A stretch of 64,000 nt of DNA from Candidatus Zixiibacteriota bacterium (GTDB lineage: Bacteria; RBG-13-66-14; B26-G2; WVWN01): assembly GCA_011773985.1 (NCBI GenBank), contig WVWN01000084.1, positions 23,738 through 87,737 of the forward strand, in the 5' to 3' direction. Position numbers and translations under genes: made by a program. Numbering within the stretch: the first letter of the stretch is position 1; every line of letters starts with the position of its first letter. This document shows positions 1 to 64,000 of this stretch, one piece after another. The notes under the pieces were generated by a model. The model saw only the letters and a program-made list of their open reading frames with translations. It was not told the origin of the DNA and ran no database searches.

Positions 1-192
1 CCGCAGAGTAATCCACCTGCCGCGCGCCGTCGACGGCGACAAGAGCCGGGCTTTATATCGTGACGGCTTCCTCTTCGTAGTCCTCCCCAAGGTCGAAAGA
101 CCCATCACGATTCATACGACGGTAGAAATTCTCTAACGAAAGTCGCCGTTGCCCGGTCGCGGCCGGGTAACGCGTCAAGGTGGTGCTACGCC

Positions 193-2613
193 GTGCCCAA
201 CGAAGAGAGCCTCGAAACGGTAGAGCTTCCGGAAGTCATGCCGATATTGCCGCTCCGCGGGACCGTCATCTTCCCCTTTATGATCGTCCCCCTCGTCGTG
301 GGCCGGAAGTCGAGCATTAAACTCATAGACGACGCCATCCGCGGCAACCGCATCATCGGCCTCTTCGCGCAAAAAGACCCCGAGACCGAGGACCCAGCGA
401 CCGACGACATATACGGCGTAGGAACGGCGGGCATGATACTCAAAATGCTGCGCATGCCGGACGGCTCGGCCCGGATCATGGTCCAGGGAATCGCCCGGCT
501 CGCGGTCGAAGAATTCGTCGAGGCCGCGCCGTACCTCAAGGCCAAAACGAAACGGCTCGAAAGCCCCGAAACCAAGACCACCAAGATAGAAGCCCTCCAG
601 CGCAACGCCCTCAACCTCTTTCAAAAGATCGTCGAACTCGCGCCCAACCTCCCGGAGGACGCCTACGTCGCGGCTATGAACATCGAAGACGCGGGCAAGC
701 TCGCCGATTTTATATCTTCGAACATAAACGTAGAGCTGACGGAGCGCCAACAGATCCTCGAGGCCGTCGACGTAGGGGCGCGTCTCGAGCAACTCACCTC
801 CATCCTTAACCGCGAGGCCGACCTCTTGGAGCTCGGCTCCAAAATCCAGTCCGAGGCCAAGAGCGAAATGGACAAGGCCCACCGGGACTACTACCTGCGC
901 CAGCAGCTCAAGGCCATCCGCAAGGAGCTGGGGGAGGAGGACCAATACGCCGTAGAAATAGACGAGCTGGAAGAGAAGTTGCTCGAGAAGGCCCTCCCGG
1001 ACGAGGTCCGCGAGGAGGCGACGCGCGAGCTTACCCGCCTTAAAACCATACCGCCCCAGGCCGCGGAGTACGTCGTCGCGCGCACGTACCTGGACTGGAT
1101 CCTCGTGCTGCCGTGGCTCGAAGGCTCCGAGGACAACCTGGACATCTCCCACGCGCGGAAGGTCCTGGACGAGGACCACTACGACCTCGACGACGTCAAG
1201 GAACGCATCCTCGAATACCTCTCCGTGCGCAAGCTCAAGGAGGAGATGAAGGGGCCGATACTCTGCTTCGTGGGGCCGCCGGGCGTGGGCAAAACCTCCG
1301 TGGGCAAGTCCATCGCGCGGGCCGTCGGCCGGAAGTTCATCCGCATGTCCTTGGGGGGCGTGCGGGACGAGGCCGAGATAAGGGGCCACCGGCGGACGTA
1401 CGTCGGCGCGCTGCCCGGCCGGATCATACAGGGGATACGAAAAGCCGGCACGAACAACCCGGTCTTCATGTTGGACGAGGTGGATAAGCTGGGCATGGAC
1501 TTCCGCGGCGACCCGGCCGCGGCGCTGCTCGAGGTCCTCGACCCGGAACAGAACTTCTCCTTCTCCGACCACTACCTCGACCTCCCCTTCGACCTGTCCA
1601 AGGTAATGTTCATAACCACGGCCAACATCCTCGACCCGATACCGCCCGCGCTCAAGGACCGGATGGAGATAATCCGGCTACCCGGTTACACTTTGCCCGA
1701 AAAGCTGGCCATCGCGAAACAATTCCTGATCCCGAAGCAATTCGCCGAGCACGGCTTGGGGAAACGGGGATTGAGAATCGCCGACTCGGCGTTGAAGGAG
1801 ATAATAAGTCGCTACACGCGCGAGGCCGGCGTCCGAAACCTCGAGCGCGCCATCGCGACGATATGCCGCAAGACCGCGCGGCAAATCGTCGAGGAGAAGG
1901 TCAAAAAAATCGCGGTTACGAAGAAGAACCTCGTCGACTACCTCAGAGCGCCGCCCTTCTACCCGGAGACGGCGGGGCGCAAAAGCGAGGTCGGCATCGC
2001 GACCGCCATGGCCTGGACCGCGGTCGGCGGCGTAATACTTTTCATCGAGGCGTTGAAGATGCCCGGGAAAGGCGAGCTCATACTGACGGGTCAGCTCGGC
2101 GACGTGATGCAGGAGTCGGCTCGAGCCGCCTACTCCTACGTCAAGGCGCACGCCAAAGAGCTGGGCATCGACGCCGAGGCCTTCGACAAGTACAACATCC
2201 ACATCCACGTTCCCGCGGGGGCCACGCCCAAGGACGGCCCCTCCGCGGGCGTCGCGATGGCGACGGCCCTCGCCTCGGTCCTCTCGGGCCGGCCGGTCCG
2301 CCACGACCTGGCGATGACGGGCGAGATAACGCTGCGGGGCAAGGTCATGCCCATCGGCGGCGTCAAGGAAAAGCTGTTGGCCGCGGTGCGCGCCAGTATA
2401 CCCAACGTTTTATTCCCGGAGGAGAACGAGAGCGACGTCCTCGAAATTGAACCGGAACACCGCGACAAGGTCGACGTGGCGTACGCGAGGACCATCGGCG
2501 ACGTACTGAAGGAAGCGCTGACGGACGGCGGGCCGGCACGCCCAAGCGGAAAGACGCCAAAGCCTAAGCGGAAGCCGCGCGAAAAGGAATCGGAACCGGT
2601 CGCCGCGGAATGA
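193..2613 (+). CDS. lon: ATP-dependent Lon protease (806 aa)
   Basis: Full-length ORF with an N-terminal LON substrate-binding region (LPLRGTVIFPFMIVPL), Walker A GPPGVGKTS and the C-terminal protease motif PKDGPSAG. GTG start is preceded by AAGGTGG. Confidence 0.95.
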   Translation: MPNEESLETVELPEVMPILPLRGTVIFPFMIVPLVVGRKSSIKLIDDAIRGNRIIGLFAQKDPETEDPATDDIYGVGTAGMILKMLRMPDGSARIMVQGIARLAVEEFVEAAPYLKAKTKRLESPETKTTKIEALQRNALNLFQKIVELAPNLPEDAYVAAMNIEDAGKLADFISSNINVELTERQQILEAVDVGARLEQLTSILNREADLLELGSKIQSEAKSEMDKAHRDYYLRQQLKAIRKELGEEDQYAVEIDELEEKLLEKALPDEVREEATRELTRLKTIPPQAAEYVVARTYLDWILVLPWLEGSEDNLDISHARKVLDEDHYDLDDVKERILEYLSVRKLKEEMKGPILCFVGPPGVGKTSVGKSIARAVGRKFIRMSLGGVRDEAEIRGHRRTYVGALPGRIIQGIRKAGTNNPVFMLDEVDKLGMDFRGDPAAALLEVLDPEQNFSFSDHYLDLPFDLSKVMFITTANILDPIPPALKDRMEIIRLPGYTLPEKLAIAKQFLIPKQFAEHGLGKRGLRIADSALKEIISRYTREAGVRNLERAIATICRKTARQIVEEKVKKIAVTKKNLVDYLRAPPFYPETAGRKSEVGIATAMAWTAVGGVILFIEALKMPGKGELILTGQLGDVMQESARAAYSYVKAHAKELGIDAEAFDKYNIHIHVPAGATPKDGPSAGVAMATALASVLSGRPVRHDLAMTGEITLRGKVMPIGGVKEKLLAAVRASIPNVLFPEENESDVLEIEPEHRDKVDVAYARTIGDVLKEALTDGGPARPSGKTPKPKRKPREKESEPVAAE

Positions 2614-2633
2614 AAACGTTAAACGCCTCAAGC

Positions 2634-2666
2634 GAAAAAAACGCCCCGCGCGAGGGGGGCGTTTCG
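2634..2666. terminator. Bidirectional intrinsic terminator between convergent lon and the cyclase gene
   Basis: Hairpin ACGCCCC-(loop GCGCGAGG)-GGGGCGT, flanked by an A-run upstream and TTT downstream. Confidence 0.6.
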
Positions 2667-2744
2667 CATATTTAAAACCGTCAAGCGGCGCGAGAATTCC
2701 CACCGCCGTCTTCCCCCCTCCTCGCGAAACTCCCGCCCCGGGCC

Positions 2745-4151
2745 CTACTCCCCGGCGCCGTCGCGCATCTTCACAACCTCGAACAATCCTATTTTCTCGC
2801 GCCTCCCCTTCAGCTCGGCAAGGCCCAGCGAATTGGCGTCTACGTAATCGTCGACGCGGCGGTACGCTCCCTCCGCCAGGATGATCTGGCCGCCCTCGGT
2901 GTAGGTCTGTATCCGCTGGGCGATGTTCACCGTATCGCCGATGACGGTATAGTCCATCCGCTCGCGCGAGCCGATATTCCCCACGACGGCCTCGCCGAAG
3001 TTGATGCCGATGCCGACGAGCACGGGCTCCTCGCCGCCCAACTCCCGGGCGAGGTTGAACTTGCGGAGGCGCTCGCGCATATCGACCGCGGCGCGCACGG
3101 CGTTGAGCGTGCTGTTCGGCTGCTCGAGCGGCGCGCCGAAGATCGCCATAAGGCCGTCGCCCAGGAACTTATCGAGCGTTCCCTCGTAGCGGAAGACGAC
3201 TTCGGTCATGTAGGTGAGGTAGACGTTGAGCATCGTCACGACTTGCTCCGGGGCAAGCGTCTCGGCGATTAGCGTGAAGCCGCGAATGTCGGCGAAGAGG
3301 ACCGCGACCTCTTTGCGCTGCCCCTTGAGCGTCGAGATATATTTCTCCGGGTCGTTGAGTATCAGCCCGGCGACCTGGCGGGATACGTAGCGGCTGAACG
3401 CGTCGGCTATGAGCTCTTTCTCGCCGAGGGACCTCGCCATCTCGTTGAACGCGCGCGTGAGGTGGCCCACCTCGTCGCGGGTCGTAATACGTACCTGCGT
3501 AGAATAGCCATTACCCTTCTGGATCTTACGGACGCCGTCCATTAAACGGTCGATGGGCCGCGTGATAAACCCGGCTAAAACGAACGAGCCCAAAAGGCCT
3601 CCGAGTAAGGCCCCGGCGAATATCAGGCCTATCGTTATCCTCGTGCGGTTCACGGCCTCCGTGACGCCCTTCTGCGATATGCCCACGTGGACCTCGCCTA
3701 TGGCCTTTCGCCCGGCGAGCATAATGGCGACGCCGACGTCGTACAACGGCCCCCACCTGGCGGCGTCGTAGGTCTGGCTTAAAAATTCGCGGCCGGCCAA
3801 AGGCTCGACGCCGCGGGGCGGCTCGTAGGGCTTACCCAGAAAGGGCGTGAACTCCTCGTGCGCGGCGTCGCGGTAGCCGACGATGCGCCCCTCCTCGCCC
3901 ACGACGACCGCATAAACTACGCCCGGGTTCGCCATAGCGTCGGTCGTGAATCGCGCTATGTAAAGGTCGTCGCCCTGAGAGACGGGGTCCTCGACGTTCG
4001 CGGCGAGGTTACGCGCCAGCGCCTCGCCCCGCATCTCGATTTCCCTCCGAAGGGAGGTCTCCATACGGCGCGTAATGACGAAACCCGCGCCGACCGTAAC
4101 TACGAACGTCAACAGGACGACGAACAGCGCGATCTTAAATTTGAGGGGCAT
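2745..4151 (-). CDS. Membrane-bound class III adenylate/guanylate cyclase with periplasmic sensor region and HAMP linker (468 aa)
   Basis: Start moved to the ATG at 4151, which has GGAGG just upstream; the upstream part of the 542-aa ORF is Arg/Gly-rich read-through. Two TM segments flank a periplasmic region of about 170 aa. HAMP-like TRPIDRLMDGVRK...AFNEMARSL is followed by a cyclase core (VAVLFADIRGFT, GDGLMAIFGAP, GINFGEAVVGNIGS). Confidence 0.88.
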   Translation of the reverse strand: MPLKFKIALFVVLLTFVVTVGAGFVITRRMETSLRREIEMRGEALARNLAANVEDPVSQGDDLYIARFTTDAMANPGVVYAVVVGEEGRIVGYRDAAHEEFTPFLGKPYEPPRGVEPLAGREFLSQTYDAARWGPLYDVGVAIMLAGRKAIGEVHVGISQKGVTEAVNRTRITIGLIFAGALLGGLLGSFVLAGFITRPIDRLMDGVRKIQKGNGYSTQVRITTRDEVGHLTRAFNEMARSLGEKELIADAFSRYVSRQVAGLILNDPEKYISTLKGQRKEVAVLFADIRGFTLIAETLAPEQVVTMLNVYLTYMTEVVFRYEGTLDKFLGDGLMAIFGAPLEQPNSTLNAVRAAVDMRERLRKFNLARELGGEEPVLVGIGINFGEAVVGNIGSRERMDYTVIGDTVNIAQRIQTYTEGGQIILAEGAYRRVDDYVDANSLGLAELKGRREKIGLFEVVKMRDGAGE

Positions 4152-4180
4152 AAGACCTCCAGCGTCGCGCGGCCGCGGCA

Positions 4181-6820
4181 TTACTTCAGGACCGCCAACT
4201 TCTTCGTCACCGACGCCACCTCGCCCGTCGCTACCGCGCGCGCCGTCAACGTGAAGAAATAAACGTCGGCGCCGATGCCGGAGACGTCCCACGGCAAGCC
4301 TCTTTCCCCGGAATAAGCCTGGGCGTAACTCCCGATTTCGCCCACGAGCCGGCCCCGCATATCGTATATACACACGTTGACGTCGCTATCGCGCGTGACG
4401 AGAAAATGGAAATACCCCATGTCTTCGCGACAGGGATTGGGATAAAAGTAGACGTATTCCTTCGGCAAGAACTCGGGAGGCAGGATGAAGATGGGGGCCG
4501 CGGTGGCGTCGCCCCAGTTGGCGAACGCATCCTGCGCCCGCACGTAGACGATGAGCCGCGTCTCGCGCCGAGGTTGGCCGCCTATATCCGTCTCGGCGAA
4601 GACGGTCACCTTCGGCGATTTGAACTCGCCCTCCATCGGCTCCCCTTGGCCGGGGGGCGCCGGTTCTCTCCCGACCGAGAATTCCGCGGCCGCTATATTG
4701 GAATTGCCCCTTTTGGTGTCGTCCGCGGTCGCCGTTATCCGGACCTCAGTCTCGCCGTAAGTGGGATTAGGCTCGACCTTCACGTCGTAAACAATAGGGC
4801 CTTCGCGTTCACCTCGGAACGGCTCGCTGATAACGGGGCCGCCGCCCGAGCCGACGGTAAACGAAAACTTATACCGGCCGCCAGGCTCGCCGTCGCCGTC
4901 CGGGTCGATTTCTTTGCCGCGCGAGTCGAGGATCCTACGCCCGGGGGTACTTTCCAACGTCACGGTTATCGCGTCGTCAGCCTCGAACACGTCGTGGTAG
5001 ACCGTGAATTCGAAGTTGTCCTTGCGATAGATGTATCTCGGCCAATTGTATTGGCGCCTTTTACCCCTTATGACGACGTTCTCTTTCTTTATGGTCTCGG
5101 GTCTAACGCCCTTCGAGAACCAAAACGTAATGGGCACTTCGGCGGCCTGTTTCTCGGCCCGGTTCGGTGGATAAGTTTCGACGACCTTGCCGTAGGGAGA
5201 TAACATCGCGAGGCGCACTCTCTTGAGCACGGGCGGGAACTTTAGGCCTTCCGGCACGTCCAGACGGACTTTATATTGAACGAACCTCTTGTTATCGAGT
5301 TCGGCGGGCAAAGGCTGGCCGGGCGGCGCCTCGAGCCACGCGGGTTCGCCCGTTTGCGAGCCGCCGGGCGTTTTGAAGGCGTCGTAATCGTCGGCCGCGC
5401 GCAACCAGAACTTCGCGCCCCCGGAAGCCATCGCTCCCTCGAACTCGAGCTTTTTATATCGGACCAACTTATCCTCGGCGTCGTATACGGACGAGTACAG
5501 CTCGCCGCCCGAGTTGAAGCCGGCGAACCTTCGCGCGAAAACGAGGCCTCCCTTTTCGTAGGCCACGAAGTTGCCCCAAAAATCGGTCCCCGACGTTACG
5601 CCGACGACGTCCCGCGCGACGCCGCCGTCACCTTTGACCACGCCCCAATCGCCGGTGCCCGGATGTCGGGCGACGTAAACTTGATTGAAGTTGTCTCCCA
5701 ACGCCGCGACGGCCCCTTCGCCGCCGAACTCGTCGACCGCGACGAACGCGTTAAGGGTCGCGGCACCGACGGCCGCGGGGGTCACGTCCTCCCAGTAGAT
5801 GTAATCCTTGGTCCGGAACAGGCGCGCCTTGGGGCCCGGCGAACAGCCGCCCGCGGCGGCGTAGATATAATCGCCCACCTTGGCGAGGTCGTTGATGCCC
5901 CCGGCGGTGAGGTTGCCGACGCGCCGCGCGTACCACCTCTGCTCGCTTTTTTTCCACTGGTAGGCCATACCCATAGGCTCCGTACCGGCCAGAACGCCGG
6001 CTTCGGTCGCGTAAAGCGAAATTACCCCTTTAGCCTCCGCGAGCTTGCCGCCTAAAAGGGCCCAGCCGCGGGGATGGCGACGATACACCTCGGCCTCGCC
6101 GACCTTGGTACCCGTAACCCCCACGTAAACTTCGGCCGCCGCGGGCGCCGGCCCCGCGGCGACCGCGCTGAACCCCTTGAGCTGCATGGGCGGAACCCGC
6201 GGGTTCTCGTCGGGGGGTACGGAAACCCACGGCGGCGTGGGCACCGCTCCGGCGCGGTAGAACAACGGCGTCTTTTTTAGCGTTTGGCTCTGTACGAAAG
6301 TCGACGCGTATATATATCCCGACGTCGCCGTTCGCAACCAGGACAACGCGGTGACCCGGACCGAGCTGAACCCCTCGCTATCTTTGACGGGCGATACCTT
6401 CCAACTCGAGCCGCCGCGGTCTTCGGCGTAGCAAACGACGCCGGTGTTGGCTTGCGCACCCTTGCCGACGCCGCCGCACAAAATAGCCGTCTTGCCTTCC
6501 AACGTCGAAACGGAGAAGCGGCTGGCGCTCGCCATAAGCAACTCGCGCGGCGGCGCCCACGCGCTCCCCGGGCTGAGCCAAGGCGGCATAAACTCTAAGT
6601 CGACCCCCGCCGTCTTCCCCCAATAGGAGTTCTTGCCGTTCCAACCCTTCTCGGCCGGGCCGTCCCAACGGTCCTGGGTCCAAGCGACCTCGTAACCGCC
6701 CTCCGCCCCGGCAATCGCACGGGAGCTCCCGGCCGCCCCGCCTATAACCCCTTTCGCCGCGGCGCCGTGCCACACGTAAAAGCCTGCGAGCAACGAGGCC
6801 GCGATCAACTTCTTGAACAC
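4181..6820 (-). CDS. Large secreted protein with T9SS-type C-terminal sorting domain, paralogue A (about 879 aa)
   Basis: The ORF is open to 6868. The likely start is GTG 6820, preceded by GAAGGGGG and giving the signal peptide VFKKLIAASLLAGFYVWHGAAA. The C-terminus YFYPNPCREDMGYFHFLV...VNVCIYDMRGRLV...DVYFFTLTA...KKLAVLK matches the T9SS/FlgD-Ig-like CTD pattern. The protein is collinear with the downstream paralogue. Confidence 0.8.
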   Translation of the reverse strand: MFKKLIAASLLAGFYVWHGAAAKGVIGGAAGSSRAIAGAEGGYEVAWTQDRWDGPAEKGWNGKNSYWGKTAGVDLEFMPPWLSPGSAWAPPRELLMASASRFSVSTLEGKTAILCGGVGKGAQANTGVVCYAEDRGGSSWKVSPVKDSEGFSSVRVTALSWLRTATSGYIYASTFVQSQTLKKTPLFYRAGAVPTPPWVSVPPDENPRVPPMQLKGFSAVAAGPAPAAAEVYVGVTGTKVGEAEVYRRHPRGWALLGGKLAEAKGVISLYATEAGVLAGTEPMGMAYQWKKSEQRWYARRVGNLTAGGINDLAKVGDYIYAAAGGCSPGPKARLFRTKDYIYWEDVTPAAVGAATLNAFVAVDEFGGEGAVAALGDNFNQVYVARHPGTGDWGVVKGDGGVARDVVGVTSGTDFWGNFVAYEKGGLVFARRFAGFNSGGELYSSVYDAEDKLVRYKKLEFEGAMASGGAKFWLRAADDYDAFKTPGGSQTGEPAWLEAPPGQPLPAELDNKRFVQYKVRLDVPEGLKFPPVLKRVRLAMLSPYGKVVETYPPNRAEKQAAEVPITFWFSKGVRPETIKKENVVIRGKRRQYNWPRYIYRKDNFEFTVYHDVFEADDAITVTLESTPGRRILDSRGKEIDPDGDGEPGGRYKFSFTVGSGGGPVISEPFRGEREGPIVYDVKVEPNPTYGETEVRITATADDTKRGNSNIAAAEFSVGREPAPPGQGEPMEGEFKSPKVTVFAETDIGGQPRRETRLIVYVRAQDAFANWGDATAAPIFILPPEFLPKEYVYFYPNPCREDMGYFHFLVTRDSDVNVCIYDMRGRLVGEIGSYAQAYSGERGLPWDVSGIGADVYFFTLTARAVATGEVASVTKKLAVLK

Positions 6821-7026
6821 TACACCCCCTTCGAAAACCCGCGTCCGTCCCGTGCCGGTTGGCGCCACGTACGCGGCAACCGGCCGGGCGTGACAATCAA
6901 AAAACCCCCGAGGCGCGACCGAACGCCGACGCCGTTCCTTAGCGCGTAGACGTCAGTCGGTACCGTGGCCGCACGGTGGCCGGTTTGCGCCGGCGAGGCC
7001 GCCCACCGCCACCTCGGCCGTAAACG

Positions 7027-9705
7027 TCACCTCAAGACCGCCAATTTTTTGGTAACCGAAGCCTCCTCGCCGTCCTCGTGCGAGCGGGCCGTCAGCCGGA
7101 AGATGTAGACGTCCGCGCCCACGCCCGAGATATCCCACCTCAAGCTATCGCTGGAAAAAGCTCTGACGTCGGCCTCAATTTCATCAACCAGCCGGCCCCT
7201 AATATCGTATACGCGGACGTTAACGTTGCTGTTTTTAGTAACCAGATAATGGAAATACCCGGTATCGCCGCGGCACGGGTTGGGATAAAAATAAACGTAC
7301 TCTTTAGGCAAGAACTCGGGGGGCCGAACGAAGATAGTAGCCGCCGTCGGGTCTCCCCAGTTGCCGGCCACATCCTTAGCCCGGACGTAAACCATCAGCC
7401 GCTCCTCGCCGGCGCCCACGCCGCCAATGTCGGCTACCGCCCAAACGGTTATCTTCGGGTAATGGCCGAAATCCCCCTCCATCGGTTTACCCTTCCCCGC
7501 GGGGGCCGGGCTACGGCCGAAGGAGTACTCCGCGGCTACGATGTTCGAGCGGCCGGTCTCGGTGTCGTCCGCGACGGCCGTAATTTTAACCTCTCGTGCG
7601 CCGTACGTGGGGTTCGGCTCGACCGCGACGTCGTAGACCTTGGGCCCTTCGGTCTCGCCGCCGCCATCTTTGCCGACGTTAAAGGAAAATTTATACATGC
7701 CCCCTCTGTCGCCGTCGCCGTCGGGGTCGATCTCTTCGCCCCAGTAGTCGAGGATCTCGCGGTCTTTGATGCTCTCCAAAACCACGGTGATTTGGTCGTA
7801 GGCCTTGAATTTCTCGTGGTTTATAACGAACTCGTCGGTGAACGGCGGATTCTCGCCCCACCACGCGTACTCTTCGCCTTCCCTGCCTTTAATTTTCAGA
7901 TTATAGCGGGTTATGGTCGCCGTTCGAACGTCTTTCGAAAAAACGAATTTGATGGGTACGTCGACTTTTTGGTTGGTTGCGCCTTTCGCGGGATACGTCC
8001 CGGTAACTTTGCCCCACGTCTGGAACGTCACCACGCGGACCTTCTTGACGACGGGAGGGAACTTCTGGCCGTCCGGAACGTCGAGTTGGACCTTGTACTG
8101 GATATATCTCTTACCGTTTAGTTCGGGAGGCAAAGGTTGCCCGGGCGAAACGTTTACCCAGGGTGGTTCGCCCGACCCCCACCCCTCGGGGGTTTTGAGG
8201 GCGTCGTAGTCGCGGGACGCGCGCAACCAGAACTTCGCGCCCCCGGAAGCCAGCGGCCCCTCGAACTCGAGCTTTTTATATTCGACCAACTTATCGTGGG
8301 AATCGAATACCGACGAGTAAAGTACGCCGTCCTTTTTGAACCCCTGAAATTTCCGGGCGTAAACGCCGCCGCTCACGCAGGCGACAAAATTTCCCCAGAA
8401 ATCGGTACCCGAGGCCACGCGGGCCAGGTCCTTCCCGCTTCCGCCGTCGCCCTTGACCAAGCCCCAACCGCCCGCCTCCGGCGAGTGGGCTACGAAAATC
8501 TGGCCGAAGGAGTCGCCCAAGGCGGCGACGGCGCCGTCCTTGCCGAACGCGTCCACCGCGACGAACGCTTTTAGCGCGCCCGCGGCGGAGCCTTTGGGGG
8601 TAACGTCGGCCCACTGGGCGTAATTGTCTTTGGCCCGGAACAGGCGGGCCTTGGGCTCAGGCGAGCAATTCCCCAAGGCGGCGTATACGTAATCGCCCAC
8701 CGGGGCGAGGTCGTATATCACGCCGGCCGTGAGCTGCCCCACCCGCCTTTCTTCCCATTTTTTCCGGTTTTTATCCCACTCGTAAACCAGGCCGTTGGGC
8801 CCGGTCCCGGCCAAGACGCCCGTCGGGACCGTGCAAAGCGAATAAACCCCCTTTGCCCTCGGAAGCCCGGCGCTACCCAAAAGCTCCCAATTCCGCGGGT
8901 AATTAAAATGATAAACCTTCGCGGCGCCCGCGCCCGGAACGGTACCCAAGTAAACTTCCGGGTTCGTGCCGGCCGCCCCCGGCGAGATAGCGGTAAACGC
9001 GTAGAGACCTCGGGGCGGAATAAGGGGAGAGCTCTGCTCCGGGGCCGAAACCCAATAGGACGACGGCACGACGCCGCCGCGGTAAAATAACGGCGTCTTG
9101 GGCGTTGACACGTTTGGCATACGCGTCGCGGCGCATATATATCCCGACGTAGACGTAGGGAACCAGCACAAGTCGAAAACTCTTTTGGCCTTGAACCCCC
9201 TGCTGTCGCCGACCTCCGAGACCTTCCAACTTGCGCCTTCCCTATCCTCCGCGTAACAGACAACGCCGGTATCGGCGTACGGGCCGGTACCGACGCCGCC
9301 AAATAGGATGCAGGTTTTCCCGGCGGCGGAGGAAACGGCGAAACGGCCAGCCGCGGCCAAAGGGAGGTCGCGCCGCGCCGCCCACGAGGACGCGGGGGCC
9401 AGCGACGGTTCCATAAAGGCCAAGTCGACGTCGTCGGTCTTCTTCCAATAGGAGTTCTTGCCATCCCACTGTTTCTGGACGGGCCTACCCCAACCATCCT
9501 GTTCCAACGATTTATCGTAACCGCCGTCCGGGGCGAATGGGGGCAGCCGTGTCCCGGCCGCCAAGGCCGCGGCGCGAGCCCCGGCCGCTTTGGCGCGAAG
9601 CCCCTCGGCCAATTTTATTTTCCGGGCTTCGCCGTTCGGCGCCGCGGCGCTCCTCCAAACAAACAGGGTGCACAACGCCGACGCGGCAAATACTCTCCTA
9701 AGCAC
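7027..9705 (-). CDS. Large secreted protein with T9SS-type C-terminal sorting domain, paralogue B (892 aa)
   Basis: Signal peptide MLRRVFAASALCTLFVWRSAAA. It shares long identical blocks with paralogue A (GKNSYW, TGVVCYAEDR, KTPLFYR, PKARLFR, SGTDFWGNFVA, YKKLEFEG, ASGGAKFWLRA, IDPDGDG, VEPNPTYG, PPEFLPKEYVYFYPNPCR, ASVTKKLAVL). Confidence 0.85.
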   Translation of the reverse strand: MLRRVFAASALCTLFVWRSAAAPNGEARKIKLAEGLRAKAAGARAAALAAGTRLPPFAPDGGYDKSLEQDGWGRPVQKQWDGKNSYWKKTDDVDLAFMEPSLAPASSWAARRDLPLAAAGRFAVSSAAGKTCILFGGVGTGPYADTGVVCYAEDREGASWKVSEVGDSRGFKAKRVFDLCWFPTSTSGYICAATRMPNVSTPKTPLFYRGGVVPSSYWVSAPEQSSPLIPPRGLYAFTAISPGAAGTNPEVYLGTVPGAGAAKVYHFNYPRNWELLGSAGLPRAKGVYSLCTVPTGVLAGTGPNGLVYEWDKNRKKWEERRVGQLTAGVIYDLAPVGDYVYAALGNCSPEPKARLFRAKDNYAQWADVTPKGSAAGALKAFVAVDAFGKDGAVAALGDSFGQIFVAHSPEAGGWGLVKGDGGSGKDLARVASGTDFWGNFVACVSGGVYARKFQGFKKDGVLYSSVFDSHDKLVEYKKLEFEGPLASGGAKFWLRASRDYDALKTPEGWGSGEPPWVNVSPGQPLPPELNGKRYIQYKVQLDVPDGQKFPPVVKKVRVVTFQTWGKVTGTYPAKGATNQKVDVPIKFVFSKDVRTATITRYNLKIKGREGEEYAWWGENPPFTDEFVINHEKFKAYDQITVVLESIKDREILDYWGEEIDPDGDGDRGGMYKFSFNVGKDGGGETEGPKVYDVAVEPNPTYGAREVKITAVADDTETGRSNIVAAEYSFGRSPAPAGKGKPMEGDFGHYPKITVWAVADIGGVGAGEERLMVYVRAKDVAGNWGDPTAATIFVRPPEFLPKEYVYFYPNPCRGDTGYFHYLVTKNSNVNVRVYDIRGRLVDEIEADVRAFSSDSLRWDISGVGADVYIFRLTARSHEDGEEASVTKKLAVLR

Positions 9706-9750
9706 GTGCTTTCCCTTCGCGCAACTCTCTACGCCTCCGCGTCGTCATCA

Positions 9751-11688
9751 TTACTCCAGCTCCTTGAGCACGGCCTTCGCGCGTTTGATGTTCGTCTGCG
9801 CTTTGCGGTAAAGGGAATCCTTGGCCGGGATCTGTTGCCAATAAGCGATCGCCGCGCGGTATTGGTGATTAGTGTATGCTTCGATGCCCTTCATATATAT
9901 GGCCGTATAATTCGCGACGGCCCTTTTTCCCGCCGCGCGCTTCTTCTTGATCTTTACGAGGTAAGCGCTGGCGTTGGCGTTATCGGGTTGGAGGTTCAGG
10001 GCGGCAATCATCTTCGCTTCGGCGCCGTTTAGATCGCCGCGCTCGTATAACGAGATGCCGGCCTTGACCAGGGCCTGCGCCTCCCGGGCCAAGACGGCGC
10101 GGGCTTTGGCCGCGCCCGCGGCCGCTTCGTCGTCGTCGGGAGCGAGGCGGAGGGCACGCCTCCAATTAGACAGGGCCGCGGCCCAATCGCCCGCCGTGCT
10201 AAAGCGCGTCGCGCTCGCCTTGTATTTAGCGACGATATCGCTAACGCGCGCGCGGGCGTCTTCGAGGTTGGCGGTCGCCTCCGCGTTTTCCGGCTCGAGC
10301 TCCAGAACGGCCTCCCACCTGGCGATCGCCGTAAGGTACTCGCCGCGGCTGTACGCGGCACGCGCCTGCTCCAACAGCTTGGCGACTTCCTCTTTCTGGC
10401 GCGCCTCTTCTCTGGCGAGTTCCTCTTCGGCCCGAGCGAGGCCGGCCAGGGCGGCGGCATTCGTCGGGTCTATCTTCTTAGCCAGGGCGTACTCCAGCGC
10501 CGCCTCGCTGCATTTACGCTCGGCGAAAAATACCTCGGCTTTCCCGACGTGTTCCGCCACGAGCTCCTCGTTTAACCGCTCGCGCGCTTCCTCCAACCTC
10601 GCCGCGGCCTCCGCGTTCTCCGGGTCCCAAACCAATATCAAGTCCCAAGTATCCACCGCCCCCTGGTAGTTCCCCTCCCGGTAGTAACCCTCGGCCTTGG
10701 CCGACAGCGACGCGATCATTCCCCGCTTGCGCTCCTCGAACTCCGCGGCGACCTCTTCCATGATGCGGCGCCTCTCCCGGCCGAATACGTACGTGAAGCC
10801 CCCGCGGTACGTAAGGCCCAAATCGCCGTAGGGCGCCATCGCGAAATCGAACGAGAAACCGGCCACGTTTACGCCCAAGCCGCTCGTTAGGCCGGTACTC
10901 CCACCGACGTCGAGGCCGTAAATATAGCCGACCCGACCCGAGAGGAAAGCGAACGGGTTGTACTCGACGCCCCCCTTATACAGGAATTCGTCCTTGAAGG
11001 GTTTCTCCGTCGCGGCACTCAAAATTAGCTTGCGGCCCAACAGCCGGTAACCGAGGCCGATTTCCGCGGCCATCGGGAGCGGGCTGGACTTTTCCTCAAA
11101 GGTAACGGGCGGGCCGAGGTTCCTCGCGGCCAAGCCGGCGCTCAGCGACGCGTCCGGCGTCCAATAAAGGCCCAAGTCGCCCGCTACCCCCACGGCGGAA
11201 GAATTGTATATCTTTTGACTTATTAACCTGGCGCCGGCGCCGACGCCGAGCGAACGCCGCAACGGCCTCGCGTAGTTTAAACCGACCGCGATGTCCGTGG
11301 CGCTAAAAAATCCTTCGGGCTCCTCGCTGGGGTTGGCGGGGTCCGTGCGGAGCTCGAGCTCACCCACCGTCAGCGCGCGGACGTCGGCGCCGAGCGTGCC
11401 CCACGGCACGGGGTAGACGAACGCGACGTACTCGTACCGTATCCCTTCCACCCACTCGGCGTGCATCGCGGAGACCTCGGCCGCCTCCAGATTCGCCACC
11501 CCCGCGGGGTTATACGCGAGCGCGTTGACCCCCTCGGCTAAGCCGGCGTAAGCTTCCCCCATCGCCGACGGCCTGCCCCCGACGCCCAGCGTCAGGAACG
11601 TCGCCGTCGTCTCGCCGCCCTTGGCAAACGCGAACGATGCGGGAAAAAGGATTAATAAACCCGGAGATAGTATTTTCTTATACCCCAT
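9751..11688 (-). CDS. PorV/PorQ-family outer-membrane beta-barrel fused to a C-terminal TPR domain (645 aa)
   Basis: Signal peptide followed by the N-terminal motif GGRPSAMGEAYAGLAEGVNALAYNPAGVANLE, typical of PorV/PorQ-like barrels (about 300 aa with alternating beta pattern, ending GGFTYVFG). This is followed by about 340 aa of TPR-like repeats (YYREGNYQGAVDTWDLIL, AYSRGEYLTAIARWEAVLELEPEN, LYERGDLNGAEAKMIAALNLQPDN). Confidence 0.8.
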   Translation of the reverse strand: MGYKKILSPGLLILFPASFAFAKGGETTATFLTLGVGGRPSAMGEAYAGLAEGVNALAYNPAGVANLEAAEVSAMHAEWVEGIRYEYVAFVYPVPWGTLGADVRALTVGELELRTDPANPSEEPEGFFSATDIAVGLNYARPLRRSLGVGAGARLISQKIYNSSAVGVAGDLGLYWTPDASLSAGLAARNLGPPVTFEEKSSPLPMAAEIGLGYRLLGRKLILSAATEKPFKDEFLYKGGVEYNPFAFLSGRVGYIYGLDVGGSTGLTSGLGVNVAGFSFDFAMAPYGDLGLTYRGGFTYVFGRERRRIMEEVAAEFEERKRGMIASLSAKAEGYYREGNYQGAVDTWDLILVWDPENAEAAARLEEARERLNEELVAEHVGKAEVFFAERKCSEAALEYALAKKIDPTNAAALAGLARAEEELAREEARQKEEVAKLLEQARAAYSRGEYLTAIARWEAVLELEPENAEATANLEDARARVSDIVAKYKASATRFSTAGDWAAALSNWRRALRLAPDDDEAAAGAAKARAVLAREAQALVKAGISLYERGDLNGAEAKMIAALNLQPDNANASAYLVKIKKKRAAGKRAVANYTAIYMKGIEAYTNHQYRAAIAYWQQIPAKDSLYRKAQTNIKRAKAVLKELE

Positions 11689-11742
11689 AGCGCGTCACGC
11701 CCCCCGAGGTTTACTACTTCCGGATAAAGAAGATACCGTTCA

Positions 11743-11771
11743 ATTTTAACGAGTTATCATTAAATAGTCAA
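11743..11771 (-). promoter_or_regulatory. Sigma70-type promoter upstream of the PorV-TPR gene
   Basis: Minus strand reads TTGACT-N17-TAAAAT (-35 at 11766-11771, -10 at 11743-11748). Confidence 0.6.
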
Positions 11772-11808
11772 GAAAAATAAGCGGTCCGTTGCCCCCGTTA
11801 ACCCGCCG

Positions 11809-13005
11809 TCAAACCGACTCCCGCCGCTCGAGCCGAACCGACAACCGCCTCGCTGCATTTTTAAATAAAGGCAGGTCATCCTCCAGGACGCTCCGCATAT
11901 CGACGAAAACGGCGTCGCCCGTCGCCCGCGCTAAAACCGGCGGCTCGAGGCCTCTTAGCGCGGCGCTGAGCGCGTGCGGCCTTAAACGTTCGTGCCTCAG
12001 CGCGACGACCGTCGTAGGCAAACGGACGTACGGCAACGTTCCCCCGCCGGCGTAGGATTCCGCCTCAACTGTGGACACCTCCAGGCCGGGGACCTTCGCC
12101 TCCCGGAAATAGCCGGCGACCACGGCCGCGAGCTTATCCAAATCGGCCCGCGAGCGCTTGAGCAACCTGTAGGTAGGTATATCCTCCAACGCGTCGCCGC
12201 CCTCGAGATAAGCCTCGAGCACCGCGGCGAGTAGCGCGTACGTCTCTTTCCCGCCCCGGAGCGCGCGGTACAAGCTGTCGCGGCGCAACTCCTCGAGCGC
12301 CTCCGCCTTCCCCACGACGACGCCGGCCTGCGGCCCGCCGAGTAACTTGTCGCCGGAGAAAGAGACGACATCTACGCCCGCGTCGAGCAAATTCTCGAGC
12401 GAAGGCTCGTTGGCGGAGACGAATTCCGGGAAAAGCGACGCGCTGAGCAAGCCGCTGCCCAAATCGTACAATACGCGCCTGCCGTATTCCGCGGCCAGCG
12501 CCACGACCTCGTCGGGGCGCGGGTCCTCGTACCGCCCTCGGAAGTAAAAATTGCTGCGGTGGGCCAAGACGACCAGAGACGCGCCGGCGTCGAGTGCCCG
12601 CCGGAAATCCTCCAGCCGCGTTACGTTTACCGTTCCTACGGGCAAAAGTTCGACGCCGCCCGAGGCCATAACCTCGGGCAACCGGAAGGCGCCTCCGATC
12701 TCCACGAGTTGGCCCCGACTCGCCGCGGCCGGCCGGCCGTCGCCCAGCGCGTGAAGCGCGAGCAGGACCGCGCCCGCGTTGTTGTTGACGACCAACGCAT
12801 CTTCCGCCCCGGTCAACGCGCGCAGCGGCTCCGCGACCAACGAGTCGCGCCGGCCGCGTTCGCCGCTCTCCAAATCCACCTCGAGGTTACTATAGCCCGC
12901 GAGTATGCGCCCCGCGCGCTCGAGGAGGGCAGGCCCGAACGGCGCCCGGCCCGCACCGGTGTGTAAAATTACGCCCGTCGCGTTGACGAGCCGCCTCATC
13001 AACAT
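11809..13005 (-). CDS. SelA-like PLP-dependent protein (L-seryl-tRNA(Sec) selenium transferase family) lacking the N-terminal tRNA-binding domain (398 aa)
   Basis: Family motifs NATGVILHTGAGRAP near the N-terminus and FSGDKLLGGPQAGVVVG (PLP lysine). The ORF starts about where canonical SelA has residue 70-80. The upstream sequence is an AT-rich promoter region, not coding. Confidence 0.8.
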   Translation of the reverse strand: MLMRRLVNATGVILHTGAGRAPFGPALLERAGRILAGYSNLEVDLESGERGRRDSLVAEPLRALTGAEDALVVNNNAGAVLLALHALGDGRPAAASRGQLVEIGGAFRLPEVMASGGVELLPVGTVNVTRLEDFRRALDAGASLVVLAHRSNFYFRGRYEDPRPDEVVALAAEYGRRVLYDLGSGLLSASLFPEFVSANEPSLENLLDAGVDVVSFSGDKLLGGPQAGVVVGKAEALEELRRDSLYRALRGGKETYALLAAVLEAYLEGGDALEDIPTYRLLKRSRADLDKLAAVVAGYFREAKVPGLEVSTVEAESYAGGGTLPYVRLPTTVVALRHERLRPHALSAALRGLEPPVLARATGDAVFVDMRSVLEDDLPLFKNAARRLSVRLERRESV

Positions 13006-13013
13006 ACCGCTGG

Positions 13014-13042
13014 AGTATAATAAACTTGACCCTTAATGTCAA
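13014..13042 (-). promoter_or_regulatory. Sigma70-type promoter of the SelA-like gene (leaderless configuration)
   Basis: Minus strand reads TTGACA-N17-TATACT, with the ATG (13005) starting 9 nt after the -10 hexamer (8 nt between). Confidence 0.6.
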
Positions 13043-13063
13043 ATTAAATAGCGTCCCGACGGG

Positions 13064-13092
13064 TTGATTAATAACGTCGTAGATATTATGGT
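13064..13092 (+). promoter_or_regulatory. Candidate promoter of miaA (leaderless configuration), back-to-back with the SelA-like promoter
   Basis: TTGATT-N17-TATGGT, followed by 8 nt and then the ATG at 13101. Confidence 0.45.
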
Positions 13093-13100
13093 AATGGCGT

Positions 13101-14036
13101 ATGGGGCGCGAGCTGATCGCCGTCGTAGGCCCCACGTGCACCGGGAAAGGAGCGCTGGCCCTGGCGTTGGCCGACGCGCTCGGCGGCCCGGCGGCCGTCT
13201 CGATCGTCGCGTGCGACTCGGCGAAGATTTACCGCGGGGCCGACGTCGGGACCGCCAAAATAACCGGGGCCGCCAGGCGCGGCTACGAATTCTTTATGGT
13301 GGACGTCGTCGAGGCGGGCGCACCTTACAGCGCGGGCCGTTACATGTCCGAGGGGCGCGCGGCGTGCGAGGCTTTATGGCGCCGGGGCAAATTGCCGCTG
13401 GTCGTCGGCGGCACGGGCCTTTACTTTCGCGCGCTCCTCGACGGAATCTGCGAAGCCCCACCCGGGGACGCGGCGGTCCGGGCCGCGCTGCGCGCCCGCG
13501 AAGCCGCGGGCGAAGACCTCCACAAATATTTAAGCGAAGTCGACGCCGAAGCCGCGGCCCATATCGCGCCCGCGGACACGAAGCGCATCGTGCGCGCGCT
13601 CGAGGTATTCGAGCTGAGCGGCATCCCCTTAACGAAAATACATAAAAAAGGAAATCGACCGCTCGAGGCGGACGAAGTCGTCGTCGCGCTCGACGGCCCG
13701 CGCCGTTGGCTTCGCGAGCGCATCGAACTGCGCACGCGGCGCATGCTCGCCGCCGGCCTCCTCGCCGAGACGCGGGAACTTTTGGCGCAGGTCGAACGGC
13801 CCGAGGCGCCGCCGCTCAACGCGATCGGCTACCGGCAAATGGTTCAACTCCTGCGGGGCGAACTGGACGAGGAGACGGCCGCGGCGCACGTCGTCGGCCA
13901 GACGCGTAGGCTCGCGAAGAGACAACGGACCTGGTTCAAGCGCGAAGCGCGCGCGAAGTGGTTGGATGCCGCCAAAGGGACCGACGCGCTCGTCGACGAG
14001 GCCGCTAAGCTCTTGCGGACGCGATTGAAAAAATAA
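13101..14036 (+). CDS. miaA: tRNA dimethylallyltransferase (311 aa)
   Basis: P-loop VVGPTCTGKGALALALA; IPP-transferase family collinearity (GGTGLYFRALLDG, IGYRQ, RRLAKRQRTWF). Confidence 0.92.
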   Translation: MGRELIAVVGPTCTGKGALALALADALGGPAAVSIVACDSAKIYRGADVGTAKITGAARRGYEFFMVDVVEAGAPYSAGRYMSEGRAACEALWRRGKLPLVVGGTGLYFRALLDGICEAPPGDAAVRAALRAREAAGEDLHKYLSEVDAEAAAHIAPADTKRIVRALEVFELSGIPLTKIHKKGNRPLEADEVVVALDGPRRWLRERIELRTRRMLAAGLLAETRELLAQVERPEAPPLNAIGYRQMVQLLRGELDEETAAAHVVGQTRRLAKRQRTWFKREARAKWLDAAKGTDALVDEAAKLLRTRLKK

Positions 14037-14086
14037 TATTTTTATGGTAATATATCCAAAATTTAACCACCGGAGGAGGTTCCGAA

Positions 14087-14404
14087 ATGAGGTACACGAT
14101 AGTCGTCGCCATCATCGTTACGATTCTCGCCCTTGGGGCCGCTCTCTACGGTTGTAAGAAGAAGGAAGAAGTAGCCCCGCCCGCCGAAACCGCGGCCGAG
14201 ACGGAAGCGGCAATAAGCGAGGAAGAGGTCGTCTGCCCCGCTCCCGGCGAAGACCTGATTTGCGTGGAGTGCAAAGAGCTCTTCGTGACCGACGATGAAT
14301 ACGCCGCGCACATGGAAAAACAACACCCGGAAAAATGGACCGTAATAAAAGAAAAGTTCCACGAAATGCGCAAGGGCGAGGAGGGCGAGGAAACGACGAA
14401 GTAG
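14087..14404 (+). CDS. Small putative lipoprotein with a C2H2 zinc-finger-like motif and acidic tail (105 aa)
   Basis: Signal/lipobox-like N-terminus (ILALGAALYGC) and GGAGG upstream. Motif CVECKELFVTDDEYAAHMEKQH fits C-x2-C-x12-H-x4-H. Confidence 0.65.
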   Translation: MRYTIVVAIIVTILALGAALYGCKKKEEVAPPAETAAETEAAISEEEVVCPAPGEDLICVECKELFVTDDEYAAHMEKQHPEKWTVIKEKFHEMRKGEEGEETTK

Positions 14405-14505
14405 CCGGGACGTTCGATACTTAACGTCGGGGGCCGTCGCCTTTTCGCTGGGGCGGACGGGCCTGGTCGGTCCGTCGGCGTTCGGAGTGCAAAATAAACC
14501 GGGAA

Positions 14506-14718
14506 GTGGGCCGAGCGCCGTCAAAAAAAGTGCCGATCTACGAATACAGATGCGAAGAGTGCGGCGCCGTATTCGAACGGCTCTGCCGTAATTACGAAGA
14601 GACGGGGGCGCGTTGTCCCGATTGCAATTCCGAGAGGTGTCGTCGGCTGATATCGCGCGTCGCGGCGTCGGCCTCGAAGCTCGACCCCTGCGAAGTATGC
14701 ACCGTCGAACCGGGTTGA
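14506..14718 (+). CDS. FmdB-family zinc-ribbon protein (about 62-70 aa)
   Basis: PIYEYRCEECGAVFE ... CPDCNS pattern (two CxxC pairs) typical of FmdB/CxxC_CxxC_SSSS proteins. The true start may be GTG 14530 (VPIYEY). Confidence 0.7.
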   Translation: MGRAPSKKVPIYEYRCEECGAVFERLCRNYEETGARCPDCNSERCRRLISRVAASASKLDPCEVCTVEPG

Positions 14719-14974
14719 AGCAAATAACGTGCCGGGCGGCGCGTTTTGACTATTCAAACACGTACGCGTTTAAAATAAGCCGTTTAAACAGTCGTCTCTG
14801 AGCTAATCATAAACAAACCCGAGGCATAATCATCCGCGGGAACCCCTTGCGCGGCGAGGTCCTTTACGGTATTATCGGCCACTACCACGGGGGAAAAACC
14901 GCGCGGTGAAGCTCGGAGCGATTCGCTCGAACCACATATCGTATCAAGGAAATCGCCCTTGGGAGTAGTGACCC

Positions 14975-15424
14975 ATGGCCGAAGAACAGTTCGAAGAGTT
15001 CCAAAACCCTCCCAACGAACGGTTGGAGGAGCTCCTCAAAAAGTATAAAAACGTCGCCGTGGCGGGTCTGACGCCCAAGCAGGAATCGAACGCCAACCGC
15101 GTCGCGCGGTTCCTCAAACGCCACGGCTTCCGCATCTATCCGGTCAATCCTCGCTACGAGTCGATACTGGGCGAAGTCACCTGGCCCTACATCAGAAACA
15201 TAACGGACCCGGTCGACATCGTGGAAGTCTTCCGCAGGCCCGAACACCTCGGCGGCATCATAGAGGACGCCGCGAAGGTAAACGCGAAAGTGATTTGGCT
15301 TCAACTCGGCGTCGTGGACGAGGACTTCGCTCGCCGGGCGAAGGAGGCCGGCTTCGAGGTCGTAATGGACCGGTGCATGAAGAAAGAATACGAGCGGCTG
15401 GTCTTGAAGCGGCGAGTGAGGTAG
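14975..15424 (+). CDS. CoA-binding domain protein (YccU-like, 149 aa)
   Basis: KNVAVAGLTPKQESNANRVARFLKRHGFRIYPVNP and VDIVEVFRRPE, characteristic of the CoA_binding_2 family. Confidence 0.8.
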   Translation: MAEEQFEEFQNPPNERLEELLKKYKNVAVAGLTPKQESNANRVARFLKRHGFRIYPVNPRYESILGEVTWPYIRNITDPVDIVEVFRRPEHLGGIIEDAAKVNAKVIWLQLGVVDEDFARRAKEAGFEVVMDRCMKKEYERLVLKRRVR

Positions 15425-15426
15425 CC

Positions 15427-16368
15427 GTGGCGGCGAGCGAACACGCACTCGCCATCGTGGGCGGCGGCCCGGCCGGCCTGACCGCGGGCATATACGCCGC
15501 GCGCGACCGCCTGGATACGGTCCTGTTGGAAGCCAAGCCGTTGACCGGCGGCCAGATAGTGTTTACGGACGTCGTGGAGAACTACCCCGGCTTCCCGGAG
15601 CCGCTCTCCGGCGCGGAACTGATGGACAAGATGCGCAAGCAGGCCGAGCGCTTCGACCTGCAAATCGCTACCGCGGAAATAGGGACCGTCCGGGCGCAAG
15701 GCGATAAATACCTCCTGGCCGGCGACAAGGCGGACTATTTAGCGCAGGCCGTCATCGTCGCCACCGGGACCGAAAGCCAGAAGCTCGGCGTGCCGGGGGA
15801 AGAGGAATTCTGGGGCGCGGGCGTAAGCACCTGCGCCACGTGCGACGGCCCGTTGTATCGGGACAAGCCGGTCGCGGTCGTGGGCGGCGGCGACAGCGCC
15901 GTCAAGGAGGCCGTATACCTTACGAAGTTCGCGAGCAAGGTCTACGTCATCCACCGGCGCGACAGGCTGCGCGCCGAGAAGATCATCCAGGAGGTCGCCT
16001 TAGCCAACGAAAAGGTCGAGTTCGTGTGGGATACGGTCGTTACCGAGATGGCGGGCAAAGACGGCCTCGAGGCGCTGAAGCTGAAACACGTCAAGACCGG
16101 GGCGGAGAGCGAGGTGGCGGTGGACTGCGTCTTCCTATACGTCGGCGTCCGGCCGAATACGGACCTGGTGAAGGGTTTGGTCGAACTCGACGAGCGCGGC
16201 CTCATCGTCACCGACGACGACATGCGCACGAGCGCGCCCGGCATCTTCGCCGCGGGGGACTGCCGTTCCAAAAAGCTTAAGCAGGTCGCGACGGCGGTGG
16301 GGGAAGGCGCGGTGGCCGCGTACTCGGCCCAGGAGTACATCACCGGGGGCCCCTATGGCGGCGGTTAA
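15427..16368 (+). CDS. trxB: Thioredoxin-disulfide reductase (313 aa)
   Basis: Start moved to GTG 15427, directly after the upstream stop and with GAGG upstream. FAD motif IVGGGPAGLTAGIYAAR, redox-active CATCDG and NADPH motif VVGGGDSAVKEA are present. Confidence 0.93.
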   Translation: MAASEHALAIVGGGPAGLTAGIYAARDRLDTVLLEAKPLTGGQIVFTDVVENYPGFPEPLSGAELMDKMRKQAERFDLQIATAEIGTVRAQGDKYLLAGDKADYLAQAVIVATGTESQKLGVPGEEEFWGAGVSTCATCDGPLYRDKPVAVVGGGDSAVKEAVYLTKFASKVYVIHRRDRLRAEKIIQEVALANEKVEFVWDTVVTEMAGKDGLEALKLKHVKTGAESEVAVDCVFLYVGVRPNTDLVKGLVELDERGLIVTDDDMRTSAPGIFAAGDCRSKKLKQVATAVGEGAVAAYSAQEYITGGPYGGG

Positions 16369-16384
16369 AACGTCGTTTTGGATA

Positions 16385-16528
16385 TTGGTTGGCGGCGGCG
16401 CCGGCTTAGCGGTGGGCCATCTGGTGCGGTGCGCCGGCTCGAGTTGAGCCGCGGCCTCGAGCCCGTGGCTAGCGGGCTTCCTGGGCGGCGTGGTGGGCTT
16501 GCTAGTTGCGACAACGAGCTGGCGGTGA
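16385..16528 (+). CDS. Mini-ORF unit 1: two hydrophobic segments separated by an in-frame TGA (16445-16447); start uncertain
   Basis: Frame reads (W)ILVGGGAGLAVGHLVRCAGSS-TGA-AAASSPWLAGFLGGVVGLLVATTSWR-TGA. It is paralogous to unit 2 on both sides of the internal TGA. Confidence 0.35.
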
Positions 16529-16529
16529 G

Positions 16530-16715
16530 ATGCTCAAATTCGGCATCGCGGTACTGTTGGGAGGCGCCGGCTTCGGCGCGGGGTACCTTTTCCACCAACT
16601 CGCGCTTGCGCCGCGCGGCCTCACGATTTGAGCGAGCCAGGGCTCGCCCTGGGTTACCGGGGCGATCGTCGCGGTCGTCGGCGTCCTCGTCGCGCTGATG
16701 ATGAGGACGAAATAA
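16530..16715 (+). CDS. Mini-ORF unit 2: two hydrophobic segments separated by an in-frame TGA (16629-16631)
   Basis: The ATG lies 1 nt after the unit 1 stop. Frame reads MLKFGIAVLLGGAGFGAGYLFHQLALAPRGLTI-TGA-ASQGSPWVTGAIVAVVGVLVALMMRTK-TAA. The second half has no start codon of its own, yet it is conserved with unit 1 mainly through synonymous codon changes. Confidence 0.45.
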
Positions 16716-16728
16716 AAAGGAAAAAGAA

Positions 16729-16756
16729 GCCGGCCCGGGGCCGGCGTTTTTGTTTT
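16729..16756. terminator. Intrinsic terminator closing the CoA-binding/trxB/mini-ORF unit (convergent with the DUF362-like gene)
   Basis: GCCGGCC-CGG-GGCCGGC hairpin followed by GTTTTTGTTTT and preceded by an A-run. Confidence 0.7.
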
Positions 16757-16779
16757 AATAATCCAAACCCCTTACCCTA

Positions 16780-17748
16780 TCAAATTTCCAAGCCGTACCG
16801 CGAAGCCTCCAGCACGACCATCTTGTCCCAAGGGCCGAGCCTCTCCTCGGCCGTCGTCATAACGGCGCGCGCGCTTATGTCCAGGCCGAAGAGGGCCGCG
16901 GCAAAGGCGTCCGCCTCCGCGGCCTTCGCGCCGGCCACGACGATACCCAAATCCTCGACGTCGTCGTAGCGGTCCCCCCACGACGTGTCGTGCGCGCCGC
17001 CTTCGCGCACGCGCACGGCGTGGAATATTCCCTCGCACACGCCCACTAAGCGGAAGAACGCGCCGTACAGGAGGCAGACGTCCGTTATCGCCTCCGGGAG
17101 GCGCTCGTGGTAGGCGCCGCGGTTCGGCTCGGGTATCAGGCCGAACATGTTCTTCAGCGAAAGGCTGAAGCCGGGAGCCTCTCGCCGAGGGTCCGAGACC
17201 TTAACGCGGGCGAGGCTGACGAGCGGCCGGCCTCGCCACGCCACAAGCTTCTCGGGCAACGCGCCGTACAGCCCGTCGAGCGCGAGTCTCGAGCCGTGGC
17301 CCTCGAGCGCCGCGCGGACCTCATCTTCGGGGACCGCGCGGCCCGCCCACACTTCGTCCGTAACGTTGACGTACGTGACGTCGTCGCGGGCGAGGACGGC
17401 GTCTAGGCCGAAGCGGCGGAGGTACTCCTTCTCCTGTTCCTTAATCCAATCCCAATTCTCGCGGCCGTTATCGGGGGTTATCTCGCGCGAGCCGTCGTTG
17501 CGCTCCGCGGCGTGGCCCTCGACGACGATTTTCTCACCCTCAATAGCGTCGCACGCCAGCGCCAACGTCGCGGCGTCCGTGAACTGGCCCGGGTAGGGGC
17601 TGAACCAATTCACCTTTATTATAGCCGGGCCCTCGGCGACGGCGAGCATCCGGAATAGCTCCCGCAACGGCGCGGCGTCGCGGATGCCCCGCGCGAAATA
17701 GAGGTCCTCCCGGACCTCGTAAACGCGCAGGCCGTCGTAGACCGGCAC
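16780..17748 (-). CDS. Conserved hypothetical protein, DUF362-like (322 aa)
   Basis: Long ORF with normal coding composition, starting 2 nt after the upstream stop. Segments IIKVNWFSPYPG and SLSLKNMFGLIPEP resemble DUF362 motifs; this assignment is from memory and weak. Confidence 0.55.
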   Translation of the reverse strand: MPVYDGLRVYEVREDLYFARGIRDAAPLRELFRMLAVAEGPAIIKVNWFSPYPGQFTDAATLALACDAIEGEKIVVEGHAAERNDGSREITPDNGRENWDWIKEQEKEYLRRFGLDAVLARDDVTYVNVTDEVWAGRAVPEDEVRAALEGHGSRLALDGLYGALPEKLVAWRGRPLVSLARVKVSDPRREAPGFSLSLKNMFGLIPEPNRGAYHERLPEAITDVCLLYGAFFRLVGVCEGIFHAVRVREGGAHDTSWGDRYDDVEDLGIVVAGAKAAEADAFAAALFGLDISARAVMTTAEERLGPWDKMVVLEASRYGLEI

Positions 17749-17750
17749 CG

Positions 17751-18251
17751 CTAGCCCTCTCCCTTCTTTTTGGGCCGGCGACCCCTCTTGGCCTTTTTCT
17801 TTTTGGGCCGCTCCGGCGCCTCCTCACCCGCCTCGGCCTCCGCGGCCACTTTCTCCTTTTCCTCCTCGGCGCCAACCTCCTCGGGCGCGGCCGGCGCCGT
17901 TTCGGCCTCCTCGGCCCCGGGTTCCGCCCCGACTTCGGCCTTTTCTTCCGGGACGCGCTCTTTCTCTTCCGCGGCCGCGGCCCGCCGGCTCTCGTCCACG
18001 AAGTTCAGCTGAAGCTCGGTCACCAGGTTGCTCAAGGTCCGGCGCTCGCGGTCCTTCAAGTTGCCCTCGGTCTTCTTTTGGAACATTATGAGAACGTCAA
18101 TCGTGCCGCGCGCGGCGTCCAGGTCCCGCTCAACTTTTCCCGTAAGGGGGTTGGCGATCTTGCCCATCTGCTGCATCGCCGCGGCGTGGAACGAATACAT
18201 TATGGAAAGGAAAAGGGCCTCGTCCTTATCGAAACTGTTCTCGCCGTTCAT
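17751..18251 (-). CDS. DUF1844 domain protein with low-complexity Glu/Ala/Lys C-terminal tail (166 aa)
   Basis: FLSIMYSFHAAAMQQMGKIANPLTGKVERDLDAARGTIDVLIMFQKKTEGNL matches the DUF1844 pattern. GGGAGG RBS. Confidence 0.75.
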   Translation of the reverse strand: MNGENSFDKDEALFLSIMYSFHAAAMQQMGKIANPLTGKVERDLDAARGTIDVLIMFQKKTEGNLKDRERRTLSNLVTELQLNFVDESRRAAAAEEKERVPEEKAEVGAEPGAEEAETAPAAPEEVGAEEEKEKVAAEAEAGEEAPERPKKKKAKRGRRPKKKGEG

Positions 18252-18454
18252 AGCTACCTCCCGGCATCGTAAGCTTTACGCAACACGGACCGTCGGGCGA
18301 ATACATAGGATTCCCCTCGGCGGGGGACAACGTAACACCGCGCCAGGTTCCTTAGGAATTAATTACCGCGCGGGCGAAGAGGCGACCCGGCTCCAACCGG
18401 CTTGCCCGATTATAACAAAAAATTGGGCGCTCACGCGTAGAACTTCGACGGCGG

Positions 18455-18484
18455 GCAAACGCGAAAGGGCCGCCTTCGCGGCCC
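18455..18484 (-). terminator. Intrinsic terminator downstream of the histone H1-like gene
   Basis: Minus strand reads GGGCCGC-GAAG-GCGGCCC followed by UUUCGCGUUUG. Confidence 0.5.
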
Positions 18485-18570
18485 CTCGCGGTCCGTTACA
18501 GTCGCCGTTCAGTTCAAGGCGTGACCCGTAAACCCGACCTCTAAGCTGAACCAAGCGCCAGAGGAACGGA

Positions 18571-18777
18571 CTACTTCTTTCTCGTAGCGGCTTTCTTCCT
18601 GGTTGCGGCCTTCTTCCTGGTTGCGGCCTTCTTCCTAGTCGTGGCCTTCTTCCTAGTTGTAGCCTTCTTCCTCGCGGCCGCCTTCCTCTTGGGAGCAGCC
18701 TTCTTCTTAGCTGGCGCCTTCTTCGCGGTCGTCTTCCTTGTGGTCTTTCTCTTAGGGGTGGCCCTCTTCGTGACCAT
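18571..18777 (-). CDS. Lysine/alanine-rich histone H1-like nucleoid protein (68 aa)
   Basis: MVTKRATPKRKTTRKTTAKKAPAKKKAAPKRK... ending in five (R)KKA[A/T]T repeats. RBS GGGGGTGAGAGG. Confidence 0.75.
   Translation of the reverse strand: MVTKRATPKRKTTRKTTAKKAPAKKKAAPKRKAAARKKATTRKKATTRKKAATRKKAATRKKAATRKK
18591..18680 (-). repeat. Five tandem 18-nt coding repeats inside the H1-like gene
   Basis: Plus strand shows CCTTCTTCCT(G/A)GT(T/C)G(C/T)(G/A)G units with 18-nt periodicity, encoding the KKA[A/T]TR repeats. Confidence 0.8.
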
Positions 18778-19022
18778 CCTCTCACCCCCTTCCGCTTTAG
18801 ACGGCGGAGCCGTTTACGCGAGCAAAAGCGCAAACGTCGCCCTTTGGTCCTGGGAGCGCGCCGCGCCGCGTGAGAGATAGCGCCGCGGGCGGCCCGCCTT
18901 TCCCGTTAGCGATTTTCTTCCTAACTGCTCTCCTAAGCAATCGCCCTCTCCTTCACGTACTTCCTCTCAGCCGCCGCCGCGGCCTCGCTTCCCTCTTCTC
19001 GCGCGGGGACGCCCCTTCCCCC

Positions 19023-21551
19023 CTAGCCGCACCTCGTAAACCCGCAGGAACGACACGTCAAACAGCCCTCGGCGATCTCCAAGATGCCGGAGCACTCGGG
19101 GCACTGCGGGCCGACGTTGGCGAGCTCTTTTAACATACGCTCCCGCCGCATGGCCTCCAGCTCCTCCTGGACGGGCTCGGCGTCGAACAGGGGGGTCGTC
19201 TTCGCCCCCATATGGCGCTCGATAACGATGCCGATGGCGTCGGGGCAGCTCAGGATGGCTTCGCCGTTCTGCCACGTCGGCATCGGGCACCGGATCCCGC
19301 GAAGCTGCTTCACTATGGACTTGACCGTTACGCCGGCGCGAAGCGCGAGCGATATCAGGCGCGAGGAGGCCTCGGAATGGGACGAAATGCAGCCGCCGGA
19401 CTTCCCCATCTTGGCGAAGACCTCGCACAGACCTTCCTCGTCCCAATTCAACGTCACGTAGAGGTTGCCGCAACCGGTGGCCACCTTCTCGGTTATGCCG
19501 TGGGTCACGTCGGGCCGGGGCCTGGGCGCCACCCCGACGGGGCGCGCGGGCGCGGCGACCGCGCGCTCCGCCCCCTCGTCGCCGGCGCGGCCCAGGTTCA
19601 ACACCTGCACCGCGCGCGAGCCGTCGCGGTAGATGGTCACGCCCTTGCACCCCAATTCGTACGCCAGCTGGTACGCCCTCTCGACATCCTCGAAGGTAGC
19701 CGAGTTGGGGAAGTTGATCGTTTTGGAGACGGCGTTGTCGGTGTGCTTTTGAAAGGCGGCCTGGATGCGGACGTGCCACTCGGGCGAGACGTCGTGTGCG
19801 GTTACGAAAATACGTTTGAGCTCTTCGGGGACGTCGTCGCGCTTCTGGATCGACTCGCCGCGCGCGAGGCACTCGAACAGGTCCTCGCTCGCGATGCCCG
19901 CCGCCTCCGCGGCCTCCGCGAAGAGCGGGTTCACCTCGACGAGCCTGTCGTCGTCGAGGACGCGGCGGTAGAAACACAGCGCGAATATGGGCTCGATGCC
20001 GCTGGAGGAGCCGGCGATGATACTTATGGTGCCGGTGGGGGCGACGGTCGTCGTCGTGGCGTTGCGCAGGCGAGCACTCCCCGGGCGGTCGTAGATGCTG
20101 CCGCGGAAGTTGGGGAAGACGCCCCGCTCCTCGGCGAGGCGGGCCGAGGCCCGCTTCGACTCGAGGTCGATAAATTCCATAACCTGCTGCGCAACGTCCA
20201 CGGCCTCCTCGGAATCGTACGCTATCCCCAACCTGACGAGGAGGTCCGCGAAGCCCATAACGCCGAGGCCTATTTTCCGGTTGGCTTTCGTATTTTCCTC
20301 GATCTTGGCGAGGGGGTACCGGTTGACGTCGATAACGTTATCGAGGAAGTGGACCGCGGTATGAACGGTCCGCGCGAGCCGCTCCCAATCGACGACCGTA
20401 CGCCCTTTCTCCTCGCGCGCCATCAGCCCCAAGTTGACGGAACCGAGGTTGCACGATTCGTAGGGGAGGAGCGGTTGTTCGCCGCAGGGATTAGTAGACT
20501 CGATATCGCCGACGTGGGGCGTGGGGTTGCCGGCGTTGATGCGGTCGATGAAAATTATGCCGGGCTCGCCGTTGCCGTGGGCCATTTCGACGATCTTGTG
20601 AAAAACCCTCGCCGCGGGCAGCCGGCCCACCTCCTCGCCGGTCCGGGGATTGACGAGGGGGTAGGTATCCTCCGCGGCCAAGGAACGCATAAACGCGTCC
20701 GTCAGCGCGACCGAGATGTTGAAGTTGTTGAGGCGGTTCTCCTCGGCCTTGCAGGTAACGAAGTCCAATACGTCGGGGTGGTCGACGCGCAGGATGCCCA
20801 TATTGGCGCCGCGCCGCGTCCCCCCCTGCTTGATGGCCTCGGTCGCCGCGTCGAAGACTTGCATGAAGGAGATGGGGCCGCTCGAGATGCCCTTGGTGGA
20901 CATGACGACGTCGTTCTTGGGGCGGAGGCGCGAGAAGGAGAAGCCGGTACCGCCGCCGCTCTTGTGGATGAGCGCCGTATCCTTTATGGCCTCGAAGATG
21001 GAATCCATCGAATCCTCGACGGGCAACACGAAGCAAGCCGCAAGCTGGCCCAGCTCGCGCCCCGCGTTCATCAGCGTGGGCGAGTTAGGCAAAAACTCGC
21101 GCCGGGCCATAACGCCGAAGAAGTCACGCGCCACCGCCTCGAGCTGGGCCATGGGATTGTAAATGCGCTCCGCCTCCGCCACGGCCCACGCCACGCGCCA
21201 GAACATCTCGCGCGGCTCCTCGAGCGGGTTCCCCTCTTCGTCGCGGCGCAGGTAGCGGCGCTTTAAAACCTCGAGCGCGTTGCCCGTCAGCTCCACCGCG
21301 GGCTCTTCCCAATCGTCGCCCTCCGCCGGCGGCACGTTGCGCTCCCAGCCTACGTCCGCCTCTTTAACCTTCGTCCTGACGACGCTCTCCAACGCGTCGC
21401 GCCCGAAGTCGCCCAAGTCCTCGAGTTCGTCCAACGTCTCTATGATTATTTTTTCCGCTTGCGACCCGCGGACGCCCATTTCGTTCAAAAGGGCCCGGGC
21501 GCTAAGCCGCGCTCTCACGCGCGCCGACTTCCTTCCCGCTCCTACAACCAT
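19023..21551 (-). CDS. nrdJ: Adenosylcobalamin-dependent (class II) ribonucleoside reductase (842 aa)
   Basis: RNR large-subunit fold motifs ([39 protein letters not shown]) and a C-terminal Cys-rich zinc-ribbon CPECSG...[18 protein letters not shown]. Confidence 0.92.
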
Positions 21552-21664
21552 AACGTTGCTACTTCCTTTATCATGCGCGCCCTTCGGTTTGTTTGTCGGC
21601 GCCGTTAAAGCTCCAACGAATAAACCTCACAACAGATTACTACAAAGTAGCATAGTCTGCTTAA

Positions 21665-21717
21665 ATCCCATATATCGTATGCTCATATATTTTACACCAC
21701 AACATGTTGGGTGTCAA
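21665..21717 (-). promoter_or_regulatory. nrdJ promoter with two NrdR-box-like palindromes
   Basis: Minus strand reads TTGACA-N17-TAAAAT (-35 at 21712-21717, -10 at 21689-21694). The perfect palindrome CAACATGTTG (21700-21709) sits in the spacer. A second AT-core box, ATACGATATATGGGAT (21665-21680), is centred 32 bp downstream. Confidence 0.55.
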
Positions 21718-21945
21718 GTAAAAAATTTAGGCCGCAGTCGGCGCCGGCCGCATTTTTGGCCCCGACGCGCCGACCACTTTCCCCGGCCGCCCTAATTAAT
21801 TGGGAATATAACAATTTGCACAAAACTTATAATAGCCGCCCGCCTTCCCGGCGCGCGCCGCCCTGCCGGTCGAACGCGCCACCCCATCCTTTACCGCGCG
21901 CCTTCGCCCGTTGACCCGAATTTGCAGCTTAAAAGCGCGCCGAAT

Positions 21946-22407
21946 CTACGGCCCGCCGGCGGCCCCCCTCCTCGCCCTATCCCACTTCGCCTCGGCGTCG
22001 ATGGCCAGCTCGAGCGAGCTCGGGTCCCCCGGCGGGGTACGAAGGCCCTCGACGTGGAGCGCCATGGCCTCCGCGGCCAACCGGCACCGCCCCGCCAACT
22101 CCTCGCCGCCGCCCGCTCGGGCCGCGAGGTCTTCGAAATCCTTTTGGAAACCCTCGAACGTCGCCGCGAGCTCTTCGTGCGGGGTGTTCGTCACGTCGTG
22201 GCCTTTCCGGTACGCGTCCACCTCCGCGGCCTTGGCCTCGAACGCGCCGCGCAGATCATCCGCCGGCGCCGCGGCCTCCGCCGCCTCGGCCGGCATCGCG
22301 GTCTCTTCCGCCGGCGCCGCCTCCTCCGCCTTTTTACCGCACCCTGCGCAGAGGATAAACGCGACGAAAGATAAAACCGGGCCTCTCGATTTTTGGAACT
22401 TGTTCAC
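21946..22407 (-). CDS. Hypothetical lipoprotein (153 aa)
   Basis: Signal peptide with lipobox-like FILCAGCGKK, followed by an Ala/Glu-rich helical protein. No recognisable family. Confidence 0.6.
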   Translation of the reverse strand: MNKFQKSRGPVLSFVAFILCAGCGKKAEEAAPAEETAMPAEAAEAAAPADDLRGAFEAKAAEVDAYRKGHDVTNTPHEELAATFEGFQKDFEDLAARAGGGEELAGRCRLAAEAMALHVEGLRTPPGDPSSLELAIDAEAKWDRARRGAAGGP

Positions 22408-22555
22408 CTCGCACCTCCTGGGGTCGTTGGCTCGCGCATTTTTAACATAAAGGTTACCGCTTTACAAGACGCAAACGCCGCAACGCAAATTAAAACGTTA
22501 CGCGCCCGAGATATTTGTTATAATACGGCAAGACGTGCGAGGAAGGAGGTCCGGG

Positions 22556-23911
22556 TTGATTCCGCGGAACATATTTCGCGAATACGACATCCGCGGCACC
22601 GTCGGCGACGAGTTGACCGACGACGCCGTTGGCGCCATAGGCCGCGGCATCGGAACGCACTTCGCGCGACGCGGGAAAAAAACGGCGCTCGTCTGCCGCG
22701 ACAATCGTTCCTCGAGCGAAGGCTTCGCGGCGCTCGTGTCGGAGGGGTGCCGGGCATCGGGCGTCGACGTCGTCGACCTCGGCATGGCGCCGACGCCCGC
22801 TTTTTACTACGCGACGCGCCACTACGCGCCGGGCGAGGGCGGCGTCATGGTCACGGGCAGCCACAACCCGCCCCAGTTCAACGGCTTCAAGATAAGCTGC
22901 GGGGAAGGGACCATCTACGGCCGCGAGATCGGGCGCATCGCCGAGATCGTGGAGGAGGGCGACTTCGCGACGGGAAAAGGGTCCTACCGCAAACGCGACG
23001 TACTCGACGATTACCGCGGCGCGCTGTTGGCCCGCGTCGAAATCGCGCGTCCCGTGAAGGTCGTGGCCGACGCCGGCAACGGTACCGCGGGCCTCCTCGT
23101 ACCGGACCTCTTAAGGGACGCCGGCTGCGAGGCGGAAGGGCTGTTCTACGAGCTGGACGGCACGTTCCCCAACCACTGGCCGGACCCGACGATTCCCGAG
23201 AACATGGAGGCGCTAATAGCGCGGGTCCGCGAGACGGGGGCCGCGGCCGGCGTAGCGTTCGACGGCGACGCGGACCGCATCGGCGCGGTCGACGACCGCG
23301 GCCGCATCATATGGGGTGATAAACTGCTGGCGCTCTACGCCGCGCCCGTGCTCGCGGCCCATCCCGGCGCCAAAATAATTTTCGAGGTAAAATGCTCGCA
23401 GGCGCTGGGCGAGGAAATCTTGGCGCGGGGGGGCACGCCCATAATGTGGAAGACGGGCCACTCGTTGATCGAGGCGAAAATGCGCGAAGAGGGCGCCCTG
23501 CTCGCGGGCGAGATGAGCGGCCACATATACTTCGCCGACCGCTACTTCGGCTACGACGACGCCCTCTACGCCGCGCTGCGCCTCGCCGAACTCATCGCAA
23601 ACGCGGACGTGTCCCTCAGCGAAATGGCGGACCGGATCCCCGACCACTACGCCACGCCCGAAATCCGCGTGGACTGCCCCGACGACTTCAAGTTTCGCGC
23701 CGTCGAGGCGATAAAGAAGCGCTTCGCCGACCACGAGATAATCGACGTCGACGGCGCGCGTATCATCTTCGAGGAGGGCTGGGGCCTCGTCCGGGCCTCC
23801 AATACGCAACCCGCGCTCGTACTCCGTTTCGAGGCGAAAACGGAAGCGGCGCGGGACCGAATCCGGGCCGAGGTCGAAAACGCGGTCGCGGAAATATTGG
23901 CCTCGCCTTGA
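22556..23911 (+). CDS. Phosphomannomutase/phosphoglucomutase (alpha-D-phosphohexomutase family)
   Basis: IFREYDIRG, active-site TGSHNPPQFNGFK, metal loop FDGDADR and GEMSGH. The preferred start is TTG 22556, 6 nt after GGAAGGAGG; the ORF is open from GTG 22535. An extended -10 (TGTTATAAT) lies at 22516-22524. Confidence 0.9.
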   Translation: MIPRNIFREYDIRGTVGDELTDDAVGAIGRGIGTHFARRGKKTALVCRDNRSSSEGFAALVSEGCRASGVDVVDLGMAPTPAFYYATRHYAPGEGGVMVTGSHNPPQFNGFKISCGEGTIYGREIGRIAEIVEEGDFATGKGSYRKRDVLDDYRGALLARVEIARPVKVVADAGNGTAGLLVPDLLRDAGCEAEGLFYELDGTFPNHWPDPTIPENMEALIARVRETGAAAGVAFDGDADRIGAVDDRGRIIWGDKLLALYAAPVLAAHPGAKIIFEVKCSQALGEEILARGGTPIMWKTGHSLIEAKMREEGALLAGEMSGHIYFADRYFGYDDALYAALRLAELIANADVSLSEMADRIPDHYATPEIRVDCPDDFKFRAVEAIKKRFADHEIIDVDGARIIFEEGWGLVRASNTQPALVLRFEAKTEAARDRIRAEVENAVAEILASP

Positions 23912-23936
23912 AAGGGCGGCGCCTGAAAATTTTTAC

Positions 23937-23965
23937 TTGACAGGTCTTCTTATAACGTCTATTAT
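23937..23965 (+). promoter_or_regulatory. Sigma70-type promoter of the C25 peptidase gene
   Basis: TTGACA-N17-TATTAT. Confidence 0.6.
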
Positions 23966-24058
23966 ATAAGGGAAGTTTGTCGCCGATTGGCAGGTCGTCG
24001 GCGGTTAGGATAGATTACTTAAACTAAGCAAAACACCTTAACGAAAGGGAGAAAGCAC

Positions 24059-26686
24059 ATGAGAAAACCGTTAACGTTATTGGCAGGCTTGGTAATTGTA
24101 GCTTGCTCCTTCGCGTCGGCGGAGACGGTAACCCTCGCCGGGACCGGGTCGCCGACCCCCACCGCGAAAGTCGTCTTGGATACGGCGACCGAGACGGTGA
24201 TAACCTTCTCGCTAAGCGGCTTCGTACGTGAGAGGGAGACGGCCGAGGGCGTCGCGTACGACCGCATTAAGCTCGAGGGCCGGGGCACCACGGAAGAAAT
24301 AGGATTCCCGGAACTCCCCGCGGTACACGAGACGGTAATGATCCCGGGCCACCGTAAGGCGCGCGTAGAAGTCGTCAAATGGGAAGAGGTAACGCTGGGC
24401 GGATACAAAATCTGGCCGTTCCAAACGCCGGCTACGGACATCGATTACGAGCTGCCGTTCGTCCGCAACGAAGGATATTACGCGGGTGCCGCCACGTACC
24501 CCGCCAAAAGGGTGGAACTCGGGACGCCGGCGATATTCCGCGATATTCGCGTGATCCCGCTGAGCCTGTACCCGTTCCGGTGGAACGCGGCTAGCGAGGA
24601 GCTCACGGTCGCGACGAAAATAACGGTCAAGTTCCGCTACTACGGCCAGGACGACGTCAACACGCTGAACGTCACCGGCTACCGCGACGCCGACTTCGAA
24701 CCGCTCTACCGGTCAACGGTGATCAACTATAAACCCGGCCTACGCAGTGACGGCGGGGGCAACCTGGAGTACCCGGAAATACTCTTCATCTGCTACCCCG
24801 ACTACAAAGACGAAGCGGAACCGCTGGCCGAATTCTACAATAAGATGGGTGTTTACACCGTAGTAGTTACTACGAACGAAACGGGGACGACCAAAGAAAG
24901 CATCAAGAACTACATCCAGCAGACCTATAACAAATCCTCGCCCGCGGTGCTCAAATACGTGCTGCTCGTGGGCGACATCGATTACGTAGCCGCGGGCTAC
25001 TGGCCCGGCTATAGCATGGTAGCCGATTACTGGTACTCCTGCTTGACGGGGGGCCAACCGGACCCCTACCCGGACGTCAACGTGGGCCGCTTCAGCACCA
25101 AAGACGCGGCCAAGGTTACGTACTTCGTCGATAAAACCATCAAATATCAGAAAGACCCGGACCTGAGCAACGACTGGCTCAACAATGCGATGCTCTGCGC
25201 CCACTACCAAGGTTCCCCCGGCAAATACGAAGGCTGCTGCGAAGAGGTCGCGTCCTACCCTTACTCTAAATTCAAACCTAACTTCATAAAAATATACGGC
25301 TCGCAAGGGAAACGGAATACGGACGTCAGCAATACCATAAACGCCGGCGTGAATATCGCCTCCTACCGCGGCCACGGTAGCGCGACCGCTTGGACCGGTT
25401 GGAATTATTACAACGAATATTACACCACGGGTTACGTGCACGGCCTCGCCAACGGCGACAAGACGTCCGTCTGGCTCAACATCTGCTGCCTGAACGGCAA
25501 CTTCGCCTACGGCGCGGAGTGCTTCATCGAATCGAACCTGAACGCCACGGGCAAGGCCGGCGTGGCTTCCAACAGCGCCTCCGACCCCTCCTATACGATC
25601 CCCAACCACGACTACATGAAAGAGATGTACAAAGCCATCTACGACCAGGGCATACTGAACGTCGGCCGCGTCTCGAACTACGGCAACACGAGGCTCATCC
25701 AGATTTACGGGCCGTACAGCGTTTACATGAAGAACGTTTACATGTATATGTGGAACGGCGACCCGTTCACCAAGATCTGGATGAAAAAGCCGGAACTACA
25801 GTTGAAGGCCATACACGAGACGAAGTTCACGCCGGGCCCGGGTCGCGTTTTCCTGGTTCAGGTCAGCGACGGCACGCGGGGGCCGGTAGAGGGCGCGCTC
25901 GTAGGGCTTTACAAGAAAGACGACATATACTGCGCCGGCAAGACCAACAGCGAAGGCAAAACCGACCTCATCCCCATCCCGAAAGTAGGCACGGGCGGAA
26001 CGATGTACGTCACGGTCACGAAAGACGGCTACCTCAGCTATTGGGGCGAATGCACGGTTGAGCCTACGCAGGACGTCAAGATAACGAACTTCGCAGCTCG
26101 CAGAGCCGAGGGCGGCGTACGGCTTTCGTGGAGCGCGCAGCACGACGGCGAGCTCGTCGGCTTCAACCTCCATCGTCTCGAAGTTCGCGAGGAGGCGAGC
26201 GTAGACTCCTTCGCCGGCGGCGGCGTCGCCGCGGCCGAGGAAGCGTCGTGGGTAAAAATTAACGACGAGTTGATCGTGGGCCGCGGGCCGTACGAATATA
26301 TAGACGGCGTCGACGAAGGCAAGTATCGCTATAAATTGGAAGCGGTCACGCGGGGCGACCCGATAATGGTCGGGCCCATCAGCATCGACGTCAAAGTGGC
26401 CCCGAAGGCGTTCGTCCTGACCCAGAATTATCCGAACCCGGCTAACGTATCGACCAACATCAGCTTCGGCCTCCCCGTAACCACCGACAATATTAAATTA
26501 AACGTCTACGACCTCGCCGGCCGCCAAATCAAAACGTTCGACGTGGGGACGCGTTCACCCGGCGTCGAAACGATAACCTGGGACCTCACCGACAACGCCG
26601 GGCGACACGTCCCCGCGGGCGTCTACATCTACCGCCTCGACACGCCGAAATTCTCCGCGACGAAGCGTATGGTCGTCGTACGCTAG
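24059..26686 (+). CDS. Gingipain-like cysteine peptidase (family C25) with T9SS C-terminal sorting domain (875 aa)
   Basis: Signal peptide, then a C25-propeptide-like N-terminus. Peptidase core has YVLLVGDIDYV, SYRGHGSATAW (His) and NICCLNGNF (Cys). The CTD is QNYPNPANVSTNISF...LNVYDLAGRQI...GVYIYRL...KRMVVVR. Confidence 0.85.
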   Translation: MRKPLTLLAGLVIVACSFASAETVTLAGTGSPTPTAKVVLDTATETVITFSLSGFVRERETAEGVAYDRIKLEGRGTTEEIGFPELPAVHETVMIPGHRKARVEVVKWEEVTLGGYKIWPFQTPATDIDYELPFVRNEGYYAGAATYPAKRVELGTPAIFRDIRVIPLSLYPFRWNAASEELTVATKITVKFRYYGQDDVNTLNVTGYRDADFEPLYRSTVINYKPGLRSDGGGNLEYPEILFICYPDYKDEAEPLAEFYNKMGVYTVVVTTNETGTTKESIKNYIQQTYNKSSPAVLKYVLLVGDIDYVAAGYWPGYSMVADYWYSCLTGGQPDPYPDVNVGRFSTKDAAKVTYFVDKTIKYQKDPDLSNDWLNNAMLCAHYQGSPGKYEGCCEEVASYPYSKFKPNFIKIYGSQGKRNTDVSNTINAGVNIASYRGHGSATAWTGWNYYNEYYTTGYVHGLANGDKTSVWLNICCLNGNFAYGAECFIESNLNATGKAGVASNSASDPSYTIPNHDYMKEMYKAIYDQGILNVGRVSNYGNTRLIQIYGPYSVYMKNVYMYMWNGDPFTKIWMKKPELQLKAIHETKFTPGPGRVFLVQVSDGTRGPVEGALVGLYKKDDIYCAGKTNSEGKTDLIPIPKVGTGGTMYVTVTKDGYLSYWGECTVEPTQDVKITNFAARRAEGGVRLSWSAQHDGELVGFNLHRLEVREEASVDSFAGGGVAAAEEASWVKINDELIVGRGPYEYIDGVDEGKYRYKLEAVTRGDPIMVGPISIDVKVAPKAFVLTQNYPNPANVSTNISFGLPVTTDNIKLNVYDLAGRQIKTFDVGTRSPGVETITWDLTDNAGRHVPAGVYIYRLDTPKFSATKRMVVVR

Positions 26687-26703
26687 TAGAACCCACACCT
26701 AAA

Positions 26704-26736
26704 CAAAAAGCCCCGGCTTCCGCCGGGGCTTTTCAT
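26704..26736. terminator. Bidirectional intrinsic terminator between the C25 peptidase gene and pyrC
   Basis: AGCCCCGGC-TTCC-GCCGGGGCT hairpin flanked by AAAAA and TTTCATT. Confidence 0.7.
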
Positions 26737-26753
26737 TCACCCTGCTCCGAACC

Positions 26754-28067
26754 TTACGCCGCGAGCGCCGGGTTCGGCGGCGCGGCGAGCCGCCTGCTCT
26801 TGGCGACGACGCCGCCCCCCACGACCGTCAGGGCCGGCCACCCCTGCGCCTCGAAGGCCGCGAAGGGCGTATTCTTGCCGCGGGAGAAAAACGTCGTCGC
26901 GTTTACGGGCGCCACCTTTTCCACGTCGAGCACCACGACGTCCGCGGGCGCCCCCACCGCAAGCGTTCCCCCCGGCATACCGAAAACCCTAGCCGGGCCC
27001 GTCGACACGAGGCGAACGAAGTCTCGCGGAGACATGCCCCCGCCGGATACCAACGAAGTGTAGCTGAGCGCAAGGTAGCTCTCGATTCCGGAAATGCCGA
27101 ACGCGGCGTCGTTAAACTCCACGTCCTTATCCACGATGGACAGCGGCTCGTGATGCGAGGCGACGGCGTCTATCGTCCCGTCGGCCAAACCCTCCTTGAC
27201 CGCGGCGACGTCCCGCTCGCCGCGCAGGGGCGGCGAGACCTTGGCGAACGTGTTGTAACCCCCCACCGCCCGCTCCGTCAGCAGGAAGTAGGGGGGCGAG
27301 GTGTCGCACGTGACCTTAATGCCGTCCGCCTTGGCCCGGCGGACCAGCTCCACCGAGCCGGCGACCGTGACCGGCGAGATGTGCGCGTGCCACCGCGTCA
27401 TGCGCGCCAATATTATATCGCGGATGACCATAACCTCTTCCGCGGACCACGGGACGCCCTTCAGGCCGAGGGTCGTGGAGACGAAACCCTCGTTCATCAC
27501 GCCGCCCGCGGCGAGCGACTCGTCCTGCGGAAAAGATATCACCGGGACGCCGAAACTCCGCGCGTACTCGAGGCCGCGGCGCATAACCTGCGAGTTCATC
27601 ACCGCGCGGTCGTCGCCCAACGCGACCGCGCCGCCCGTAACGAGGTCGCCCACGTCGGTTAGCGTTTCGCCCCCGAGGCCACGCGTCAACGCCGCCACCG
27701 GCTTGAGGCGAACCAAACCCTCCCGCCGGTTCTTGCTGAGCAGGAACTCGGCGAGGGTGATATTATCCAACGGCAAGTCGGCGCAGGGACGGCAAACCGC
27801 GGTCGTGACGCCGCCGGCCGCGGCCGCGCGCGACAAACTCGCCACCGTCTCCCGGTCCGCGCGCCCGGGCTCCGACAAATGCACGTGGAGGTCGACGGCG
27901 CCGGGCATCACCCACTTACCCGTCGCGTCGTAGACGACCGTACCTTTGGGCGGCCGCAAATTCGCCTCGCTCGCGGCTACCACGCCGTCCGCGAGCAATA
28001 GGTCGCAGACCCGGTCCACGTCCTGGGATGGGTCGATGACGCGGCCGTTTTTTATGAGCAACTTCAT
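26754..28067 (-). CDS. pyrC: Dihydroorotase (437 aa)
   Basis: Amidohydrolase metal motif GAVDLHVHLSEPG. The gene overlaps the pyrB stop by 4 nt within the pyrimidine operon. Confidence 0.88.
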   Translation of the reverse strand: MKLLIKNGRVIDPSQDVDRVCDLLLADGVVAASEANLRPPKGTVVYDATGKWVMPGAVDLHVHLSEPGRADRETVASLSRAAAAGGVTTAVCRPCADLPLDNITLAEFLLSKNRREGLVRLKPVAALTRGLGGETLTDVGDLVTGGAVALGDDRAVMNSQVMRRGLEYARSFGVPVISFPQDESLAAGGVMNEGFVSTTLGLKGVPWSAEEVMVIRDIILARMTRWHAHISPVTVAGSVELVRRAKADGIKVTCDTSPPYFLLTERAVGGYNTFAKVSPPLRGERDVAAVKEGLADGTIDAVASHHEPLSIVDKDVEFNDAAFGISGIESYLALSYTSLVSGGGMSPRDFVRLVSTGPARVFGMPGGTLAVGAPADVVVLDVEKVAPVNATTFFSRGKNTPFAAFEAQGWPALTVVGGGVVAKSRRLAAPPNPALAA

Positions 28068-28987
28068 TCGCGCTCGCCGGCCAGGAGGTAGAGCACGGCC
28101 ATACGGGCCGCGATGCCGTTCGTCACCTGTTGGACCATAAGGGGGAACGCGTAGTCCGCCACCTCCGGGGAAATCTCGACGCCGCGGTTCATCGAGCCCG
28201 AGTGCAACACCAACGCGTCCTCCGCGGCCAACGCCAGCCGCCGCGGCGTCAAGCAGTAGAAGCGGGCGTACTCCCGGAGCGAAGGGATCTGGAGACGATT
28301 GGCGTCCGTAATCTCTACGCGGGAGAGCAGGATTACGTCGGCGCCGGCGATGCCGTCCTCGACGCGCGTGGCCACGCGCACGCCGAACTGCTCGATACCG
28401 GGCGGCATGAGCGTAGACGGCCCGACGAGCGTCACCTCGGCGCCCATCTTCTTTAGGCCGTAGATGTTCGATATGGTTACGGGGCTCCGCGGGTGGTCGC
28501 CCAAAATCGCGACCCCGAGCCCCTCGAAGCGCTTCTTATGCTCCCATATCGTAAAGAGGTCCACCAACGTTTGCGTGGGATGCTCGTGGGGGCCGTCGCC
28601 GGCGTTGATGACGGAACACTGAACCTGCCGTGCGAGCTGGTGCGCCGCGCCGGCCATGGAGTGGCGCACCACGAGGAAGTCGACCTGCATGGCCTCGACG
28701 GTCTTGGCGGTATCGGTCAGGGTCTCGCCGGTGGCGGCCGAGGAAGTCGCCGCGGTGATATTGATGAAATCCGCGGAGAGGCGCTTGGCCGCCAACTCGA
28801 ACGAGATGCGCGTCCTGGTGGACGGCTCGTAGAATAGATTGGCTACCGTCCTGCCGCGGAGGGCGGGTACTTTCTTAACGGGCCGCGCGGCCACCGTCGC
28901 GAAGTTGGCGGCGGTGTCCAGTATGACGCGGAGTTCGCCCTCGCTCAGCGACTGTATGCCCAAAAGGTCTTTCGATTGCAGCGCCAC
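28064..28987 (-). CDS. pyrB: Aspartate carbamoyltransferase catalytic subunit (307 aa)
   Basis: FYEPSTRTRISFE, HEHPTQ and HSGSMNRG motifs. GTG start with AGGGG upstream. Confidence 0.93.
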   Translation of the reverse strand: MALQSKDLLGIQSLSEGELRVILDTAANFATVAARPVKKVPALRGRTVANLFYEPSTRTRISFELAAKRLSADFINITAATSSAATGETLTDTAKTVEAMQVDFLVVRHSMAGAAHQLARQVQCSVINAGDGPHEHPTQTLVDLFTIWEHKKRFEGLGVAILGDHPRSPVTISNIYGLKKMGAEVTLVGPSTLMPPGIEQFGVRVATRVEDGIAGADVILLSRVEITDANRLQIPSLREYARFYCLTPRRLALAAEDALVLHSGSMNRGVEISPEVADYAFPLMVQQVTNGIAARMAVLYLLAGERE

Positions 28988-29011
28988 GTTTGCCCCTAAA
29001 AAACGCCGGCC

Positions 29012-29569
29012 TTAACGTCGGCCGGCGCCGCAGAGATACGTTATCACGCGGTCGCCTTCGTCGCCGTAGACGACCTCTATAATACGCTCGCGCCCCACGT
29101 CCAATCGCTTCCCCACGAAGTTGGGTTGGATGGGGAGCTCCCGGCCGCCGCGGTCGATGAGGACCGCCAGCTCTATGCGCCGCGGCCTCCCCAGGTCCAT
29201 CAGGTTATCGATGGCCGCGCGCACGGTCCGGCCCGTGAAGATCACGTCGTCAACGAGCACCACCGTCATGCCGGCGACGTCGAACGCGATGTCGGTCGAA
29301 CGCACGATCGGCGCCGGCCCGATCTGCGAGAGGTCGTCGCGGTAGAGGGTTATGTCGACGGTCCCGGTGCCGGCCGGCCTCTCGCCCAATTGCTCGAGGG
29401 CGGCGATGAGCCGTTCGGCGAGGGGCACGCCGCCCGTATGTATGCCGACCAAGGCCAGCTCGTCCGCGCCGGCGTTCTCCTCGATAATTTCGCTCGCTAT
29501 CCGCGTAATGGCGTGCGCCGTGTCCGCGGCGGAAAGGATTTCTTTAACGTCGCTCTTTTCTTCAATCAT
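29012..29569 (-). CDS. pyrR: Bifunctional pyrimidine operon regulator / uracil phosphoribosyltransferase (185 aa)
   Basis: Start moved to ATG 29569 (AAGAGG RBS). PRPP-binding loop VVLVDDVIFTGRTVRAA. Confidence 0.9.
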   Translation of the reverse strand: MIEEKSDVKEILSAADTAHAITRIASEIIEENAGADELALVGIHTGGVPLAERLIAALEQLGERPAGTGTVDITLYRDDLSQIGPAPIVRSTDIAFDVAGMTVVLVDDVIFTGRTVRAAIDNLMDLGRPRRIELAVLIDRGGRELPIQPNFVGKRLDVGRERIIEVVYGDEGDRVITYLCGAGRR

Positions 29570-29590
29570 CAACGACCTCTTGCGGACGCC

Positions 29591-29665
29591 TAAAAAACCC
29601 CGCACCCGAAACACTTACGTTTTCGATTCCGGCGACGACGTTCCCCATGCGTCAACCTCTCCACG
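29591..29665 (-). promoter_or_regulatory. Candidate PyrR-responsive transcription attenuator in the pyrR leader
   Basis: The minus-strand leader contains UGGAGAGGUU (29654-29665 region), resembling the PyrR binding-loop core CAGAGAGGYU. An imperfect long hairpin ending in GGGGUUUUUU (T-run at 29592-29597) lies about 20 nt before the RBS. Confidence 0.45.
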
Positions 29666-29701
29666 TCAACTCAATAAAACACCTACACGCTGGTCGCGCA
29701 A

Positions 29702-29730
29702 AAATTACCACCCGACGCCCCATATTTCAA
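29702..29730 (-). promoter_or_regulatory. Sigma70-type promoter of the pyr operon
   Basis: Minus strand reads TTGAAA-N17-TAATTT. Confidence 0.55.
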
Positions 29731-29762
29731 GGTAAAAAAATCCCCCCGGCGCCGGAATGCCG

Positions 29763-31274
29763 TCATCTCTGCGACCTCCTTTCCGCGACGCGCGCGATCC
29801 ACCTCGCAACCGGCCGGTCGCCCCGCCCCAAATCCGCTTGCACCTTGGCCTCGCGCCAACTCCCACCTATGACGTCGACGCCCCGCGCGCGGGCCTTGAT
29901 CGTGCGGAGCCGCACGCGATATTCGGGCCGCGTTATCAAAGGGGCGCTAGCGAAAGCCGTCCCCGGCTTGGGCACGAGCGGATTAACGCGCGCCTCGAAG
30001 GTAAGGTTTTTAAAACGGCGTTTCAAACCGGCAAGCTCGTCGCCGACGGCCGCGACGTCGCCCTCGGCCTCGCCCGGGCCGCCGACGATATAATATAATT
30101 TAATTTTATTCAACCCCGCCTCGGCCGCGACCCCGAGGCACTCGGCCAATCGCCCGGGCGCCAACGGCTTCCCGAGGCGCGCGCGCATCTCGGCCGTCGC
30201 CGCCTCCGGCGCCAGCGCGACGCTCCGCTGGCCGGAAGCGCCGAGGGCCCTCAACACCGCGGGCGTATTGGGAGCCGCGAGCGCGAGGGAGCTGACGCTG
30301 AGCAGCATGCCCCGCTCGACGATGCCCTCCGCCAGCGCCACGACGTAGCCATAGTCTGCCAACGCCGCACCCACGAGGCCAACCTTACCGACATTAGCCT
30401 CGGCCTCGTCGACCGCCGGCCACAACGACGACAAAGCGCGTGTCCGAGGCGGCGAGCTTACGACGCCCGTTTGGCAAAACGAACACGCCCGGCCGCAGCC
30501 GCGGATGGGCTCAAGCAAGAGCAACCTCCCGAACTCGCCGTACGGCGTCGCAAGCCAGGAGCCGCCGCGATACGGCGTGAGGTCCATCAGGTGGGACGCC
30601 TTTACTTCCGCCGGCGCGCCTTCCTCCGGCACGACGGCCGGCCGCGACCCCGGCGCGCCGTACAGAACGCGGTACAACGTCGGTACGTAGACGCCGGGTA
30701 TCGCCGCCAAACGTCGCAACGTCTCCTTGCGGGGTGCGCCCCAACATTCGGAAAATACGTCCAGGACCGCGGGCAGGGATTCTTCCGCGTCGCCCAATAC
30801 GACGGCGTCGGCAAAGGGCGCAAGTGGTTCCGGATTGGCGGTAACGGCCGGGCCGCCGAGGATGACGAAGGGGTCGTACTCGCCGCGCTCGGCCGCCCAC
30901 GGCCGGACGCCGCCCCCCGCCAACATTCCGTATACGCGTACGTAGTCGGGCTCGTAATAAACGGAGAAGGCCACGACGTCGACTTCGGCCAGCGGCGTCC
31001 CGTACTCCAATCCCCGCGGGTCGTCGACGAAACCTTTGGGCGGCTTCCCCTTATAGTTTGCGAAGAAACGCTCCGCGCGGAACGCCGGATGGCCCGCAAA
31101 CGCGCCCCAAACGAGTTGGTAACCGAGGCTCGCCATCCCGACGCGGTAGCTGTTCGGGTAGCACGCCGCGGCCTTGAGGTCGCCGTCGCCGCCCGGCTCG
31201 GGCGCCGCCAAAGCCACCTCCGCGGCCAGGAGGTCCCGCCGCCGCCCGTTCCTATTTTTTTTCGGCATAACCAC
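29763..31274 (-). CDS. Radical SAM protein with B12-binding-like N-terminal domain (TIGR03960-like, 503 aa)
   Basis: CX3CX2C cluster motif CGRACSFC. N-terminal CYPNSYRVGMASLGYQLVW resembles that family; the assignment is from memory. Confidence 0.7.
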   Translation of the reverse strand: MVMPKKNRNGRRRDLLAAEVALAAPEPGGDGDLKAAACYPNSYRVGMASLGYQLVWGAFAGHPAFRAERFFANYKGKPPKGFVDDPRGLEYGTPLAEVDVVAFSVYYEPDYVRVYGMLAGGGVRPWAAERGEYDPFVILGGPAVTANPEPLAPFADAVVLGDAEESLPAVLDVFSECWGAPRKETLRRLAAIPGVYVPTLYRVLYGAPGSRPAVVPEEGAPAEVKASHLMDLTPYRGGSWLATPYGEFGRLLLLEPIRGCGRACSFCQTGVVSSPPRTRALSSLWPAVDEAEANVGKVGLVGAALADYGYVVALAEGIVERGMLLSVSSLALAAPNTPAVLRALGASGQRSVALAPEAATAEMRARLGKPLAPGRLAECLGVAAEAGLNKIKLYYIVGGPGEAEGDVAAVGDELAGLKRRFKNLTFEARVNPLVPKPGTAFASAPLITRPEYRVRLRTIKARARGVDVIGGSWREAKVQADLGRGDRPVARWIARVAERRSQR

Positions 31275-31334
31275 GGACGTAACAAAAGGCGCCGCGGCGC
31301 CTCGACGATGGTGCGGGCGAAGGTCCGCTCGCCG

Positions 31335-32261
31335 CTAGTGATTTAACTTTTCGCAAAAAACCTCCTCCGGATTTGGGGCACACGGTTCCGTCTCGAGCTG
31401 GAGCGTAGTGTGGTGGATTTTGAACCTGTCCGCGAGCGTAGCTTCCGCGGCCCGGCGCGTCTCGTCGCTCATCCCCTCGCACACGACGACGTGGGCCGAA
31501 AGGTTCGTTACGTGAGAACAAAGCGCCCACACGTGGAGGTCGTGGACGGACGTTACGCCCTCGAGCGCGGTCAACGCCTCGGCGATTTCCGCGGGCTTGA
31601 CGCCGGGAGGCGTGCCCTCGAAAAGGATCCGCGCCGCGTCCCTCACGAGCCGCCCCGCGCCCCAGAAAAGGAGTGAGCCGATCCCCAGGGCCAATATGGG
31701 GTCGACGGAGTACCAACCGGTAGCGATAACGACCAGCGCGCCGACGACGACCGCTATCGAGGCCAACGCGTCGCCGAGCACGTGGAGGAAAGCGCCCCGT
31801 AGATTTATGTCCGAGGCCGCGTGCCGCCGGAGCGAAAGGGCCACCGCGGCGTTCGCGACTAAGCCGACGGTCGCTATTATTAGCAGGCCCACGCCCTTGA
31901 CCGGCGTCGGCTCGAGCAGGCGGCGGATGCCTTCGACGAATATGAAGGCCGCGACGGCGACCAGCGCGGCGCCGTTTATCAAGGCCGCGAAGACCTCGGC
32001 GCGGTGCCAACCGTACGTCCGCCGCCCGTCCGCGGGGCGGCGCGCGAGGAGCAGCGCGCACAACGATAGACCCAACGCGAACACGTCCATGAAGACGTGC
32101 GCCGCGTCGGAGATTAACGCGAGGCTCCCCGACCATATGCCGCCGACGACCTCGCCGACCAAGATTACGGCGGTGACGGATACGGCGACGACGAGGCGCC
32201 GCGCCGGCCGCCCCGAGGTCAACTCGGACGAACTATTATTATGCTTTTTTGGCCCGGACAA
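31335..32261 (-). CDS. Cation diffusion facilitator family divalent-metal efflux transporter (308 aa)
   Basis: SLALISDAAHVFMDVFALGLSL, six TM segments and a C-terminal cytoplasmic domain (VHDLHVWAL). Confidence 0.88.
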   Translation of the reverse strand: MSGPKKHNNSSSELTSGRPARRLVVAVSVTAVILVGEVVGGIWSGSLALISDAAHVFMDVFALGLSLCALLLARRPADGRRTYGWHRAEVFAALINGAALVAVAAFIFVEGIRRLLEPTPVKGVGLLIIATVGLVANAAVALSLRRHAASDINLRGAFLHVLGDALASIAVVVGALVVIATGWYSVDPILALGIGSLLFWGAGRLVRDAARILFEGTPPGVKPAEIAEALTALEGVTSVHDLHVWALCSHVTNLSAHVVVCEGMSDETRRAAEATLADRFKIHHTTLQLETEPCAPNPEEVFCEKLNH

Positions 32262-32265
32262 AACG

Positions 32266-34512
32266 TCAGCGTTTTTTTCCGGTGTCGAGATAGTCGCAAT
32301 CCTTGCTCGCGCAGTACTTGCCCTTCTTCCCCTTCAAAAGATACGGCGCGCCGCAGGACGGGCACTCTTCTTTGACCGGGAGCGCCGCGGCCGTAAATTC
32401 GCAATCGGGGTAATTCTCGCAGCCGTAAAACCGCCGGCCGCCCTTGCCGCGCCGCTGGACGAGCTGGCCGCCGCACCGGGGGCATTCGGCGTCCACCTTC
32501 TTGCGGATGGGCCTGGTATTCTTACAATCGGGATAGTTCTCGCAAGCGAGGAATTCGCCGTAGCGGCCCCGCTTGACGACCATCGCGCCGCCGCATTTCT
32601 CGCACGTCTCGCCCGTCGCCTCGGGCTCGAGCGCGACCACCTTGCCGTTCTCGTCGCGCGCGAAATCCTTCGTTTCGCTACAGTCGGGGTAGTTCTCACA
32701 ACGCAGGTACTTTCCGAACCGGCCCCACTTGACCTCCATGACGCCGCCGCACGCGGGGCACACGACGTCGGTCCGCTCCGAGGCCCGGTCCCGGACGGCG
32801 TCCATCACCTCTTCCGCTTGCGCGAGGTCCGCGGCGAAGGGGCCGTAGAATTCGCCCAGGACCGCGTCCCATTCGGCGCGCCCCTCCTCCACGTCGTCGA
32901 GGCGCGACTCCATCTGCGCCGTAAATTTCACGTTGAAAATATCCGGGAAAGACGCGACGAGCAAGGCGTTCACCAACTTGCCGAGTTCGGTCGGATAGAA
33001 GGTTCGGCGGCGCCGCTCGACGTACTTGCGCTCGATGACAGTCGCGACGATGGGCGCGTACGTACTCGGGCGGCCGATGCCGTACTCCTCCAACGCCTGC
33101 ACGAGGGACGCGTCGTTATAGCGGGAAGGCGGCTTAGTGAAATGTTGCTCGGGCGTTACGCTCGCCAACGTAACCGCCTCGCCGACGGAGAGTTCCGGCA
33201 GGCGCGTCTCGGCCTCGTCGGGCCGCGGCGTAACTTTCAAGAATCCGGGGAACTTGAGGGCTTGCGCCGACGCGCGGAAGAGGTATCCGCCGCCCTCGAG
33301 CGCCGCCGAGGCGGTATCGTAGACGGCGTCCGCCATCTGCGAAGCCAGGAACGTGCGGTAGACTAAGCCGTAAAGTTTGAACTGGTCGGCGGTAAGGTGG
33401 ACCTTCATCTCCTCGGGGGTCCGGGCGACGTCGGTGGGGCGTACGGCCTCGTGGGCCTCCTCGGCCCCGCGCCGCGAGCGGTAGAACCGCGGCTTGGGCG
33501 GGAGGTAATCCGCGCCGAACCGTTTTTTAATAAACCCGCGGCAAGCCGACACGGCCGACGCGGCGACGCGCACCGAGTCCGTACGCATGTAAGTTATAAG
33601 GCCTACGCGCTCGCCGCCCCCTACGTCGACGCCCTCGTAAAGGGTTTGGGCCACGGCCATGGTCTTCTTGCCCGCGAACCCGAATTGCCTCGCCGCGGCC
33701 TGCTGCAACTTGCTCGTCGTGAACGGCGGCGGCGGCGAACGGCGCTTTTCGGCGCGTTCGAAAGCGGCGACGACGAAGCGCTGGCGCAGGATCTTGTCGC
33801 GCTCGGCCGAGGCCTCTTGTTCGCTCGCAAGGCGCCGGCCGTACTTATCCAACCGCCCCGGGGCCATTAACGTCTCGCCGTCTATGGCCGCGAGCGACGC
33901 GGCGAAACGCTCGCCCGTCGCGGCGACGCACTCCGCGTTTATGGTCCAATACTCCTCGGCGACGAAGTTTTCGATTTCTTCCTCGCGCTCGCATATCAAC
34001 CGCACGGCCACCGACTGGACCCGGCCCGCGGAGAGACCCGTAGTTACTTTTTTCCAAAGAATGGGGCTAACCTGATACCCGACGAGGCGGTCGAGTATGC
34101 GGCGCGCCTGTTGGGCGGCGACGAGGCGGAGGTCGAGGTCGCGGGGCTCGACCACCGCGGCCCTTATCGCCTCGCGCGTAATCTCGTTGAAAGAGATGCG
34201 GCGCGCGCGGTGGCCGTCCAAATGTTGCGAGAGGTGGTAGGCGATGGCTTCGCCTTCGCGGTCGGGGTCCGTGGCCAGGTAGACGGCCTCGACGCCCGCC
34301 GCGGCCTTGGCCAAGCCATTCAACACCTTCTCCTGCGACGGCGTAGCGACGAACGTGGGCGTAAAGCCTTCCGAGACGGCGACGCCGAGCTCGGACTTCG
34401 GCAGGTCCATCACGTGGCCCTGGCAAGACCTCACGACGTATTCCCTGCCGAGGAACCTGGAGATGGTCTTAACCTTGGCGGCCGATTCGACGATTACCAG
34501 CTTCTTGGCCAT
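32266..34512 (-). CDS. topA: DNA topoisomerase I with four C-terminal zinc-ribbon repeats (748 aa)
   Basis: TOPRIM MAKKLVIVESAAKVKTI, DPDREGEAIAYH, and the active-site region GLITYMRTDS. Repeated CPxCGG...C motifs in the C-terminal third. Confidence 0.95.
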   Translation of the reverse strand: MAKKLVIVESAAKVKTISRFLGREYVVRSCQGHVMDLPKSELGVAVSEGFTPTFVATPSQEKVLNGLAKAAAGVEAVYLATDPDREGEAIAYHLSQHLDGHRARRISFNEITREAIRAAVVEPRDLDLRLVAAQQARRILDRLVGYQVSPILWKKVTTGLSAGRVQSVAVRLICEREEEIENFVAEEYWTINAECVAATGERFAASLAAIDGETLMAPGRLDKYGRRLASEQEASAERDKILRQRFVVAAFERAEKRRSPPPPFTTSKLQQAAARQFGFAGKKTMAVAQTLYEGVDVGGGERVGLITYMRTDSVRVAASAVSACRGFIKKRFGADYLPPKPRFYRSRRGAEEAHEAVRPTDVARTPEEMKVHLTADQFKLYGLVYRTFLASQMADAVYDTASAALEGGGYLFRASAQALKFPGFLKVTPRPDEAETRLPELSVGEAVTLASVTPEQHFTKPPSRYNDASLVQALEEYGIGRPSTYAPIVATVIERKYVERRRRTFYPTELGKLVNALLVASFPDIFNVKFTAQMESRLDDVEEGRAEWDAVLGEFYGPFAADLAQAEEVMDAVRDRASERTDVVCPACGGVMEVKWGRFGKYLRCENYPDCSETKDFARDENGKVVALEPEATGETCEKCGGAMVVKRGRYGEFLACENYPDCKNTRPIRKKVDAECPRCGGQLVQRRGKGGRRFYGCENYPDCEFTAAALPVKEECPSCGAPYLLKGKKGKYCASKDCDYLDTGKKR

Positions 34513-34521
34513 TTTAGCTCG

Positions 34522-35640
34522 TCATAGGTAGATGCGGCGGTAACTGTTGCCGGGGAGTTTCTCCACCAGGCCCACGATCTCGAGGGCCAAGAGCGCGGCC
34601 GCGGCTCGAGCCGGGTCCCAACCCGCGCGCGCGGCGAGCTCGTCCGCGGTGAGCGGTTCGCCGGCGACGTGCTTCAAAAGCTCCTGCTCGTCCGCGCCCA
34701 ACGACTCGAGCGCCACGGACGGCGCCGCAAACGGGCGTCGCGCCCCCGCCTCATATTGGGGCGCGATTTCCTCCAGGATTTCCTGGGCCGAGCCGACCGG
34801 CTTCGCGCCGCCGGCGATCAGTCGACGGCAGCCGTCGCTGGAAGGCGAGAAAATGCTCCCCGGCACGGCGAAGACCTCGCGGCCCTGGTCCGCGGCGTGA
34901 GTCGCGGTAATGAGGGCGCCGCTCCCCTCACCGGCCTCCACCACCAAAACGCCCGCGGCGAGGCCGCTGATTATTCTATTGCGGCGGGGGAAGTTTTGCG
35001 CTTCCGGGCGGGCCGACGGCGAAAACTCCGAGAAGACGACGCCGCTCGCGCATATATCCAGATATAAACTTTTGTTCTCCGGCGGGTAAACGACGTCGGC
35101 GCCGCAACCCAGAACGGCGACCGTAACGCCGCCCACTTTGAGCGCCGCGCGGTGGGCGCAGGCGTCTATGCCGCGCGCCATCCCGCTTACGACGGCCGCG
35201 CCGGCCTCCGCCAACGGCTCGCATATGTAGGCCGTCGCGCGCTCGCCGTAGTCGCTTGGGCGCCTGGTCCCGACGGCGGCCAGGGCCAAAGCCGGCAACC
35301 GGTCCAGAGCGCCTTTGTAATACAATACCGGCGGCGGGTCGTAGATGGCGGCGAGCGGTTCCGGGTAATCGTCGTCGCCCCACAAGAGCAAGTTTAAACC
35401 CAGCTCTTCCGCGCGCGCCATCTCCTCGTCCACGTGTTTCCACGCGTCGAAAGAAATTATAGCCCGGGCTCTCTCGCCGCCGATGCCTTCGAGCGCGGCG
35501 AGGTCGTCGAAATTTTTCGCGAAGACGTCGGCCGGCCCGCCGAAGGCCTCGAGCAAACGTTGGAAATACACGCTGCCGATTCCCGGAACGCGGGCCAGGG
35601 CCAGCGAGGCCCGAACGTGCTCTTTTCGGTTCGGCTCCAC
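34522..35640 (-). CDS. dprA: DNA-processing protein A (372 aa)
   Basis: LARVPGIGSVYFQRLLEAFG N-terminal SAM-like region. Rossmann core GMARGIDACAHRAAL...VLGCGADVVYPPEN...RNRIISGL. GTG start. Confidence 0.9.
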   Translation of the reverse strand: MEPNRKEHVRASLALARVPGIGSVYFQRLLEAFGGPADVFAKNFDDLAALEGIGGERARAIISFDAWKHVDEEMARAEELGLNLLLWGDDDYPEPLAAIYDPPPVLYYKGALDRLPALALAAVGTRRPSDYGERATAYICEPLAEAGAAVVSGMARGIDACAHRAALKVGGVTVAVLGCGADVVYPPENKSLYLDICASGVVFSEFSPSARPEAQNFPRRNRIISGLAAGVLVVEAGEGSGALITATHAADQGREVFAVPGSIFSPSSDGCRRLIAGGAKPVGSAQEILEEIAPQYEAGARRPFAAPSVALESLGADEQELLKHVAGEPLTADELAARAGWDPARAAAALLALEIVGLVEKLPGNSYRRIYL

Positions 35641-35649
35641 TTAGGGCGG

Positions 35650-35678
35650 ATTTTATTGAAGGCCGCGGTAACTGTCAA
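35650..35678 (-). promoter_or_regulatory. Sigma70-type promoter of the dprA-topA operon (leaderless configuration)
   Basis: Minus strand reads TTGACA-N17-TAAAAT, with 9 nt between the -10 and the GTG at 35640. Confidence 0.6.
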
Positions 35679-35742
35679 GATAAAATTAACGAAACGTATC
35701 CGCTTGACCGCGACCGCGCCGTATGTTATTCGTTCTCAGGTA

Positions 35743-36531
35743 ATGATAGATTATATCAAAGTCTTGTTCCTCGCCGCCGCTTTGGCCGCGCTTCCGGCGG
35801 CGTTCGCGCAGGAGGAAGAAACCCAGGAAGAACCGACCGAGGCTCTAGCCTACCTCCCGGCGTCGGTTTACCCGGCGATATACATCTACGGAGGGGCGGC
35901 GCGAGGACCCTCCTTCGACGCCGCGGACGACATTACGGGGAGGGCCGCCGCGGTGCACGCGGGCGGGCCGCTCGACGACGTCGGGACCATGTCCGCCTTC
36001 GGCGTGACCTTCGACTTTTATATATTCAAACGCTTCGCGACCTCCCTCATATTAACACACGAAATAGCCCCCCGCCGCAAGGCCACCTTAGCATACGACT
36101 TCGCCTCCTTTCCCAAAATCTCCCGCCTCATCACGGAACCGGTGATGATAGAGGAACAGCTCGAGTACAAGTTTCAAAACATAGATTATAAAATCGCGGT
36201 CAAGTACGTTTTTTTTCCGGACTGGCGCGCAACGCCCTACGCGGCCGCCGGCCTCGGCGGCAACTCGACGTTGATCGAGCTCCGGGACCAGGTGTCGAAC
36301 GCGTTGATCCAAAAAGCGCTGAACGGCGCGCTACTGACAAACGGCTCCTTTCAACAGTTCTCGTTCGACTGGGCGCTGTACGCGGGCGTACAACTCAACC
36401 TGGGCGACTCGCTGTTCTTCGTCGCGGAATACGTCCGCGACCGGCAATTCCGCGAGCATACCTTCGCCGGCTACAGATACCGGACCAATCTGGAAGGTTT
36501 GTACGCGGGCGGCGGGTGGCGCTTTCTTTAG
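35743..36531 (+). CDS. Putative outer-membrane beta-barrel protein (262 aa)
   Basis: Start moved to ATG 35743, giving the signal peptide MIDYIKVLFLAAALAALPAAFAQ. Alternating aromatic/hydrophobic beta pattern; C-terminus YAGGGWRFL. Confidence 0.65.
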   Translation: MIDYIKVLFLAAALAALPAAFAQEEETQEEPTEALAYLPASVYPAIYIYGGAARGPSFDAADDITGRAAAVHAGGPLDDVGTMSAFGVTFDFYIFKRFATSLILTHEIAPRRKATLAYDFASFPKISRLITEPVMIEEQLEYKFQNIDYKIAVKYVFFPDWRATPYAAAGLGGNSTLIELRDQVSNALIQKALNGALLTNGSFQQFSFDWALYAGVQLNLGDSLFFVAEYVRDRQFREHTFAGYRYRTNLEGLYAGGGWRFL

Positions 36532-36565
36532 CAGGACAAGGCCGGCGCGCGCCGAATAATCGTCC

Positions 36566-36594
36566 TTGCAAGGGAATATAAAATAAAGTATAAT
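36566..36594 (+). promoter_or_regulatory. Sigma70-type promoter upstream of the lipoprotein gene
   Basis: TTGCAA-N17-TATAAT. Confidence 0.6.
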
Positions 36595-36671
36595 CTTTAT
36601 GAAAAAGGTCATAATTGGCCTTAGGCGACGCGAGAAGTGCTACAAGCGGCATCCGGGATTTTAGGGTAATT

Positions 36672-37697
36672 ATGGGCAGACGGATATTATCGCTGTTAGT
36701 TACGGCCGCCGCGGCGTCGTTCCTCTCTTGCGGCGGAGACACGACGACGGCGCCGACGCCGGCCTTGGGCTTGTGGACCGTCTACGCGCCGCCGTACAAG
36801 GGGGCGTGGACCCACTGCGACGTCCAACAAGACGGCACCCTCTGGGCGACGGTTCTCTTGGCGGACTCGAGCCGGGCGGCAATCGCCCAACATAAAGGCA
36901 AGGACTGGGCGATAGACGAGTTCGAGGCCGCGATAACGGAGGCGCTGAACGACATCCTTATGTTCGACGACGGCCGCGGCTGGGCGTGCGGCCGCGGCGG
37001 CGCGCTCCTCGAGCGTCGGGACGGCAAATGGCGCCTGACGCGGCTCTACAACGACCTCGAGTATATCCACCTCGCCGGCGTCGACCCCTCCCACGTATGG
37101 GTTACCGCCATCTCGCGCCCGTACGGCGTCCCGGCCATCTTTTTCTACGACGGGACGGAATGGCGGGAAGCGGCGAAGCCCGGCGACTACACCAGTTACG
37201 GCCCCATATATATGACGGGCCCGGAAGCCGGCCTTATGGTCGCGCGGCGGCGCCTCGGCGACGAGGTCTTGAGCCTCCGGGGCTCGAGCTGGCAGCCGGC
37301 CTTCACTTTCGACGAAAGGCTTCATTTCTACGACATAACGGGCGCCGGCTCCGCGAGCTACGCGGCCGGCGAACGCCGGCTGGGCCCGGAGCGGCTTGGG
37401 CGGGTTTACCAATTGACGCCGGAAATCAAAAACATAACGCCGGAGATATTAACGGCCGAGGAATACTACTTTCGCGCGTGCCACGCGGACGACCGCGGCG
37501 GCCTTTGGGTCACCGCGGCGCCGTACGGCCGAAGAGACGGCAATTATAAAATAATATATTGGAACGGCGAGCTGTGGCGCGAGGCCGCCGTCGCGAACGA
37601 CACCCGCGCCGTCGCCCGGTTCTTCGACGTCGAATTCGTCGGCGGCGACGGCTGGGCCGTGGGAGGCACGACGTTCGCGCGATACCGTCGACCCTAA
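36672..37697 (+). CDS. Hypothetical lipoprotein, possibly beta-propeller-like (341 aa)
   Basis: Start at ATG 36672 with lipobox LVTAAAASFLSCGG. Repeated G-W-A-x-G motifs (GRGWACGRGGALL, GDGWAVGGTTFARY) are reminiscent of Ycf48/BNR-less propellers; this assignment is weak. Confidence 0.6.
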   Translation: MGRRILSLLVTAAAASFLSCGGDTTTAPTPALGLWTVYAPPYKGAWTHCDVQQDGTLWATVLLADSSRAAIAQHKGKDWAIDEFEAAITEALNDILMFDDGRGWACGRGGALLERRDGKWRLTRLYNDLEYIHLAGVDPSHVWVTAISRPYGVPAIFFYDGTEWREAAKPGDYTSYGPIYMTGPEAGLMVARRRLGDEVLSLRGSSWQPAFTFDERLHFYDITGAGSASYAAGERRLGPERLGRVYQLTPEIKNITPEILTAEEYYFRACHADDRGGLWVTAAPYGRRDGNYKIIYWNGELWREAAVANDTRAVARFFDVEFVGGDGWAVGGTTFARYRRP

Positions 37698-37702
37698 AAT
37701 TC

Positions 37703-37729
37703 AAGGCCGGCCTTGAGGCCGGCTTTTTT
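37703..37729. terminator. Bidirectional intrinsic terminator between the lipoprotein gene and rpiB
   Basis: AAGGCCGGCC-TTGA-GGCCGGCTT hairpin followed by TTTTTT. The T-run overlaps the rpiB stop codon. Confidence 0.7.
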
Positions 37730-38177
37730 ATTTCGAATAATCCTCCTCGATATGTTTTATCTTGTCCATACGCCGGGCGTGGCGGCCGCCCTCGAACTCG
37801 GTCGCGAGCCAGACTTCCAGCATCCTGCGCGCGAACTGAAAGCCGGTCTGGTCGCCGGAGAGGACGAGGACGTTGGCGTCGTTGTGGGCCCGCGTCAGGC
37901 GCGCCATATACACGGTCCAACATAGCGCCGCGCGGACCCCGGGGACCTTGTTGGCCGCCATGGACATGCCGATGCCCGTGGCGCAAACGAGAACGCCGCG
38001 GTCCGCCTCGCCCCGCGCCACCGCCTCCGCCGCGGCCCGGCCGAAGTCCACGTAGTCGCAGGACTCCTCGCGGTCGGTCCCGAAATCGACGACCTCGTGC
38101 CCCAGCTCCGCGGCGGCTCCCTTCAAATACTCCTTCAACGGGTAGCCCCGGTGGTCGGCGGCGAAAGCCAACTTCAT
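37728..38177 (-). CDS. rpiB: Ribose-5-phosphate isomerase B (149 aa)
   Basis: Start moved to the ATG at 38177, which overlaps the glyA stop (ATGA). [15 protein letters not shown] and [17 protein letters not shown] motifs. Confidence 0.9.
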
Positions 38178-39460
38178 ACCTTCATACCCCGCTTCTCGGC
38201 CTCCGCCGCGTAGCGCGCCTTCATCTGGGCGTAGAGCGGGAAGCGCTCGCACAACTCCCCGACCTCGGCGCGGACCTCCGCGACGACGGCGTCGTCCTCT
38301 ATGTTCTTGAGGACGCGAGCGATCATGTCGCCGATGGCCTCCATCTCGGGCTCCTTCATGCCGCGCGTCGTCAGCGCCGGCGTCCCGATGCGGACGCCCG
38401 AAGTTACGAACGGCTTCTGCGGGTCGAAGGGGATGGTATTCTTATTCACGGTAATGCCGGCCTCCTCGAGGCGCTTCTCCGCCACCTTGCCCGTCAACCC
38501 GAAAGGCCTCAGGTCCACGAGCATGAGGTGCGTGTCGGTCCCGCCGGAGACGATGCGGAGGCCGTTTTCGGCGAGGCGCGCGGCGAGCGTCGCGGCGTTC
38601 GCGACGATCTGCTTCTGGTATTCTTTGAACTCGGGCTTCAACGCCTCGGCGAGGCAAACCGCCTTGGCCGCGATCACGTGCATCAGCGGGCCGCCCTGGA
38701 TGCCGGGGAAGACGACGCGGTCGAGGTCCTTCGCGAGTTCCTCGTTGCACATGATCATCCCGGCTCGAGGGCCGCGCAGCGTCTTGTGGGTGGTGGTGGT
38801 CACGTACTCGGCGATGCCGATGGGCGTGGGGTGCAGGCCGGTAGCGACGAGGCCGGCGATGTGGGCGATGTCGGCGACGAGGACCGCCTCCACCTCGTCG
38901 CATATCTCGCGGAACCTGGTGAAATCGAGGACGCGGGGATAGGCGCTCGCGCCGACCATTACCAACTTCGGTTTGTGCTCGTGCGCCAGCTTCCTGAGCG
39001 CGTCGAAGTCCACGGTCTCGTCGTCCTCGCGCACGCCGTACTGGACGACGTTGAAGTACTTGCCGGAGAAGTTTATGGGGTGGCCGTGGCTCAGGTGGCC
39101 GCCGTGGCTAAGGTTCATGCCGAGCATGGTGTCGCCCGGCTCCATCACCGTGAAGTAGACCGCCATGTTGGCCTGCGTCCCGGAATGGGGCTGCGCGTTC
39201 ACGTGCTCCGCGCCGAAGAGCTTCTTGGCGCGTTCGATGGCGAGCGACTCGCCGACGTCCACGTATTGGCAGCCGCCGTAGTAGCGGCGCCCGGGGTACC
39301 CCTCGGCGTACTTGTTCGTCATCACCGAGCCCACGGCCTCCAGGACCGCCTCGCTAACGAAATTCTCGCTCGCGATAAGCTCGAGCGTCTCGCTCTGGCG
39401 GCGAATCTCGCCGAGGACGGCGGCGGCCACGTCCGCGTCGACTTCCCATAGATGGCTCAT
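38174..39460 (-). CDS. glyA: Serine hydroxymethyltransferase (428 aa)
   Basis: [24 protein letters not shown] and the PLP site [20 protein letters not shown]. Confidence 0.96.
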
Positions 39461-39488
39461 TATAAACCTCCGAAAGCTCGTCCCCGTA

Positions 39489-39517
39489 AAAATACCACCG
39501 CGGTCGGCTCAAGTCAA
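39489..39517 (-). promoter_or_regulatory. Sigma70-type promoter of glyA-rpiB
   Basis: Minus strand reads TTGACT-N17-TATTTT. Confidence 0.55.
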
Positions 39518-39599
39518 TTATAATCCAAGTTCAGGGCCGACTGCGCCTCACTCGCGACCGCGGTAAAAAATTAAAAACGCGCGCCGTGGCTTTTTCGGC

Positions 39600-39628
39600 T
39601 TGATTTTAACACGGCCAGGGGTTATAAT
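39600..39628 (+). promoter_or_regulatory. Sigma70-type promoter of the PorV-like/NHL/large-barrel/Omp85 operon
   Basis: TTGATT-N17-TATAAT. Confidence 0.6.
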
Positions 39629-39649
39629 AAATCGTAAGGGGGCCACGAA

Positions 39650-40636
39650 ATGAGAAAGTTAACGCTAATTGTACTAGCGGCCTCGCTGGCGGCCGCGGCG
39701 TCGTGGTGCGACACGAAGGACACGACCCGTTTTAATTTCCTCCTCATCGAACCCGGCGTCCGACCGGGCGGCTTCGGCAAGGCGTTCACCGGCCTGGCCG
39801 ACGACGTCAACGCGTCTTTCTATAACCCGGGCGGCCTTGCCCTCCAGGAGAAAAACGGCATCAGCGTCATGCACGAGCCGCGCGGAACGGGCGAACTTAA
39901 AGATATGTTCTACGACTACGTCGCGTTTTCGTACGGCATGGGTAAATACGGAAGGCTTTCCGCGGACATAATATACAACGACGCCGGTAAAATGGACGCC
40001 ACAGATACAACAGGCCGGGTTTATGGGGTTATACATAGTTATATGGCCGCCCCGTCGCTCTACTGGAGTTACCCGGTCCGGGCGGACCTCGGCGTCGGCG
40101 CCGGCGTCACGTACGCGTACGAACACCTCACGGACCAACCCGGCGGCGTCGACCAGCAGATATTATTTAACGGCGGCGTCCTCTACAAAACGCCCCTCAA
40201 AGGACTCAGCGGCGGCCTCGCTTTCACCAACGTCGGCACGAACAAGACGGGTACGCGGCGGGACAAGGAGAAACGAGAAATCGAGGTAAGTTGGCCGCCG
40301 CCGCGGGCCGTGCGGCTGGGCCTCGGCTACAGGCTCCTCTCGAACGAATTAAACGACCTAACGTTCGCCGCGGACGCGTCGAAGTTATTGATGAACTTCA
40401 AAGAGCACCTCGACGACGAGCTCGGCCAGGCGGTCTACTCCGGCGGCGCGGAATACGTGTACGCCAAGATGGTAGCAGTCCGCGCCGGGTATTACCGCGA
40501 CAAGTGGGGCGTGATCACGGGCTTGACGCTCGGCTTCGGCTTCGCCTACAAGGGTATTAGCTTCGACTATGCGCGCGTACCGGAGGGCCAGCTCTTCAAG
40601 GACCGGCACCGCTTCGCCGTCGGCTACGTCTTCTAA
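39650..40636 (+). CDS. PorV/PorQ-family outer-membrane beta-barrel protein (328 aa)
   Basis: Signal peptide; N-terminal motif GVRPGGFGKAFTGLADDVNASFYNPGGLALQE; beta-barrel pattern ending HRFAVGYVF. Confidence 0.8.
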   Translation: MRKLTLIVLAASLAAAASWCDTKDTTRFNFLLIEPGVRPGGFGKAFTGLADDVNASFYNPGGLALQEKNGISVMHEPRGTGELKDMFYDYVAFSYGMGKYGRLSADIIYNDAGKMDATDTTGRVYGVIHSYMAAPSLYWSYPVRADLGVGAGVTYAYEHLTDQPGGVDQQILFNGGVLYKTPLKGLSGGLAFTNVGTNKTGTRRDKEKREIEVSWPPPRAVRLGLGYRLLSNELNDLTFAADASKLLMNFKEHLDDELGQAVYSGGAEYVYAKMVAVRAGYYRDKWGVITGLTLGFGFAYKGISFDYARVPEGQLFKDRHRFAVGYVF

Positions 40637-40656
40637 AAAACGAACACACGAAACGC

Positions 40657-41682
40657 GTGGCTCGCCTGGCACCAGGGAACGCGGAGAAGAAGCAAGCCGT
40701 CGTCACGATAATCGTGGCGGCGGCTTTGGCGTCGTCGGCCGCGGCGGTAACCGTAGGCGGGGGCGACCGGCCTCAGGTGCCCGCGGGGCTAAGGGCCGTC
40801 GGGGCGGTCGGCGAGGGCGGGCGCGGCGACGGCCAGTTCAACGAGCCCACGGACGTCGCCCTCGACGCCGCGGGGAGGCTGTACGTCGTCGACAGCCGGA
40901 ACGTGCGGGTCCAGCGGTTCTTCCCCCGCGGCGACTTCGACACCTCCTTCGGCCGCTTCGGGTGGGAGGGCGAAGGGCTCGTATCGCCGCGCGGCATCGC
41001 CATCGACCAGGAACTATACGTATACGTGAGCGACCGCGAGCGCGGCGTAATACACCAGTACGACATCTACGGTAAATACCTGAAGACGTACGGCCAGACG
41101 AAAAAGGTGGCGACGCAATTCGAACAGCCGGCGGGGTTGGCGGTGGACAACCTGGGGAACCTGTGGGTCGCGGACGCGGGCAATCACAAGGTGAAGAGGC
41201 TCAACGCGCTGGGGGAAGTTACGCTCGAGGTGGGTTATTACGGAACGGACCTGGGGAAACTAAACCTTCCCGCGGCGGTGGCCGTGGATAAGACGGGCAG
41301 CCTCGTCGTCGCGGACGCGGGCAACTCCCGGCTCCAGTTCTTCGACCGCTTCGGCAACGCGGTGAACGCGCTCCGCCAAACGGACGGCGCCGCGTTGCGA
41401 AGCCCCTTCGCGGTGTGCCTCGACCGATTCGGCAATATATTCGTATCCGACACGGGCAACGACCGCGTCGCGGTTTTCGACGCCGACGGCCGGTTCCTTT
41501 TCGCCTACGGGAAATTCGGCCGGGGCGAAAAAAATTTTAACCACCCCGGCGGCCTAGCCTTCGGCTCGGACCGCAAATTGTATGTAGCGGATACGTACAA
41601 TAACGTAATAAAAGTATTGGAAGTGGAATACCGTTTCCCGGGCCGCGTCGAGAAGCCGCCGCGGATTCCTTCGCCGCAGTAG
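40657..41682 (+). CDS. Secreted NHL-repeat (six-bladed beta-propeller) protein (341 aa)
   Basis: Six repeats of the type GQFNEPTDVALDAAGRLYVVDSRNVRVQRF / FEQPAGLAVDNLGNLWVADAGNHKVKR / FNHPGGLAFGSDRKLYVADTYNNVIKV. Confidence 0.85.
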   Translation: MARLAPGNAEKKQAVVTIIVAAALASSAAAVTVGGGDRPQVPAGLRAVGAVGEGGRGDGQFNEPTDVALDAAGRLYVVDSRNVRVQRFFPRGDFDTSFGRFGWEGEGLVSPRGIAIDQELYVYVSDRERGVIHQYDIYGKYLKTYGQTKKVATQFEQPAGLAVDNLGNLWVADAGNHKVKRLNALGEVTLEVGYYGTDLGKLNLPAAVAVDKTGSLVVADAGNSRLQFFDRFGNAVNALRQTDGAALRSPFAVCLDRFGNIFVSDTGNDRVAVFDADGRFLFAYGKFGRGEKNFNHPGGLAFGSDRKLYVADTYNNVIKVLEVEYRFPGRVEKPPRIPSPQ

Positions 41683-41761
41683 CGCGAAAAATCAAACCGA
41701 GAGTTGTGCCGAGGCCGTGAACGACGCTGACGCGTGTACCCCCGCCAGGGGGCGTTTTTAT

Positions 41762-44700
41762 ATGATGGAGAGGCGTTGCTGGTGGCGACGCGTCCCCATC
41801 GGCGGCCTTCTCGCTCTCGCGGCCGCGAGCGCCGCGGCCGGGGCGGCCGAGGGCCAACCGCGGTGGGCCGAGACCTTGGCGGCCTCGCGCCATTCCTACG
41901 AGGTCGCGGAAATCGCCGAGGGCGCCACTTATAAATTACCCCACAAGTTTATCTTCTACGATTCCGAAGTCGTACGCGTAGGGGACGACGTCTGGGAGCG
42001 CGGTCGCGAATACCGGCTCGAGTACGACGCCGGGAACCTAACGGTACTCGCGGCGCCGCCCTACGCCGGGCCCTTAGTCGTCGAATACGAATATCTACCC
42101 TTCCTGCAATCGGAAGACTACCGCGCGGCGCTGGAGGGCGAGGACGAGGCCGAGGCGCTCGAGCGCATAGAGGAGGCGGCCGCGGCTCCCTCCCAGCTGG
42201 ACATAACCGGCTCCAAGACCTTCTCCGTCTCGAGCGGCAACGTTCAAGGAACGGACTTCGACCAATCGCTCCGCCTTTCCATCCGCGGGAACGTCGGCGA
42301 CGTCAAGATCACGGGCGAAATCTCCGACCAGGACCTGCCGTTGGAGGAGGGAGGGGCTACGAAGGACGTCGAGGCGGTCGACAAGGTAAGCCTCCGCGTG
42401 GAGGGGCGCCACCTGGCCGGGACCTTCGGCGACTACGACGCAGACGTCACCGGCCGCCGCTTCGCGGAATACCAACGGCGCCTCACGGGCATCAAGGGCG
42501 AAGCCTTCTATCCAACCTGGCGGGCCGACGCCCACGGCGCGCGGGCGCGCGGGCGCTTCGCGAGCAACGAGTTCTACGGCGTCGACGGCGTCCAGGGCCC
42601 GTATCAACTCGCGGCCCGCGACGACGAGAACATTACGGTCCTGCCGGGAACGGAGACGGTATGGCTGAACGGCGTCAAATTAAAAGAGGGGGAGAACAAC
42701 GACTACCTCGTGGAATACGACCTCGCGACCATAACCTTCACGGTCCGGCGGCCCATCTCTGCGGAGGACCGCGTCGTCGTCGACTTCCAATATACGACCG
42801 AGGAATACCAGCGCAATTTCTTCGGCGCGGAGAGCGAGGGGCACTTCGCGGGGGACGCCGTCAACGTCGGCATTTTATATTTACAAGAGGAAGACGACCG
42901 CGACCGCGACTTCTTCGGCCTGGGCGACTACGAGAAGAAGCTTCTGGAGGGGGCGGGCGACGACGAAGAGCGGGCGCGGATCTTCGCGCGCGACGAAAAC
43001 CGCGAGATAATCTTCGAATACGTCGGCGAGGGCCAGGGGGAGTACACGCGCCGCTGGGACCCCGAGAAGGGGAAATACGTCTACGAGTACGTCGGCGCGG
43101 GCAACGGCGACTACATGCCGAGGACGATCCTGCTGCCGATGCCCAAGCGCCACAGCCTCGTCGACGTAAATACGACCCTCGCGCCGTCGCGCCTCATCAC
43201 CGTGGAGGCGGAAGGCGCAACGAGCGACGTCGACGCCAACACCTTCTCGACCCTGGGCGACGCAGACAACACCGGCCTCGCCGGCTCCGCCGCCGCCACC
43301 GTCCGCCTCGACGCGGTCGAACTTTTTCGGCCCGCGGGGGAGTTGGAAGTCCGGCACGTTCAGGAGATGAGGGACAAACGTTTCCGCAACCTCGGCCGGG
43401 ACGACGGCGTCGCATTCTTGCAGGATTGGGACCTCGAGGACGAGGTCGCGGGGCTGGCTCGGCCGCCGGGGTATAACCTTCACGAGACCACCGTCACCGA
43501 GCGGCCCACGCCGGCGCTCGCGCTGTCGGGCACCTACGGCGGCATCCACCAACGCTACGCCGGCGTCTCCGCGAAAGGCTATCGGTATCAGCGCGGCGAA
43601 CGGACCGCGGCCTCCCTCAGCTGGGAGCCCGAGCGTTGGCCGCACGTCGGCTACGACTGGAACAGCGTGCGGCGCCGAGGCCAGCGGGGGGCGCCGCCGG
43701 TCGACCCCGTCGACGAAAAGGTAGGCAAAAAGCTTCTTACCTACGACGAAAACACCCGGCGCGAACAGGAGGGGAAAGTCTCGTACGCGTTCTGGCGGCT
43801 TAGCCCGTACGTCCGAATTCACGATAAGAAACGGCGCGCCGATTACGGCATCGACGGCGCGCCCGACGCCGGCAGCCTCGAGCAGGAGCTCGAGATGGGA
43901 ACGGGCGTGCGGCCGGCCGCGGGTTGGGTCGTCCAGTTCGGCCATACCGTAGGCCGCGGCGAGAAAGTGGACGACTACAAATTTATCCCCCATTACCGCA
44001 AAAGAGAAGAGAGAGCCATCACCTCCTACGATTACCCGGGCCTCGTAAACGTAAACGGCGAATTCACGAGGATAAGGAAAGACTTCTACGCCGCGGACGA
44101 GGGGGACGTCGACACGTACCTGTCGCTCGTCGAAACGGTATATACGCCGCTTGCGCGGGCGCTGGCGATATCGACGCGCTACGAACTCGAAAGCCTGCAG
44201 GAATTCGAGCGCGAAGAAATATTCGAAGTCGCGCCGGACGGCGACGGCGACTACCGGCGCGAAGTCGACCCCAAAAACCCGGGCCGCTACGTCTACATAT
44301 ACGACCCGGACAGCCCGGACGCCATCTACATAAAGAGGTATCGCCCCACGGGCCGGAGGTTCCCGGTCCTGAAGCCGGACCTCACCGTCAGCCTCGGCTT
44401 CCGGCCGTACAGCATCAACGACGCGCGGGGCAGCGCCGGCGAGCGGAACCCCTGGCTGGACGCCGCGGCCGCGGACCTCTACGTACACGCGCGGAACAGC
44501 TCCACGTCGCCGCGCCGCTTCGCCGTCGCGACGCTCCAAGACCTCCTGGCGAAAGATTCTCTCGACAGCAGCCTCGAGCAACGGTACACCCTCACGCTCT
44601 TTCCCGTGCGCCGCCGCGTCACGGGGCTCGCGCGCTACGCGACCAAGGACGACCTCGAGCGAACGGTGGCGTCGCGCCAGGTGCGGCGGAAGCGCACGTC

Positions 44701-45217
44701 GCGATATGCGGAGGTCGTCGGCGAGCCGACCCGCCGCCTTACGGTCCAAGTCGACGTGGAAAGGGTGCGGGAACGGGAAACGGTGACGGAGGAGAACATA
44801 AGTCGACCCGAGAATACGTACGCCAAAGAGATGCTATACGGCGTGGAACCGACCTACAGCTTGACGGCGCGCTTGGACGTCAAGGCGCGGGGCGAGCTTT
44901 CGCAGCGGCACGAGGATTACAACGGCGCGTCGACCCACATAAAGGGCATCGTAACCAAACCCGAAGTCACGTACCGCCTGGCGGAATCGGGCGTGGCGAA
45001 CGTATGGTACGAGAGGTCGCAGTTCGACGTTTCCGGGTATACCGGCTCGGAGACGCTGCTCGTGCGCGTCCCGGGCGTAACCCACAAGTGGGAGGCGAGC
45101 GTCAACAAGGGCGTAGGCCAATACGTGACGCTCATCTTCACGTACGACGGCGAAAAAAGGCCGGACGAGGAGATAACGAGCCATCGGGGCCGGGTCGACG
45201 TAAACATATACTTCTGA
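41762..45217 (+). CDS. Very large predicted outer-membrane protein of unknown family (about 1151 aa)
   Basis: The ORF is open from 41717; ATG 41762 gives the signal peptide MMERRCWWRRVPIGGLLALAAASAAAGAAEG. The protein is beta-rich with many aromatic-x-aromatic segments, and its C-terminal residue is Phe (RVDVNIYF). Its stop overlaps the Omp85 start (TGATG). Confidence 0.7.
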   Translation: MMERRCWWRRVPIGGLLALAAASAAAGAAEGQPRWAETLAASRHSYEVAEIAEGATYKLPHKFIFYDSEVVRVGDDVWERGREYRLEYDAGNLTVLAAPPYAGPLVVEYEYLPFLQSEDYRAALEGEDEAEALERIEEAAAAPSQLDITGSKTFSVSSGNVQGTDFDQSLRLSIRGNVGDVKITGEISDQDLPLEEGGATKDVEAVDKVSLRVEGRHLAGTFGDYDADVTGRRFAEYQRRLTGIKGEAFYPTWRADAHGARARGRFASNEFYGVDGVQGPYQLAARDDENITVLPGTETVWLNGVKLKEGENNDYLVEYDLATITFTVRRPISAEDRVVVDFQYTTEEYQRNFFGAESEGHFAGDAVNVGILYLQEEDDRDRDFFGLGDYEKKLLEGAGDDEERARIFARDENREIIFEYVGEGQGEYTRRWDPEKGKYVYEYVGAGNGDYMPRTILLPMPKRHSLVDVNTTLAPSRLITVEAEGATSDVDANTFSTLGDADNTGLAGSAAATVRLDAVELFRPAGELEVRHVQEMRDKRFRNLGRDDGVAFLQDWDLEDEVAGLARPPGYNLHETTVTERPTPALALSGTYGGIHQRYAGVSAKGYRYQRGERTAASLSWEPERWPHVGYDWNSVRRRGQRGAPPVDPVDEKVGKKLLTYDENTRREQEGKVSYAFWRLSPYVRIHDKKRRADYGIDGAPDAGSLEQELEMGTGVRPAAGWVVQFGHTVGRGEKVDDYKFIPHYRKREERAITSYDYPGLVNVNGEFTRIRKDFYAADEGDVDTYLSLVETVYTPLARALAISTRYELESLQEFEREEIFEVAPDGDGDYRREVDPKNPGRYVYIYDPDSPDAIYIKRYRPTGRRFPVLKPDLTVSLGFRPYSINDARGSAGERNPWLDAAAADLYVHARNSSTSPRRFAVATLQDLLAKDSLDSSLEQRYTLTLFPVRRRVTGLARYATKDDLERTVASRQVRRKRTSRYAEVVGEPTRRLTVQVDVERVRERETVTEENISRPENTYAKEMLYGVEPTYSLTARLDVKARGELSQRHEDYNGASTHIKGIVTKPEVTYRLAESGVANVWYERSQFDVSGYTGSETLLVRVPGVTHKWEASVNKGVGQYVTLIFTYDGEKRPDEEITSHRGRVDVNIYF

Positions 45218-47082
45218 TGTTTAGAGTCCGCGGCATAACTATTTCGTTGGCGACGACGGCCGCCGTCGCGCTTGGCGCGCCGGAGTTAACCGTCGAGGGG
45301 AACGCGGCGTTCTCCGACGCGGAAATCGAGGTGGCGGCGACCCGCGCCGGCTTCGTGGACGAGGCCGCCGTCGAACGACTTTACCTGCGCGCCGGCTACC
45401 TGGACGTCGACGTGGAGCTCGCGGAGGAGGCGGGCCGGCCGCCGCGGTTGATCGTCTCGGAAGGCGAACGCTACCGCGTGGCAACGCTGGCGGTGGACAA
45501 CGCGTCGCCGCTGAGCCGGGACGAGGTGGCCTCGTTCATACCGTTCGGCGCGGGCGACCCGCCGTCGCCTCCGGACCTGAAAGAAGGCCTTACGTCGCTC
45601 TTGGCGACGCTGGCCGGACGGGGCTATATACGCGCCCAGGCGGAATACGCCATAACGGAGGCCGGCCCGGGCCGGGCCGACGTCGCGGTCGCGGTGCGCG
45701 CGGGCGAGCGGTATACCGCGGGCGAAATCGATTTGTTGGGCGTCGCCCCGGGCGACCAAGAGAAGATACGCACGGAGCTCGAGACGCGCCGGGGCAAGCC
45801 GCTGAAAGAGCGAGCGCTCGCGCGCGACCTCCTCGCCGTCATCGACTATTACCGCAAACGCGGATATCCCGAGCCGTCGGCACGCCCGCGAGGCTTCGAG
45901 ATCGCCGAACAGTATAAGGAGATAGATTTCAACGTTGAGGTCGAACCGGGAAGTAAAGTAACCATCAATAGCATAGACATCGTCGGGAACCGGCGGACGC
46001 GCGACGAGGTCATCCGGCGGGAACTCAGCGTCGTACCCGGCGACCCGTACGACCTCGAGCGACTGCGCGAGAGCGCGCGGCGCGTATACGGCCTTAAATA
46101 CTTCGAGGCCGAGCCGGCGGTGGAGTTGGCGGACGCGGAAACGGGGCGGCTGCGGGTCGCGGTCGCGGAGCGGCGGACCTACCGCGTTACGGGCGCGCTC
46201 GCGTACGAGCCGGCGCGGGGCGAGGCGACCGCGGCCGTCATCGGCGAAATGGAGGCGCGCCTCGCCAACCTCGGCGGCACGGGCCGGGAAGCCGACGCGC
46301 ACTATCGCCGCCTCGCCGCGGAAACGATGGACGCGAGCGCCAAGTACTACGAACCCTGGATAGCGGGTATAGACCTGTTCGCCGAACCGAGCGGCGCGTA
46401 CAAAGGACGCGCCGAGTACCGGAAGGCCGGCGGCGAACTGGCCCTCGGGACCCACCCCTTATCGGACCTGGCCATCGCCGCGGGGGCGGGCTTCGACCGC
46501 GTCTGGAAAGAAAACGCGAGCCGTAAGTACAAGATTTTCACCTGGGCCACGCTCGACAGTAGGGATTATTTCGACAACCCGCGCCGAGGTTGGCAGGCGC
46601 ACGGGCGCCTCGAGCTCGGCGTCAAGGAATACTTAGCCGACGACTTCCGCGAGCGCGTCCCGCGCCTCGAGCTCGACGTTTGGCGGTTCTGGCCCACTAC
46701 GCGCAACCAGGTCCTCGCCGGCCGCCTCGGCGCCTGGGGGTTATGGTCGCAGCGGCCGGGCCTGGACGAGTTTTACCCGCTCGGCGGCCACGCCGACCTC
46801 CGCGGCTTCAGAGAGGAACAATTCCTAAGCGACCGCCAGGTCCTGGCCACCGCCGAATATCGCTTCCTGACGGGCCGCGGGAGCCGCCTATTCGTATTCG
46901 TCGACAGCGCCTACCGGCACCTGAAAACCGAGAAAACGTTCGCGGAAGGCTTCGAGCTCGGTTACGGCGCGGGCTTCCGGGCCGCGACGCGCGTCGGCAT
47001 ATACGGCGTGGATTACGGCCTGGCCGCCGGCGAAAGCCCGCTCGACGGTAAAATACACGTCTCGATTACGCAAGAGTTCTAA
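45217..47082 (+). CDS. Omp85/BamA-family outer-membrane protein with POTRA repeats (621 aa)
   Basis: Start moved to ATG 45217. About four POTRA-like units are present (for example VTINSIDIVGNRRTRDEVIRRELSVVPGDPYDLERLRESARRVYGLKYFE). Bacterial surface-antigen barrel; C-terminus HVSITQEF. Confidence 0.85.
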   Translation: MFRVRGITISLATTAAVALGAPELTVEGNAAFSDAEIEVAATRAGFVDEAAVERLYLRAGYLDVDVELAEEAGRPPRLIVSEGERYRVATLAVDNASPLSRDEVASFIPFGAGDPPSPPDLKEGLTSLLATLAGRGYIRAQAEYAITEAGPGRADVAVAVRAGERYTAGEIDLLGVAPGDQEKIRTELETRRGKPLKERALARDLLAVIDYYRKRGYPEPSARPRGFEIAEQYKEIDFNVEVEPGSKVTINSIDIVGNRRTRDEVIRRELSVVPGDPYDLERLRESARRVYGLKYFEAEPAVELADAETGRLRVAVAERRTYRVTGALAYEPARGEATAAVIGEMEARLANLGGTGREADAHYRRLAAETMDASAKYYEPWIAGIDLFAEPSGAYKGRAEYRKAGGELALGTHPLSDLAIAAGAGFDRVWKENASRKYKIFTWATLDSRDYFDNPRRGWQAHGRLELGVKEYLADDFRERVPRLELDVWRFWPTTRNQVLAGRLGAWGLWSQRPGLDEFYPLGGHADLRGFREEQFLSDRQVLATAEYRFLTGRGSRLFVFVDSAYRHLKTEKTFAEGFELGYGAGFRAATRVGIYGVDYGLAAGESPLDGKIHVSITQEF

Positions 47083-47097
47083 AGGCGGCGAAAAGGC

Positions 47098-47126
47098 TTG
47101 CCGGCAACGGCGTGGTTTCTTAATAT
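47098..47126 (+). promoter_or_regulatory. Candidate promoter of the prepilin-peptidase-like gene (leaderless configuration)
   Basis: TTGCCG-N17-TAATAT, followed by 8 nt and then the GTG at 47135. Confidence 0.5.
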
Positions 47127-47134
47127 AAAAAAAC

Positions 47135-47908
47135 GTGGTGCAATACCTTCAAATCGCCGGGGTGGCCGCGGCGTTCTTCGTAGGCGCCTTCGCGGGAAAC
47201 TTCTACCACCTCATCGTGCACCGCCTGGCGGGCGGCGGCTTTCGCGTCGTCTTGCCCCCGGCCTGTCCCTCTTGCGGCCGGACGGACCGGCGCGTATGGA
47301 TGCTCCCGATTTTGTGGTATCCAATACTCCGGGGACGGTGCCCGGGGTGCGGCTTTCGGTACCGCAAAAGCCTGGTCCTATGGGAAGGCGCGGGCGGCGC
47401 GGTCGCGGCGTTGTTGTTTTACTACTTCGGCTTCTCGTTGACGTTCGCGACGGCGTTCCTGTGTTGTTTTTTCTTTCTTATGAACTACTGGGTGGAATTC
47501 CGCTACGGCGTCCTCGTGCCGCAACTCTACTTCCCGGCCCTCGCCGCGGGCCTGGCGCTGTCCTTCTTGCCCGGGGCGCCGAGCCCCGTGGGCGCGGTCG
47601 CGGGAGCCCTTTTGGGCGGCGGCCTGCTGCTCGCGGTCCGTCCGGGGCGCGCGCTTTTCTCGGAGAACGTTCGGGGCACGGAACGGCAGCTCGCGCTGGT
47701 AGCGCTGGCGGGCGTCTTCCTCGGGTGGCAGAGCGCGCTGTTCGTGCTCGCCGCGGCCGCGGTCGCGGCGTGGCTCGTACCCGTAATAGGTCGCCGGATA
47801 TTCGGCGCCGACCCGGAAAACGTGTTCGGCTTGGCCGTACTAGCCGCCACCCTTGCGATGGTACTCTACCGCGCGGACATAACGTCGTGGTATTTTCGGG
47901 TCAGGTAA
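47135..47908 (+). CDS. Prepilin peptidase (A24) homologue lacking both canonical catalytic Asp motifs (257 aa)
   Basis: The N-terminal Cys-rich domain CPSCG...GRCPGCG and the polytopic TM body align with PilD-type enzymes (LALVALAGVFLGWQ against KLLAMLGAWGGWQ). The catalytic positions, however, read VEF/VPQ and GTERQL instead of D...PD and GxGDxKL. Confidence 0.7.
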   Translation: MVQYLQIAGVAAAFFVGAFAGNFYHLIVHRLAGGGFRVVLPPACPSCGRTDRRVWMLPILWYPILRGRCPGCGFRYRKSLVLWEGAGGAVAALLFYYFGFSLTFATAFLCCFFFLMNYWVEFRYGVLVPQLYFPALAAGLALSFLPGAPSPVGAVAGALLGGGLLLAVRPGRALFSENVRGTERQLALVALAGVFLGWQSALFVLAAAAVAAWLVPVIGRRIFGADPENVFGLAVLAATLAMVLYRADITSWYFRVR

Positions 47909-47982
47909 AAATTATCGTTGACGACGGCAACGTCCGCTGAGCGTCGGCGCAAACGCTGAAGCGCCGGCCGGCCAGCGAAAAT

Positions 47983-49257
47983 ATGCCTACCTACGAGTTA
48001 ATCGTCTACGGCTGCCAGATGAACGACTACGACGGCGAGAAGTTGGCCGCAATCATGGAGGCGGCCGGCTACGAACGGGCCGCGGAAGGAGACGCCGCGG
48101 ACGTCGTCTTGGTATACACGTGCGCGGTCCGACAATCGGCGACGGCCCGGGCGCTCGGGCGCATAACGTCGCTCGCGCGCGTCAAAAAAGACAACCCGCG
48201 CGCGATAATCGGCGTGGGCGGCTGTTGGCCCGCGGTCGAGAGCGACGTCATCGAACGCGCCTGCCCCCACGTGGACTTTACGTTCGGCACGACCGAGCTG
48301 GAGAACGTTCCCGCGGCCCTGGCGGAAATATCGGGCGAACGCGGGCCGTCGGTCCCGGCCGAGGTCTCGCCTCTGCGCAAGAGCTGGCCGCGGGCGAACG
48401 TCGCGATCATGCGCGGCTGCAACAACTTCTGCTCGTACTGCGTCGTACCGTACGCACGGGGCGCGGAGACCTACCGGCCGGCCGACGACGTCCTCAAGGA
48501 AGTCGAGGAGCTCCTGCGAGCCGGTTTTAAAGACATTACGCTCATAGGGCAAAACGTGAACTCGTACCGCCGAGGGGAGGTTACTTTTGCCCGCCTCCTG
48601 AAAAAAGTCGACGCGCTGTGCGACGGCGTCTTCCTGCGGTTTATCACGAACCACCCGCGCGACTTCGGCGACGACGCGGTGGACGCGCTCGCGCAAGGCC
48701 GCAACGTCGCCCGCCACCTCCACCTGCCGCTGCAAAGCGGCTCGGACGCCATATTACACGCCATGAACCGCGGCTACGACATGAACCGTTACCTCGACGT
48801 CGTATCGAAGGTGCGCGAAGCGGTCCCGGGAATCTGCTTAACGACGGACCTGCTGGTCGGCTTCCCGGGCGAGACGGAGGCGGCGTTCGAGGAAACGTAC
48901 CGCGCGCTCGAGGAGATAAGGTTCGACAGCGCGTACGTCTTCATCTACTCGAGCCGCCCGGGCACCGCGGCCGCGGCACTCGAAGACGCCTTGCCGCGCG
49001 CGGAAAAAGTAAACCGCCTGCAAACCCTCGCGGCACGCCAACGGGCGATATCGCTCGAAATAAACCGGGGACTAATAGGCGAGGAGACCGTAGCGCTCGT
49101 GGAGGGCCGAAGCGCAAAAAACGCCGGCGAGCACGCCGGCAGGTTAAGCGAAAGCAAAATCGTCAACTTCGGCGGGAAAGCTCGGGCGGGCGAATTCATA
49201 GCGGTAAAAATTACCGCGGCGTCCCCGTGGACGTTAAGGGGCGAGCTGGTAACTTAG
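47983..49257 (+). CDS. miaB: tRNA-i6A37 methylthiotransferase (424 aa)
   Basis: UPF0004 N-terminal domain (YGCQMNDYD), radical SAM cluster CNNFCSYC and a C-terminal TRAM domain. Confidence 0.88.
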   Translation: MPTYELIVYGCQMNDYDGEKLAAIMEAAGYERAAEGDAADVVLVYTCAVRQSATARALGRITSLARVKKDNPRAIIGVGGCWPAVESDVIERACPHVDFTFGTTELENVPAALAEISGERGPSVPAEVSPLRKSWPRANVAIMRGCNNFCSYCVVPYARGAETYRPADDVLKEVEELLRAGFKDITLIGQNVNSYRRGEVTFARLLKKVDALCDGVFLRFITNHPRDFGDDAVDALAQGRNVARHLHLPLQSGSDAILHAMNRGYDMNRYLDVVSKVREAVPGICLTTDLLVGFPGETEAAFEETYRALEEIRFDSAYVFIYSSRPGTAAAALEDALPRAEKVNRLQTLAARQRAISLEINRGLIGEETVALVEGRSAKNAGEHAGRLSESKIVNFGGKARAGEFIAVKITAASPWTLRGELVT

Positions 49258-49330
49258 CCGGGACCCGGGAGAACAGCCCTTCGACGAAGCCGCTTCCGGC
49301 CGGCTAAACCCGACGTCTTAAAGGTTTACT

Positions 49331-49492
49331 TTATCCCTTCCTCGCACGCCGCGTCCAAAAAGCGTGGAAGATAATCGCGGCCGCGACGGTATCAACCGCC
49401 AAGAGTTGACAAAAAACCATCAACTCGCTTTGGGGGGGAGGGAGGACTATTAAATGGACCAACCGGAATATAACGAACAGCAGAGTTGCCAT
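49331..49492 (-). CDS. Possible 53-aa two-TM mini-protein at the end of the rSAM operon
   Basis: ATG lies 36 nt after the methyltransferase stop with GAGGTG upstream. Sequence is MATLLFVIFRLVHLIVLPPPQSELMVFCQLLAVDTVAAAIIFHAFWTRRARKG. GC3 is lower than in neighbouring genes, so the call is uncertain. Confidence 0.3.
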   Translation of the reverse strand: MATLLFVIFRLVHLIVLPPPQSELMVFCQLLAVDTVAAAIIFHAFWTRRARKG

Positions 49493-49528
49493 GGGTCACC
49501 TCGCCTTCGGTAAAAATCCGTTAAAGCT

Positions 49529-50308
49529 TCAACGAACTTTCCTCGCCGCCGCGTAGAATATTGGCAAAAAGTAACACCGCTCCCCTCTCGATATAGCCCC
49601 CGCGCGGGCCCGCGCCGCCGACCGCAACCGCCGCCGGTCCGTCGTCGGCTCGAGTAAGGTTTCCAACAACTTCAGCTCTTGGTTCTCCTCGACGGCCCAG
49701 CGCGCGACGGTCCACGCCGAGTTCAACACGCCGAGGGTGAAGACGTCGAATCCTGCGCGGCTTAAAAGGGCCGGGATTTTTCGGCCCGTGGCCGGGTCGC
49801 CGCCCCACCGCCGGACCGCCCGCGCTACCTCCTCCCGCGTCGACGCCGCGGGCGGGTAATCTATTGCCCCCTCGTAGTCCGGCTCCGCCAACGCCACGAA
49901 AATGCCGTCCGTCTTCAAAACCCTTCGGGCTTCGTTCAAAAAGGCGGCGGGTTCGGCGAGCCACACGAGAACGAACGCCACGACTACCGCGTCGATGACG
50001 CCGTCGCGGAAGGGCAAGGCCGCGGCGTCGGCGGCCGCGAACCGCGCCCCCAGGCGACGCGCCCGCGCCGCCCGTAAAACGTCCACGCGCCGGTCGACGC
50101 CGAACGCGCCGCGGGCCGCCCGACGCGCCAGCTCCGCGGTCACGACGCCGCTCCCGCAACCGACCTCCAAAATCCGCGCGAAGCGCCTCAGGCCCAGTTG
50201 CCGGTAGAGCTCGCGCCGGTGCGCCTCGTACCAGGCGGCCTGCCGCTCCTCCTCCTCGGGCGTCAGGAACGGCCCGGCTTCAACTCTCGATTCTATCCCC
50301 CCCTCCAT
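49529..50308 (-). CDS. Class I SAM-dependent methyltransferase (259 aa)
   Basis: Start moved to ATG 50308, overlapping the rSAM stop by 1 nt (TAATG). SAM motif I ILEVGCGSGVVTAELA; post-I and motif II regions are present (FAAADAAALPFRDGVIDAVVVAF). Confidence 0.8.
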   Translation of the reverse strand: MEGGIESRVEAGPFLTPEEEERQAAWYEAHRRELYRQLGLRRFARILEVGCGSGVVTAELARRAARGAFGVDRRVDVLRAARARRLGARFAAADAAALPFRDGVIDAVVVAFVLVWLAEPAAFLNEARRVLKTDGIFVALAEPDYEGAIDYPPAASTREEVARAVRRWGGDPATGRKIPALLSRAGFDVFTLGVLNSAWTVARWAVEENQELKLLETLLEPTTDRRRLRSAARARAGAISRGERCYFLPIFYAAARKVR

Positions 50309-51690
50309 TACGCCGGGTTGGACGCGGCGTCGGGGCAACAGAAGACCCTCTCGTACTTGACGGAGAGCGGGCACCCGGCGCCGCAGATCTCGAAATCGGG
50401 GCACTCTCGGCACCGAGCGGGCGCGTATCGGCGCTCGCGGAGCTCCCGCGCCAGCTCGTTGTCGAAGACGGTATCCCAATCGTCCCTTAAAATGTTGCCC
50501 AGCGGTTGGTAAAAAGACTGGCAGGGGATGACGTCGCCGTTCGGCTCGACGCACATGTTGTACTTGGCCGCGGTGCACTGCTTGACGCCCAGGTCCATCG
50601 TCAGCGGGTTGAAGCGGCAATATTGCGTCGGCGTGTACCAGACGAAGGTCATATCGTTCGCGGCGCAGGCGGCAACGAATCGGCTCAGAATCGGGCCAAG
50701 CGCGCTCTCGGGAAGGCCGAGGTCGACGTCGCGCGCGCCGCCGGCGTTGATGATGCCGTTGGCGGCGACGTGCTCCACGCCCAGCGAGGCGAGGAACGCC
50801 ACGAGTTCCTCCACGTCGTCGGCGTTCTCGCTCGTGATGGTCGTATTGGTCATTACGTAAACGGGGCTCGCGACCGCGTTCTCGATGCCGGCGACGGTCT
50901 CGTCGAAAGCGCCCGTCGCGCCCACCATCTTATCGTGTACGTCGGGTACGGAGGAGTGTATGGTGATCTGGACGTGGTCGAGGCCGGCCTCGGCGAGGGC
51001 GTTCATATAGTCGGCATCTTTGAGCTTGCGGCCGTTGGTCAACAGGCCCGTGATGACGCCCAGCTCCTCGGCGTACTCGACGAGCTCGACCAGGTCCGGG
51101 TGCTGGGTCGGTTCGCCGCCCGTGAAACAAATATGGGGGATGCCGAGCCCCCACACCTTCGCGATGACGCGCTTGAAGTCCTCGGCGCTCAACACCTCGC
51201 CCGCGCGCGGCGTCTCGTTATAACAGTGCGGGCACGCGTTGTCGCAGCCGTACGTCAGGGCTATGTCCATCCGATAGGGCGCCTCGACGTCGACGGTGAA
51301 GGGGTCTACGCGTTCGGCGCCCAGGTACGATATCGGGCAACGCTCGTCGCCGCGCGCCATCATCTCGATGGTTTCGCGCAGGCGCGCGAGGTCCCGCCCG
51401 AGTTCCTTCTTGCCCACGCGGTACCTTTTCGCCATCGTCTTGACGATGCGGTCGTCGGGCCACTCCTCCAGGACGTAGCGCGCCATCTCGGCGCCGGTCT
51501 GATTAAGGTGCAAGATGCGCGCCGCGTTTATCATAAGTATGCCCTCGCCGCCCGGGTTTACGCGCAGGTGCAGGCGCGCTTGCAATTCGGCGTCCTGGCG
51601 TCTGAGATGATATATCCCCGACTCCAGCGGCCTCTGCTTGGCTAATATCTTATCGTAAAACTTTTTACCTATTCCCATACGAGTCGACAT
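50308..51690 (-). CDS. Radical SAM/SPASM peptide-maturase-type enzyme with N-terminal PqqD-like (RRE) domain (460 aa)
   Basis: Start moved to ATG 51690. CX3CX2C motif CDNACPHC and FTGGEPT are present. SPASM signature: NGDVIPC (G-x4-C) and CRECPDFEICGAGC (CX2CX5CX3C). The N-terminal segment ILMINAARILHLNQTGAEMARYVLEEWPDDRIVKTMAKRYRVGKKELGRDLARLRETI resembles PqqD. Confidence 0.88.
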   Translation of the reverse strand: MSTRMGIGKKFYDKILAKQRPLESGIYHLRRQDAELQARLHLRVNPGGEGILMINAARILHLNQTGAEMARYVLEEWPDDRIVKTMAKRYRVGKKELGRDLARLRETIEMMARGDERCPISYLGAERVDPFTVDVEAPYRMDIALTYGCDNACPHCYNETPRAGEVLSAEDFKRVIAKVWGLGIPHICFTGGEPTQHPDLVELVEYAEELGVITGLLTNGRKLKDADYMNALAEAGLDHVQITIHSSVPDVHDKMVGATGAFDETVAGIENAVASPVYVMTNTTITSENADDVEELVAFLASLGVEHVAANGIINAGGARDVDLGLPESALGPILSRFVAACAANDMTFVWYTPTQYCRFNPLTMDLGVKQCTAAKYNMCVEPNGDVIPCQSFYQPLGNILRDDWDTVFDNELARELRERRYAPARCRECPDFEICGAGCPLSVKYERVFCCPDAASNPA

Positions 51691-51718
51691 TTTAATTGCG
51701 CAGGCCGCGGCGCCGTAA

Positions 51719-53332
51719 TCACCGGCCGCCGCCCGCGCAGGCGCAGGCGCACCCGGCACAGGCGCAGGCGCACGCGCAGCCGCCGCCCCAGCCCCCCGGC
51801 CGGCTCGTCGTTGCCGGCGGCGGGTTGGTCGTGGCCGTCACCTTGGCCGTGAAGGATTCCACTTTGGAGACGACGTTGCCCGCGATCCCCTCAAGCCGCG
51901 TTACGACGCCGTTCGCGAAGCTCGCGCCGGGGAGCGTCGGCATGTCGAAGGAGACGCCGCCTCCCGGCCCGGCCGCCGGGGCGAGGTGCCCCCACCAAAA
52001 AGGCGGCGGCAGGTGGTAGCCAACGAAGACGTCGCGCGTGCGCCCCCCGAAGTCATCGTCGAGCATGGTCCACTCGAGGCCGTTGGTAAACTCCTCGAGC
52101 TTGACCTGGGGCGTATCGGCCTCCTCCACGAGGCGCCACGCCGTCTTGACGATCTTGCGGTAATACGCCACCGTCTCCCGGTGTGAGAAGCCCTTCATCT
52201 TCCTCTGCACCGACTTGATCAAGGATATCAACATCTCCCCCAAGCGGTCCTCGCCGAGGGCCCCGTCGGGTTCGACGCACGCGACGAAATCGTTCTCGTA
52301 CGCCCTCAAGCCGTTCTCTTTGAAGGGTAACTTCTCGACCTTCAACGGCTCCTGTGAAGCTACGGCGAGGGCACCCTTCTTGACGAGGCCAAAGAGGACC
52401 AGCGTAAGAACCGCGTTGAGCGGCCTCTCCAGTATCACCGCGGCCTCGGGCGCGGTGAGGCCCCGTTTTATCCCCACCCCCTCCACCTTGGCCTGGGGCG
52501 GAAAATACTTCATGCGTCGGCGGCGCCTGTTCGCCACGCCGGCGACGGCTATCAACGCGAATATACCCAAAGGAACAAGGCAACCGCAGAATTGCGTCGC
52601 AAGTGCCACCAGGCCGCCGAACAGGCCGCCGAGCCGACCGGCCCGCGGCGGCGAACGCACCTCGGCGACGGCGTCCCGCGGGAACGATATGCCGAAGGAA
52701 TATTTTTCCGAGGGCGACGCCTCCTCCCGTTCCCAGACGTAGTGGACGCGGCCTTCCTCCACAAACATCCGCGTCGGCTCGCCGCCCTCGTCCTCGTGCC
52801 AGCGGGCCTGCTCGGCCGTAACGGCGGGAGGGAATACGAAGGTCATCGTGAGGTGCGTGGAGCCGGTGGTGAATTCGGAGGCGAACCAGGTGGGACTGAA
52901 TACGCAGGAGGCGTACGCGTCGTCGACCGCGTCCTCGAAGACCATACGGTCGTTCCGGCCGCGGACGTGGAGCGTAGCGGCGTCGCCCGGCGGAATGGCA
53001 TAGTCGCCGAGGGGTATCTCGACGCCGACGTCTACATACTCGGAAGGTCTTATTGCGTCCAGCGTTTCGCCGTCGACATCCGCGGTTACGGACGCGAGGT
53101 CGTAATCGTCGGACGGGAAGCCCACGTCGACGACGTCTATTGGGGACCCGGAGGCGGTGTTGCGAAAAGTTATTTCATAATCAATATCGAGCGAGGAGTC
53201 GTCGTTGACCGTCACGGCAACGACCTCGCGCGGGACCTCGAAGTAATAATCCTGCGCCGCGACGGGCGACGACGCCGCGGCGAATGCGACGCACGATAAA
53301 AACGCCGCTACGCTACGTCTCGACGTTTCCAT
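51719..53332 (-). CDS. DUF2207-like membrane protein ending in a Gly/Cys/Ala tail with seven alternating cysteines (537 aa)
   Basis: Signal peptide followed by an extracytoplasmic domain starting YYFEVPREVVAVTVNDDSSLDIDYEITF. A TM region is followed by NRRRRRMKY, then a cytoplasmic part with LTAPEAAVILERPLNAVLTLVLFGLVKKGALAV. The C-terminus is TSRPGGWGGGCACACACAGCACACAGGGR. Confidence 0.85.
   Translation of the reverse strand: METSRRSVAAFLSCVAFAAASSPVAAQDYYFEVPREVVAVTVNDDSSLDIDYEITFRNTASGSPIDVVDVGFPSDDYDLASVTADVDGETLDAIRPSEYVDVGVEIPLGDYAIPPGDAATLHVRGRNDRMVFEDAVDDAYASCVFSPTWFASEFTTGSTHLTMTFVFPPAVTAEQARWHEDEGGEPTRMFVEEGRVHYVWEREEASPSEKYSFGISFPRDAVAEVRSPPRAGRLGGLFGGLVALATQFCGCLVPLGIFALIAVAGVANRRRRRMKYFPPQAKVEGVGIKRGLTAPEAAVILERPLNAVLTLVLFGLVKKGALAVASQEPLKVEKLPFKENGLRAYENDFVACVEPDGALGEDRLGEMLISLIKSVQRKMKGFSHRETVAYYRKIVKTAWRLVEEADTPQVKLEEFTNGLEWTMLDDDFGGRTRDVFVGYHLPPPFWWGHLAPAAGPGGGVSFDMPTLPGASFANGVVTRLEGIAGNVVSKVESFTAKVTATTNPPPATTSRPGGWGGGCACACACAGCACACAGGGR
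51734..51778 (-). repeat. Hexanucleotide (TGCGCC-like) coding repeat specifying (Cys-Ala)n
   Basis: Minus strand reads TGCGCGTGCGCCTGCGCCTGTGCCGGGTGCGCCTGCGCCTGCGCG, encoding CACACACAGCACACA. Confidence 0.9.
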
Positions 53333-53356
53333 ATCCCAAAAAGAGGGCGACGGCCG

Positions 53357-53767
53357 TCACCACTTGGGCTCCTCTTCGACCTCGTACGACGTGCCGCAAT
53401 AGGGGCAGGTCACCACAACCGCCCCCGCTTTGACGTCGATATTATCTTTGGATAGGGCCGCGCCGCACGCCCGGCACTTCAACTCCTCGAGCGACAAATC
53501 GCCCGGGAGGTCGATCTGTTGTACGACGGTCCGCGGCTTCTCGGCTTGATAACGCTTATAGGAACGGTACGCCAAGACGCCGGCGCCGGCGATAAGCAAA
53601 AGGCCCACGAGGGTAGTAGCGCCGCCTACCAAAAGACGGCCGCTCGACTTGCCTTCAGCCTGAGCCTCGTCCGAAAAAGCGGCCCACAGAAAAAGAACGC
53701 CGAAGAAGACGAGGACCAGCGCAAGGACGGCCATCGGCACGGCAATTACGCACCCGCCGAACTTCAT
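53357..53767 (-). CDS. Membrane protein with two TM helices and a C-terminal zinc ribbon (136 aa)
   Basis: Two hydrophobic helices, then CRACGAALS...VTCPYCGTSYEV (CxxC...CxxC). It is the first gene behind the operon promoter. Confidence 0.75.
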   Translation of the reverse strand: MKFGGCVIAVPMAVLALVLVFFGVLFLWAAFSDEAQAEGKSSGRLLVGGATTLVGLLLIAGAGVLAYRSYKRYQAEKPRTVVQQIDLPGDLSLEELKCRACGAALSKDNIDVKAGAVVVTCPYCGTSYEVEEEPKW

Positions 53768-53809
53768 ACGTCTATACTATCGTGGCCGATCCGTAAAAAT
53801 CTTTTTAAC

Positions 53810-53838
53810 ATAATAAAGTATATAGTTTCTTATTGCAA
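53810..53838 (-). promoter_or_regulatory. Sigma70-type promoter of the zinc-ribbon/Cys-tail/rSAM operon
   Basis: Minus strand reads TTGCAA-N17-TATTAT (-35 at 53833-53838, -10 at 53810-53815) within an AT-rich island. Confidence 0.6.
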
Positions 53839-54130
53839 CAGTAATCGGGGCCTAACGGCGGGCGGCGAAAAACGGCGCAAAGTTGAAGGCCCGCAAGATA
53901 AAAATTTACGCGGTTTCGCCGTTACCCGGCCCGCGTGTTCCATAAAACGCAACCGCGGGCGGAAACGACCCGCGCGCCGCCGCGGCACCTCTCCGCCGGG
54001 AGACCGGCTCTGTCCCCCCGGCCCCGCCTACATAATATGAAACCGCCCTCCTTCTTCGAGGAGAGCGGATTGGCGCCGGCGGCCAAAACCTCTCGGCCCC
54101 GGCGGGCACTCTTCCTTTATGGCGCTACGC

Positions 54131-55084
54131 TCACCTGTTTTGGTACCGGTCAACAAGCGCTCTGAACAGGTCTATGGCTGCGGCGAGGGTTATGTTTCGC
54201 CGCTCTATCCGGACCTTGTTGCCCAAGACCTCGATGCCGATGAATATCTCGGCCTCCTCTCTGTAGGCCGGCTCCGCCGCGGGGGGCGGCGCAGGTTCGG
54301 GCGCGGCCTCGGCCGCCACGCCGGCGAGTACTTCCTCGCGGGGCGGCGGGACCGGCGGCGCGGGAGGCGCCACCTCGCGGAGTTCCTCTTCGATCGTCGC
54401 TTTAATGGCCTCGGCCTCTTCCTCCCGCAAAGCAGGTTCGCCCACGGCGGCAGGTTCCGGCCCGACGGGCACTTCCTCTTCCGCCGGGGGCGCCTCAAAC
54501 TCTCCGGCGGCCGCCACGGCCGGCTCCACCTCTATCTCAAGCTCGGGGGGAAGCTCGAACGCTGGGGGCACCACCTCTTCCGGCGGCGGGGGCGCTTCCG
54601 TGGGCACGGCCGCTTCAACGGGGGGCGCTTCGGCCGTATCCCACGGTTGGGGCGCCATCACTTCGCTAACGCCCTCCAAGTCGAGCTCCGTCAACTCCAA
54701 GCTCGCGAACGTATCCTCCAACGGCGGCGGGATTTCGGGCGCCTCGGCCGCAAACGCCGCTTCGGGAGGCGGCGCAAACGCCGGCGGCACCTCGGGCGGC
54801 GCCGCGGGCGGCTCCTGGGGCGCGTGTTCCGCTACCGGGAGGACCTTCTCTTCGTCTAAGGGAATCGCCGAAGGTTCGGGCGGCGCCGGGAAAGAACTCA
54901 GGTCGAAGTCGCTCTCGGGCGCCTCGATAGCTTCCAGGCCCGAGGGCAACGATTCCTCGACCGCCTCGAGCGGCGTCTCGAACTTATCGAACTCGCCGCT
55001 CGCTATCCGTTCCTTGAGCCGGCGGGCGCGCTCCTCGTTCCTTCTCTTTATCGCCTCGATTGGGTCCTCGAATTCCTCGGCCAT
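54131..55084 (-). CDS. Highly acidic Pro/Glu/Ala-rich protein with short structured termini (317 aa)
   Basis: Residues from about 40 to 270 are low-complexity (PPEV, APPPPEE, EPAAV repeats). The C-terminal 45 aa are ordered-looking (EIFIGIEVLGNKVRIERRNITLAAAIDLFRALVDRYQNR). GGAG RBS. Confidence 0.65.
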   Translation of the reverse strand: MAEEFEDPIEAIKRRNEERARRLKERIASGEFDKFETPLEAVEESLPSGLEAIEAPESDFDLSSFPAPPEPSAIPLDEEKVLPVAEHAPQEPPAAPPEVPPAFAPPPEAAFAAEAPEIPPPLEDTFASLELTELDLEGVSEVMAPQPWDTAEAPPVEAAVPTEAPPPPEEVVPPAFELPPELEIEVEPAVAAAGEFEAPPAEEEVPVGPEPAAVGEPALREEEAEAIKATIEEELREVAPPAPPVPPPREEVLAGVAAEAAPEPAPPPAAEPAYREEAEIFIGIEVLGNKVRIERRNITLAAAIDLFRALVDRYQNR

Positions 55085-55128
55085 ATAACTTGCTCCTTTC
55101 CCGCCCCCTAACTCCTATTACCTATTAT

Positions 55129-55158
55129 ATTTTAATAACATTATGTTATCCTTGTCAA
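55129..55158 (-). promoter_or_regulatory. Promoter of the acidic-protein gene with a 15-bp palindrome in the spacer
   Basis: Minus strand reads TTGACA-N18-TAAAAT. The palindrome ATAACAT-T-ATGTTAT (55135-55149) fills the spacer. Confidence 0.55.
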
Positions 55159-55275
55159 GGTTTTTTTGGCTACTTAACGTGACTTAAGGCCGCGGGGGAA
55201 CCCAAAAGCCAACGGCGCCGGGGCAAACGAGGATAGCAAACCCATTACCGGTAAGGGAAGAAACTAATACGAGGC

Positions 55276-55295
55276 GCGGCCCCTCGCGGGGCCGC
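55276..55295 (-). terminator. GC-rich hairpin downstream of the fumarase alpha gene
   Basis: GCGGCCCC-(4-nt loop)-GGGGCCGC. The U-run on the minus strand is interrupted (CUCGUAUUAGUUUCUU). Confidence 0.45.
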
Positions 55296-55324
55296 TTCTT
55301 CTTTGCGAAACGCCGGACCCAGTT

Positions 55325-56167
55325 TTAAATTTCTACCGTCTTGTGCCGGGCCGAGTGGCAGTTGACGTTGACCGCGGCCGGGAAGGAGGCGATGTGGCGG
55401 CCGAAGGACTCGACGTGGACGCCGAGCGCCGTCGTCGAGCCGCCGTAGCCCATCGGCCCGATGCCGAGCTTGTTGACCCGTTCCAACAGCTCCTTCTCGA
55501 GCTCCGCGTCCCAGGGGTCCTCCGCGGGCCGGCCCAGCGGCCTGAAGAGCGCCTTCTTCGCGAGAAAGGCGCAATACTCGAAGGTGCCGCCGATGCCGAC
55601 GCCGACGACGACCGGCGGGCACGGGTTTGGCCCGGCCTCGCGCACCGCCTCGACGACGAAGTCGACGATGCCCTCGCGGCCGTCCGCGGGTTTCATCATC
55701 TTGATGAAGCTCATGTTCTCGGAGCCGCCGCCCTTGGGCGCCAGGTGGACGACGAGCTTCTCGCCCTTGGTCGGAACTACATGGATGATGGACGGCGTGT
55801 TGTCGCCGGTGTTTTTGCCGACGACGGGATGGACGACGATGGACTTTCGCAGGTAGCCGTCGGCGTAGCCGCGGCGGACGCCCTCGTCGATCGCCTCGCG
55901 GAGGGAGCCGCCCGTTACGTGCACGTCGTTTCCGAGCTCAACGATGAAGACGGCGAAGCCGCAATCCTGGCAGAGAGGATACTCGCCCTGGGCGGCTATT
56001 TCGGCGTTCTCGAGCAGCGACGACAATACCTGTTTACCTACGGGCGATTCCTCCTTGTCGCGGTAATCTTTGAGCGCTTGTACCGTGTCGGCGGGAAGGT
56101 TATATCCCGCGTCGATGCACAGGTCCTTGACCTTTTCCGCTATTTCCTCGACGGTTATCTCGCGCAT
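55325..56167 (-). CDS. Class I (Fe-S) fumarate hydratase / tartrate dehydratase alpha subunit (280 aa)
   Basis: Start moved to ATG 56167. YPLCQDCGFAVFIVELG and the rest are collinear with the Fe-S hydrolyase alpha domain. Confidence 0.85.
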   Translation of the reverse strand: MREITVEEIAEKVKDLCIDAGYNLPADTVQALKDYRDKEESPVGKQVLSSLLENAEIAAQGEYPLCQDCGFAVFIVELGNDVHVTGGSLREAIDEGVRRGYADGYLRKSIVVHPVVGKNTGDNTPSIIHVVPTKGEKLVVHLAPKGGGSENMSFIKMMKPADGREGIVDFVVEAVREAGPNPCPPVVVGVGIGGTFEYCAFLAKKALFRPLGRPAEDPWDAELEKELLERVNKLGIGPMGYGGSTTALGVHVESFGRHIASFPAAVNVNCHSARHKTVEI

Positions 56168-56234
56168 ATCTTCCCCTTCGGCGCCGCGGGCCCCGCCGGC
56201 CGACGACGCAAACCGGTCCAACATTTCCGGAGAG

Positions 56235-56888
56235 CTATTTTACGTAGTCCAAGACGACGACCTTGGGAGCGCCCAAATCCTCCACGGTAATCTCTACCTC
56301 GGAGGCGCCAGGTCGCTCGACGTTGGCCTTGCCCGCCACGAAGTCATCCACCGTCGCCAGCGGGAAGCCGCACGCGTCCGTCTTGTAATGCATAGGAAAT
56401 ATCACTTTGGCCTCGAGCTGCTCGGCCACCTTGGTCGCCGTCGCCGCGTCGATGGTGTAATGACCGCCCACGGGTATAAGGACCACGTCCACCGGCCCGA
56501 CGGCCGCCACCTGCTCGTCGGAGAGCACGTGGCCCAGGTCGCCGAGGAACGCGACCTTCATGCCGTCGGCCTCGAACGTGAAGACGGTGTTCTCGCCGCG
56601 CTCGCGCCCCTGGCGCTCGTCGTGGTAGGTATGCGTTCCTACGAAGGTTATCCCTCTAACTTTATGGGTACCGGCGCCGCGGACGACGACGGGATTGCCG
56701 CCCAGCTCGCCCGCGCCGGCGTGGTCGTCGTGGCCGTGCGATTGGAGCACGACGTCGCACGCGTCGCGAATGGGCCCGTAGCCTATCGCGCCGTCGTACG
56801 AGCCCGCGATATACGGGTCCGTACAGATGTGAACGCCGTCGGCGGTTGTGATGCCGAAGGACGCGTGGCCGTACCATTTAAATTTCAT
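56235..56888 (-). CDS. Metallo-beta-lactamase-fold hydrolase (UPF0173-like, 217 aa)
   Basis: MKFKWYGHASFGI...VLQSHGHDDHAG motif. GGAGGTG RBS. Confidence 0.8.
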   Translation of the reverse strand: MKFKWYGHASFGITTADGVHICTDPYIAGSYDGAIGYGPIRDACDVVLQSHGHDDHAGAGELGGNPVVVRGAGTHKVRGITFVGTHTYHDERQGRERGENTVFTFEADGMKVAFLGDLGHVLSDEQVAAVGPVDVVLIPVGGHYTIDAATATKVAEQLEAKVIFPMHYKTDACGFPLATVDDFVAGKANVERPGASEVEITVEDLGAPKVVVLDYVK

Positions 56889-57029
56889 TACGCACCTCCG
56901 TATCGCCCTTTTCGTTTAAAATAATAAAAACAAACCGGTTGTAGAACCTTATCCTATCAGCCGCCGCGCCTTCGCGCAAGCGGATATGTGCTCGAGCCGC
57001 GGCGCCGCTAACCGGCGTCGGAGATATTC

Positions 57030-57545
57030 CTAATAAATTTCGACGGACCGCTCGACGGCGTCGAAGTAAGGCCGGGCGGCCTCGCGTTGTCCCTCGTACG
57101 CGGCGAAGGTAATAAAATAATACCGTGCGTTCCCCCGGACCACGAGCGCGCGCGTCCAAACCCGTTCGCCGTCGCGCGTGGCCCAATATTCGAACGCCCT
57201 GCCCGGGCGGCCTCCCACGGCAACGTCCGCGGCCACAACGCCGCGCGCCCCCGCGATCTTTCGCTCGAGCGACGACGCCGCGACCTCCAGCGGCGCCCCG
57301 CTCAAGGCCCCCACGACGCTCACGCCCGCGCCGGCCGTCTTCGTCCCGCGCGGCGCCCGGACCTCCAGAATCAAAGCCGCCGCCCCCTCGCCCGCGCTCG
57401 CCTCCCAATCGGCGGGATATTCCAACTTAATGCCCCACACGTCGTTCGCGAAAGGCACGGCCGTCGGCGCCTCGCGGCCCCCGCAACTCAAGGCCGCGGC
57501 CGCGACGGCCGCCGCGGCGGCAAGACTGAGCCGCGTATTACTCAC
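57030..57545 (-). CDS. Hypothetical lipoprotein, PsbP/DcrB-like (171 aa)
   Basis: GTG start overlaps the upstream stop by 8 nt. Lipobox AAAALSCGG. The fold assignment is a weak impression only. Confidence 0.6.
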   Translation of the reverse strand: MSNTRLSLAAAAAVAAAALSCGGREAPTAVPFANDVWGIKLEYPADWEASAGEGAAALILEVRAPRGTKTAGAGVSVVGALSGAPLEVAASSLERKIAGARGVVAADVAVGGRPGRAFEYWATRDGERVWTRALVVRGNARYYFITFAAYEGQREAARPYFDAVERSVEIY

Positions 57546-58515
57546 CCTTGCTCGAGAGGAGCCGCCGCAAACGTTCCTCGAAGACCTCCCGCCCGGCGGA
57601 GCCGTAAATGTGGCCGCGCACGATGCCGCCGCTATCGATGAAATAGGTTTGGGGTATTCCTCCGGTCGGGCCTACGTACTTAGCCGCGGCCTCGCCGTCG
57701 TCGCGCAAGACCGGGTAGTTAATGCCGTGCTCCTCGGCGAAGGCGGCGACGTCCGCGGTCGCGTCGTCGACGGAAATGCTCAGCACGGCGACCTCGCCGT
57801 CGTGGTCGCGCGCGAACGCGACGACGTCCGGGATTTCGTCCGCGCAGGGCGGGCACCACGTCGCCCAGATGTTAAGGACTACGGGTTTGCCTTCGAAATC
57901 CGCGAGGCGGTACCGGCGGCCGTAGATATCCGTCAACTCGAAACCGGGTGCCCGCTCGCCCGGCTTCACGGTCATATTTTTCACTTCTTCTTCGGCCGCC
58001 TTCTTTTCCGCCTTCGCGAGCATATCCACCAGGGCCTCTTCGCCGCGCAGCAAGGCCAGGTCGTCGTCGGCGCGGGCGTAGCGCGCGAAAAGCGGTTCCG
58101 CCTCGAGGCTGGCTCGCAAACAATCGAGCGACTTCGGCGCGTTGCCGAGGCGAGCGTAGGAGCAGGCCATATTATAAAAAACTCCCGGATACTCGAGCCG
58201 CTCCGAGGGGTCGACCTTCCTCAGGCCCTCCTCGTACGCGGCGACCCCCTTCTCGTAATCCGAGAACTCGTCCTCGAGGTACATATCGCCGAGGGCGAAG
58301 TACAGGTCCGCGGCCGGGAACTTAGCCGAGGCGGCGTCGATCAATTCCCTCAAGCGCCCCTCGTCGCCGGCGCGGTACGCGCCCCGGGCCGCGGCGACGA
58401 CGTCGTCGAGCGAGGCCGTCGCGAGCTCGAGCTCCTCCTCGGCGCCGAACGCCGCGGCGCCCGTCATGCCCGCAACGAGAACGGCTAAAATTATTTTTGG
58501 CGCCAGGCCTTTCAT
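57538..58515 (-). CDS. Secreted TPR-domain / TlpA-like thiol:disulfide oxidoreductase fusion (325 aa)
   Basis: Start moved to ATG 58515, giving the signal peptide MKGLAPKIILAVLVAGMTGAAAFG. TPR-like N-terminal half; thioredoxin-fold C-terminal half with NIWATWCPPCADE. Confidence 0.85.
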   Translation of the reverse strand: MKGLAPKIILAVLVAGMTGAAAFGAEEELELATASLDDVVAAARGAYRAGDEGRLRELIDAASAKFPAADLYFALGDMYLEDEFSDYEKGVAAYEEGLRKVDPSERLEYPGVFYNMACSYARLGNAPKSLDCLRASLEAEPLFARYARADDDLALLRGEEALVDMLAKAEKKAAEEEVKNMTVKPGERAPGFELTDIYGRRYRLADFEGKPVVLNIWATWCPPCADEIPDVVAFARDHDGEVAVLSISVDDATADVAAFAEEHGINYPVLRDDGEAAAKYVGPTGGIPQTYFIDSGGIVRGHIYGSAGREVFEERLRRLLSSKGE

Positions 58516-58524
58516 CGCCTCGCT

Positions 58525-58553
58525 AAGATAACACAACGGCGCCCGGGCCGCAA
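58525..58553 (-). promoter_or_regulatory. Candidate promoter of the TlpA-like gene (leaderless configuration)
   Basis: Minus strand reads TTGCGG-N17-TATCTT, followed by 9 nt and then the ATG at 58515. Confidence 0.45.
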
Positions 58554-58588
58554 GGGCGACGGCCCCGGGTATCATTCCGCCGCAAGTG

Positions 58589-58618
58589 AAAAAAGGGCGG
58601 CCCCACGCGGAGCCGCCT
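58589..58618 (-). terminator. Intrinsic terminator of the ABC exporter operon
   Basis: Minus strand reads GGCGGC-(loop)-GCCGCC followed by CUUUUUU. Confidence 0.65.
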
Positions 58619-58639
58619 TCTTTAACGCACGCAACTTCC

Positions 58640-59449
58640 CTACCCCTCGATCTTGAGCTTGCCGGTCCTCTTGGCCCAGCGCTCGCCCAGGACGAAGCAG
58701 GCGAAGCCGAGCGGTATCAGGACGACGCCGGAGAGCACGAGGATAAGAAGTTCTTTGCCCAAGGCCGCGACGCCAACGCCGTCCAGGACCGCGGCGCGCA
58801 TCGCCCGCAGCGTGTACGTCGCCGGCGAGACGACCGAGAAAGGCCGCAGCCACGCCGGCAACACGCTCACGTCGTAGTAGACGCCGGATACCAGGAGGAT
58901 GAGCGCCTGGAAGATGTGCGTGGCCTGCGAGCCCCGCTCCCGCGACAACAGCGGCAGCACGGCGCACGCGAGCCCCAGTCCCAGGAACGGCAGGCTCGAG
59001 ATGACGAGGACGACCGCCGCGGCCAGGAAGTTGGCCCCGGCGAGGCTGATGCCGAAGAAGAGCGCGCACACTAAAAGCTGTACGCCGGCGCGGCCGAGGC
59101 CGTAGGTGATGGCGTAAAGCGCGTTCCCCATGAGCTGCGTGAAGCGCTTCACCGGCGCCATGAACGTGTACTCCAGCGTGCCCTCCCACCGCTCCCAGGC
59201 GATGCACTCGCTCACCTCGTGGAAGAGGATGGAGAGGTACCCCCAGAGGACCGCGCCGACGACGAGGTAGAGTACGAGCCGCTGGTCGCCGGTCGCGACG
59301 CCGATGAGGCCGATGGTCAACGCGCTCACGATGGTGTAGGTCAGGAAGACCGCTTCCCAGCCGGCGTACCGCTTCACGAGCATGAAGTTGCGCTCGGCGA
59401 AGCCGATGCTGCACCAGATTTCCCTTAACGCTCTAACCTTGATAGACAT
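58640..59449 (-). CDS. ABC-2 type exporter permease (269 aa)
   Basis: Six TM segments; N-terminal REIWCSIGFAERNFMLVKRY is typical of ABC-2 permeases. It follows the ATPase gene. Confidence 0.85.
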   Translation of the reverse strand: MSIKVRALREIWCSIGFAERNFMLVKRYAGWEAVFLTYTIVSALTIGLIGVATGDQRLVLYLVVGAVLWGYLSILFHEVSECIAWERWEGTLEYTFMAPVKRFTQLMGNALYAITYGLGRAGVQLLVCALFFGISLAGANFLAAAVVLVISSLPFLGLGLACAVLPLLSRERGSQATHIFQALILLVSGVYYDVSVLPAWLRPFSVVSPATYTLRAMRAAVLDGVGVAALGKELLILVLSGVVLIPLGFACFVLGERWAKRTGKLKIEG

Positions 59450-59474
59450 ATCGGTTCACTCCCGTCGGCGCGAC

Positions 59475-60410
59475 CTAGCCGCCGTTCTCTTCGCCCAGCC
59501 ACTCGGCGCCGGTGAATTTCAAGAAAGCGTCTTCCAACGTCCTCGAGCGGCCGCCGGCACGCTCTCCCAACTCCGCGGGCGTCCCGATCGTCACGATCCG
59601 CCCCTCGTGCAGGATGCCGACGCGGTCGCAGAGGCGCTCGGCCTCCTCCATGTCGTGCGTGGTCAGCAGGACCGTCGTTCCCGCCTCGTCCCGCATCTCG
59701 CGGATGACGCGTTGGACCTCGCGCTTGGACCGCGGGTCGAGGCCGGTCGTAGGCTCGTCCAACAGCAGGAGCGCGGGCGCGGACATCAACGCGCGCGTCG
59801 CCGCGACCTTCTGGCGCTCGCCGCGCGACAGGCTCTTCACCTGGTCGCCGAGGCGCTTGGGGTCGAAGCCGATACGCGTGAGCAGGCCGTCGTAGCGCTC
59901 GCGCGCGACGCGCGGGGCCAGGCCGTAAAGGCGGGCCGCGTAGCGAAGGTTCTCCGAGCCCGAGAGGACCTTGAAGAACGCCGCGTCCACCGCGACGCGG
60001 TTGATGAGCTCGCGGACGCGCGCCGGCTCGCCCTCGACGTCCACGCCGAAGACCTTGACCTGTCCCTCGTCGGGCACGAGGAGCGTCGAGACTATGCGGA
60101 TAAGGGTCGACTTGCCCGAGCCGTTCATGCCGATGAGGCCGAAGATCTCGCCCCTCTCGACGGCGAAGGTCACCGCGGCGAGCGCGGCGAACCGCGGCCG
60201 CCGCCGCCAGAAGCCGTGGCGTTTGCCCTCGGGCCGCGGGAAGCGCTTGGTCAAACCGTCCACCTTAAGCGCCGGCCGGCCGTCGTCCATAGCTTCCGCC
60301 GCGCGCACGAGGGATTCGCGCTCGGGGCCGGCCCGCTCGACGGTACCGGTCGAACTCGCCTCGAGCCGTCCTTCCACTTTCCGTCCTTCGCTATTCTTTA
60401 CCCGGTCCAT
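59475..60410 (-). CDS. ABC transporter ATP-binding protein (DrrA/CcmA-like, 311 aa)
   Basis: Walker A GMNGSGKST, signature LSRGERQK and Walker B LLLLDEPTTGLD. The ATG at 60410 has an AGGTGAG RBS. The N-terminal 40 aa are non-conserved, so ATG 60290 is an alternative start. Confidence 0.9.
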   Translation of the reverse strand: MDRVKNSEGRKVEGRLEASSTGTVERAGPERESLVRAAEAMDDGRPALKVDGLTKRFPRPEGKRHGFWRRRPRFAALAAVTFAVERGEIFGLIGMNGSGKSTLIRIVSTLLVPDEGQVKVFGVDVEGEPARVRELINRVAVDAAFFKVLSGSENLRYAARLYGLAPRVARERYDGLLTRIGFDPKRLGDQVKSLSRGERQKVAATRALMSAPALLLLDEPTTGLDPRSKREVQRVIREMRDEAGTTVLLTTHDMEEAERLCDRVGILHEGRIVTIGTPAELGERAGGRSRTLEDAFLKFTGAEWLGEENGG

Positions 60411-60450
60411 ATCTCACCTTATGGCGCTAAGCCGTTTTGCGTTATATAAA

Positions 60451-60484
60451 TTTAAATTAAAACCCACCGATTTCGCTCGGTGGG
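60451..60484 (-). terminator. Intrinsic terminator 45 nt upstream of the ABC exporter start codon
   Basis: Minus strand reads CCCACCGA-GCGAAA-UCGGUGGG followed by UUUUAAUUUAAAUUU. Confidence 0.7.
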
Positions 60485-60664
60485 TCGGCGTAACCTTTGG
60501 CGCACAAGCCTTTAATCTGAAGGAGTTACGCCTCGCCACCGGGCACCGGGCACAATAACCCGCCCGGAAAAATCGTTAACCTCCCGCGTTATGCGCGGTA
60601 GGAGCTCGGGGTGGTATGCCAACGTTTTACTTCGCATCGGGCCGACTTCCTCTCGTTTTATTTA
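60485..60664 (-). ncRNA. Candidate structured leader RNA or sRNA (unknown class) between lptD and the ABC exporter
   Basis: The region is bounded by a promoter (60671-60698) and the terminator above. Its GC content and GC3 are lower than in flanking genes. It contains several local hairpins (GGCGTAAC...GTTACGCC, CCGCG-TTATG-CGCGG) and an optional 41-codon ORF (60637-60512). Confidence 0.4.
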
Positions 60665-60670
60665 GGCATA

Positions 60671-60698
60671 TATATAACACAGAACTCGGAAAAGTCAA
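60671..60698 (-). promoter_or_regulatory. Sigma70-type promoter just downstream of the lptD stop
   Basis: Minus strand reads TTGACT-N16-TATATA with TGT immediately upstream of the -10 (extended -10). Confidence 0.55.
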
Positions 60699-60726
60699 GT
60701 TTTTTCTGGCCGGTTTTGCGGCGCCG

Positions 60727-63360
60727 TCAGAACCGCCGGCGCTGCGTGCCGTAGAACTCTATCTCCGGGATGTCTATCAGCCGCACCTGGAACCAGTAGA
60801 TGACTTCTTCGCGCTCGAAGGCTATCCGCAGCTCGGCCTCCCAGCGGTGGAGGTTGCGGTAGATGCGGTAGTGCTCGCTGATGAGTTGGCCCTCCTTGAC
60901 GTCGTAGTAGGCGTCGTAGCCGAGGCGCCACTTCTTCGTGAGGTCGAAGGAGACGGCGCCCTTCAACGAGTGCAGGTCGAAGCCGCCCTCGGACCAGCCG
61001 TAGTCGTGGGTAAACGAGAAGTTCCACCCCTGGCCGAGGCCCTCGCCCGCGCCGTACCGCCGGCCGGTTATCGTGTCGATGTTGTAAACGTTGGGGTCGA
61101 GGTCCTCGTCTTCCGGGCCGCGGCCTCGCCCGTAGGGGTCGGTCGCCGTGTCCCAGGATTGGTCGAGCGCGCGCTCGTCGCGCCGCATCGCGCCGGTCGT
61201 GAAGGAAACGCTCGTGGAGACGTCGACGTCGCGGAGGGTGAGGTCGTAAAAATCGTTGCGGAACTGCAGGCGGTTGGACAGGTAATACCAATCGCGGAAG
61301 TTGGGCGTAACCTCAATGGCGTTCACGAGGTCGGTGAACGGGCGCTCGCCGGCGTACGTGAGCGGCCCCAGGTTATAAGTTGTCGACGTATCCCACGTCG
61401 CCAGGTTGACCACCTTGCCAACGGTCGCGGCCTTGCGGAGCCGCGGTATCGTCTCACCGGGCAGGCGCGCCCGGCCGGCCCGCGACGGCCGGTAAACCTC
61501 CTCCCACGAACGCTCCGGGCCCCTCGCCTCGGGCCCTTCCTCCTCTCGCGCCTCCTCCTTTTCCTCCTCGGGGAATTTCACGTCGAAAGTTTGGCGAAGC
61601 GAGAGCGAGAGCATGTTCTGCTCGGGGTAAACCGCGCCGCCGGCGACCATCCACGACTGGTCGATGTCGGGTCGGTAGCTGTGGGCCACGGTCGGGTTCA
61701 CGATGTGGCGGACCACAGTGTCGCCGGGCGTGAAGATCCCGTAAACCTTGGTCGAGAGGGCCACCGACGTATCCCAAGTCCCGAGGAAGCGGTGGTTTCG
61801 GCCGAAGCGGTCGCGGTCGTACCAATAACCGTGGCCCGCGGCGCCGGGGTCGACGTGCAAATAACGCAGGAGGGAAAGGGGGCGCGACGCGGAAAGGTCC
61901 GCGGCGCCCTCTTTGAGTACCGAGCCCGCCTCCTCGAAGTCGTAGTAGTTTACCCAGCTCGCGTTGTATTGGTAATAGAAGCGCGTCTCGGCGAGTTCCT
62001 TGCGCGTGGCGTAAAAGTTCACGCGCGGGAAGGGGTCCTTCGTCCGTTGAATGAATTCGCGGTTAGGTTCGGCGACGACGGGGGGAAGCGAGAACGCCGT
62101 GGCCGGCGAGAGACCGCCTCTCCCCGCTTGGGCCTTCTCCTTCGTTTGGCGGGCGTCGAGCGACAGCTGGTAGTCGGTCCAGTTTTGGGAGACGTTGACG
62201 AACGACTCCATTTGCCGCTCGGTCCTAATTTCGAACTCCTCGTCGAAGAAGTCGTCGTACGCGGTGCTGTTGCGGAGGTCGAGGCGGACGAGCGCGGCGG
62301 CGTTGTCGGTGAAGTCCTGCCGATGCGAGGAGTAAATCTTCCACCACTCGACGGCCCGGTCGCGTTCGCGCATATGATTCGCGTAGAAGTTGTTGACCGT
62401 CGAGCGGCTGCCGTAAAGGTACACCAGGTTCGCGCCCTTGCGCCACCCCCTCTTGGAGTCGTAATCGAGAAGGAACGTCGCGTCCGAAAAATCGTTGATT
62501 ACCCAATAGAAGCCGTTATTTACGATGAACTCCCCTCGCCGGTAGTAGCGGATATACGGCGGCAGGAAACCGGAGTGGCGGTCCTTCCGCAGCGAGAAGA
62601 AGTAATAGGGCGTCGCCGCCACCGGGACCCCACCCATGAATAGGACCGCCGGGCGGGCCACCACCTTATCCTCGACGTAGACCTTGAGGCGCGGCGACCA
62701 GAAGTGGTAGTGGGGTTGGCCGAGGTCGCACGTGGTGAACGAACCGCGCTGGGCCGCGACCGTCTTCTCCTCGATCTTCTTTATCCGCTGGCCGCTATAA
62801 TAGCCCTGCGGCGATTCCGCGTCGCCGCGCAGGACGACGCCCTTCTCGGTCTCGAGGTCGTAGGACATCCGGATGCCCAGCAGCGTTTGCGTCGGGTCCG
62901 TGAGTTCGCAATACCCCTCCGCGACGATCAGGTCGCGCGCGGAAAAGAACCGCACGCGGTCCGCGGTGAGCGTCATATCGCTGTAAGAGACGCGGGCATC
63001 CCGGTGCAGCGAAACCGTATCTTCCTTGAGTAAATACTCGATGCGCCCTTCCTCCACGTCGACGGTAAAGCGCACCTCGTCCGGCTCGAGGGGCGGCTCC
63101 TCGAGCTCGGCGCGGGCCTCGTCCGCAGTGACGGGCTCGAGCGGCGCCTCGAGGCCCCGTTCTCCGCGCACCTTCGCCACCCACGCGTCGGCTTCGCGGC
63201 GTTCGGCCGCAAGTTCTTCCTCATCCCCCGGCCCGAAGTCCTTAAAAAAATCGCCGACCTCGCCGTCGTCGGGGTCTTCGAGCACCGTCGCCCTAGCCGC
63301 CGCGGCCGCGATAGTGAGTAAGAAAAAAGCCGACCACCTTATTTTAAATTGCCCAGCCAA
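60727..63360 (-). CDS. lptD: LPS-assembly outer-membrane protein LptD (877 aa)
   Basis: Signal peptide, then an OstA-like N-terminal domain (LTADRVRFFSARDLIVAEGYCELTDP...RGSFTTCDLGQPHYHFWSPRLKVY...VLFMGGVPVAATPYYFFSL), a large C-terminal barrel and a terminal Phe. Confidence 0.85.
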   Translation of the reverse strand: MAGQFKIRWSAFFLLTIAAAAARATVLEDPDDGEVGDFFKDFGPGDEEELAAERREADAWVAKVRGERGLEAPLEPVTADEARAELEEPPLEPDEVRFTVDVEEGRIEYLLKEDTVSLHRDARVSYSDMTLTADRVRFFSARDLIVAEGYCELTDPTQTLLGIRMSYDLETEKGVVLRGDAESPQGYYSGQRIKKIEEKTVAAQRGSFTTCDLGQPHYHFWSPRLKVYVEDKVVARPAVLFMGGVPVAATPYYFFSLRKDRHSGFLPPYIRYYRRGEFIVNNGFYWVINDFSDATFLLDYDSKRGWRKGANLVYLYGSRSTVNNFYANHMRERDRAVEWWKIYSSHRQDFTDNAAALVRLDLRNSTAYDDFFDEEFEIRTERQMESFVNVSQNWTDYQLSLDARQTKEKAQAGRGGLSPATAFSLPPVVAEPNREFIQRTKDPFPRVNFYATRKELAETRFYYQYNASWVNYYDFEEAGSVLKEGAADLSASRPLSLLRYLHVDPGAAGHGYWYDRDRFGRNHRFLGTWDTSVALSTKVYGIFTPGDTVVRHIVNPTVAHSYRPDIDQSWMVAGGAVYPEQNMLSLSLRQTFDVKFPEEEKEEAREEEGPEARGPERSWEEVYRPSRAGRARLPGETIPRLRKAATVGKVVNLATWDTSTTYNLGPLTYAGERPFTDLVNAIEVTPNFRDWYYLSNRLQFRNDFYDLTLRDVDVSTSVSFTTGAMRRDERALDQSWDTATDPYGRGRGPEDEDLDPNVYNIDTITGRRYGAGEGLGQGWNFSFTHDYGWSEGGFDLHSLKGAVSFDLTKKWRLGYDAYYDVKEGQLISEHYRIYRNLHRWEAELRIAFEREEVIYWFQVRLIDIPEIEFYGTQRRRF

Positions 63361-63397
63361 TGCTCGCGACGCCGCCGGAAACGGCCTCCGGGAAAAC

Positions 63398-64000
63398 CTA
63401 CTTCACGCGCAACAATATCCGCTCCCAACGTACCCGCCGCCAAAACTTATACCACTTCGTCAGGCGCACGTCCTCGCCGTCCAGCAGGACTTCGCCGCAG
63501 GCGTCGCAAATGTAGGCCGCGCGCGCGGGGCCCCTCGCGCCTCCCGCCCCGGCGAGCCGCGCGCGATAAAGGCGCGACACGCTCGAGCGGTGCTTGGGGC
63601 AGTACGACGGAACCCACGACCAATATACGAGGACCGCCCGCCCACGAATCAACGGCCGCGGCACGAAACCCCAGTGCCGGCTGTCGCGGCTGTCCGCGCG
63701 GCTATCTCCCATTACGAAATACGAGGCCGCGGGCACTTTAAACGGCCCGAATTCGTCCGCGGCGGGGCCGAGGACGTACGGCTCGGCCAACGGCCTGCCG
63801 TTTACGTGCACGTTGCCCGCTTTCCCCGTTACGACGTCGCCCGGCAGGCCCACGACACGCTTTACGAAGTCGCGCCGGGGAACGCGCCGCCGGTGAACGA
63901 CGAGCTCGTACAACTCCCGGAACCATTTGCCCACGGTCATCTCGTTGTCCTGGTGGGGATACTTGAAGACGACGACGTCGCCGCGGGCCGGAGGCCGGAA
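63398..64000 (-). CDS. lepB: Signal peptidase I, 5-prime partial (runs off the window), with an extra Cys/His-containing C-terminal extension
   Basis: GDVVVFKYP (read at the window edge), VKRVVGLPGD, YFVMGDSRADSRDSRHWGFV and GRAVLVYWSW. These are followed by about 65 extra residues containing CPKH...CDAC. Confidence 0.85.
   Translation of the reverse strand, partial: FRPPARGDVVVFKYPHQDNEMTVGKWFRELYELVVHRRRVPRRDFVKRVVGLPGDVVTGKAGNVHVNGRPLAEPYVLGPAADEFGPFKVPAASYFVMGDSRADSRDSRHWGFVPRPLIRGRAVLVYWSWVPSYCPKHRSSVSRLYRARLAGAGGARGPARAAYICDACGEVLLDGEDVRLTKWYKFWRRVRWERILLRVK

Follow-up and report, generated by a model that had tools for sequence, protein, structure and literature searches.

Two short, tandem reading frames that follow a thioredoxin reductase gene in a 64,000-nt stretch of DNA (hereafter the window) are each interrupted by an in-frame TGA codon. 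They raise the question of whether translation ends at these codons or continues past them and, if it continues, which amino acid is inserted. The reading favored here, with a probability of about 0.72, is that the two frames are tandem genes, translationally coupled within the trxB operon, that encode helical-hairpin membrane selenoproteins of 57 and 61 residues. Judged from sequence comparisons, they are most likely an undescribed selenoprotein pair of the uncultured phylum Coatesbacteria. The relevant features, in window coordinates, are these.

11809..13005, minus strand: selA, selenocysteine synthase core, 398 aa (TIGR00474, 403 bits, positions 73-450 of 455).
15427..16368, plus strand: trxB, low-Mr thioredoxin-disulfide reductase (TIGR01292 equivalog, 392.9 bits against a cut-off of 343; Pfam Pyr_redox_2).
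16355..16528, plus strand: unit 1, 57 codons, predicted DUF6132-like helical-hairpin membrane protein with a C26-x4-U31 motif.
16445-16447, plus strand: in-frame TGA of unit 1, proposed selenocysteine (Sec) codon, invariant in 10/10 lineages.
16459..16479, plus strand: SECIS-like hairpin of unit 1 (stem 16461-16467 / 16471-16477, loop starting with G; alifold consensus).
16530..16715, plus strand: unit 2, 61-codon paralogue of unit 1, with U34 and no partner Cys in the window.
16629-16631, plus strand: in-frame TGA of unit 2, proposed Sec codon, invariant in 10/10 lineages.
16644..16666, plus strand: SECIS-like hairpin of unit 2 (stem 16646-16652 / 16657-16663, loop GUUA; alifold consensus).
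16729..16755, plus strand: intrinsic terminator closing trxB-unit 1-unit 2 (terminator scan; seven G-C pairs, then a T run).

The trxB gene runs from a GTG start at 15427 to a TAA stop at 16366-16368 and encodes a CATC active site. Unit 1 begins within its last 14 nt, at an ATG at position 16355 that lies 24 nt upstream of the start given in an earlier, sequence-only reading of this DNA, and it is translated as MAAVKTSFWILVGGGAGLAVGHLVRCAGSS-TGA-AAASSPWLAGFLGGVVGLLVATTSWR-TGA. Unit 2, translated as MLKFGIAVLLGGAGFGAGYLFHQLALAPRGLTI-TGA-ASQGSPWVTGAIVAVVGVLVALMMRTK-TAA, starts where that reading had placed it, at an ATG at 16530, 1 nt past the end of unit 1 at 16528, with a GGTGA Shine-Dalgarno-like sequence overlapping the unit 1 stop. 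A hydrophobic segment is found on both sides of the TGA in each unit, and a terminator follows unit 2 in every related locus. All the elements described by the sequence-only reading, namely two tandem mini-ORFs, an in-frame TGA between hydrophobic segments and a terminator, are present, and its expectation of two-TM products of 50-60 aa agrees with genes of 57 and 61 codons that have two hydrophobic segments each. Its proposal of cotranscription with trxB is supported. A site scan detected no promoter-like or terminator-like site between trxB and the units, and the terminator is situated at 16729-16755. On this arrangement, units 1 and 2 are predicted to be translationally coupled to trxB.

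Related loci were gathered by scanning species-representative genomes with trxB and metagenomes with unit 2. The layout of trxB, unit 1, unit 2 and terminator is shared by the window and nine further lineages of Candidatus Coatesbacteria (L001, L002, L082, L083, L084/85, L086, L087, L088/89 and, as the ninth, L097, the complete genome CP070633.1), giving 10 lineages and 20 unit genes; locus L081 has the same sequence as the window and is no separate lineage. The internal TGA is retained in all 20 genes, and neither TGC nor TGT ever takes its place, which answers a comparison suggested along with the sequence-only reading (TGA, Cys or another codon in related mini-ORFs). The terminal stops, by contrast with this constancy, differ between lineages, with TGA, TAG and TAA all in use for either unit. 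In L100, which is more distantly related, a terminator comes straight after trxB and there are no units; thus, the units are an acquisition of one Coatesbacteria subclade. With the pattern recurring codon for codon in nine lineages besides the window, chance is no explanation for it. It is close to certain that both TGA codons are recoded, as had been proposed: the internal TGA is constant when the stops are not, and homology to a known two-helix family is seen for the read-through product alone.

This family is DUF6132 (PF19628). When U is written as C, unit 1 matches a single Pfam family, PF19628, with E=1.2e-5 over profile positions 6-57 of 60. The gathering score of 23.2 bits is reached by unit 1 in three of nine cases (window, 25.3; L083, 28.5; L097, 24.3), and unit 1 of the six other lineages scores 12.8-21.2 bits, below the gathering score but always with PF19628 as the sole match; likewise, 8 of the 8 tested unit 1 orthologues match only PF19628, at 12.8-28.5 bits. 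A profile comparison with hhalign of nine unit 1 orthologues (Sec as X) against 40 DUF6132 members gives a probability of 95.4% (E=1.6e-8), and one of unit 1 against unit 2 gives 95.3% (E=2e-8), marking the two as paralogues. The DUF6132 members used were real sequences fished out with three consensus-like baits, and the baits did not serve as evidence. Unit 2 has no match to the PF19628 HMM, and its match on its own to the DUF6132 profile is weak and non-significant, in the same register. By these comparisons unit 1 is classed as a divergent DUF6132 member and unit 2 as a paralogue of unit 1.

The position of the TGA within this family is informative. DUF6132 proteins carry the turn motif GCxSG(T/S)CxITSxP between two helices, and an AF2 model of one member (P0001; pLDDT 71.5) has a helix at 2-33, a loop at 34-41 and a second helix at 42-59; no PDB relative of the family was found. 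The unit 1 turn reads RC(A/V)GSx-TGA-xxxxSP, with Cys26 on the first family Cys and the TGA on the invariant second Cys, the register in which the unit 1 and DUF6132 profiles align, and a Pro lies six residues past the TGA of unit 1 (P37) as it does past the second Cys of DUF6132. In unit 2, U and P have the same spacing as in unit 1, and the first Cys is missing in most lineages; its Cys/Sec pairing with DUF6132 is made only through the paralogy to unit 1. A partner Cys does occur in unit 2 as CxxU in L002 and L082 and as UxC in L088/89, and is absent from the window, L001, L083, L084/85, L086, L087 and L097. The lack of a significant DUF6132 match for unit 2 alone, and its frequent lack of a partner Cys, are on record as points against a selenocysteine reading.

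Downstream of each UGA, at a distance of 13-14 nt, a 7-bp hairpin with G first in the loop is conserved in all lineages. For unit 1, the consensus GCCCGUG[GCU or GGU]CRCGGGC occupies positions 17-33 from the U of UGA, with a stem of 7-8 bp, a loop of GCU or GGCUA and a UGA-to-loop spacing of 19-20 nt (MFE -13.1 kcal/mol; z -3.1 relative to shuffles). For unit 2, GCCCUGG[GUYA]CCGGGGC occupies positions 18-35, with a stem of 7-9 bp and a UGA-to-loop spacing of 21 nt (MFE -18.6 kcal/mol; z -5.3). Both hairpins had been noticed in the sequence-only reading, which placed the second about 24 nt after its TGA; the stem in fact starts at 14 nt and the loop at 21 nt. The published model of the bacterial SECIS (bSECIS) calls for a loop of 3-9 nt, an upper stem of 4-16 bp, G within the first two loop positions, 16-37 nt from UGA to loop and an MFE of at most -7.5 kcal/mol (PMC13188914), and both hairpins, with loops of 3-5 nt, agree with it on every point. 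Each hairpin is presumed to function as a bacterial SECIS. A search of Rfam returned no family at gathering score, and a relaxed threshold gave only terminator-driven chance matches.

The stems overlap the conserved SPW(L/V)(T/A)G codons, and amino acid conservation alone could therefore mimic structure, which is why third positions were compared in residues that are invariant among lineages. Synonymous third positions are frozen in 6 of 7 stem codons versus 3 of 26 codons elsewhere (Fisher p=4.8e-4), and the single stem third-position change turns a G-C pair into G-U. In the unit 1 hairpin 98.6% of cells are paired, the sole changes being G-C to G-U and U-A to U-G; in that of unit 2 the value is 100%, with all pairs invariant. 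Furthermore, the same Ser-Pro...Thr-Gly residues are encoded differently in the two paralogues, and in each the codons are complementary to the opposite arm of its own hairpin. This complementarity explains part of the pattern of differing codons that had been noted from the sequence alone, where the count (11 identical residues after the TGA, 8 of them with different codons) proves exact. No double-sided compensatory changes were seen in the hairpins, whose stems are essentially invariant, so the structural evidence is one of conservation without compensation; this too is listed against the selenocysteine reading.

Taken together, selenocysteine is the best-supported recoding because the TGA aligns to an invariant Cys, both hairpins fit the bSECIS model and have frozen synonymous sites in their stems, TGC or TGT never replaces TGA, and a sister genome holds a SelW-like CxxU gene. 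In that genome (L097), the units and the SelW-like gene place all three TGA-containing genes within 8.6 kb around selA. The SelW-like/Rdx gene (...ITYCLE-TGA-GYASRAAGL...) matches PF10262 at positions 2-74 of 74 with E=7e-19, and does so only with read-through; the window itself has no SelW-like gene. Selenocysteine insertion, already suggested from the sequence alone, gains support from the Cys alignment, the bSECIS fit, the frozen stems and the constant TGA, and selenocysteine is probably the residue inserted.

The main evidence against selenocysteine is the form of SelA. The selA gene of the window, 3.4 kb upstream of the units, scores 403 bits against an NCBIfam SelA equivalog cut-off of 268, so what the sequence-only reading called SelA-like passes that cut-off, but the protein has no N-terminal tRNASec-binding domain, and the frame upstream of its start is closed. 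Its close homologues are annotated as Candidatus Coatesbacteria; those with at least 50% identity are all about 391-428 aa long and all without PF12390, versus about 470 aa for more distant SelAs, most of which have that domain. The N-domain recognizes the D-arm of tRNASec (PMC11047290), and SelAs of the main lineage that have no N-domain occur in bacteria from which the Sec trait has been lost (PMC4607533). A split-off N-domain was sought with an HMM of the N-termini of 50 full-length SelAs, and six-frame ORFs of the window and of L097-L100 gave nothing at E<4. A conserved 105-aa ORF at 14087-14404 was considered for this role and set aside, as it is instead a lipoprotein-like Cys/His protein.

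The residues of SelA for catalysis and selenophosphate binding are preserved. Its best PDB match is the SelA-deltaN construct of A. aeolicus (3w1i), and mapping by hand onto this structure finds the PLP lysine, the selenophosphate-binding Arg86, Arg312 and Arg315, and also Arg119, Asp284, Ser217 and Ser282, conserved. Unlike H. pylori SelA, it keeps the dimer-dimer segment 218-224 with Tyr220, plus Asp199, Arg174 and Thr191. The gene is under purifying selection. Genes for selB, selD and tRNA-Sec (selC) were found neither in the 64-kb window nor in 21-kb loci around selA of four relatives, an observation that counts against the selenocysteine reading. The caveat about missing machinery attached to the sequence-only reading thus stands for the window, and is sharper now that the neighboring SelA has proved to be without its tRNASec-binding domain.

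These features of the machinery lend weight to the strongest rival explanation, in which UGA is recoded but not as selenocysteine. Under this alternative, Cys would be inserted by a selC-like tRNA(UCA) with a SelB-like factor, or the hairpin would stimulate near-cognate read-through with Trp, Cys or Arg. The only SelA seen is of the domain-less kind that the literature treats as a mark of non-Sec organisms, and neither the window nor the selA loci supply selB, selD or selC. Mukai and colleagues have reportedly described Cys-for-Sec recoding by tRNASec-like tRNAs in some uncultured bacteria, a precedent in favor of this rival. However, if Cys were inserted, mutating one base of the TGA to give TGC or TGT should cost nothing and might even be favorable, and the absence of this change from all 20 genes is hard to explain with dS of 0.44-0.79 across the unit halves. 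The retention of selA under purifying selection, with its selenophosphate-binding arginines intact, also speaks against non-Sec recoding, as does the position of selA among three TGA-containing genes in L097, one of them a member of the SelW-like proteins, a classic Sec family. Non-Sec recoding is judged improbable, although it is the alternative that fares best.

Considerably weaker is the proposal that translation simply ends at the TGA. The products would then be only single-helix peptides of 30 and 33 residues, and the downstream conservation would reflect RNA structure or four independent micro-ORFs. TGA is indeed a normal stop in this genome, and the post-TGA hairpins are conserved at the nucleotide level. 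Nevertheless, variation past the TGA is codon-periodic, and conservation goes well beyond the hairpin to span the second hydrophobic helix in full. Past the TGA, pooled dN/dS is equal to that before it (0.39 versus 0.41 for unit 1; 0.25 versus 0.26 for unit 2), and the post-TGA length is constant without indels, at 26 codons in unit 1 and 27 in unit 2 in all lineages. The protein-level selection that had been suspected past the TGA is borne out by these values, and the frame shifts or loss of downstream conservation that were named as grounds for abandoning the idea are not seen in the homologues. Between either TGA and the conserved SPW motif that follows it there is no ATG, GTG or TTG, the two-helix DUF6132 architecture is matched by the full read-through product only, and a codon serving as a stop should drift to TAA or TAG, as is seen at the real stops. 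Termination at the TGA is therefore very improbable.

The weakest alternative, a genome-wide reassignment of TGA (code 4 or 25), which the sequence-only reading had already doubted, or else a pseudogene or assembly artifact, has nothing more than the in-frame TGAs themselves in its favor and can be dismissed, since TGA ends 17 of the 46 predicted genes of the window (including lon, glyA, selA and topA), a scan of the entire window turned up no further credible in-frame TGA within coding sequence, and the identical architecture recurs in 10 independent assemblies. That scan, based on codon usage across in-frame TGAs, ranked the unit 2 TGA second, behind a mere gene junction. It is the conservation of the TGA, the varied stops, the dN/dS values and the use of TGA as a stop that together exclude, or make very unlikely, termination, code change, pseudogene and artifact.

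If the units are selenoproteins, their surroundings offer hints regarding function, which was deduced solely from gene neighborhood. Six Cys-type DUF6132 loci, all from Bacteroidota, were sampled, and their neighborhoods are an empirical rather than a curated feature. A thioredoxin gene lies immediately downstream of DUF6132 in four of the six (L090, L092, L102 and L103) and nearby in L101, and all six have thiol or sulfur redox genes (OsmC, DsbA-like, MBL-rhodanese fusion, rhodanese, YeeE/YedE); methyltransferases and ArsR, MarR or AraC regulators are also found. With thioredoxin and redox genes at the sampled Bacteroidota loci and trxB at the units, the link between DUF6132 and thioredoxin is common to the phyla and to the Cys and Sec forms. 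The turn motif is presumably a redox-active or chalcogen/soft-metal-binding center recycled by thioredoxin reductase and thioredoxin, and a thioredoxin-linked redox role as such is given somewhat less than an even chance. By the positive-inside rule, the turn of this family would face the periplasm, away from the cytoplasmic thioredoxin reductase and thioredoxin.

A possible mechanism can be sketched for the selenoprotein reading. SelB and Sec-tRNASec would insert selenocysteine at each UGA, with the hairpin serving as a bacterial SECIS, and the selenocysteine would form a membrane-proximal redox or chalcogen/soft-metal-binding center serviced by the thioredoxin system. In unit 1, Sec and Cys26 would make up a Cx4U selenenylsulfide couple, and the two units would probably associate as a glycine-zipper hetero-oligomer. 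Once oxidized, the center would be regenerated by the co-expressed thioredoxin reductase, with thioredoxin as the intermediary. The fullest version of this proposal, considered doubtful, is that Coatesbacteria have a working Sec system whose sole SelA is without the tRNASec-recognition domain, and that this system makes a trxB-coupled membrane selenoprotein pair of about 6 kDa with a hetero-oligomeric Se/S center, serving as a minimal thioredoxin-dependent redox relay or as a chalcogen/soft-metal gate.

The pair seems to have escaped description. Across full-text literature, the name "DUF6132" comes up only once, by coincidence, in a paper on something else, and the curated selenoprotein models of NCBIfam release 20 give no credible match to the units. 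DUF6132, PF19628 and Cx4U are absent from the table of prokaryotic selenoprotein families in a 2026 review (PMC13188914). The unit genes are uncalled in all ten assemblies because their products are cut at the TGA into pieces too short for calling. Judged by what the field asks of a selenoprotein, namely homologues with Cys, orthologues with TGA and a bSECIS, the units would represent a new selenoprotein family.

If this reading is true, the family is one that is invisible to standard annotation, and its members are unusually small integral-membrane bacterial selenoproteins. The Sec/Cys pair would also be the first functional handle on DUF6132, a widespread family without a known function, and together with the conserved thioredoxin or thioredoxin reductase neighborhood it would mark the CxxxxC turn as an active, probably redox, site. 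This clade pairs a SelA that lacks the N-domain with three genes bearing all the sequence hallmarks of Sec, and thereby sets up a test of the published generalization that a SelA without an N-terminal domain means no Sec decoding.

Several known systems resemble parts of this one. The closest is DUF6132 itself, mainly a Bacteroidota family, which shares with unit 1 a size of about 60-70 residues, two helices, a C-x4-C turn with Pro six residues on, a glycine-rich first helix and genes linked to the thioredoxin system. The units differ in having TGA (Sec) where the family has TGY for the second Cys, in being tandemly duplicated, sequence-divergent and located in Coatesbacteria, in the missing first Cys of unit 2, and in having thioredoxin reductase rather than thioredoxin as gene neighbor. 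With regard to machinery, the short SelA of the clade would be a natural equivalent of the SelA-deltaN construct crystallized as 3w1i.

Among very small membrane proteins, MerT, MerF and MerE bear paired thiols and are coupled to the flavoprotein MerA, passing a thiophilic substrate to this cytoplasmic reductase. The likeness is one of functional analogy only, between tiny thiol or selenol membrane proteins beside a pyridine-nucleotide disulfide oxidoreductase, which is a canonical thioredoxin reductase (TIGR01292) beside the units and MerA beside the Mer proteins. Membership of the units in a Mer family was considered and rejected, as there are no Pfam or NCBIfam Mer matches at E<=10. Rare selenoproteins of the MerT family are mentioned by Haft (bioRxiv 10.1101/2022.07.06.499078).

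Established bacterial selenoproteins, such as the SelW-like/Rdx, thioredoxin-like and AhpD-like proteins, resemble the units in that a UGA stands in frame where a redox Cys would be, with a SECIS directly downstream, and in having Cys homologues and TGA orthologues elsewhere; they carry a CxxU or UxxC redox motif (PMC13188914). They are soluble thioredoxin-fold domains, whereas the units are integral-membrane mini-proteins. In several Bacteroidota loci, a two-helix, Cys-rich ORF of 75-77 residues lies directly upstream of the Cys-type DUF6132 gene. This ORF, which has no precomputed Pfam match, is presumed to be a DUF2892/YgaP-like protein with a GCCGxxGC motif, and as far as tested it is not homologous to unit 2. 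Together with DUF6132 it makes a tandem pair of small Cys-bearing membrane proteins encoded beside thioredoxin, as is seen with the units.

The selA genes of this Coatesbacteria clade, including those of the complete genome CP070633.1 (locus L097) and three other relatives (L098, L099 and L100), all encode a short form of the protein:

Window 11809-13005 (-), selA, N-terminal domain absent
L097 10001-11191, selA, short form
L098, L099 and L100, 10001 to about 11190-11290, selA, short form

At every one of these loci SelA begins at the N-linker/core, lacking the tRNASec-binding N-terminal domain (PF12390), yet it retains the residues needed for catalysis and selenophosphate binding and those at the dimer-dimer interface. 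Loss of this domain has been described as a mark of non-Sec organisms (PMC4607533). L097 also carries a selenoprotein gene, of which the public annotation calls just the 55-residue stretch that follows the TGA, and a neighbor that adjoins it:

L097 about 14577-14860 (-), full-length, unannotated SelW-like (Rdx, PF10262) selenoprotein gene, reading YCLE-TGA-G
L097 14769-15575, DsbD_TM/CcdA-like gene

The tandem TGA-containing mini-ORFs that follow trxB (units 1 and 2) are confined to one Coatesbacteria subclade. In L100 (6150-6580, -), a more distant relative whose SelA is 69% identical, a terminator lies directly after trxB with no mini-ORFs, and the short SelA is kept there despite their absence. 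Where the units are present, the post-TGA half of unit 2 (window 16632-16712) has a dS of 0.44, clearly below that of the other three half-genes (0.73-0.79), which fits an RNA constraint reaching past the 7-bp stem.

Several other genes and ORFs occur in the window and at the related loci:

Window 14087-14404 (+), L097 8614-8925 (-) and L100 8496-8810 (-), conserved lipoprotein-like ORF, 105 aa
Window 4181-6820 (-), 7027-9675 (-) and 41717-45217 (+), very large ORFs, 879, 882 and 1166 aa
Window 57538-58575 (-), 345-aa protein with an AhpC/TSA-Redoxin domain
Window 14506-14718 (+), FmdB-type zinc-ribbon protein (PF09723), between miaA and trxB
L099 7349-8317 (-), DUF523/2-thiouracil-desulfurase-family gene (PF04463), 1.7 kb from the short selA

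In the lipoprotein-like ORF a lipobox (LYGC) is accompanied by the Cys/His motif CPxPG...CxxC...H...H, and the ORF yielded no match in a Pfam search; as a candidate split SelA N-domain, it was tested and rejected. Coding signal is strong in all three very large ORFs, for which Pfam gave no domain at E<=1e-6. The AhpC/TSA-Redoxin domain is confined to the C-terminal 140 residues of its protein, and the N-terminal 200-residue region has no Pfam match.

According to a 2026 review (PMC13188914), Sec forms are known from FmdB-family proteins (TIGR02605), as UxxU, and also from the DUF523/2-thiouracil-desulfurase family, to which the gene in L099, a distant relative, belongs. The window FmdB-type protein is an all-Cys form, and L097 has two FmdB-type copies (8045-8275 and 8313-8504). 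In Bacteroidota, a small ORF lies directly upstream of Cys-type DUF6132 at three loci, overlapping it in two of them:

L092 3784-4017, L101 2784-3017 and L094 3196-3423, two-helix ORF of 75-77 aa with a GCCGxxGC motif

Precomputed Pfam annotation holds no match for this ORF at these loci. Small Cys-rich membrane proteins encoded in tandem next to thioredoxin are thus a recurring arrangement, seen beyond Coatesbacteria as well.

Follow-up and report, generated by a model that had tools for sequence, protein, structure and literature searches.

What does a radical SAM/SPASM enzyme with a RiPP recognition element (RRE) act on when its gene is locked to that of a large membrane protein? An RRE serves to dock peptides, and the radical SAM/SPASM enzymes that depend on one are known to produce small, variable, secreted peptides. 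In contrast, the enzyme studied here is tied to the Cys-rich tail of a membrane-anchored protein. Its operon lies in a window, i.e., the whole stretch of DNA analyzed, of 64,000 nucleotides from Candidatus Zixiibacteriota bacterium (GCA_011773985.1 WVWN01000084.1:23738-87737). We favor, with some confidence but without any biochemical evidence, a model in which the enzyme (rSAM), together with a methyltransferase (MT), modifies the cytoplasmic tail of the membrane protein (MEM) in place and generates a cofactor-like product.

The operon contains five ORFs, encoding a zinc-ribbon protein (ZnR), MEM, rSAM, MT, and a 53-aa two-TM protein, which are separated in gene order by 24, 28, -1, and 36 nt (Table 1). 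All five co-directional, tightly spaced minus-strand ORFs of the first-pass annotation were thus recovered. That annotation had also placed them behind a single consensus promoter. The TTGCAA-N17-TATTAT element is present and matches the consensus at 9 of 12 positions in a consensus scan, which makes it a plausible promoter of the operon; with two promoter-like sites in the region against 0.9 expected by chance, however, it is statistically not strong. A terminator-like hairpin (54068..54043) is located 3' of the gene upstream of the operon. The flanking genes, coding for MiaB, prepilin peptidase, BamA, and fumarase, have housekeeping functions, and no transport or protease genes are found among the neighbors.

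Table 1. Coordinates of the operon and its features within the window.
Feature	Position	Strand	Description or basis
Operon	49331..53838	-	five ORFs
Promoter-like TTGCAA-N17-TATTAT	53810..53838	-	upstream of first gene (ZnR); sigma-70-like; pattern match only
ZnR, 136 aa	53357..53767	-	two TM helices and CxxC...CxxC zinc ribbon; C-terminus EEPKW
MEM, 537 aa	51719..53332	-	single-pass membrane protein ending in Cys-Ala tail
MEM ectodomain, residues ~26-232	52637..53257	-	beta-sandwich; AF2 pLDDT >90
MEM membrane-spanning region, residues ~234-269, followed by RRRRR	52526..52633	-	hydropathy; AF2 helices 232-273
F-x4-T-x2-T-N-P-P-P motif, residues 494-506	51815..51853	-	candidate leader-like RRE recognition segment; role inferred
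Tail CACACACAGCACACAGGGR, 19 residues (519-537)	51722..51778	-	proposed modified core; conservation
rSAM/SPASM enzyme with N-terminal PqqD-type RRE, 460 aa	50308..51690	-	Pfam, AF2, Foldseek
RRE of rSAM, ~residues 20-115	51346-51633	-	PqqD Pfam, AF2, Foldseek
MT, class I SAM-dependent methyltransferase	49529..50308	-	Methyltransf_11 1e-19, Methyltransf_25 2e-17
53-aa two-TM protein	49331..49492	-	lineage-specific accessory gene

The assignment of rSAM as a radical SAM/SPASM enzyme is well founded. It carries the CDNACPHC and GGEPT (residues 191-195) motifs and matches Radical_SAM (PF04055) at 3e-28, and the CxxxCxxC cysteines C149, C153, and C156 show no variation in sets of 17 and 25 orthologues. 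The SPASM domain (PF13186/TIGR04085, ~residues 350-452) is detected at E = 1.9e-9, above the gathering score; here, C372, C380, C390, C427, C430, C436, and C440 are invariant, while C358 and C452 are conserved in at least 90% of orthologues. Homologues begin with MGIGKK, and the true start may be at 51678.

The proposed N-terminal PqqD-type RRE was substantiated by orthologues and structure rather than by the PqqD score of the window protein itself, which at 18.8 bits remains below the threshold of 23.4. PqqD was matched in 16/17 orthologues (best E 7e-7), and the AF2 model (pTM 0.81) displays a beta-beta-beta-alpha-alpha-alpha topology with strands in residues 25-62 and helices in residues 64-112. 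In Foldseek, SkfB (6efn, 1.6e-18) is the best match, followed by SuiB, and CteB (5why) is also found; all three matches cover the full length, including the RRE, with 471 columns aligned to SuiB. SuiB, which forms a C-C cross-link, PqqE, and anSME belong to the structural relatives as well. At the sequence level, the PDB matches are PqqE, SkfB, and SuiB. PqqE is the best sequence match in both NCBIfam and PDB, yet no NCBIfam cutoff was reached among the best 25 of 70 matches.

MEM begins with a signal-peptide-like segment and a beta-sandwich ectodomain; a TM helix leads to a winged-helix-like/helical domain, from which a Gly/Ser/Pro linker extends to the Cys-Ala tail. The C-terminus of the protein reads GGWGGGCACACACAGCACACAGGGR. 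ORF and hydropathy analysis agree with the initial description of a signal peptide, an ectodomain, and a TM region followed by RRRRR. The ectodomain is acidic (41 D+E versus 14 K+R), and its fold matches the N-domains of LTA4H/M1-aminopeptidases as well as Ost1p (OST1/ribophorin I) with E ~1e-7 in Foldseek. Linker and tail are predicted by AF2 to be disordered. From hydropathy, the RRRRR stretch, and the positive-inside rule, we infer an N-out/C-in topology, which places the tail in the cytoplasm alongside the enzyme. Homologues are numerous, as a word search yielded 515 sequences and an exhaustive profile search 1227 representative clusters at 50% identity, but neither MEM nor its homologues match any Pfam or NCBIfam model, even at E<=10. 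A relationship to DUF2207 (PF09972)/TIGR04222, which had been raised for MEM, is not detectable by HMM. In proteins of the DUF2207/TIGR04222 type, the ectodomain lies between an N-terminal signal peptide or TM and a further TM, behind which a cytoplasmic domain and a Gly-rich tail follow. MEM resembles this layout but has only one TM after the ectodomain, and the Cys-Ala tail and the linkage to rSAM are specific to the MEM family.

The sequence of the tail is identical in 120/120 MEM homologues, down to 35% overall identity. In a codon comparison of 57 loci selected by rSAM similarity only, 56 different DNA sequences specify these 19 residues. Synonymous variation occurs at every codon and non-synonymous variation at none; both codons for Cys are used, all four each for Ala and Gly, six for Arg, and each of the three stop codons. 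The exhaustive search recovered a (CA)n tail in 132/148 representatives, the remaining sequences being fragments. Across the family, tails contain 5-8 alternating cysteines with exclusively small spacers (A, V, S, G). The 19 residues are unchanged between distant bacterial phyla, and Asgard archaea still have the (CA)nGGGR core. This conservation is far beyond chance, and so high a degree of it implies a function basic to the cell. Tandem Repeats Finder identified a period-6 array at 51735-51783, which might still suggest a low-complexity artefact, in which GC-rich (GCGCAG)n hexamers happen to encode Cys-Ala, or a merely coincidental adjacency. This explanation deserves practically no credence, as it is refuted by the single peptide maintained through 56 DNA sequences with diverse codons and is further contradicted by synteny across phyla and domains. 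Upstream of the tail (median distance 16 residues), the FxxxxTxxTNPPP motif is present in full in 159/251 family members and as TNP in 190/251; F494, T499, T502, N503, and P504 are invariant in the MEM alignment A1.

If the tail is the substrate, as we infer, enzyme and tail should travel together. Among 80 metagenome loci selected by rSAM motifs alone, without considering the tail, the tail or MEM is encoded immediately upstream in 63, and in tail-selected loci rSAM adjoins MEM in ~63/74, so that the expected co-occurrence of rSAM with a Cys-tailed protein was met from both sides. This synteny extends over Chloroflexi, Zixibacteria-like MAGs, Planctomycetes, Myxococcota, Methanomassiliicoccales, and Asgard archaea. 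The linkage is strong but not absolute: within the locus spans available, ~12 informative rSAM-selected loci from three lineages have no MEM within 7 kb, and ~6 MEM loci have no rSAM within 8 kb. Some loci (L077, L158) harbor tandem MEM paralogues beside one rSAM, as in multi-precursor RiPP loci. The system occurs chiefly in anaerobes, and at least one carrier, Ornatilinea apprima P3M-1, is cultured.

A sister family of >3000 sequences, common in gut and rumen Firmicutes (L075-L078; P0389-P0508), shares the ectodomain-TM layout of MEM, a Ser/Gly-rich linker, and (CA)nGGGR, and is likewise accompanied by an adjacent rSAM/SPASM enzyme with 30-32% identity. In contrast to MEM, these membrane proteins contain the zinc ribbon as a fused domain, and their array stands between SSCAHSS on the N-terminal side and AGC(S/T)xKDFYxTxLKL with a basic extension on the C-terminal side. 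The loci of this family showed no methyltransferase. Its members, equally uncharacterized, bear no annotation beyond "hypothetical" or "zinc ribbon domain-containing protein".

Alternating Cys-X is a classic metal-binding pattern. The tail could therefore remain unmodified and serve as a metallothionein-like CxCxCxC module for metals or Fe-S clusters, with rSAM as a partner in cluster or sulfur exchange or as an enzyme for a non-peptide substrate. The alternating cysteines with their small spacers, the presence of ZnR, the prevalence in anaerobes, and the separation of rSAM and MEM in some genomes are all in line with such a role, which we consider unlikely but worth keeping in mind. A peptide-docking RRE, retained in all but one of the 17 orthologues, would be unexpected in this case, and the closest structural relatives of rSAM are all peptide maturases. 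Moreover, the rSAM gene directly follows the tail-encoding gene, and metal-binding tails usually tolerate substitution, whereas here invariance extends even to Ala, Gly, and Arg.

ZnR is encoded directly 5' of MEM in most loci. Two hydrophobic helices by hydropathy, the cysteine pairs CRAC...CPYC, and weak zinc-ribbon matches in Pfam agree with the ORF as first described, and on the inferred topology the zinc ribbon is on the cytoplasmic side. The C-terminal ...YQxxEEPKW is kept in 35 bacterial orthologues, and SuiB is the second-best structural match of rSAM; hence, ZnR itself might be a substrate or co-substrate whose EEPKW receives a Lys-Trp type cross-link like that of streptide, the SuiB product. 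We see only a slim chance for this, since Asgard loci retain MEM and rSAM next to zinc-ribbon ORFs without EEPKW, the fused Firmicutes version lacks it as well, and (CA)nGGGR is the feature common to all lineages.

The ATG of MT at 50308 overlaps the rSAM stop codon TAA (50310-50308) by 1 nt, as previously read, and this arrangement predicts translational coupling of MT to rSAM. Its nearest NCBIfam model is the DVU_1556 methyltransferase (73 bits versus a cutoff of 155). Membership in the operon holds for this locus but does not generalize: MT occurs in ~45/74 tail-selected loci, at times at a distance of a few kb or in opposite orientation, and is missing from many. It is a frequent, non-universal component of the system. 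The 53-aa ORF, listed initially as a possibility, is a real gene in this lineage because ORFs with 53-64% identity occupy the same position in three related contigs (L080, L081, L083). It is absent from other phyla in tblastn searches, and the hydrophobic protein has no conserved Cys.

A conserved small Cys-rich precursor ORF is not encoded in the operon, as initially noted; the gaps do not exceed 36 nt, and the sole small ORF is this lineage-restricted 53-aa protein. In addition, translation of the window in all six frames contains no (CX)n>=4 stretch other than the MEM tail. Sactipeptide and ranthipeptide maturases (SkfB, AlbA, CteB, StsB; SCIFF) have the same combination of RRE, radical SAM, and SPASM domains and a Cys-rich C-terminal segment as candidate substrate, encoded beside the enzyme. 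The products of these maturases are defined by thioether cross-links from Cys-S to C-alpha, C-beta, or C-gamma. However, their substrates are peptides of 40-60 aa with variable cores, while here an invariant core forms the tail of a multi-domain membrane protein, and the operon contains neither a protease nor an exporter. Among the best 25 of 70 NCBIfam matches, rSAM stays far below every cutoff, including those of the curated maturase families (StsB 92/625, AlbA 67/850, SkfB 76/300 bits), and membership was rejected. The TIGR04340/TIGR04341 pair, which we take to represent an ACGX-repeat peptide/rSAM_ACGX system with an Ala/Cys/Gly-rich repetitive core beside an rSAM/SPASM enzyme, provides a lead rather than a test; its repeat unit is ACGX instead of Cys-Ala, the MEM carrier is large, and TIGR04340 is not among the best 25 NCBIfam matches listed, none of which reached its cutoff.

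These comparisons bear on whether the tail is released. In a classical RiPP pathway, MEM would act as an outsized "leader", and the modified tail would be cleaved, e.g., near the Gly/Ser linker, and freed as a small thioether peptide. The maturase architecture of rSAM and the tandem MEM paralogues would suit this scheme, and large leader domains have a precedent in Nif11/NHLP-type precursors. Nonetheless, we judge it improbable: none of the lineages has a conserved protease, ABC exporter, or immunity gene, RiPP cores are usually hypervariable whereas this core is invariant across domains of life, and the "leader" is itself a conserved membrane protein of several domains, one of them an ectodomain.

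Closer in logic are protein-derived cofactor systems. QhpD forms Cys thioethers inside the retained protein subunit QhpC, and QhpD/QhpC, PqqE/PqqD acting on PqqA, and MftC/MftA all pair an rSAM/SPASM enzyme with a strictly conserved sequence and a product that serves the producer cell. The carrier in the present system differs in being a membrane protein with an ectodomain. PQQ and mycofactocin biosynthesis were excluded as identities of the operon (TIGR02109, PqqE, 113.6 versus 381 bits; TIGR03962, mycofactocin maturase, 101.9 versus 265), and no dehydrogenase, PqqA/B/C, or Mft genes are located near it. Anti-phage defense was likewise discarded; PADLOC reported only generic domain similarity of rSAM (pVip) and MT (mad2) and nothing for MEM or ZnR. 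No described system matching the operon was found in the literature searched, which, with the lack of a MEM family model, upholds the earlier statement that this gene combination is undescribed.

Maturation of the tail within the intact protein is strongly supported by comparative genomics, although the modification itself is still an inference. According to the proposed mechanism, MEM would be a type I membrane protein with its ectodomain outside, one TM helix, and the winged-helix-like/helical domain in the cytoplasm, where a flexible Gly/Ser/Pro linker of ~16 residues presents the (Cys-Ala)n-GGGR tail. rSAM would dock via its N-terminal RRE onto a leader-like segment, most likely at FxxxxTxxTNPPP, which immediately precedes the linker, and modify the tail while it remains attached to MEM. 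By analogy with SkfB, CteB, and AlbA-type enzymes, and on no other ground, thioether formation is the most likely chemistry: the 5'-deoxyadenosyl radical would abstract a hydrogen from an Ala or Gly carbon, which is then attacked by the thiol of a Cys bound to an auxiliary cluster, leading to several thioether cross-links and a rigid "ladder". The coupled MT may methylate a thiol or the C-terminal carboxylate, once or several times. ZnR would serve as an obligate membrane partner, supplied in trans by its own gene in this operon and in cis, as a fusion, in Firmicutes. Since the core shows no variation from Firmicutes to Asgard archaea and no protease, exporter, or immunity gene accompanies it, the product is expected to behave like a protein-bound cofactor or functional group, following the QhpC/mycofactocin logic, and not like a secreted RiPP.

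Should in-place modification be confirmed, RiPP-type chemistry would be extended to the maturation of proteins in place, and a new metal site or protein-bound cofactor might come to light in anaerobes. More tentatively, and without expecting this to be the most probable outcome, we speculate that the modified (Cys-Ala)n-GGGR tail represents a new type of membrane-tethered, protein-derived prosthetic group, e.g., a poly-thioether or metal-binding ladder, which a dedicated RRE-rSAM would build on a conserved, receptor-like single-pass protein and which would link an extracytoplasmic binding domain with redox or metal chemistry in the cytoplasm. If so, such a module would be ancient and common to Firmicutes, Chloroflexi, Planctomycetes, relatives of methanogens, and Asgard archaea, and RiPP-type machinery would for the first time be seen to mature a large membrane protein in place.

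The operon in the window consists of five co-directional, densely packed ORFs on the minus strand (49331-53838), encoding a two-TM zinc-ribbon protein (ZnR), a single-pass membrane protein with a Cys-Ala tail (MEM), a radical SAM/SPASM enzyme with an N-terminal RRE (rSAM), a methyltransferase (MT), and a small protein. The intergenic gaps are 24, 28, -1, and 36 nt in operon order, and the rSAM stop codon shares one base with the MT start codon. ZnR carries a CRAC...CPYC ribbon and two hydrophobic helices. MEM starts with a signal-peptide-like N-terminus and an acidic ectodomain, continues with a hydrophobic span (residues 234-269) and RRRRR, and ends in ...GGWGGGCACACACAGCACACAGGGR. In Pfam, rSAM matches Radical_SAM (3e-28), SPASM (2e-9), and, below threshold, PqqD (residues 55-104); MT is a class I enzyme of the Methyltransf_11 type. 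A promoter-like site is present, and a terminator-like hairpin, likewise a pattern match only, lies 3' of the gene upstream of the operon. All elements described in the first-pass annotation, namely the five ORFs, their motifs, and the promoter-like site, were recovered.

Features of the operon, its products, and compared loci (L-numbers, retrieved loci; P-numbers, retrieved proteins)
Feature	Position	Strand	Length or remark
ZnR	53357-53767	-	136 aa
MEM	51719-53332	-	537 aa
rSAM	50308-51690	-	460 aa
MT	49529-50308	-	259 aa
Small ORF	49331-49492	-	53 aa
Promoter-like TTGCAA-N17-TATTAT	53838..53810	-	9/12 positions match; pattern match only
Neighbor genes convergent with operon	47135-49257 and 43924-47082	+	
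MEM, beta-sandwich ectodomain	residues 30-220		AF2, pLDDT above 90
MEM, membrane helices	residues 232-273		AF2
MEM, winged-helix-like and helical cytoplasmic domain	residues 290-440		AF2, pLDDT 80-90
MEM, disordered C-terminus	from about residue 453		AF2, pLDDT below 50
Degenerate rSAM paralogue	L024:11141-12301 (Ornatilinea apprima)		equivalent positions in ~35 Chloroflexi loci
Second rSAM paralogue	L059:6621-7712		equivalents in Planctomycetes/Myxococcota
Sister-family loci	L075:7977-9212, L076, L077:7499-10136, L078:7836-9137		proteins P0389-P0508

The C-terminal tail of MEM, 19 residues of the form (Cys-Ala)n-GGGR, is conserved far beyond the remainder of the protein. A word-indexed search yielded 515 MEM homologues, and all 120 of those listed terminate in CACACACAGCACACAGGGR, some with one additional CA, even at 35-45% overall identity. 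As such a search is possibly biased to sequences sharing tail words, two independent checks were made. Among 1.84 billion representatives, searched exhaustively with a profile, 1227 matched at E<=1e-3, 469 of them at E<=1e-30; the (CX)n tail occurs in 132 of the 148 best matches, the other 16 being truncated fragments. Moreover, 80 metagenome loci picked by two rSAM motifs only, independently of the tail, contain 57 copies of the identical 19-residue peptide in 56 distinct DNA sequences. In these copies, Cys is encoded by both its codons (~55:45), Ala and Gly by all four each, Arg by six, and termination by any of the three stop codons, without a single non-synonymous change. By these measures, the tail is under extreme selection. 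TRF reports a period-6 DNA repeat at the tail-coding region, which could suggest that the tail originated as a low-complexity artefact. The variety of synonymous codons shows that the repeat results from the peptide and does not cause it, and an origin as an artefact is refuted by the 56 DNA sequences found for one peptide. Deeper branches carry variants: (CA)6GGGR in Asgard and Methanomassiliicoccales archaea, CACAGCACACACAGGGR in Myxococcota, Planctomycetes, and Hydrogenedentes, and CVCACVSCACVCACVSCACACAGGGAG in a separate clade. All branches share an array of 5-8 cysteines interleaved with small residues and, after it, GGG(R).

The tail and the enzyme are linked in both directions of search. 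A tail search covering one genome from each GTDB species identified 79 loci, 74 with a true MEM. They derive from bacteria (Anaerolineae and other Chloroflexi, including the cultured Ornatilinea apprima P3M-1, Acidobacteriota, Aminicenantes, Planctomycetota, Polyangiaceae, Hydrogenedentes, and, with five loci, Firmicutes) and archaea (Methanomassiliicoccales, Thermoplasmatota, Nanoarchaeia, Heimdall- and Hodarchaeota). An rSAM orthologue (39-53% identity) adjoins MEM in ~63 of the 74 loci, and ZnR is mostly located immediately 5' of MEM. ZnR-MEM-rSAM is the commonest order, while Planctomycetes and Myxococcota show ZnR-rSAM-paralogue-MEM-MT. MT is found in ~45 of the 74, at varying distance and orientation. 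Conversely, the tail or MEM lies directly upstream of rSAM in 63 of the 80 rSAM-motif loci (45-87% identity). On one metagenome contig (L158), tail-encoding genes occur in tandem (2305-2361 and 4037-4099) 5' of one rSAM. About six loci have MEM without rSAM within 8 kb, and in three lineages ~12 informative loci carry rSAM, alone or together with MT, but no MEM within 7 kb; a substitute Cys-rich ORF was looked for beside the latter and none was found. Split operons are the simplest explanation for the unlinked loci, although whole genomes were not checked.

In rSAM, C149, C153, and C156 of the CxxxCxxC motif and nine C-terminal cysteines vary little or not at all (17 and 25 orthologues), and PqqD is matched in 16 of 17 orthologues (best E 7e-7). 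The AF2 model (pLDDT 80, pTM 0.81) places four short strands and three helices in an N-terminal module (residues 25-112), which in this prediction has RRE topology. Foldseek with the whole enzyme retrieved SkfB (E 1.6e-18, TM 0.61/0.72) as well as SuiB, CteB, and PqqE, with anSME ranked lower; the SuiB alignments span ~470 columns and thus cover the RRE. The top PDB sequence matches, PqqE, SkfB, and SuiB, agree. No NCBIfam equivalog cutoff was approached, the best being PqqE with 114 bits versus 381. rSAM belongs to an uncurated clade of RiPP-type maturases. Chloroflexi loci encode an extra, degenerate paralogue that keeps an RRE-like N-terminus and has lost the CxxxCxxC and SPASM cysteines; it is probably inactive and could serve as a substrate-binding partner. 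Planctomycetes and Myxococcota carry a weaker second paralogue, with only a sub-threshold Radical_SAM match from profile position 29 in L059. Across these groups, the extra gene sits between rSAM and MT or between rSAM and MEM; it is missing from the window's lineage and from archaea.

MEM itself belongs to no recognized family. Kinship with DUF2207/TIGR04222, proposed earlier, received no HMM support, as neither the window protein nor the Ornatilinea and Firmicutes variants matched Pfam or NCBIfam at E<=10, and the MEM profile gave only one spurious match among PDB sequences (E = 0.049). In whole-model Foldseek searches (AF2, mean pLDDT 74), whose matches fell mainly on the ectodomain, this domain resembles the M1 aminopeptidase/LTA4H N-terminal domain and OST1/ribophorin I (E ~1e-7, TM ~0.25), a predicted likeness at the fold level only. 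The extracytoplasmic part is modular and the tail constant: in homologues of 765-838 aa (P0036, P0048, P0060, P0067, P0089, P0241-P0246), the ectodomain is duplicated or an N-terminal domain added (PF06439 in P0089). With RRRRR directly behind the TM segment, the tail is inferred from the positive-inside rule to lie in the cytoplasm, on the side of rSAM, MT, and the zinc ribbon. A conserved F-x4-T-x2-TNPPP motif immediately precedes the disordered Gly/Ser/Pro linker, a median of 16 residues before the first tail cysteine; we infer that this is the position expected of a leader-like RRE docking segment.

A large Firmicutes sister family, encoded in Lachnospiraceae, Clostridium, and Oscillospiraceae, comprises proteins of 315-433 aa with a MEM-like ectodomain and TM segment, followed by an internal zinc ribbon, a Ser-rich linker, SSCAHSSCACACACACAGGGRAGC(S/T)xKDFYxTxLKL, and a basic tail. 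In these proteins, the cysteines form an internal array, SSCAHSSCACACACACAGGGRAGC(S/T)xKDFY is invariant, and the basic extension after the array is conserved. The gene directly adjoins an rSAM/SPASM gene (30-32% identity); in L077, a single rSAM is followed by three tandem sister-family paralogues. The family has 3240 members at E<=1e-5, many from gut and rumen, and among the 120 listed, all annotated as hypothetical, 119 contain (CX)nGGGRAGC and all contain the zinc ribbon. That the zinc ribbon is fused in cis here supports the view that the window's ZnR and MEM are functionally linked.

The bacterial ZnR C-terminus (window 53357-53380) is itself strictly conserved as ...Y(Q)xxEEPKW (35 orthologues), and its invariant Lys-Trp, encoded beside a SuiB-like enzyme, might be modified as a second site. 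As the substrate proper, EEPKW is weakened by its absence from the Asgard and Firmicutes zinc-ribbon versions. The 53-aa ORF is a real gene (53-64% identity in L080, L081, and L083) limited to the window's lineage; this restriction, its hydrophobicity, and its lack of conserved Cys led to its rejection as a precursor. Upstream of the operon, a 317-aa protein (54131-55084, minus strand) is extremely acidic, Pro/Glu/Ala-rich, and without family match, its ends more conserved than its repetitive middle. It was rejected as a component because only the closest relatives (L080, L081, L083, L084) have a homologue. The operon's neighbors are MiaB, prepilin peptidase, BamA, and fumarase. MiaB, also a radical SAM enzyme, converges with the operon and is preceded by prepilin-peptidase-like and BamA/Omp85 genes; the same arrangement in L080, L081, and L083 reflects lineage synteny, not a functional link.

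In the best-supported model, the RRE-rSAM/SPASM enzyme modifies the cytoplasmic MEM tail in place: it would mature the tail while this stays on the protein, MT, where present, would add further methylation, and ZnR would act as membrane partner. A classical RiPP with a cleaved tail was considered; no conserved protease, exporter, or immunity gene occurs in any lineage's neighborhoods, and the Firmicutes loci are flanked by housekeeping genes (TsaB/D/E, RimI, IspD). Three features, namely the invariant core, the missing release machinery, and the housekeeping surroundings, favor a functional group that stays bound to the protein and follows a cofactor-like logic, comparable to QhpC/QhpD, PQQ, and mycofactocin, and speak against a secreted antimicrobial. 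The chemistry of this in-place modification is not known; by analogy to SkfB and CteB, multiple Cys thioethers are most likely, but radical chemistry of another kind on Cys or Ala could also occur. An unmodified tail binding metal or Fe-S was also considered.

The enzyme class is already known. No match among curated families (Pfam, NCBIfam, PADLOC) was found for the substrate type, its absolute conservation, or the gene set of ZnR, tailed MEM, and RRE-rSAM, with or without pseudo-rSAM and MT; PADLOC gave generic domain matches only. A literature search yielded nothing beyond primer sequences and unrelated papers, none describing the tail or gene set; subscription journals were outside its scope, so that an earlier description cannot be fully excluded. 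The system is of interest as widespread, ancient, and directly testable.
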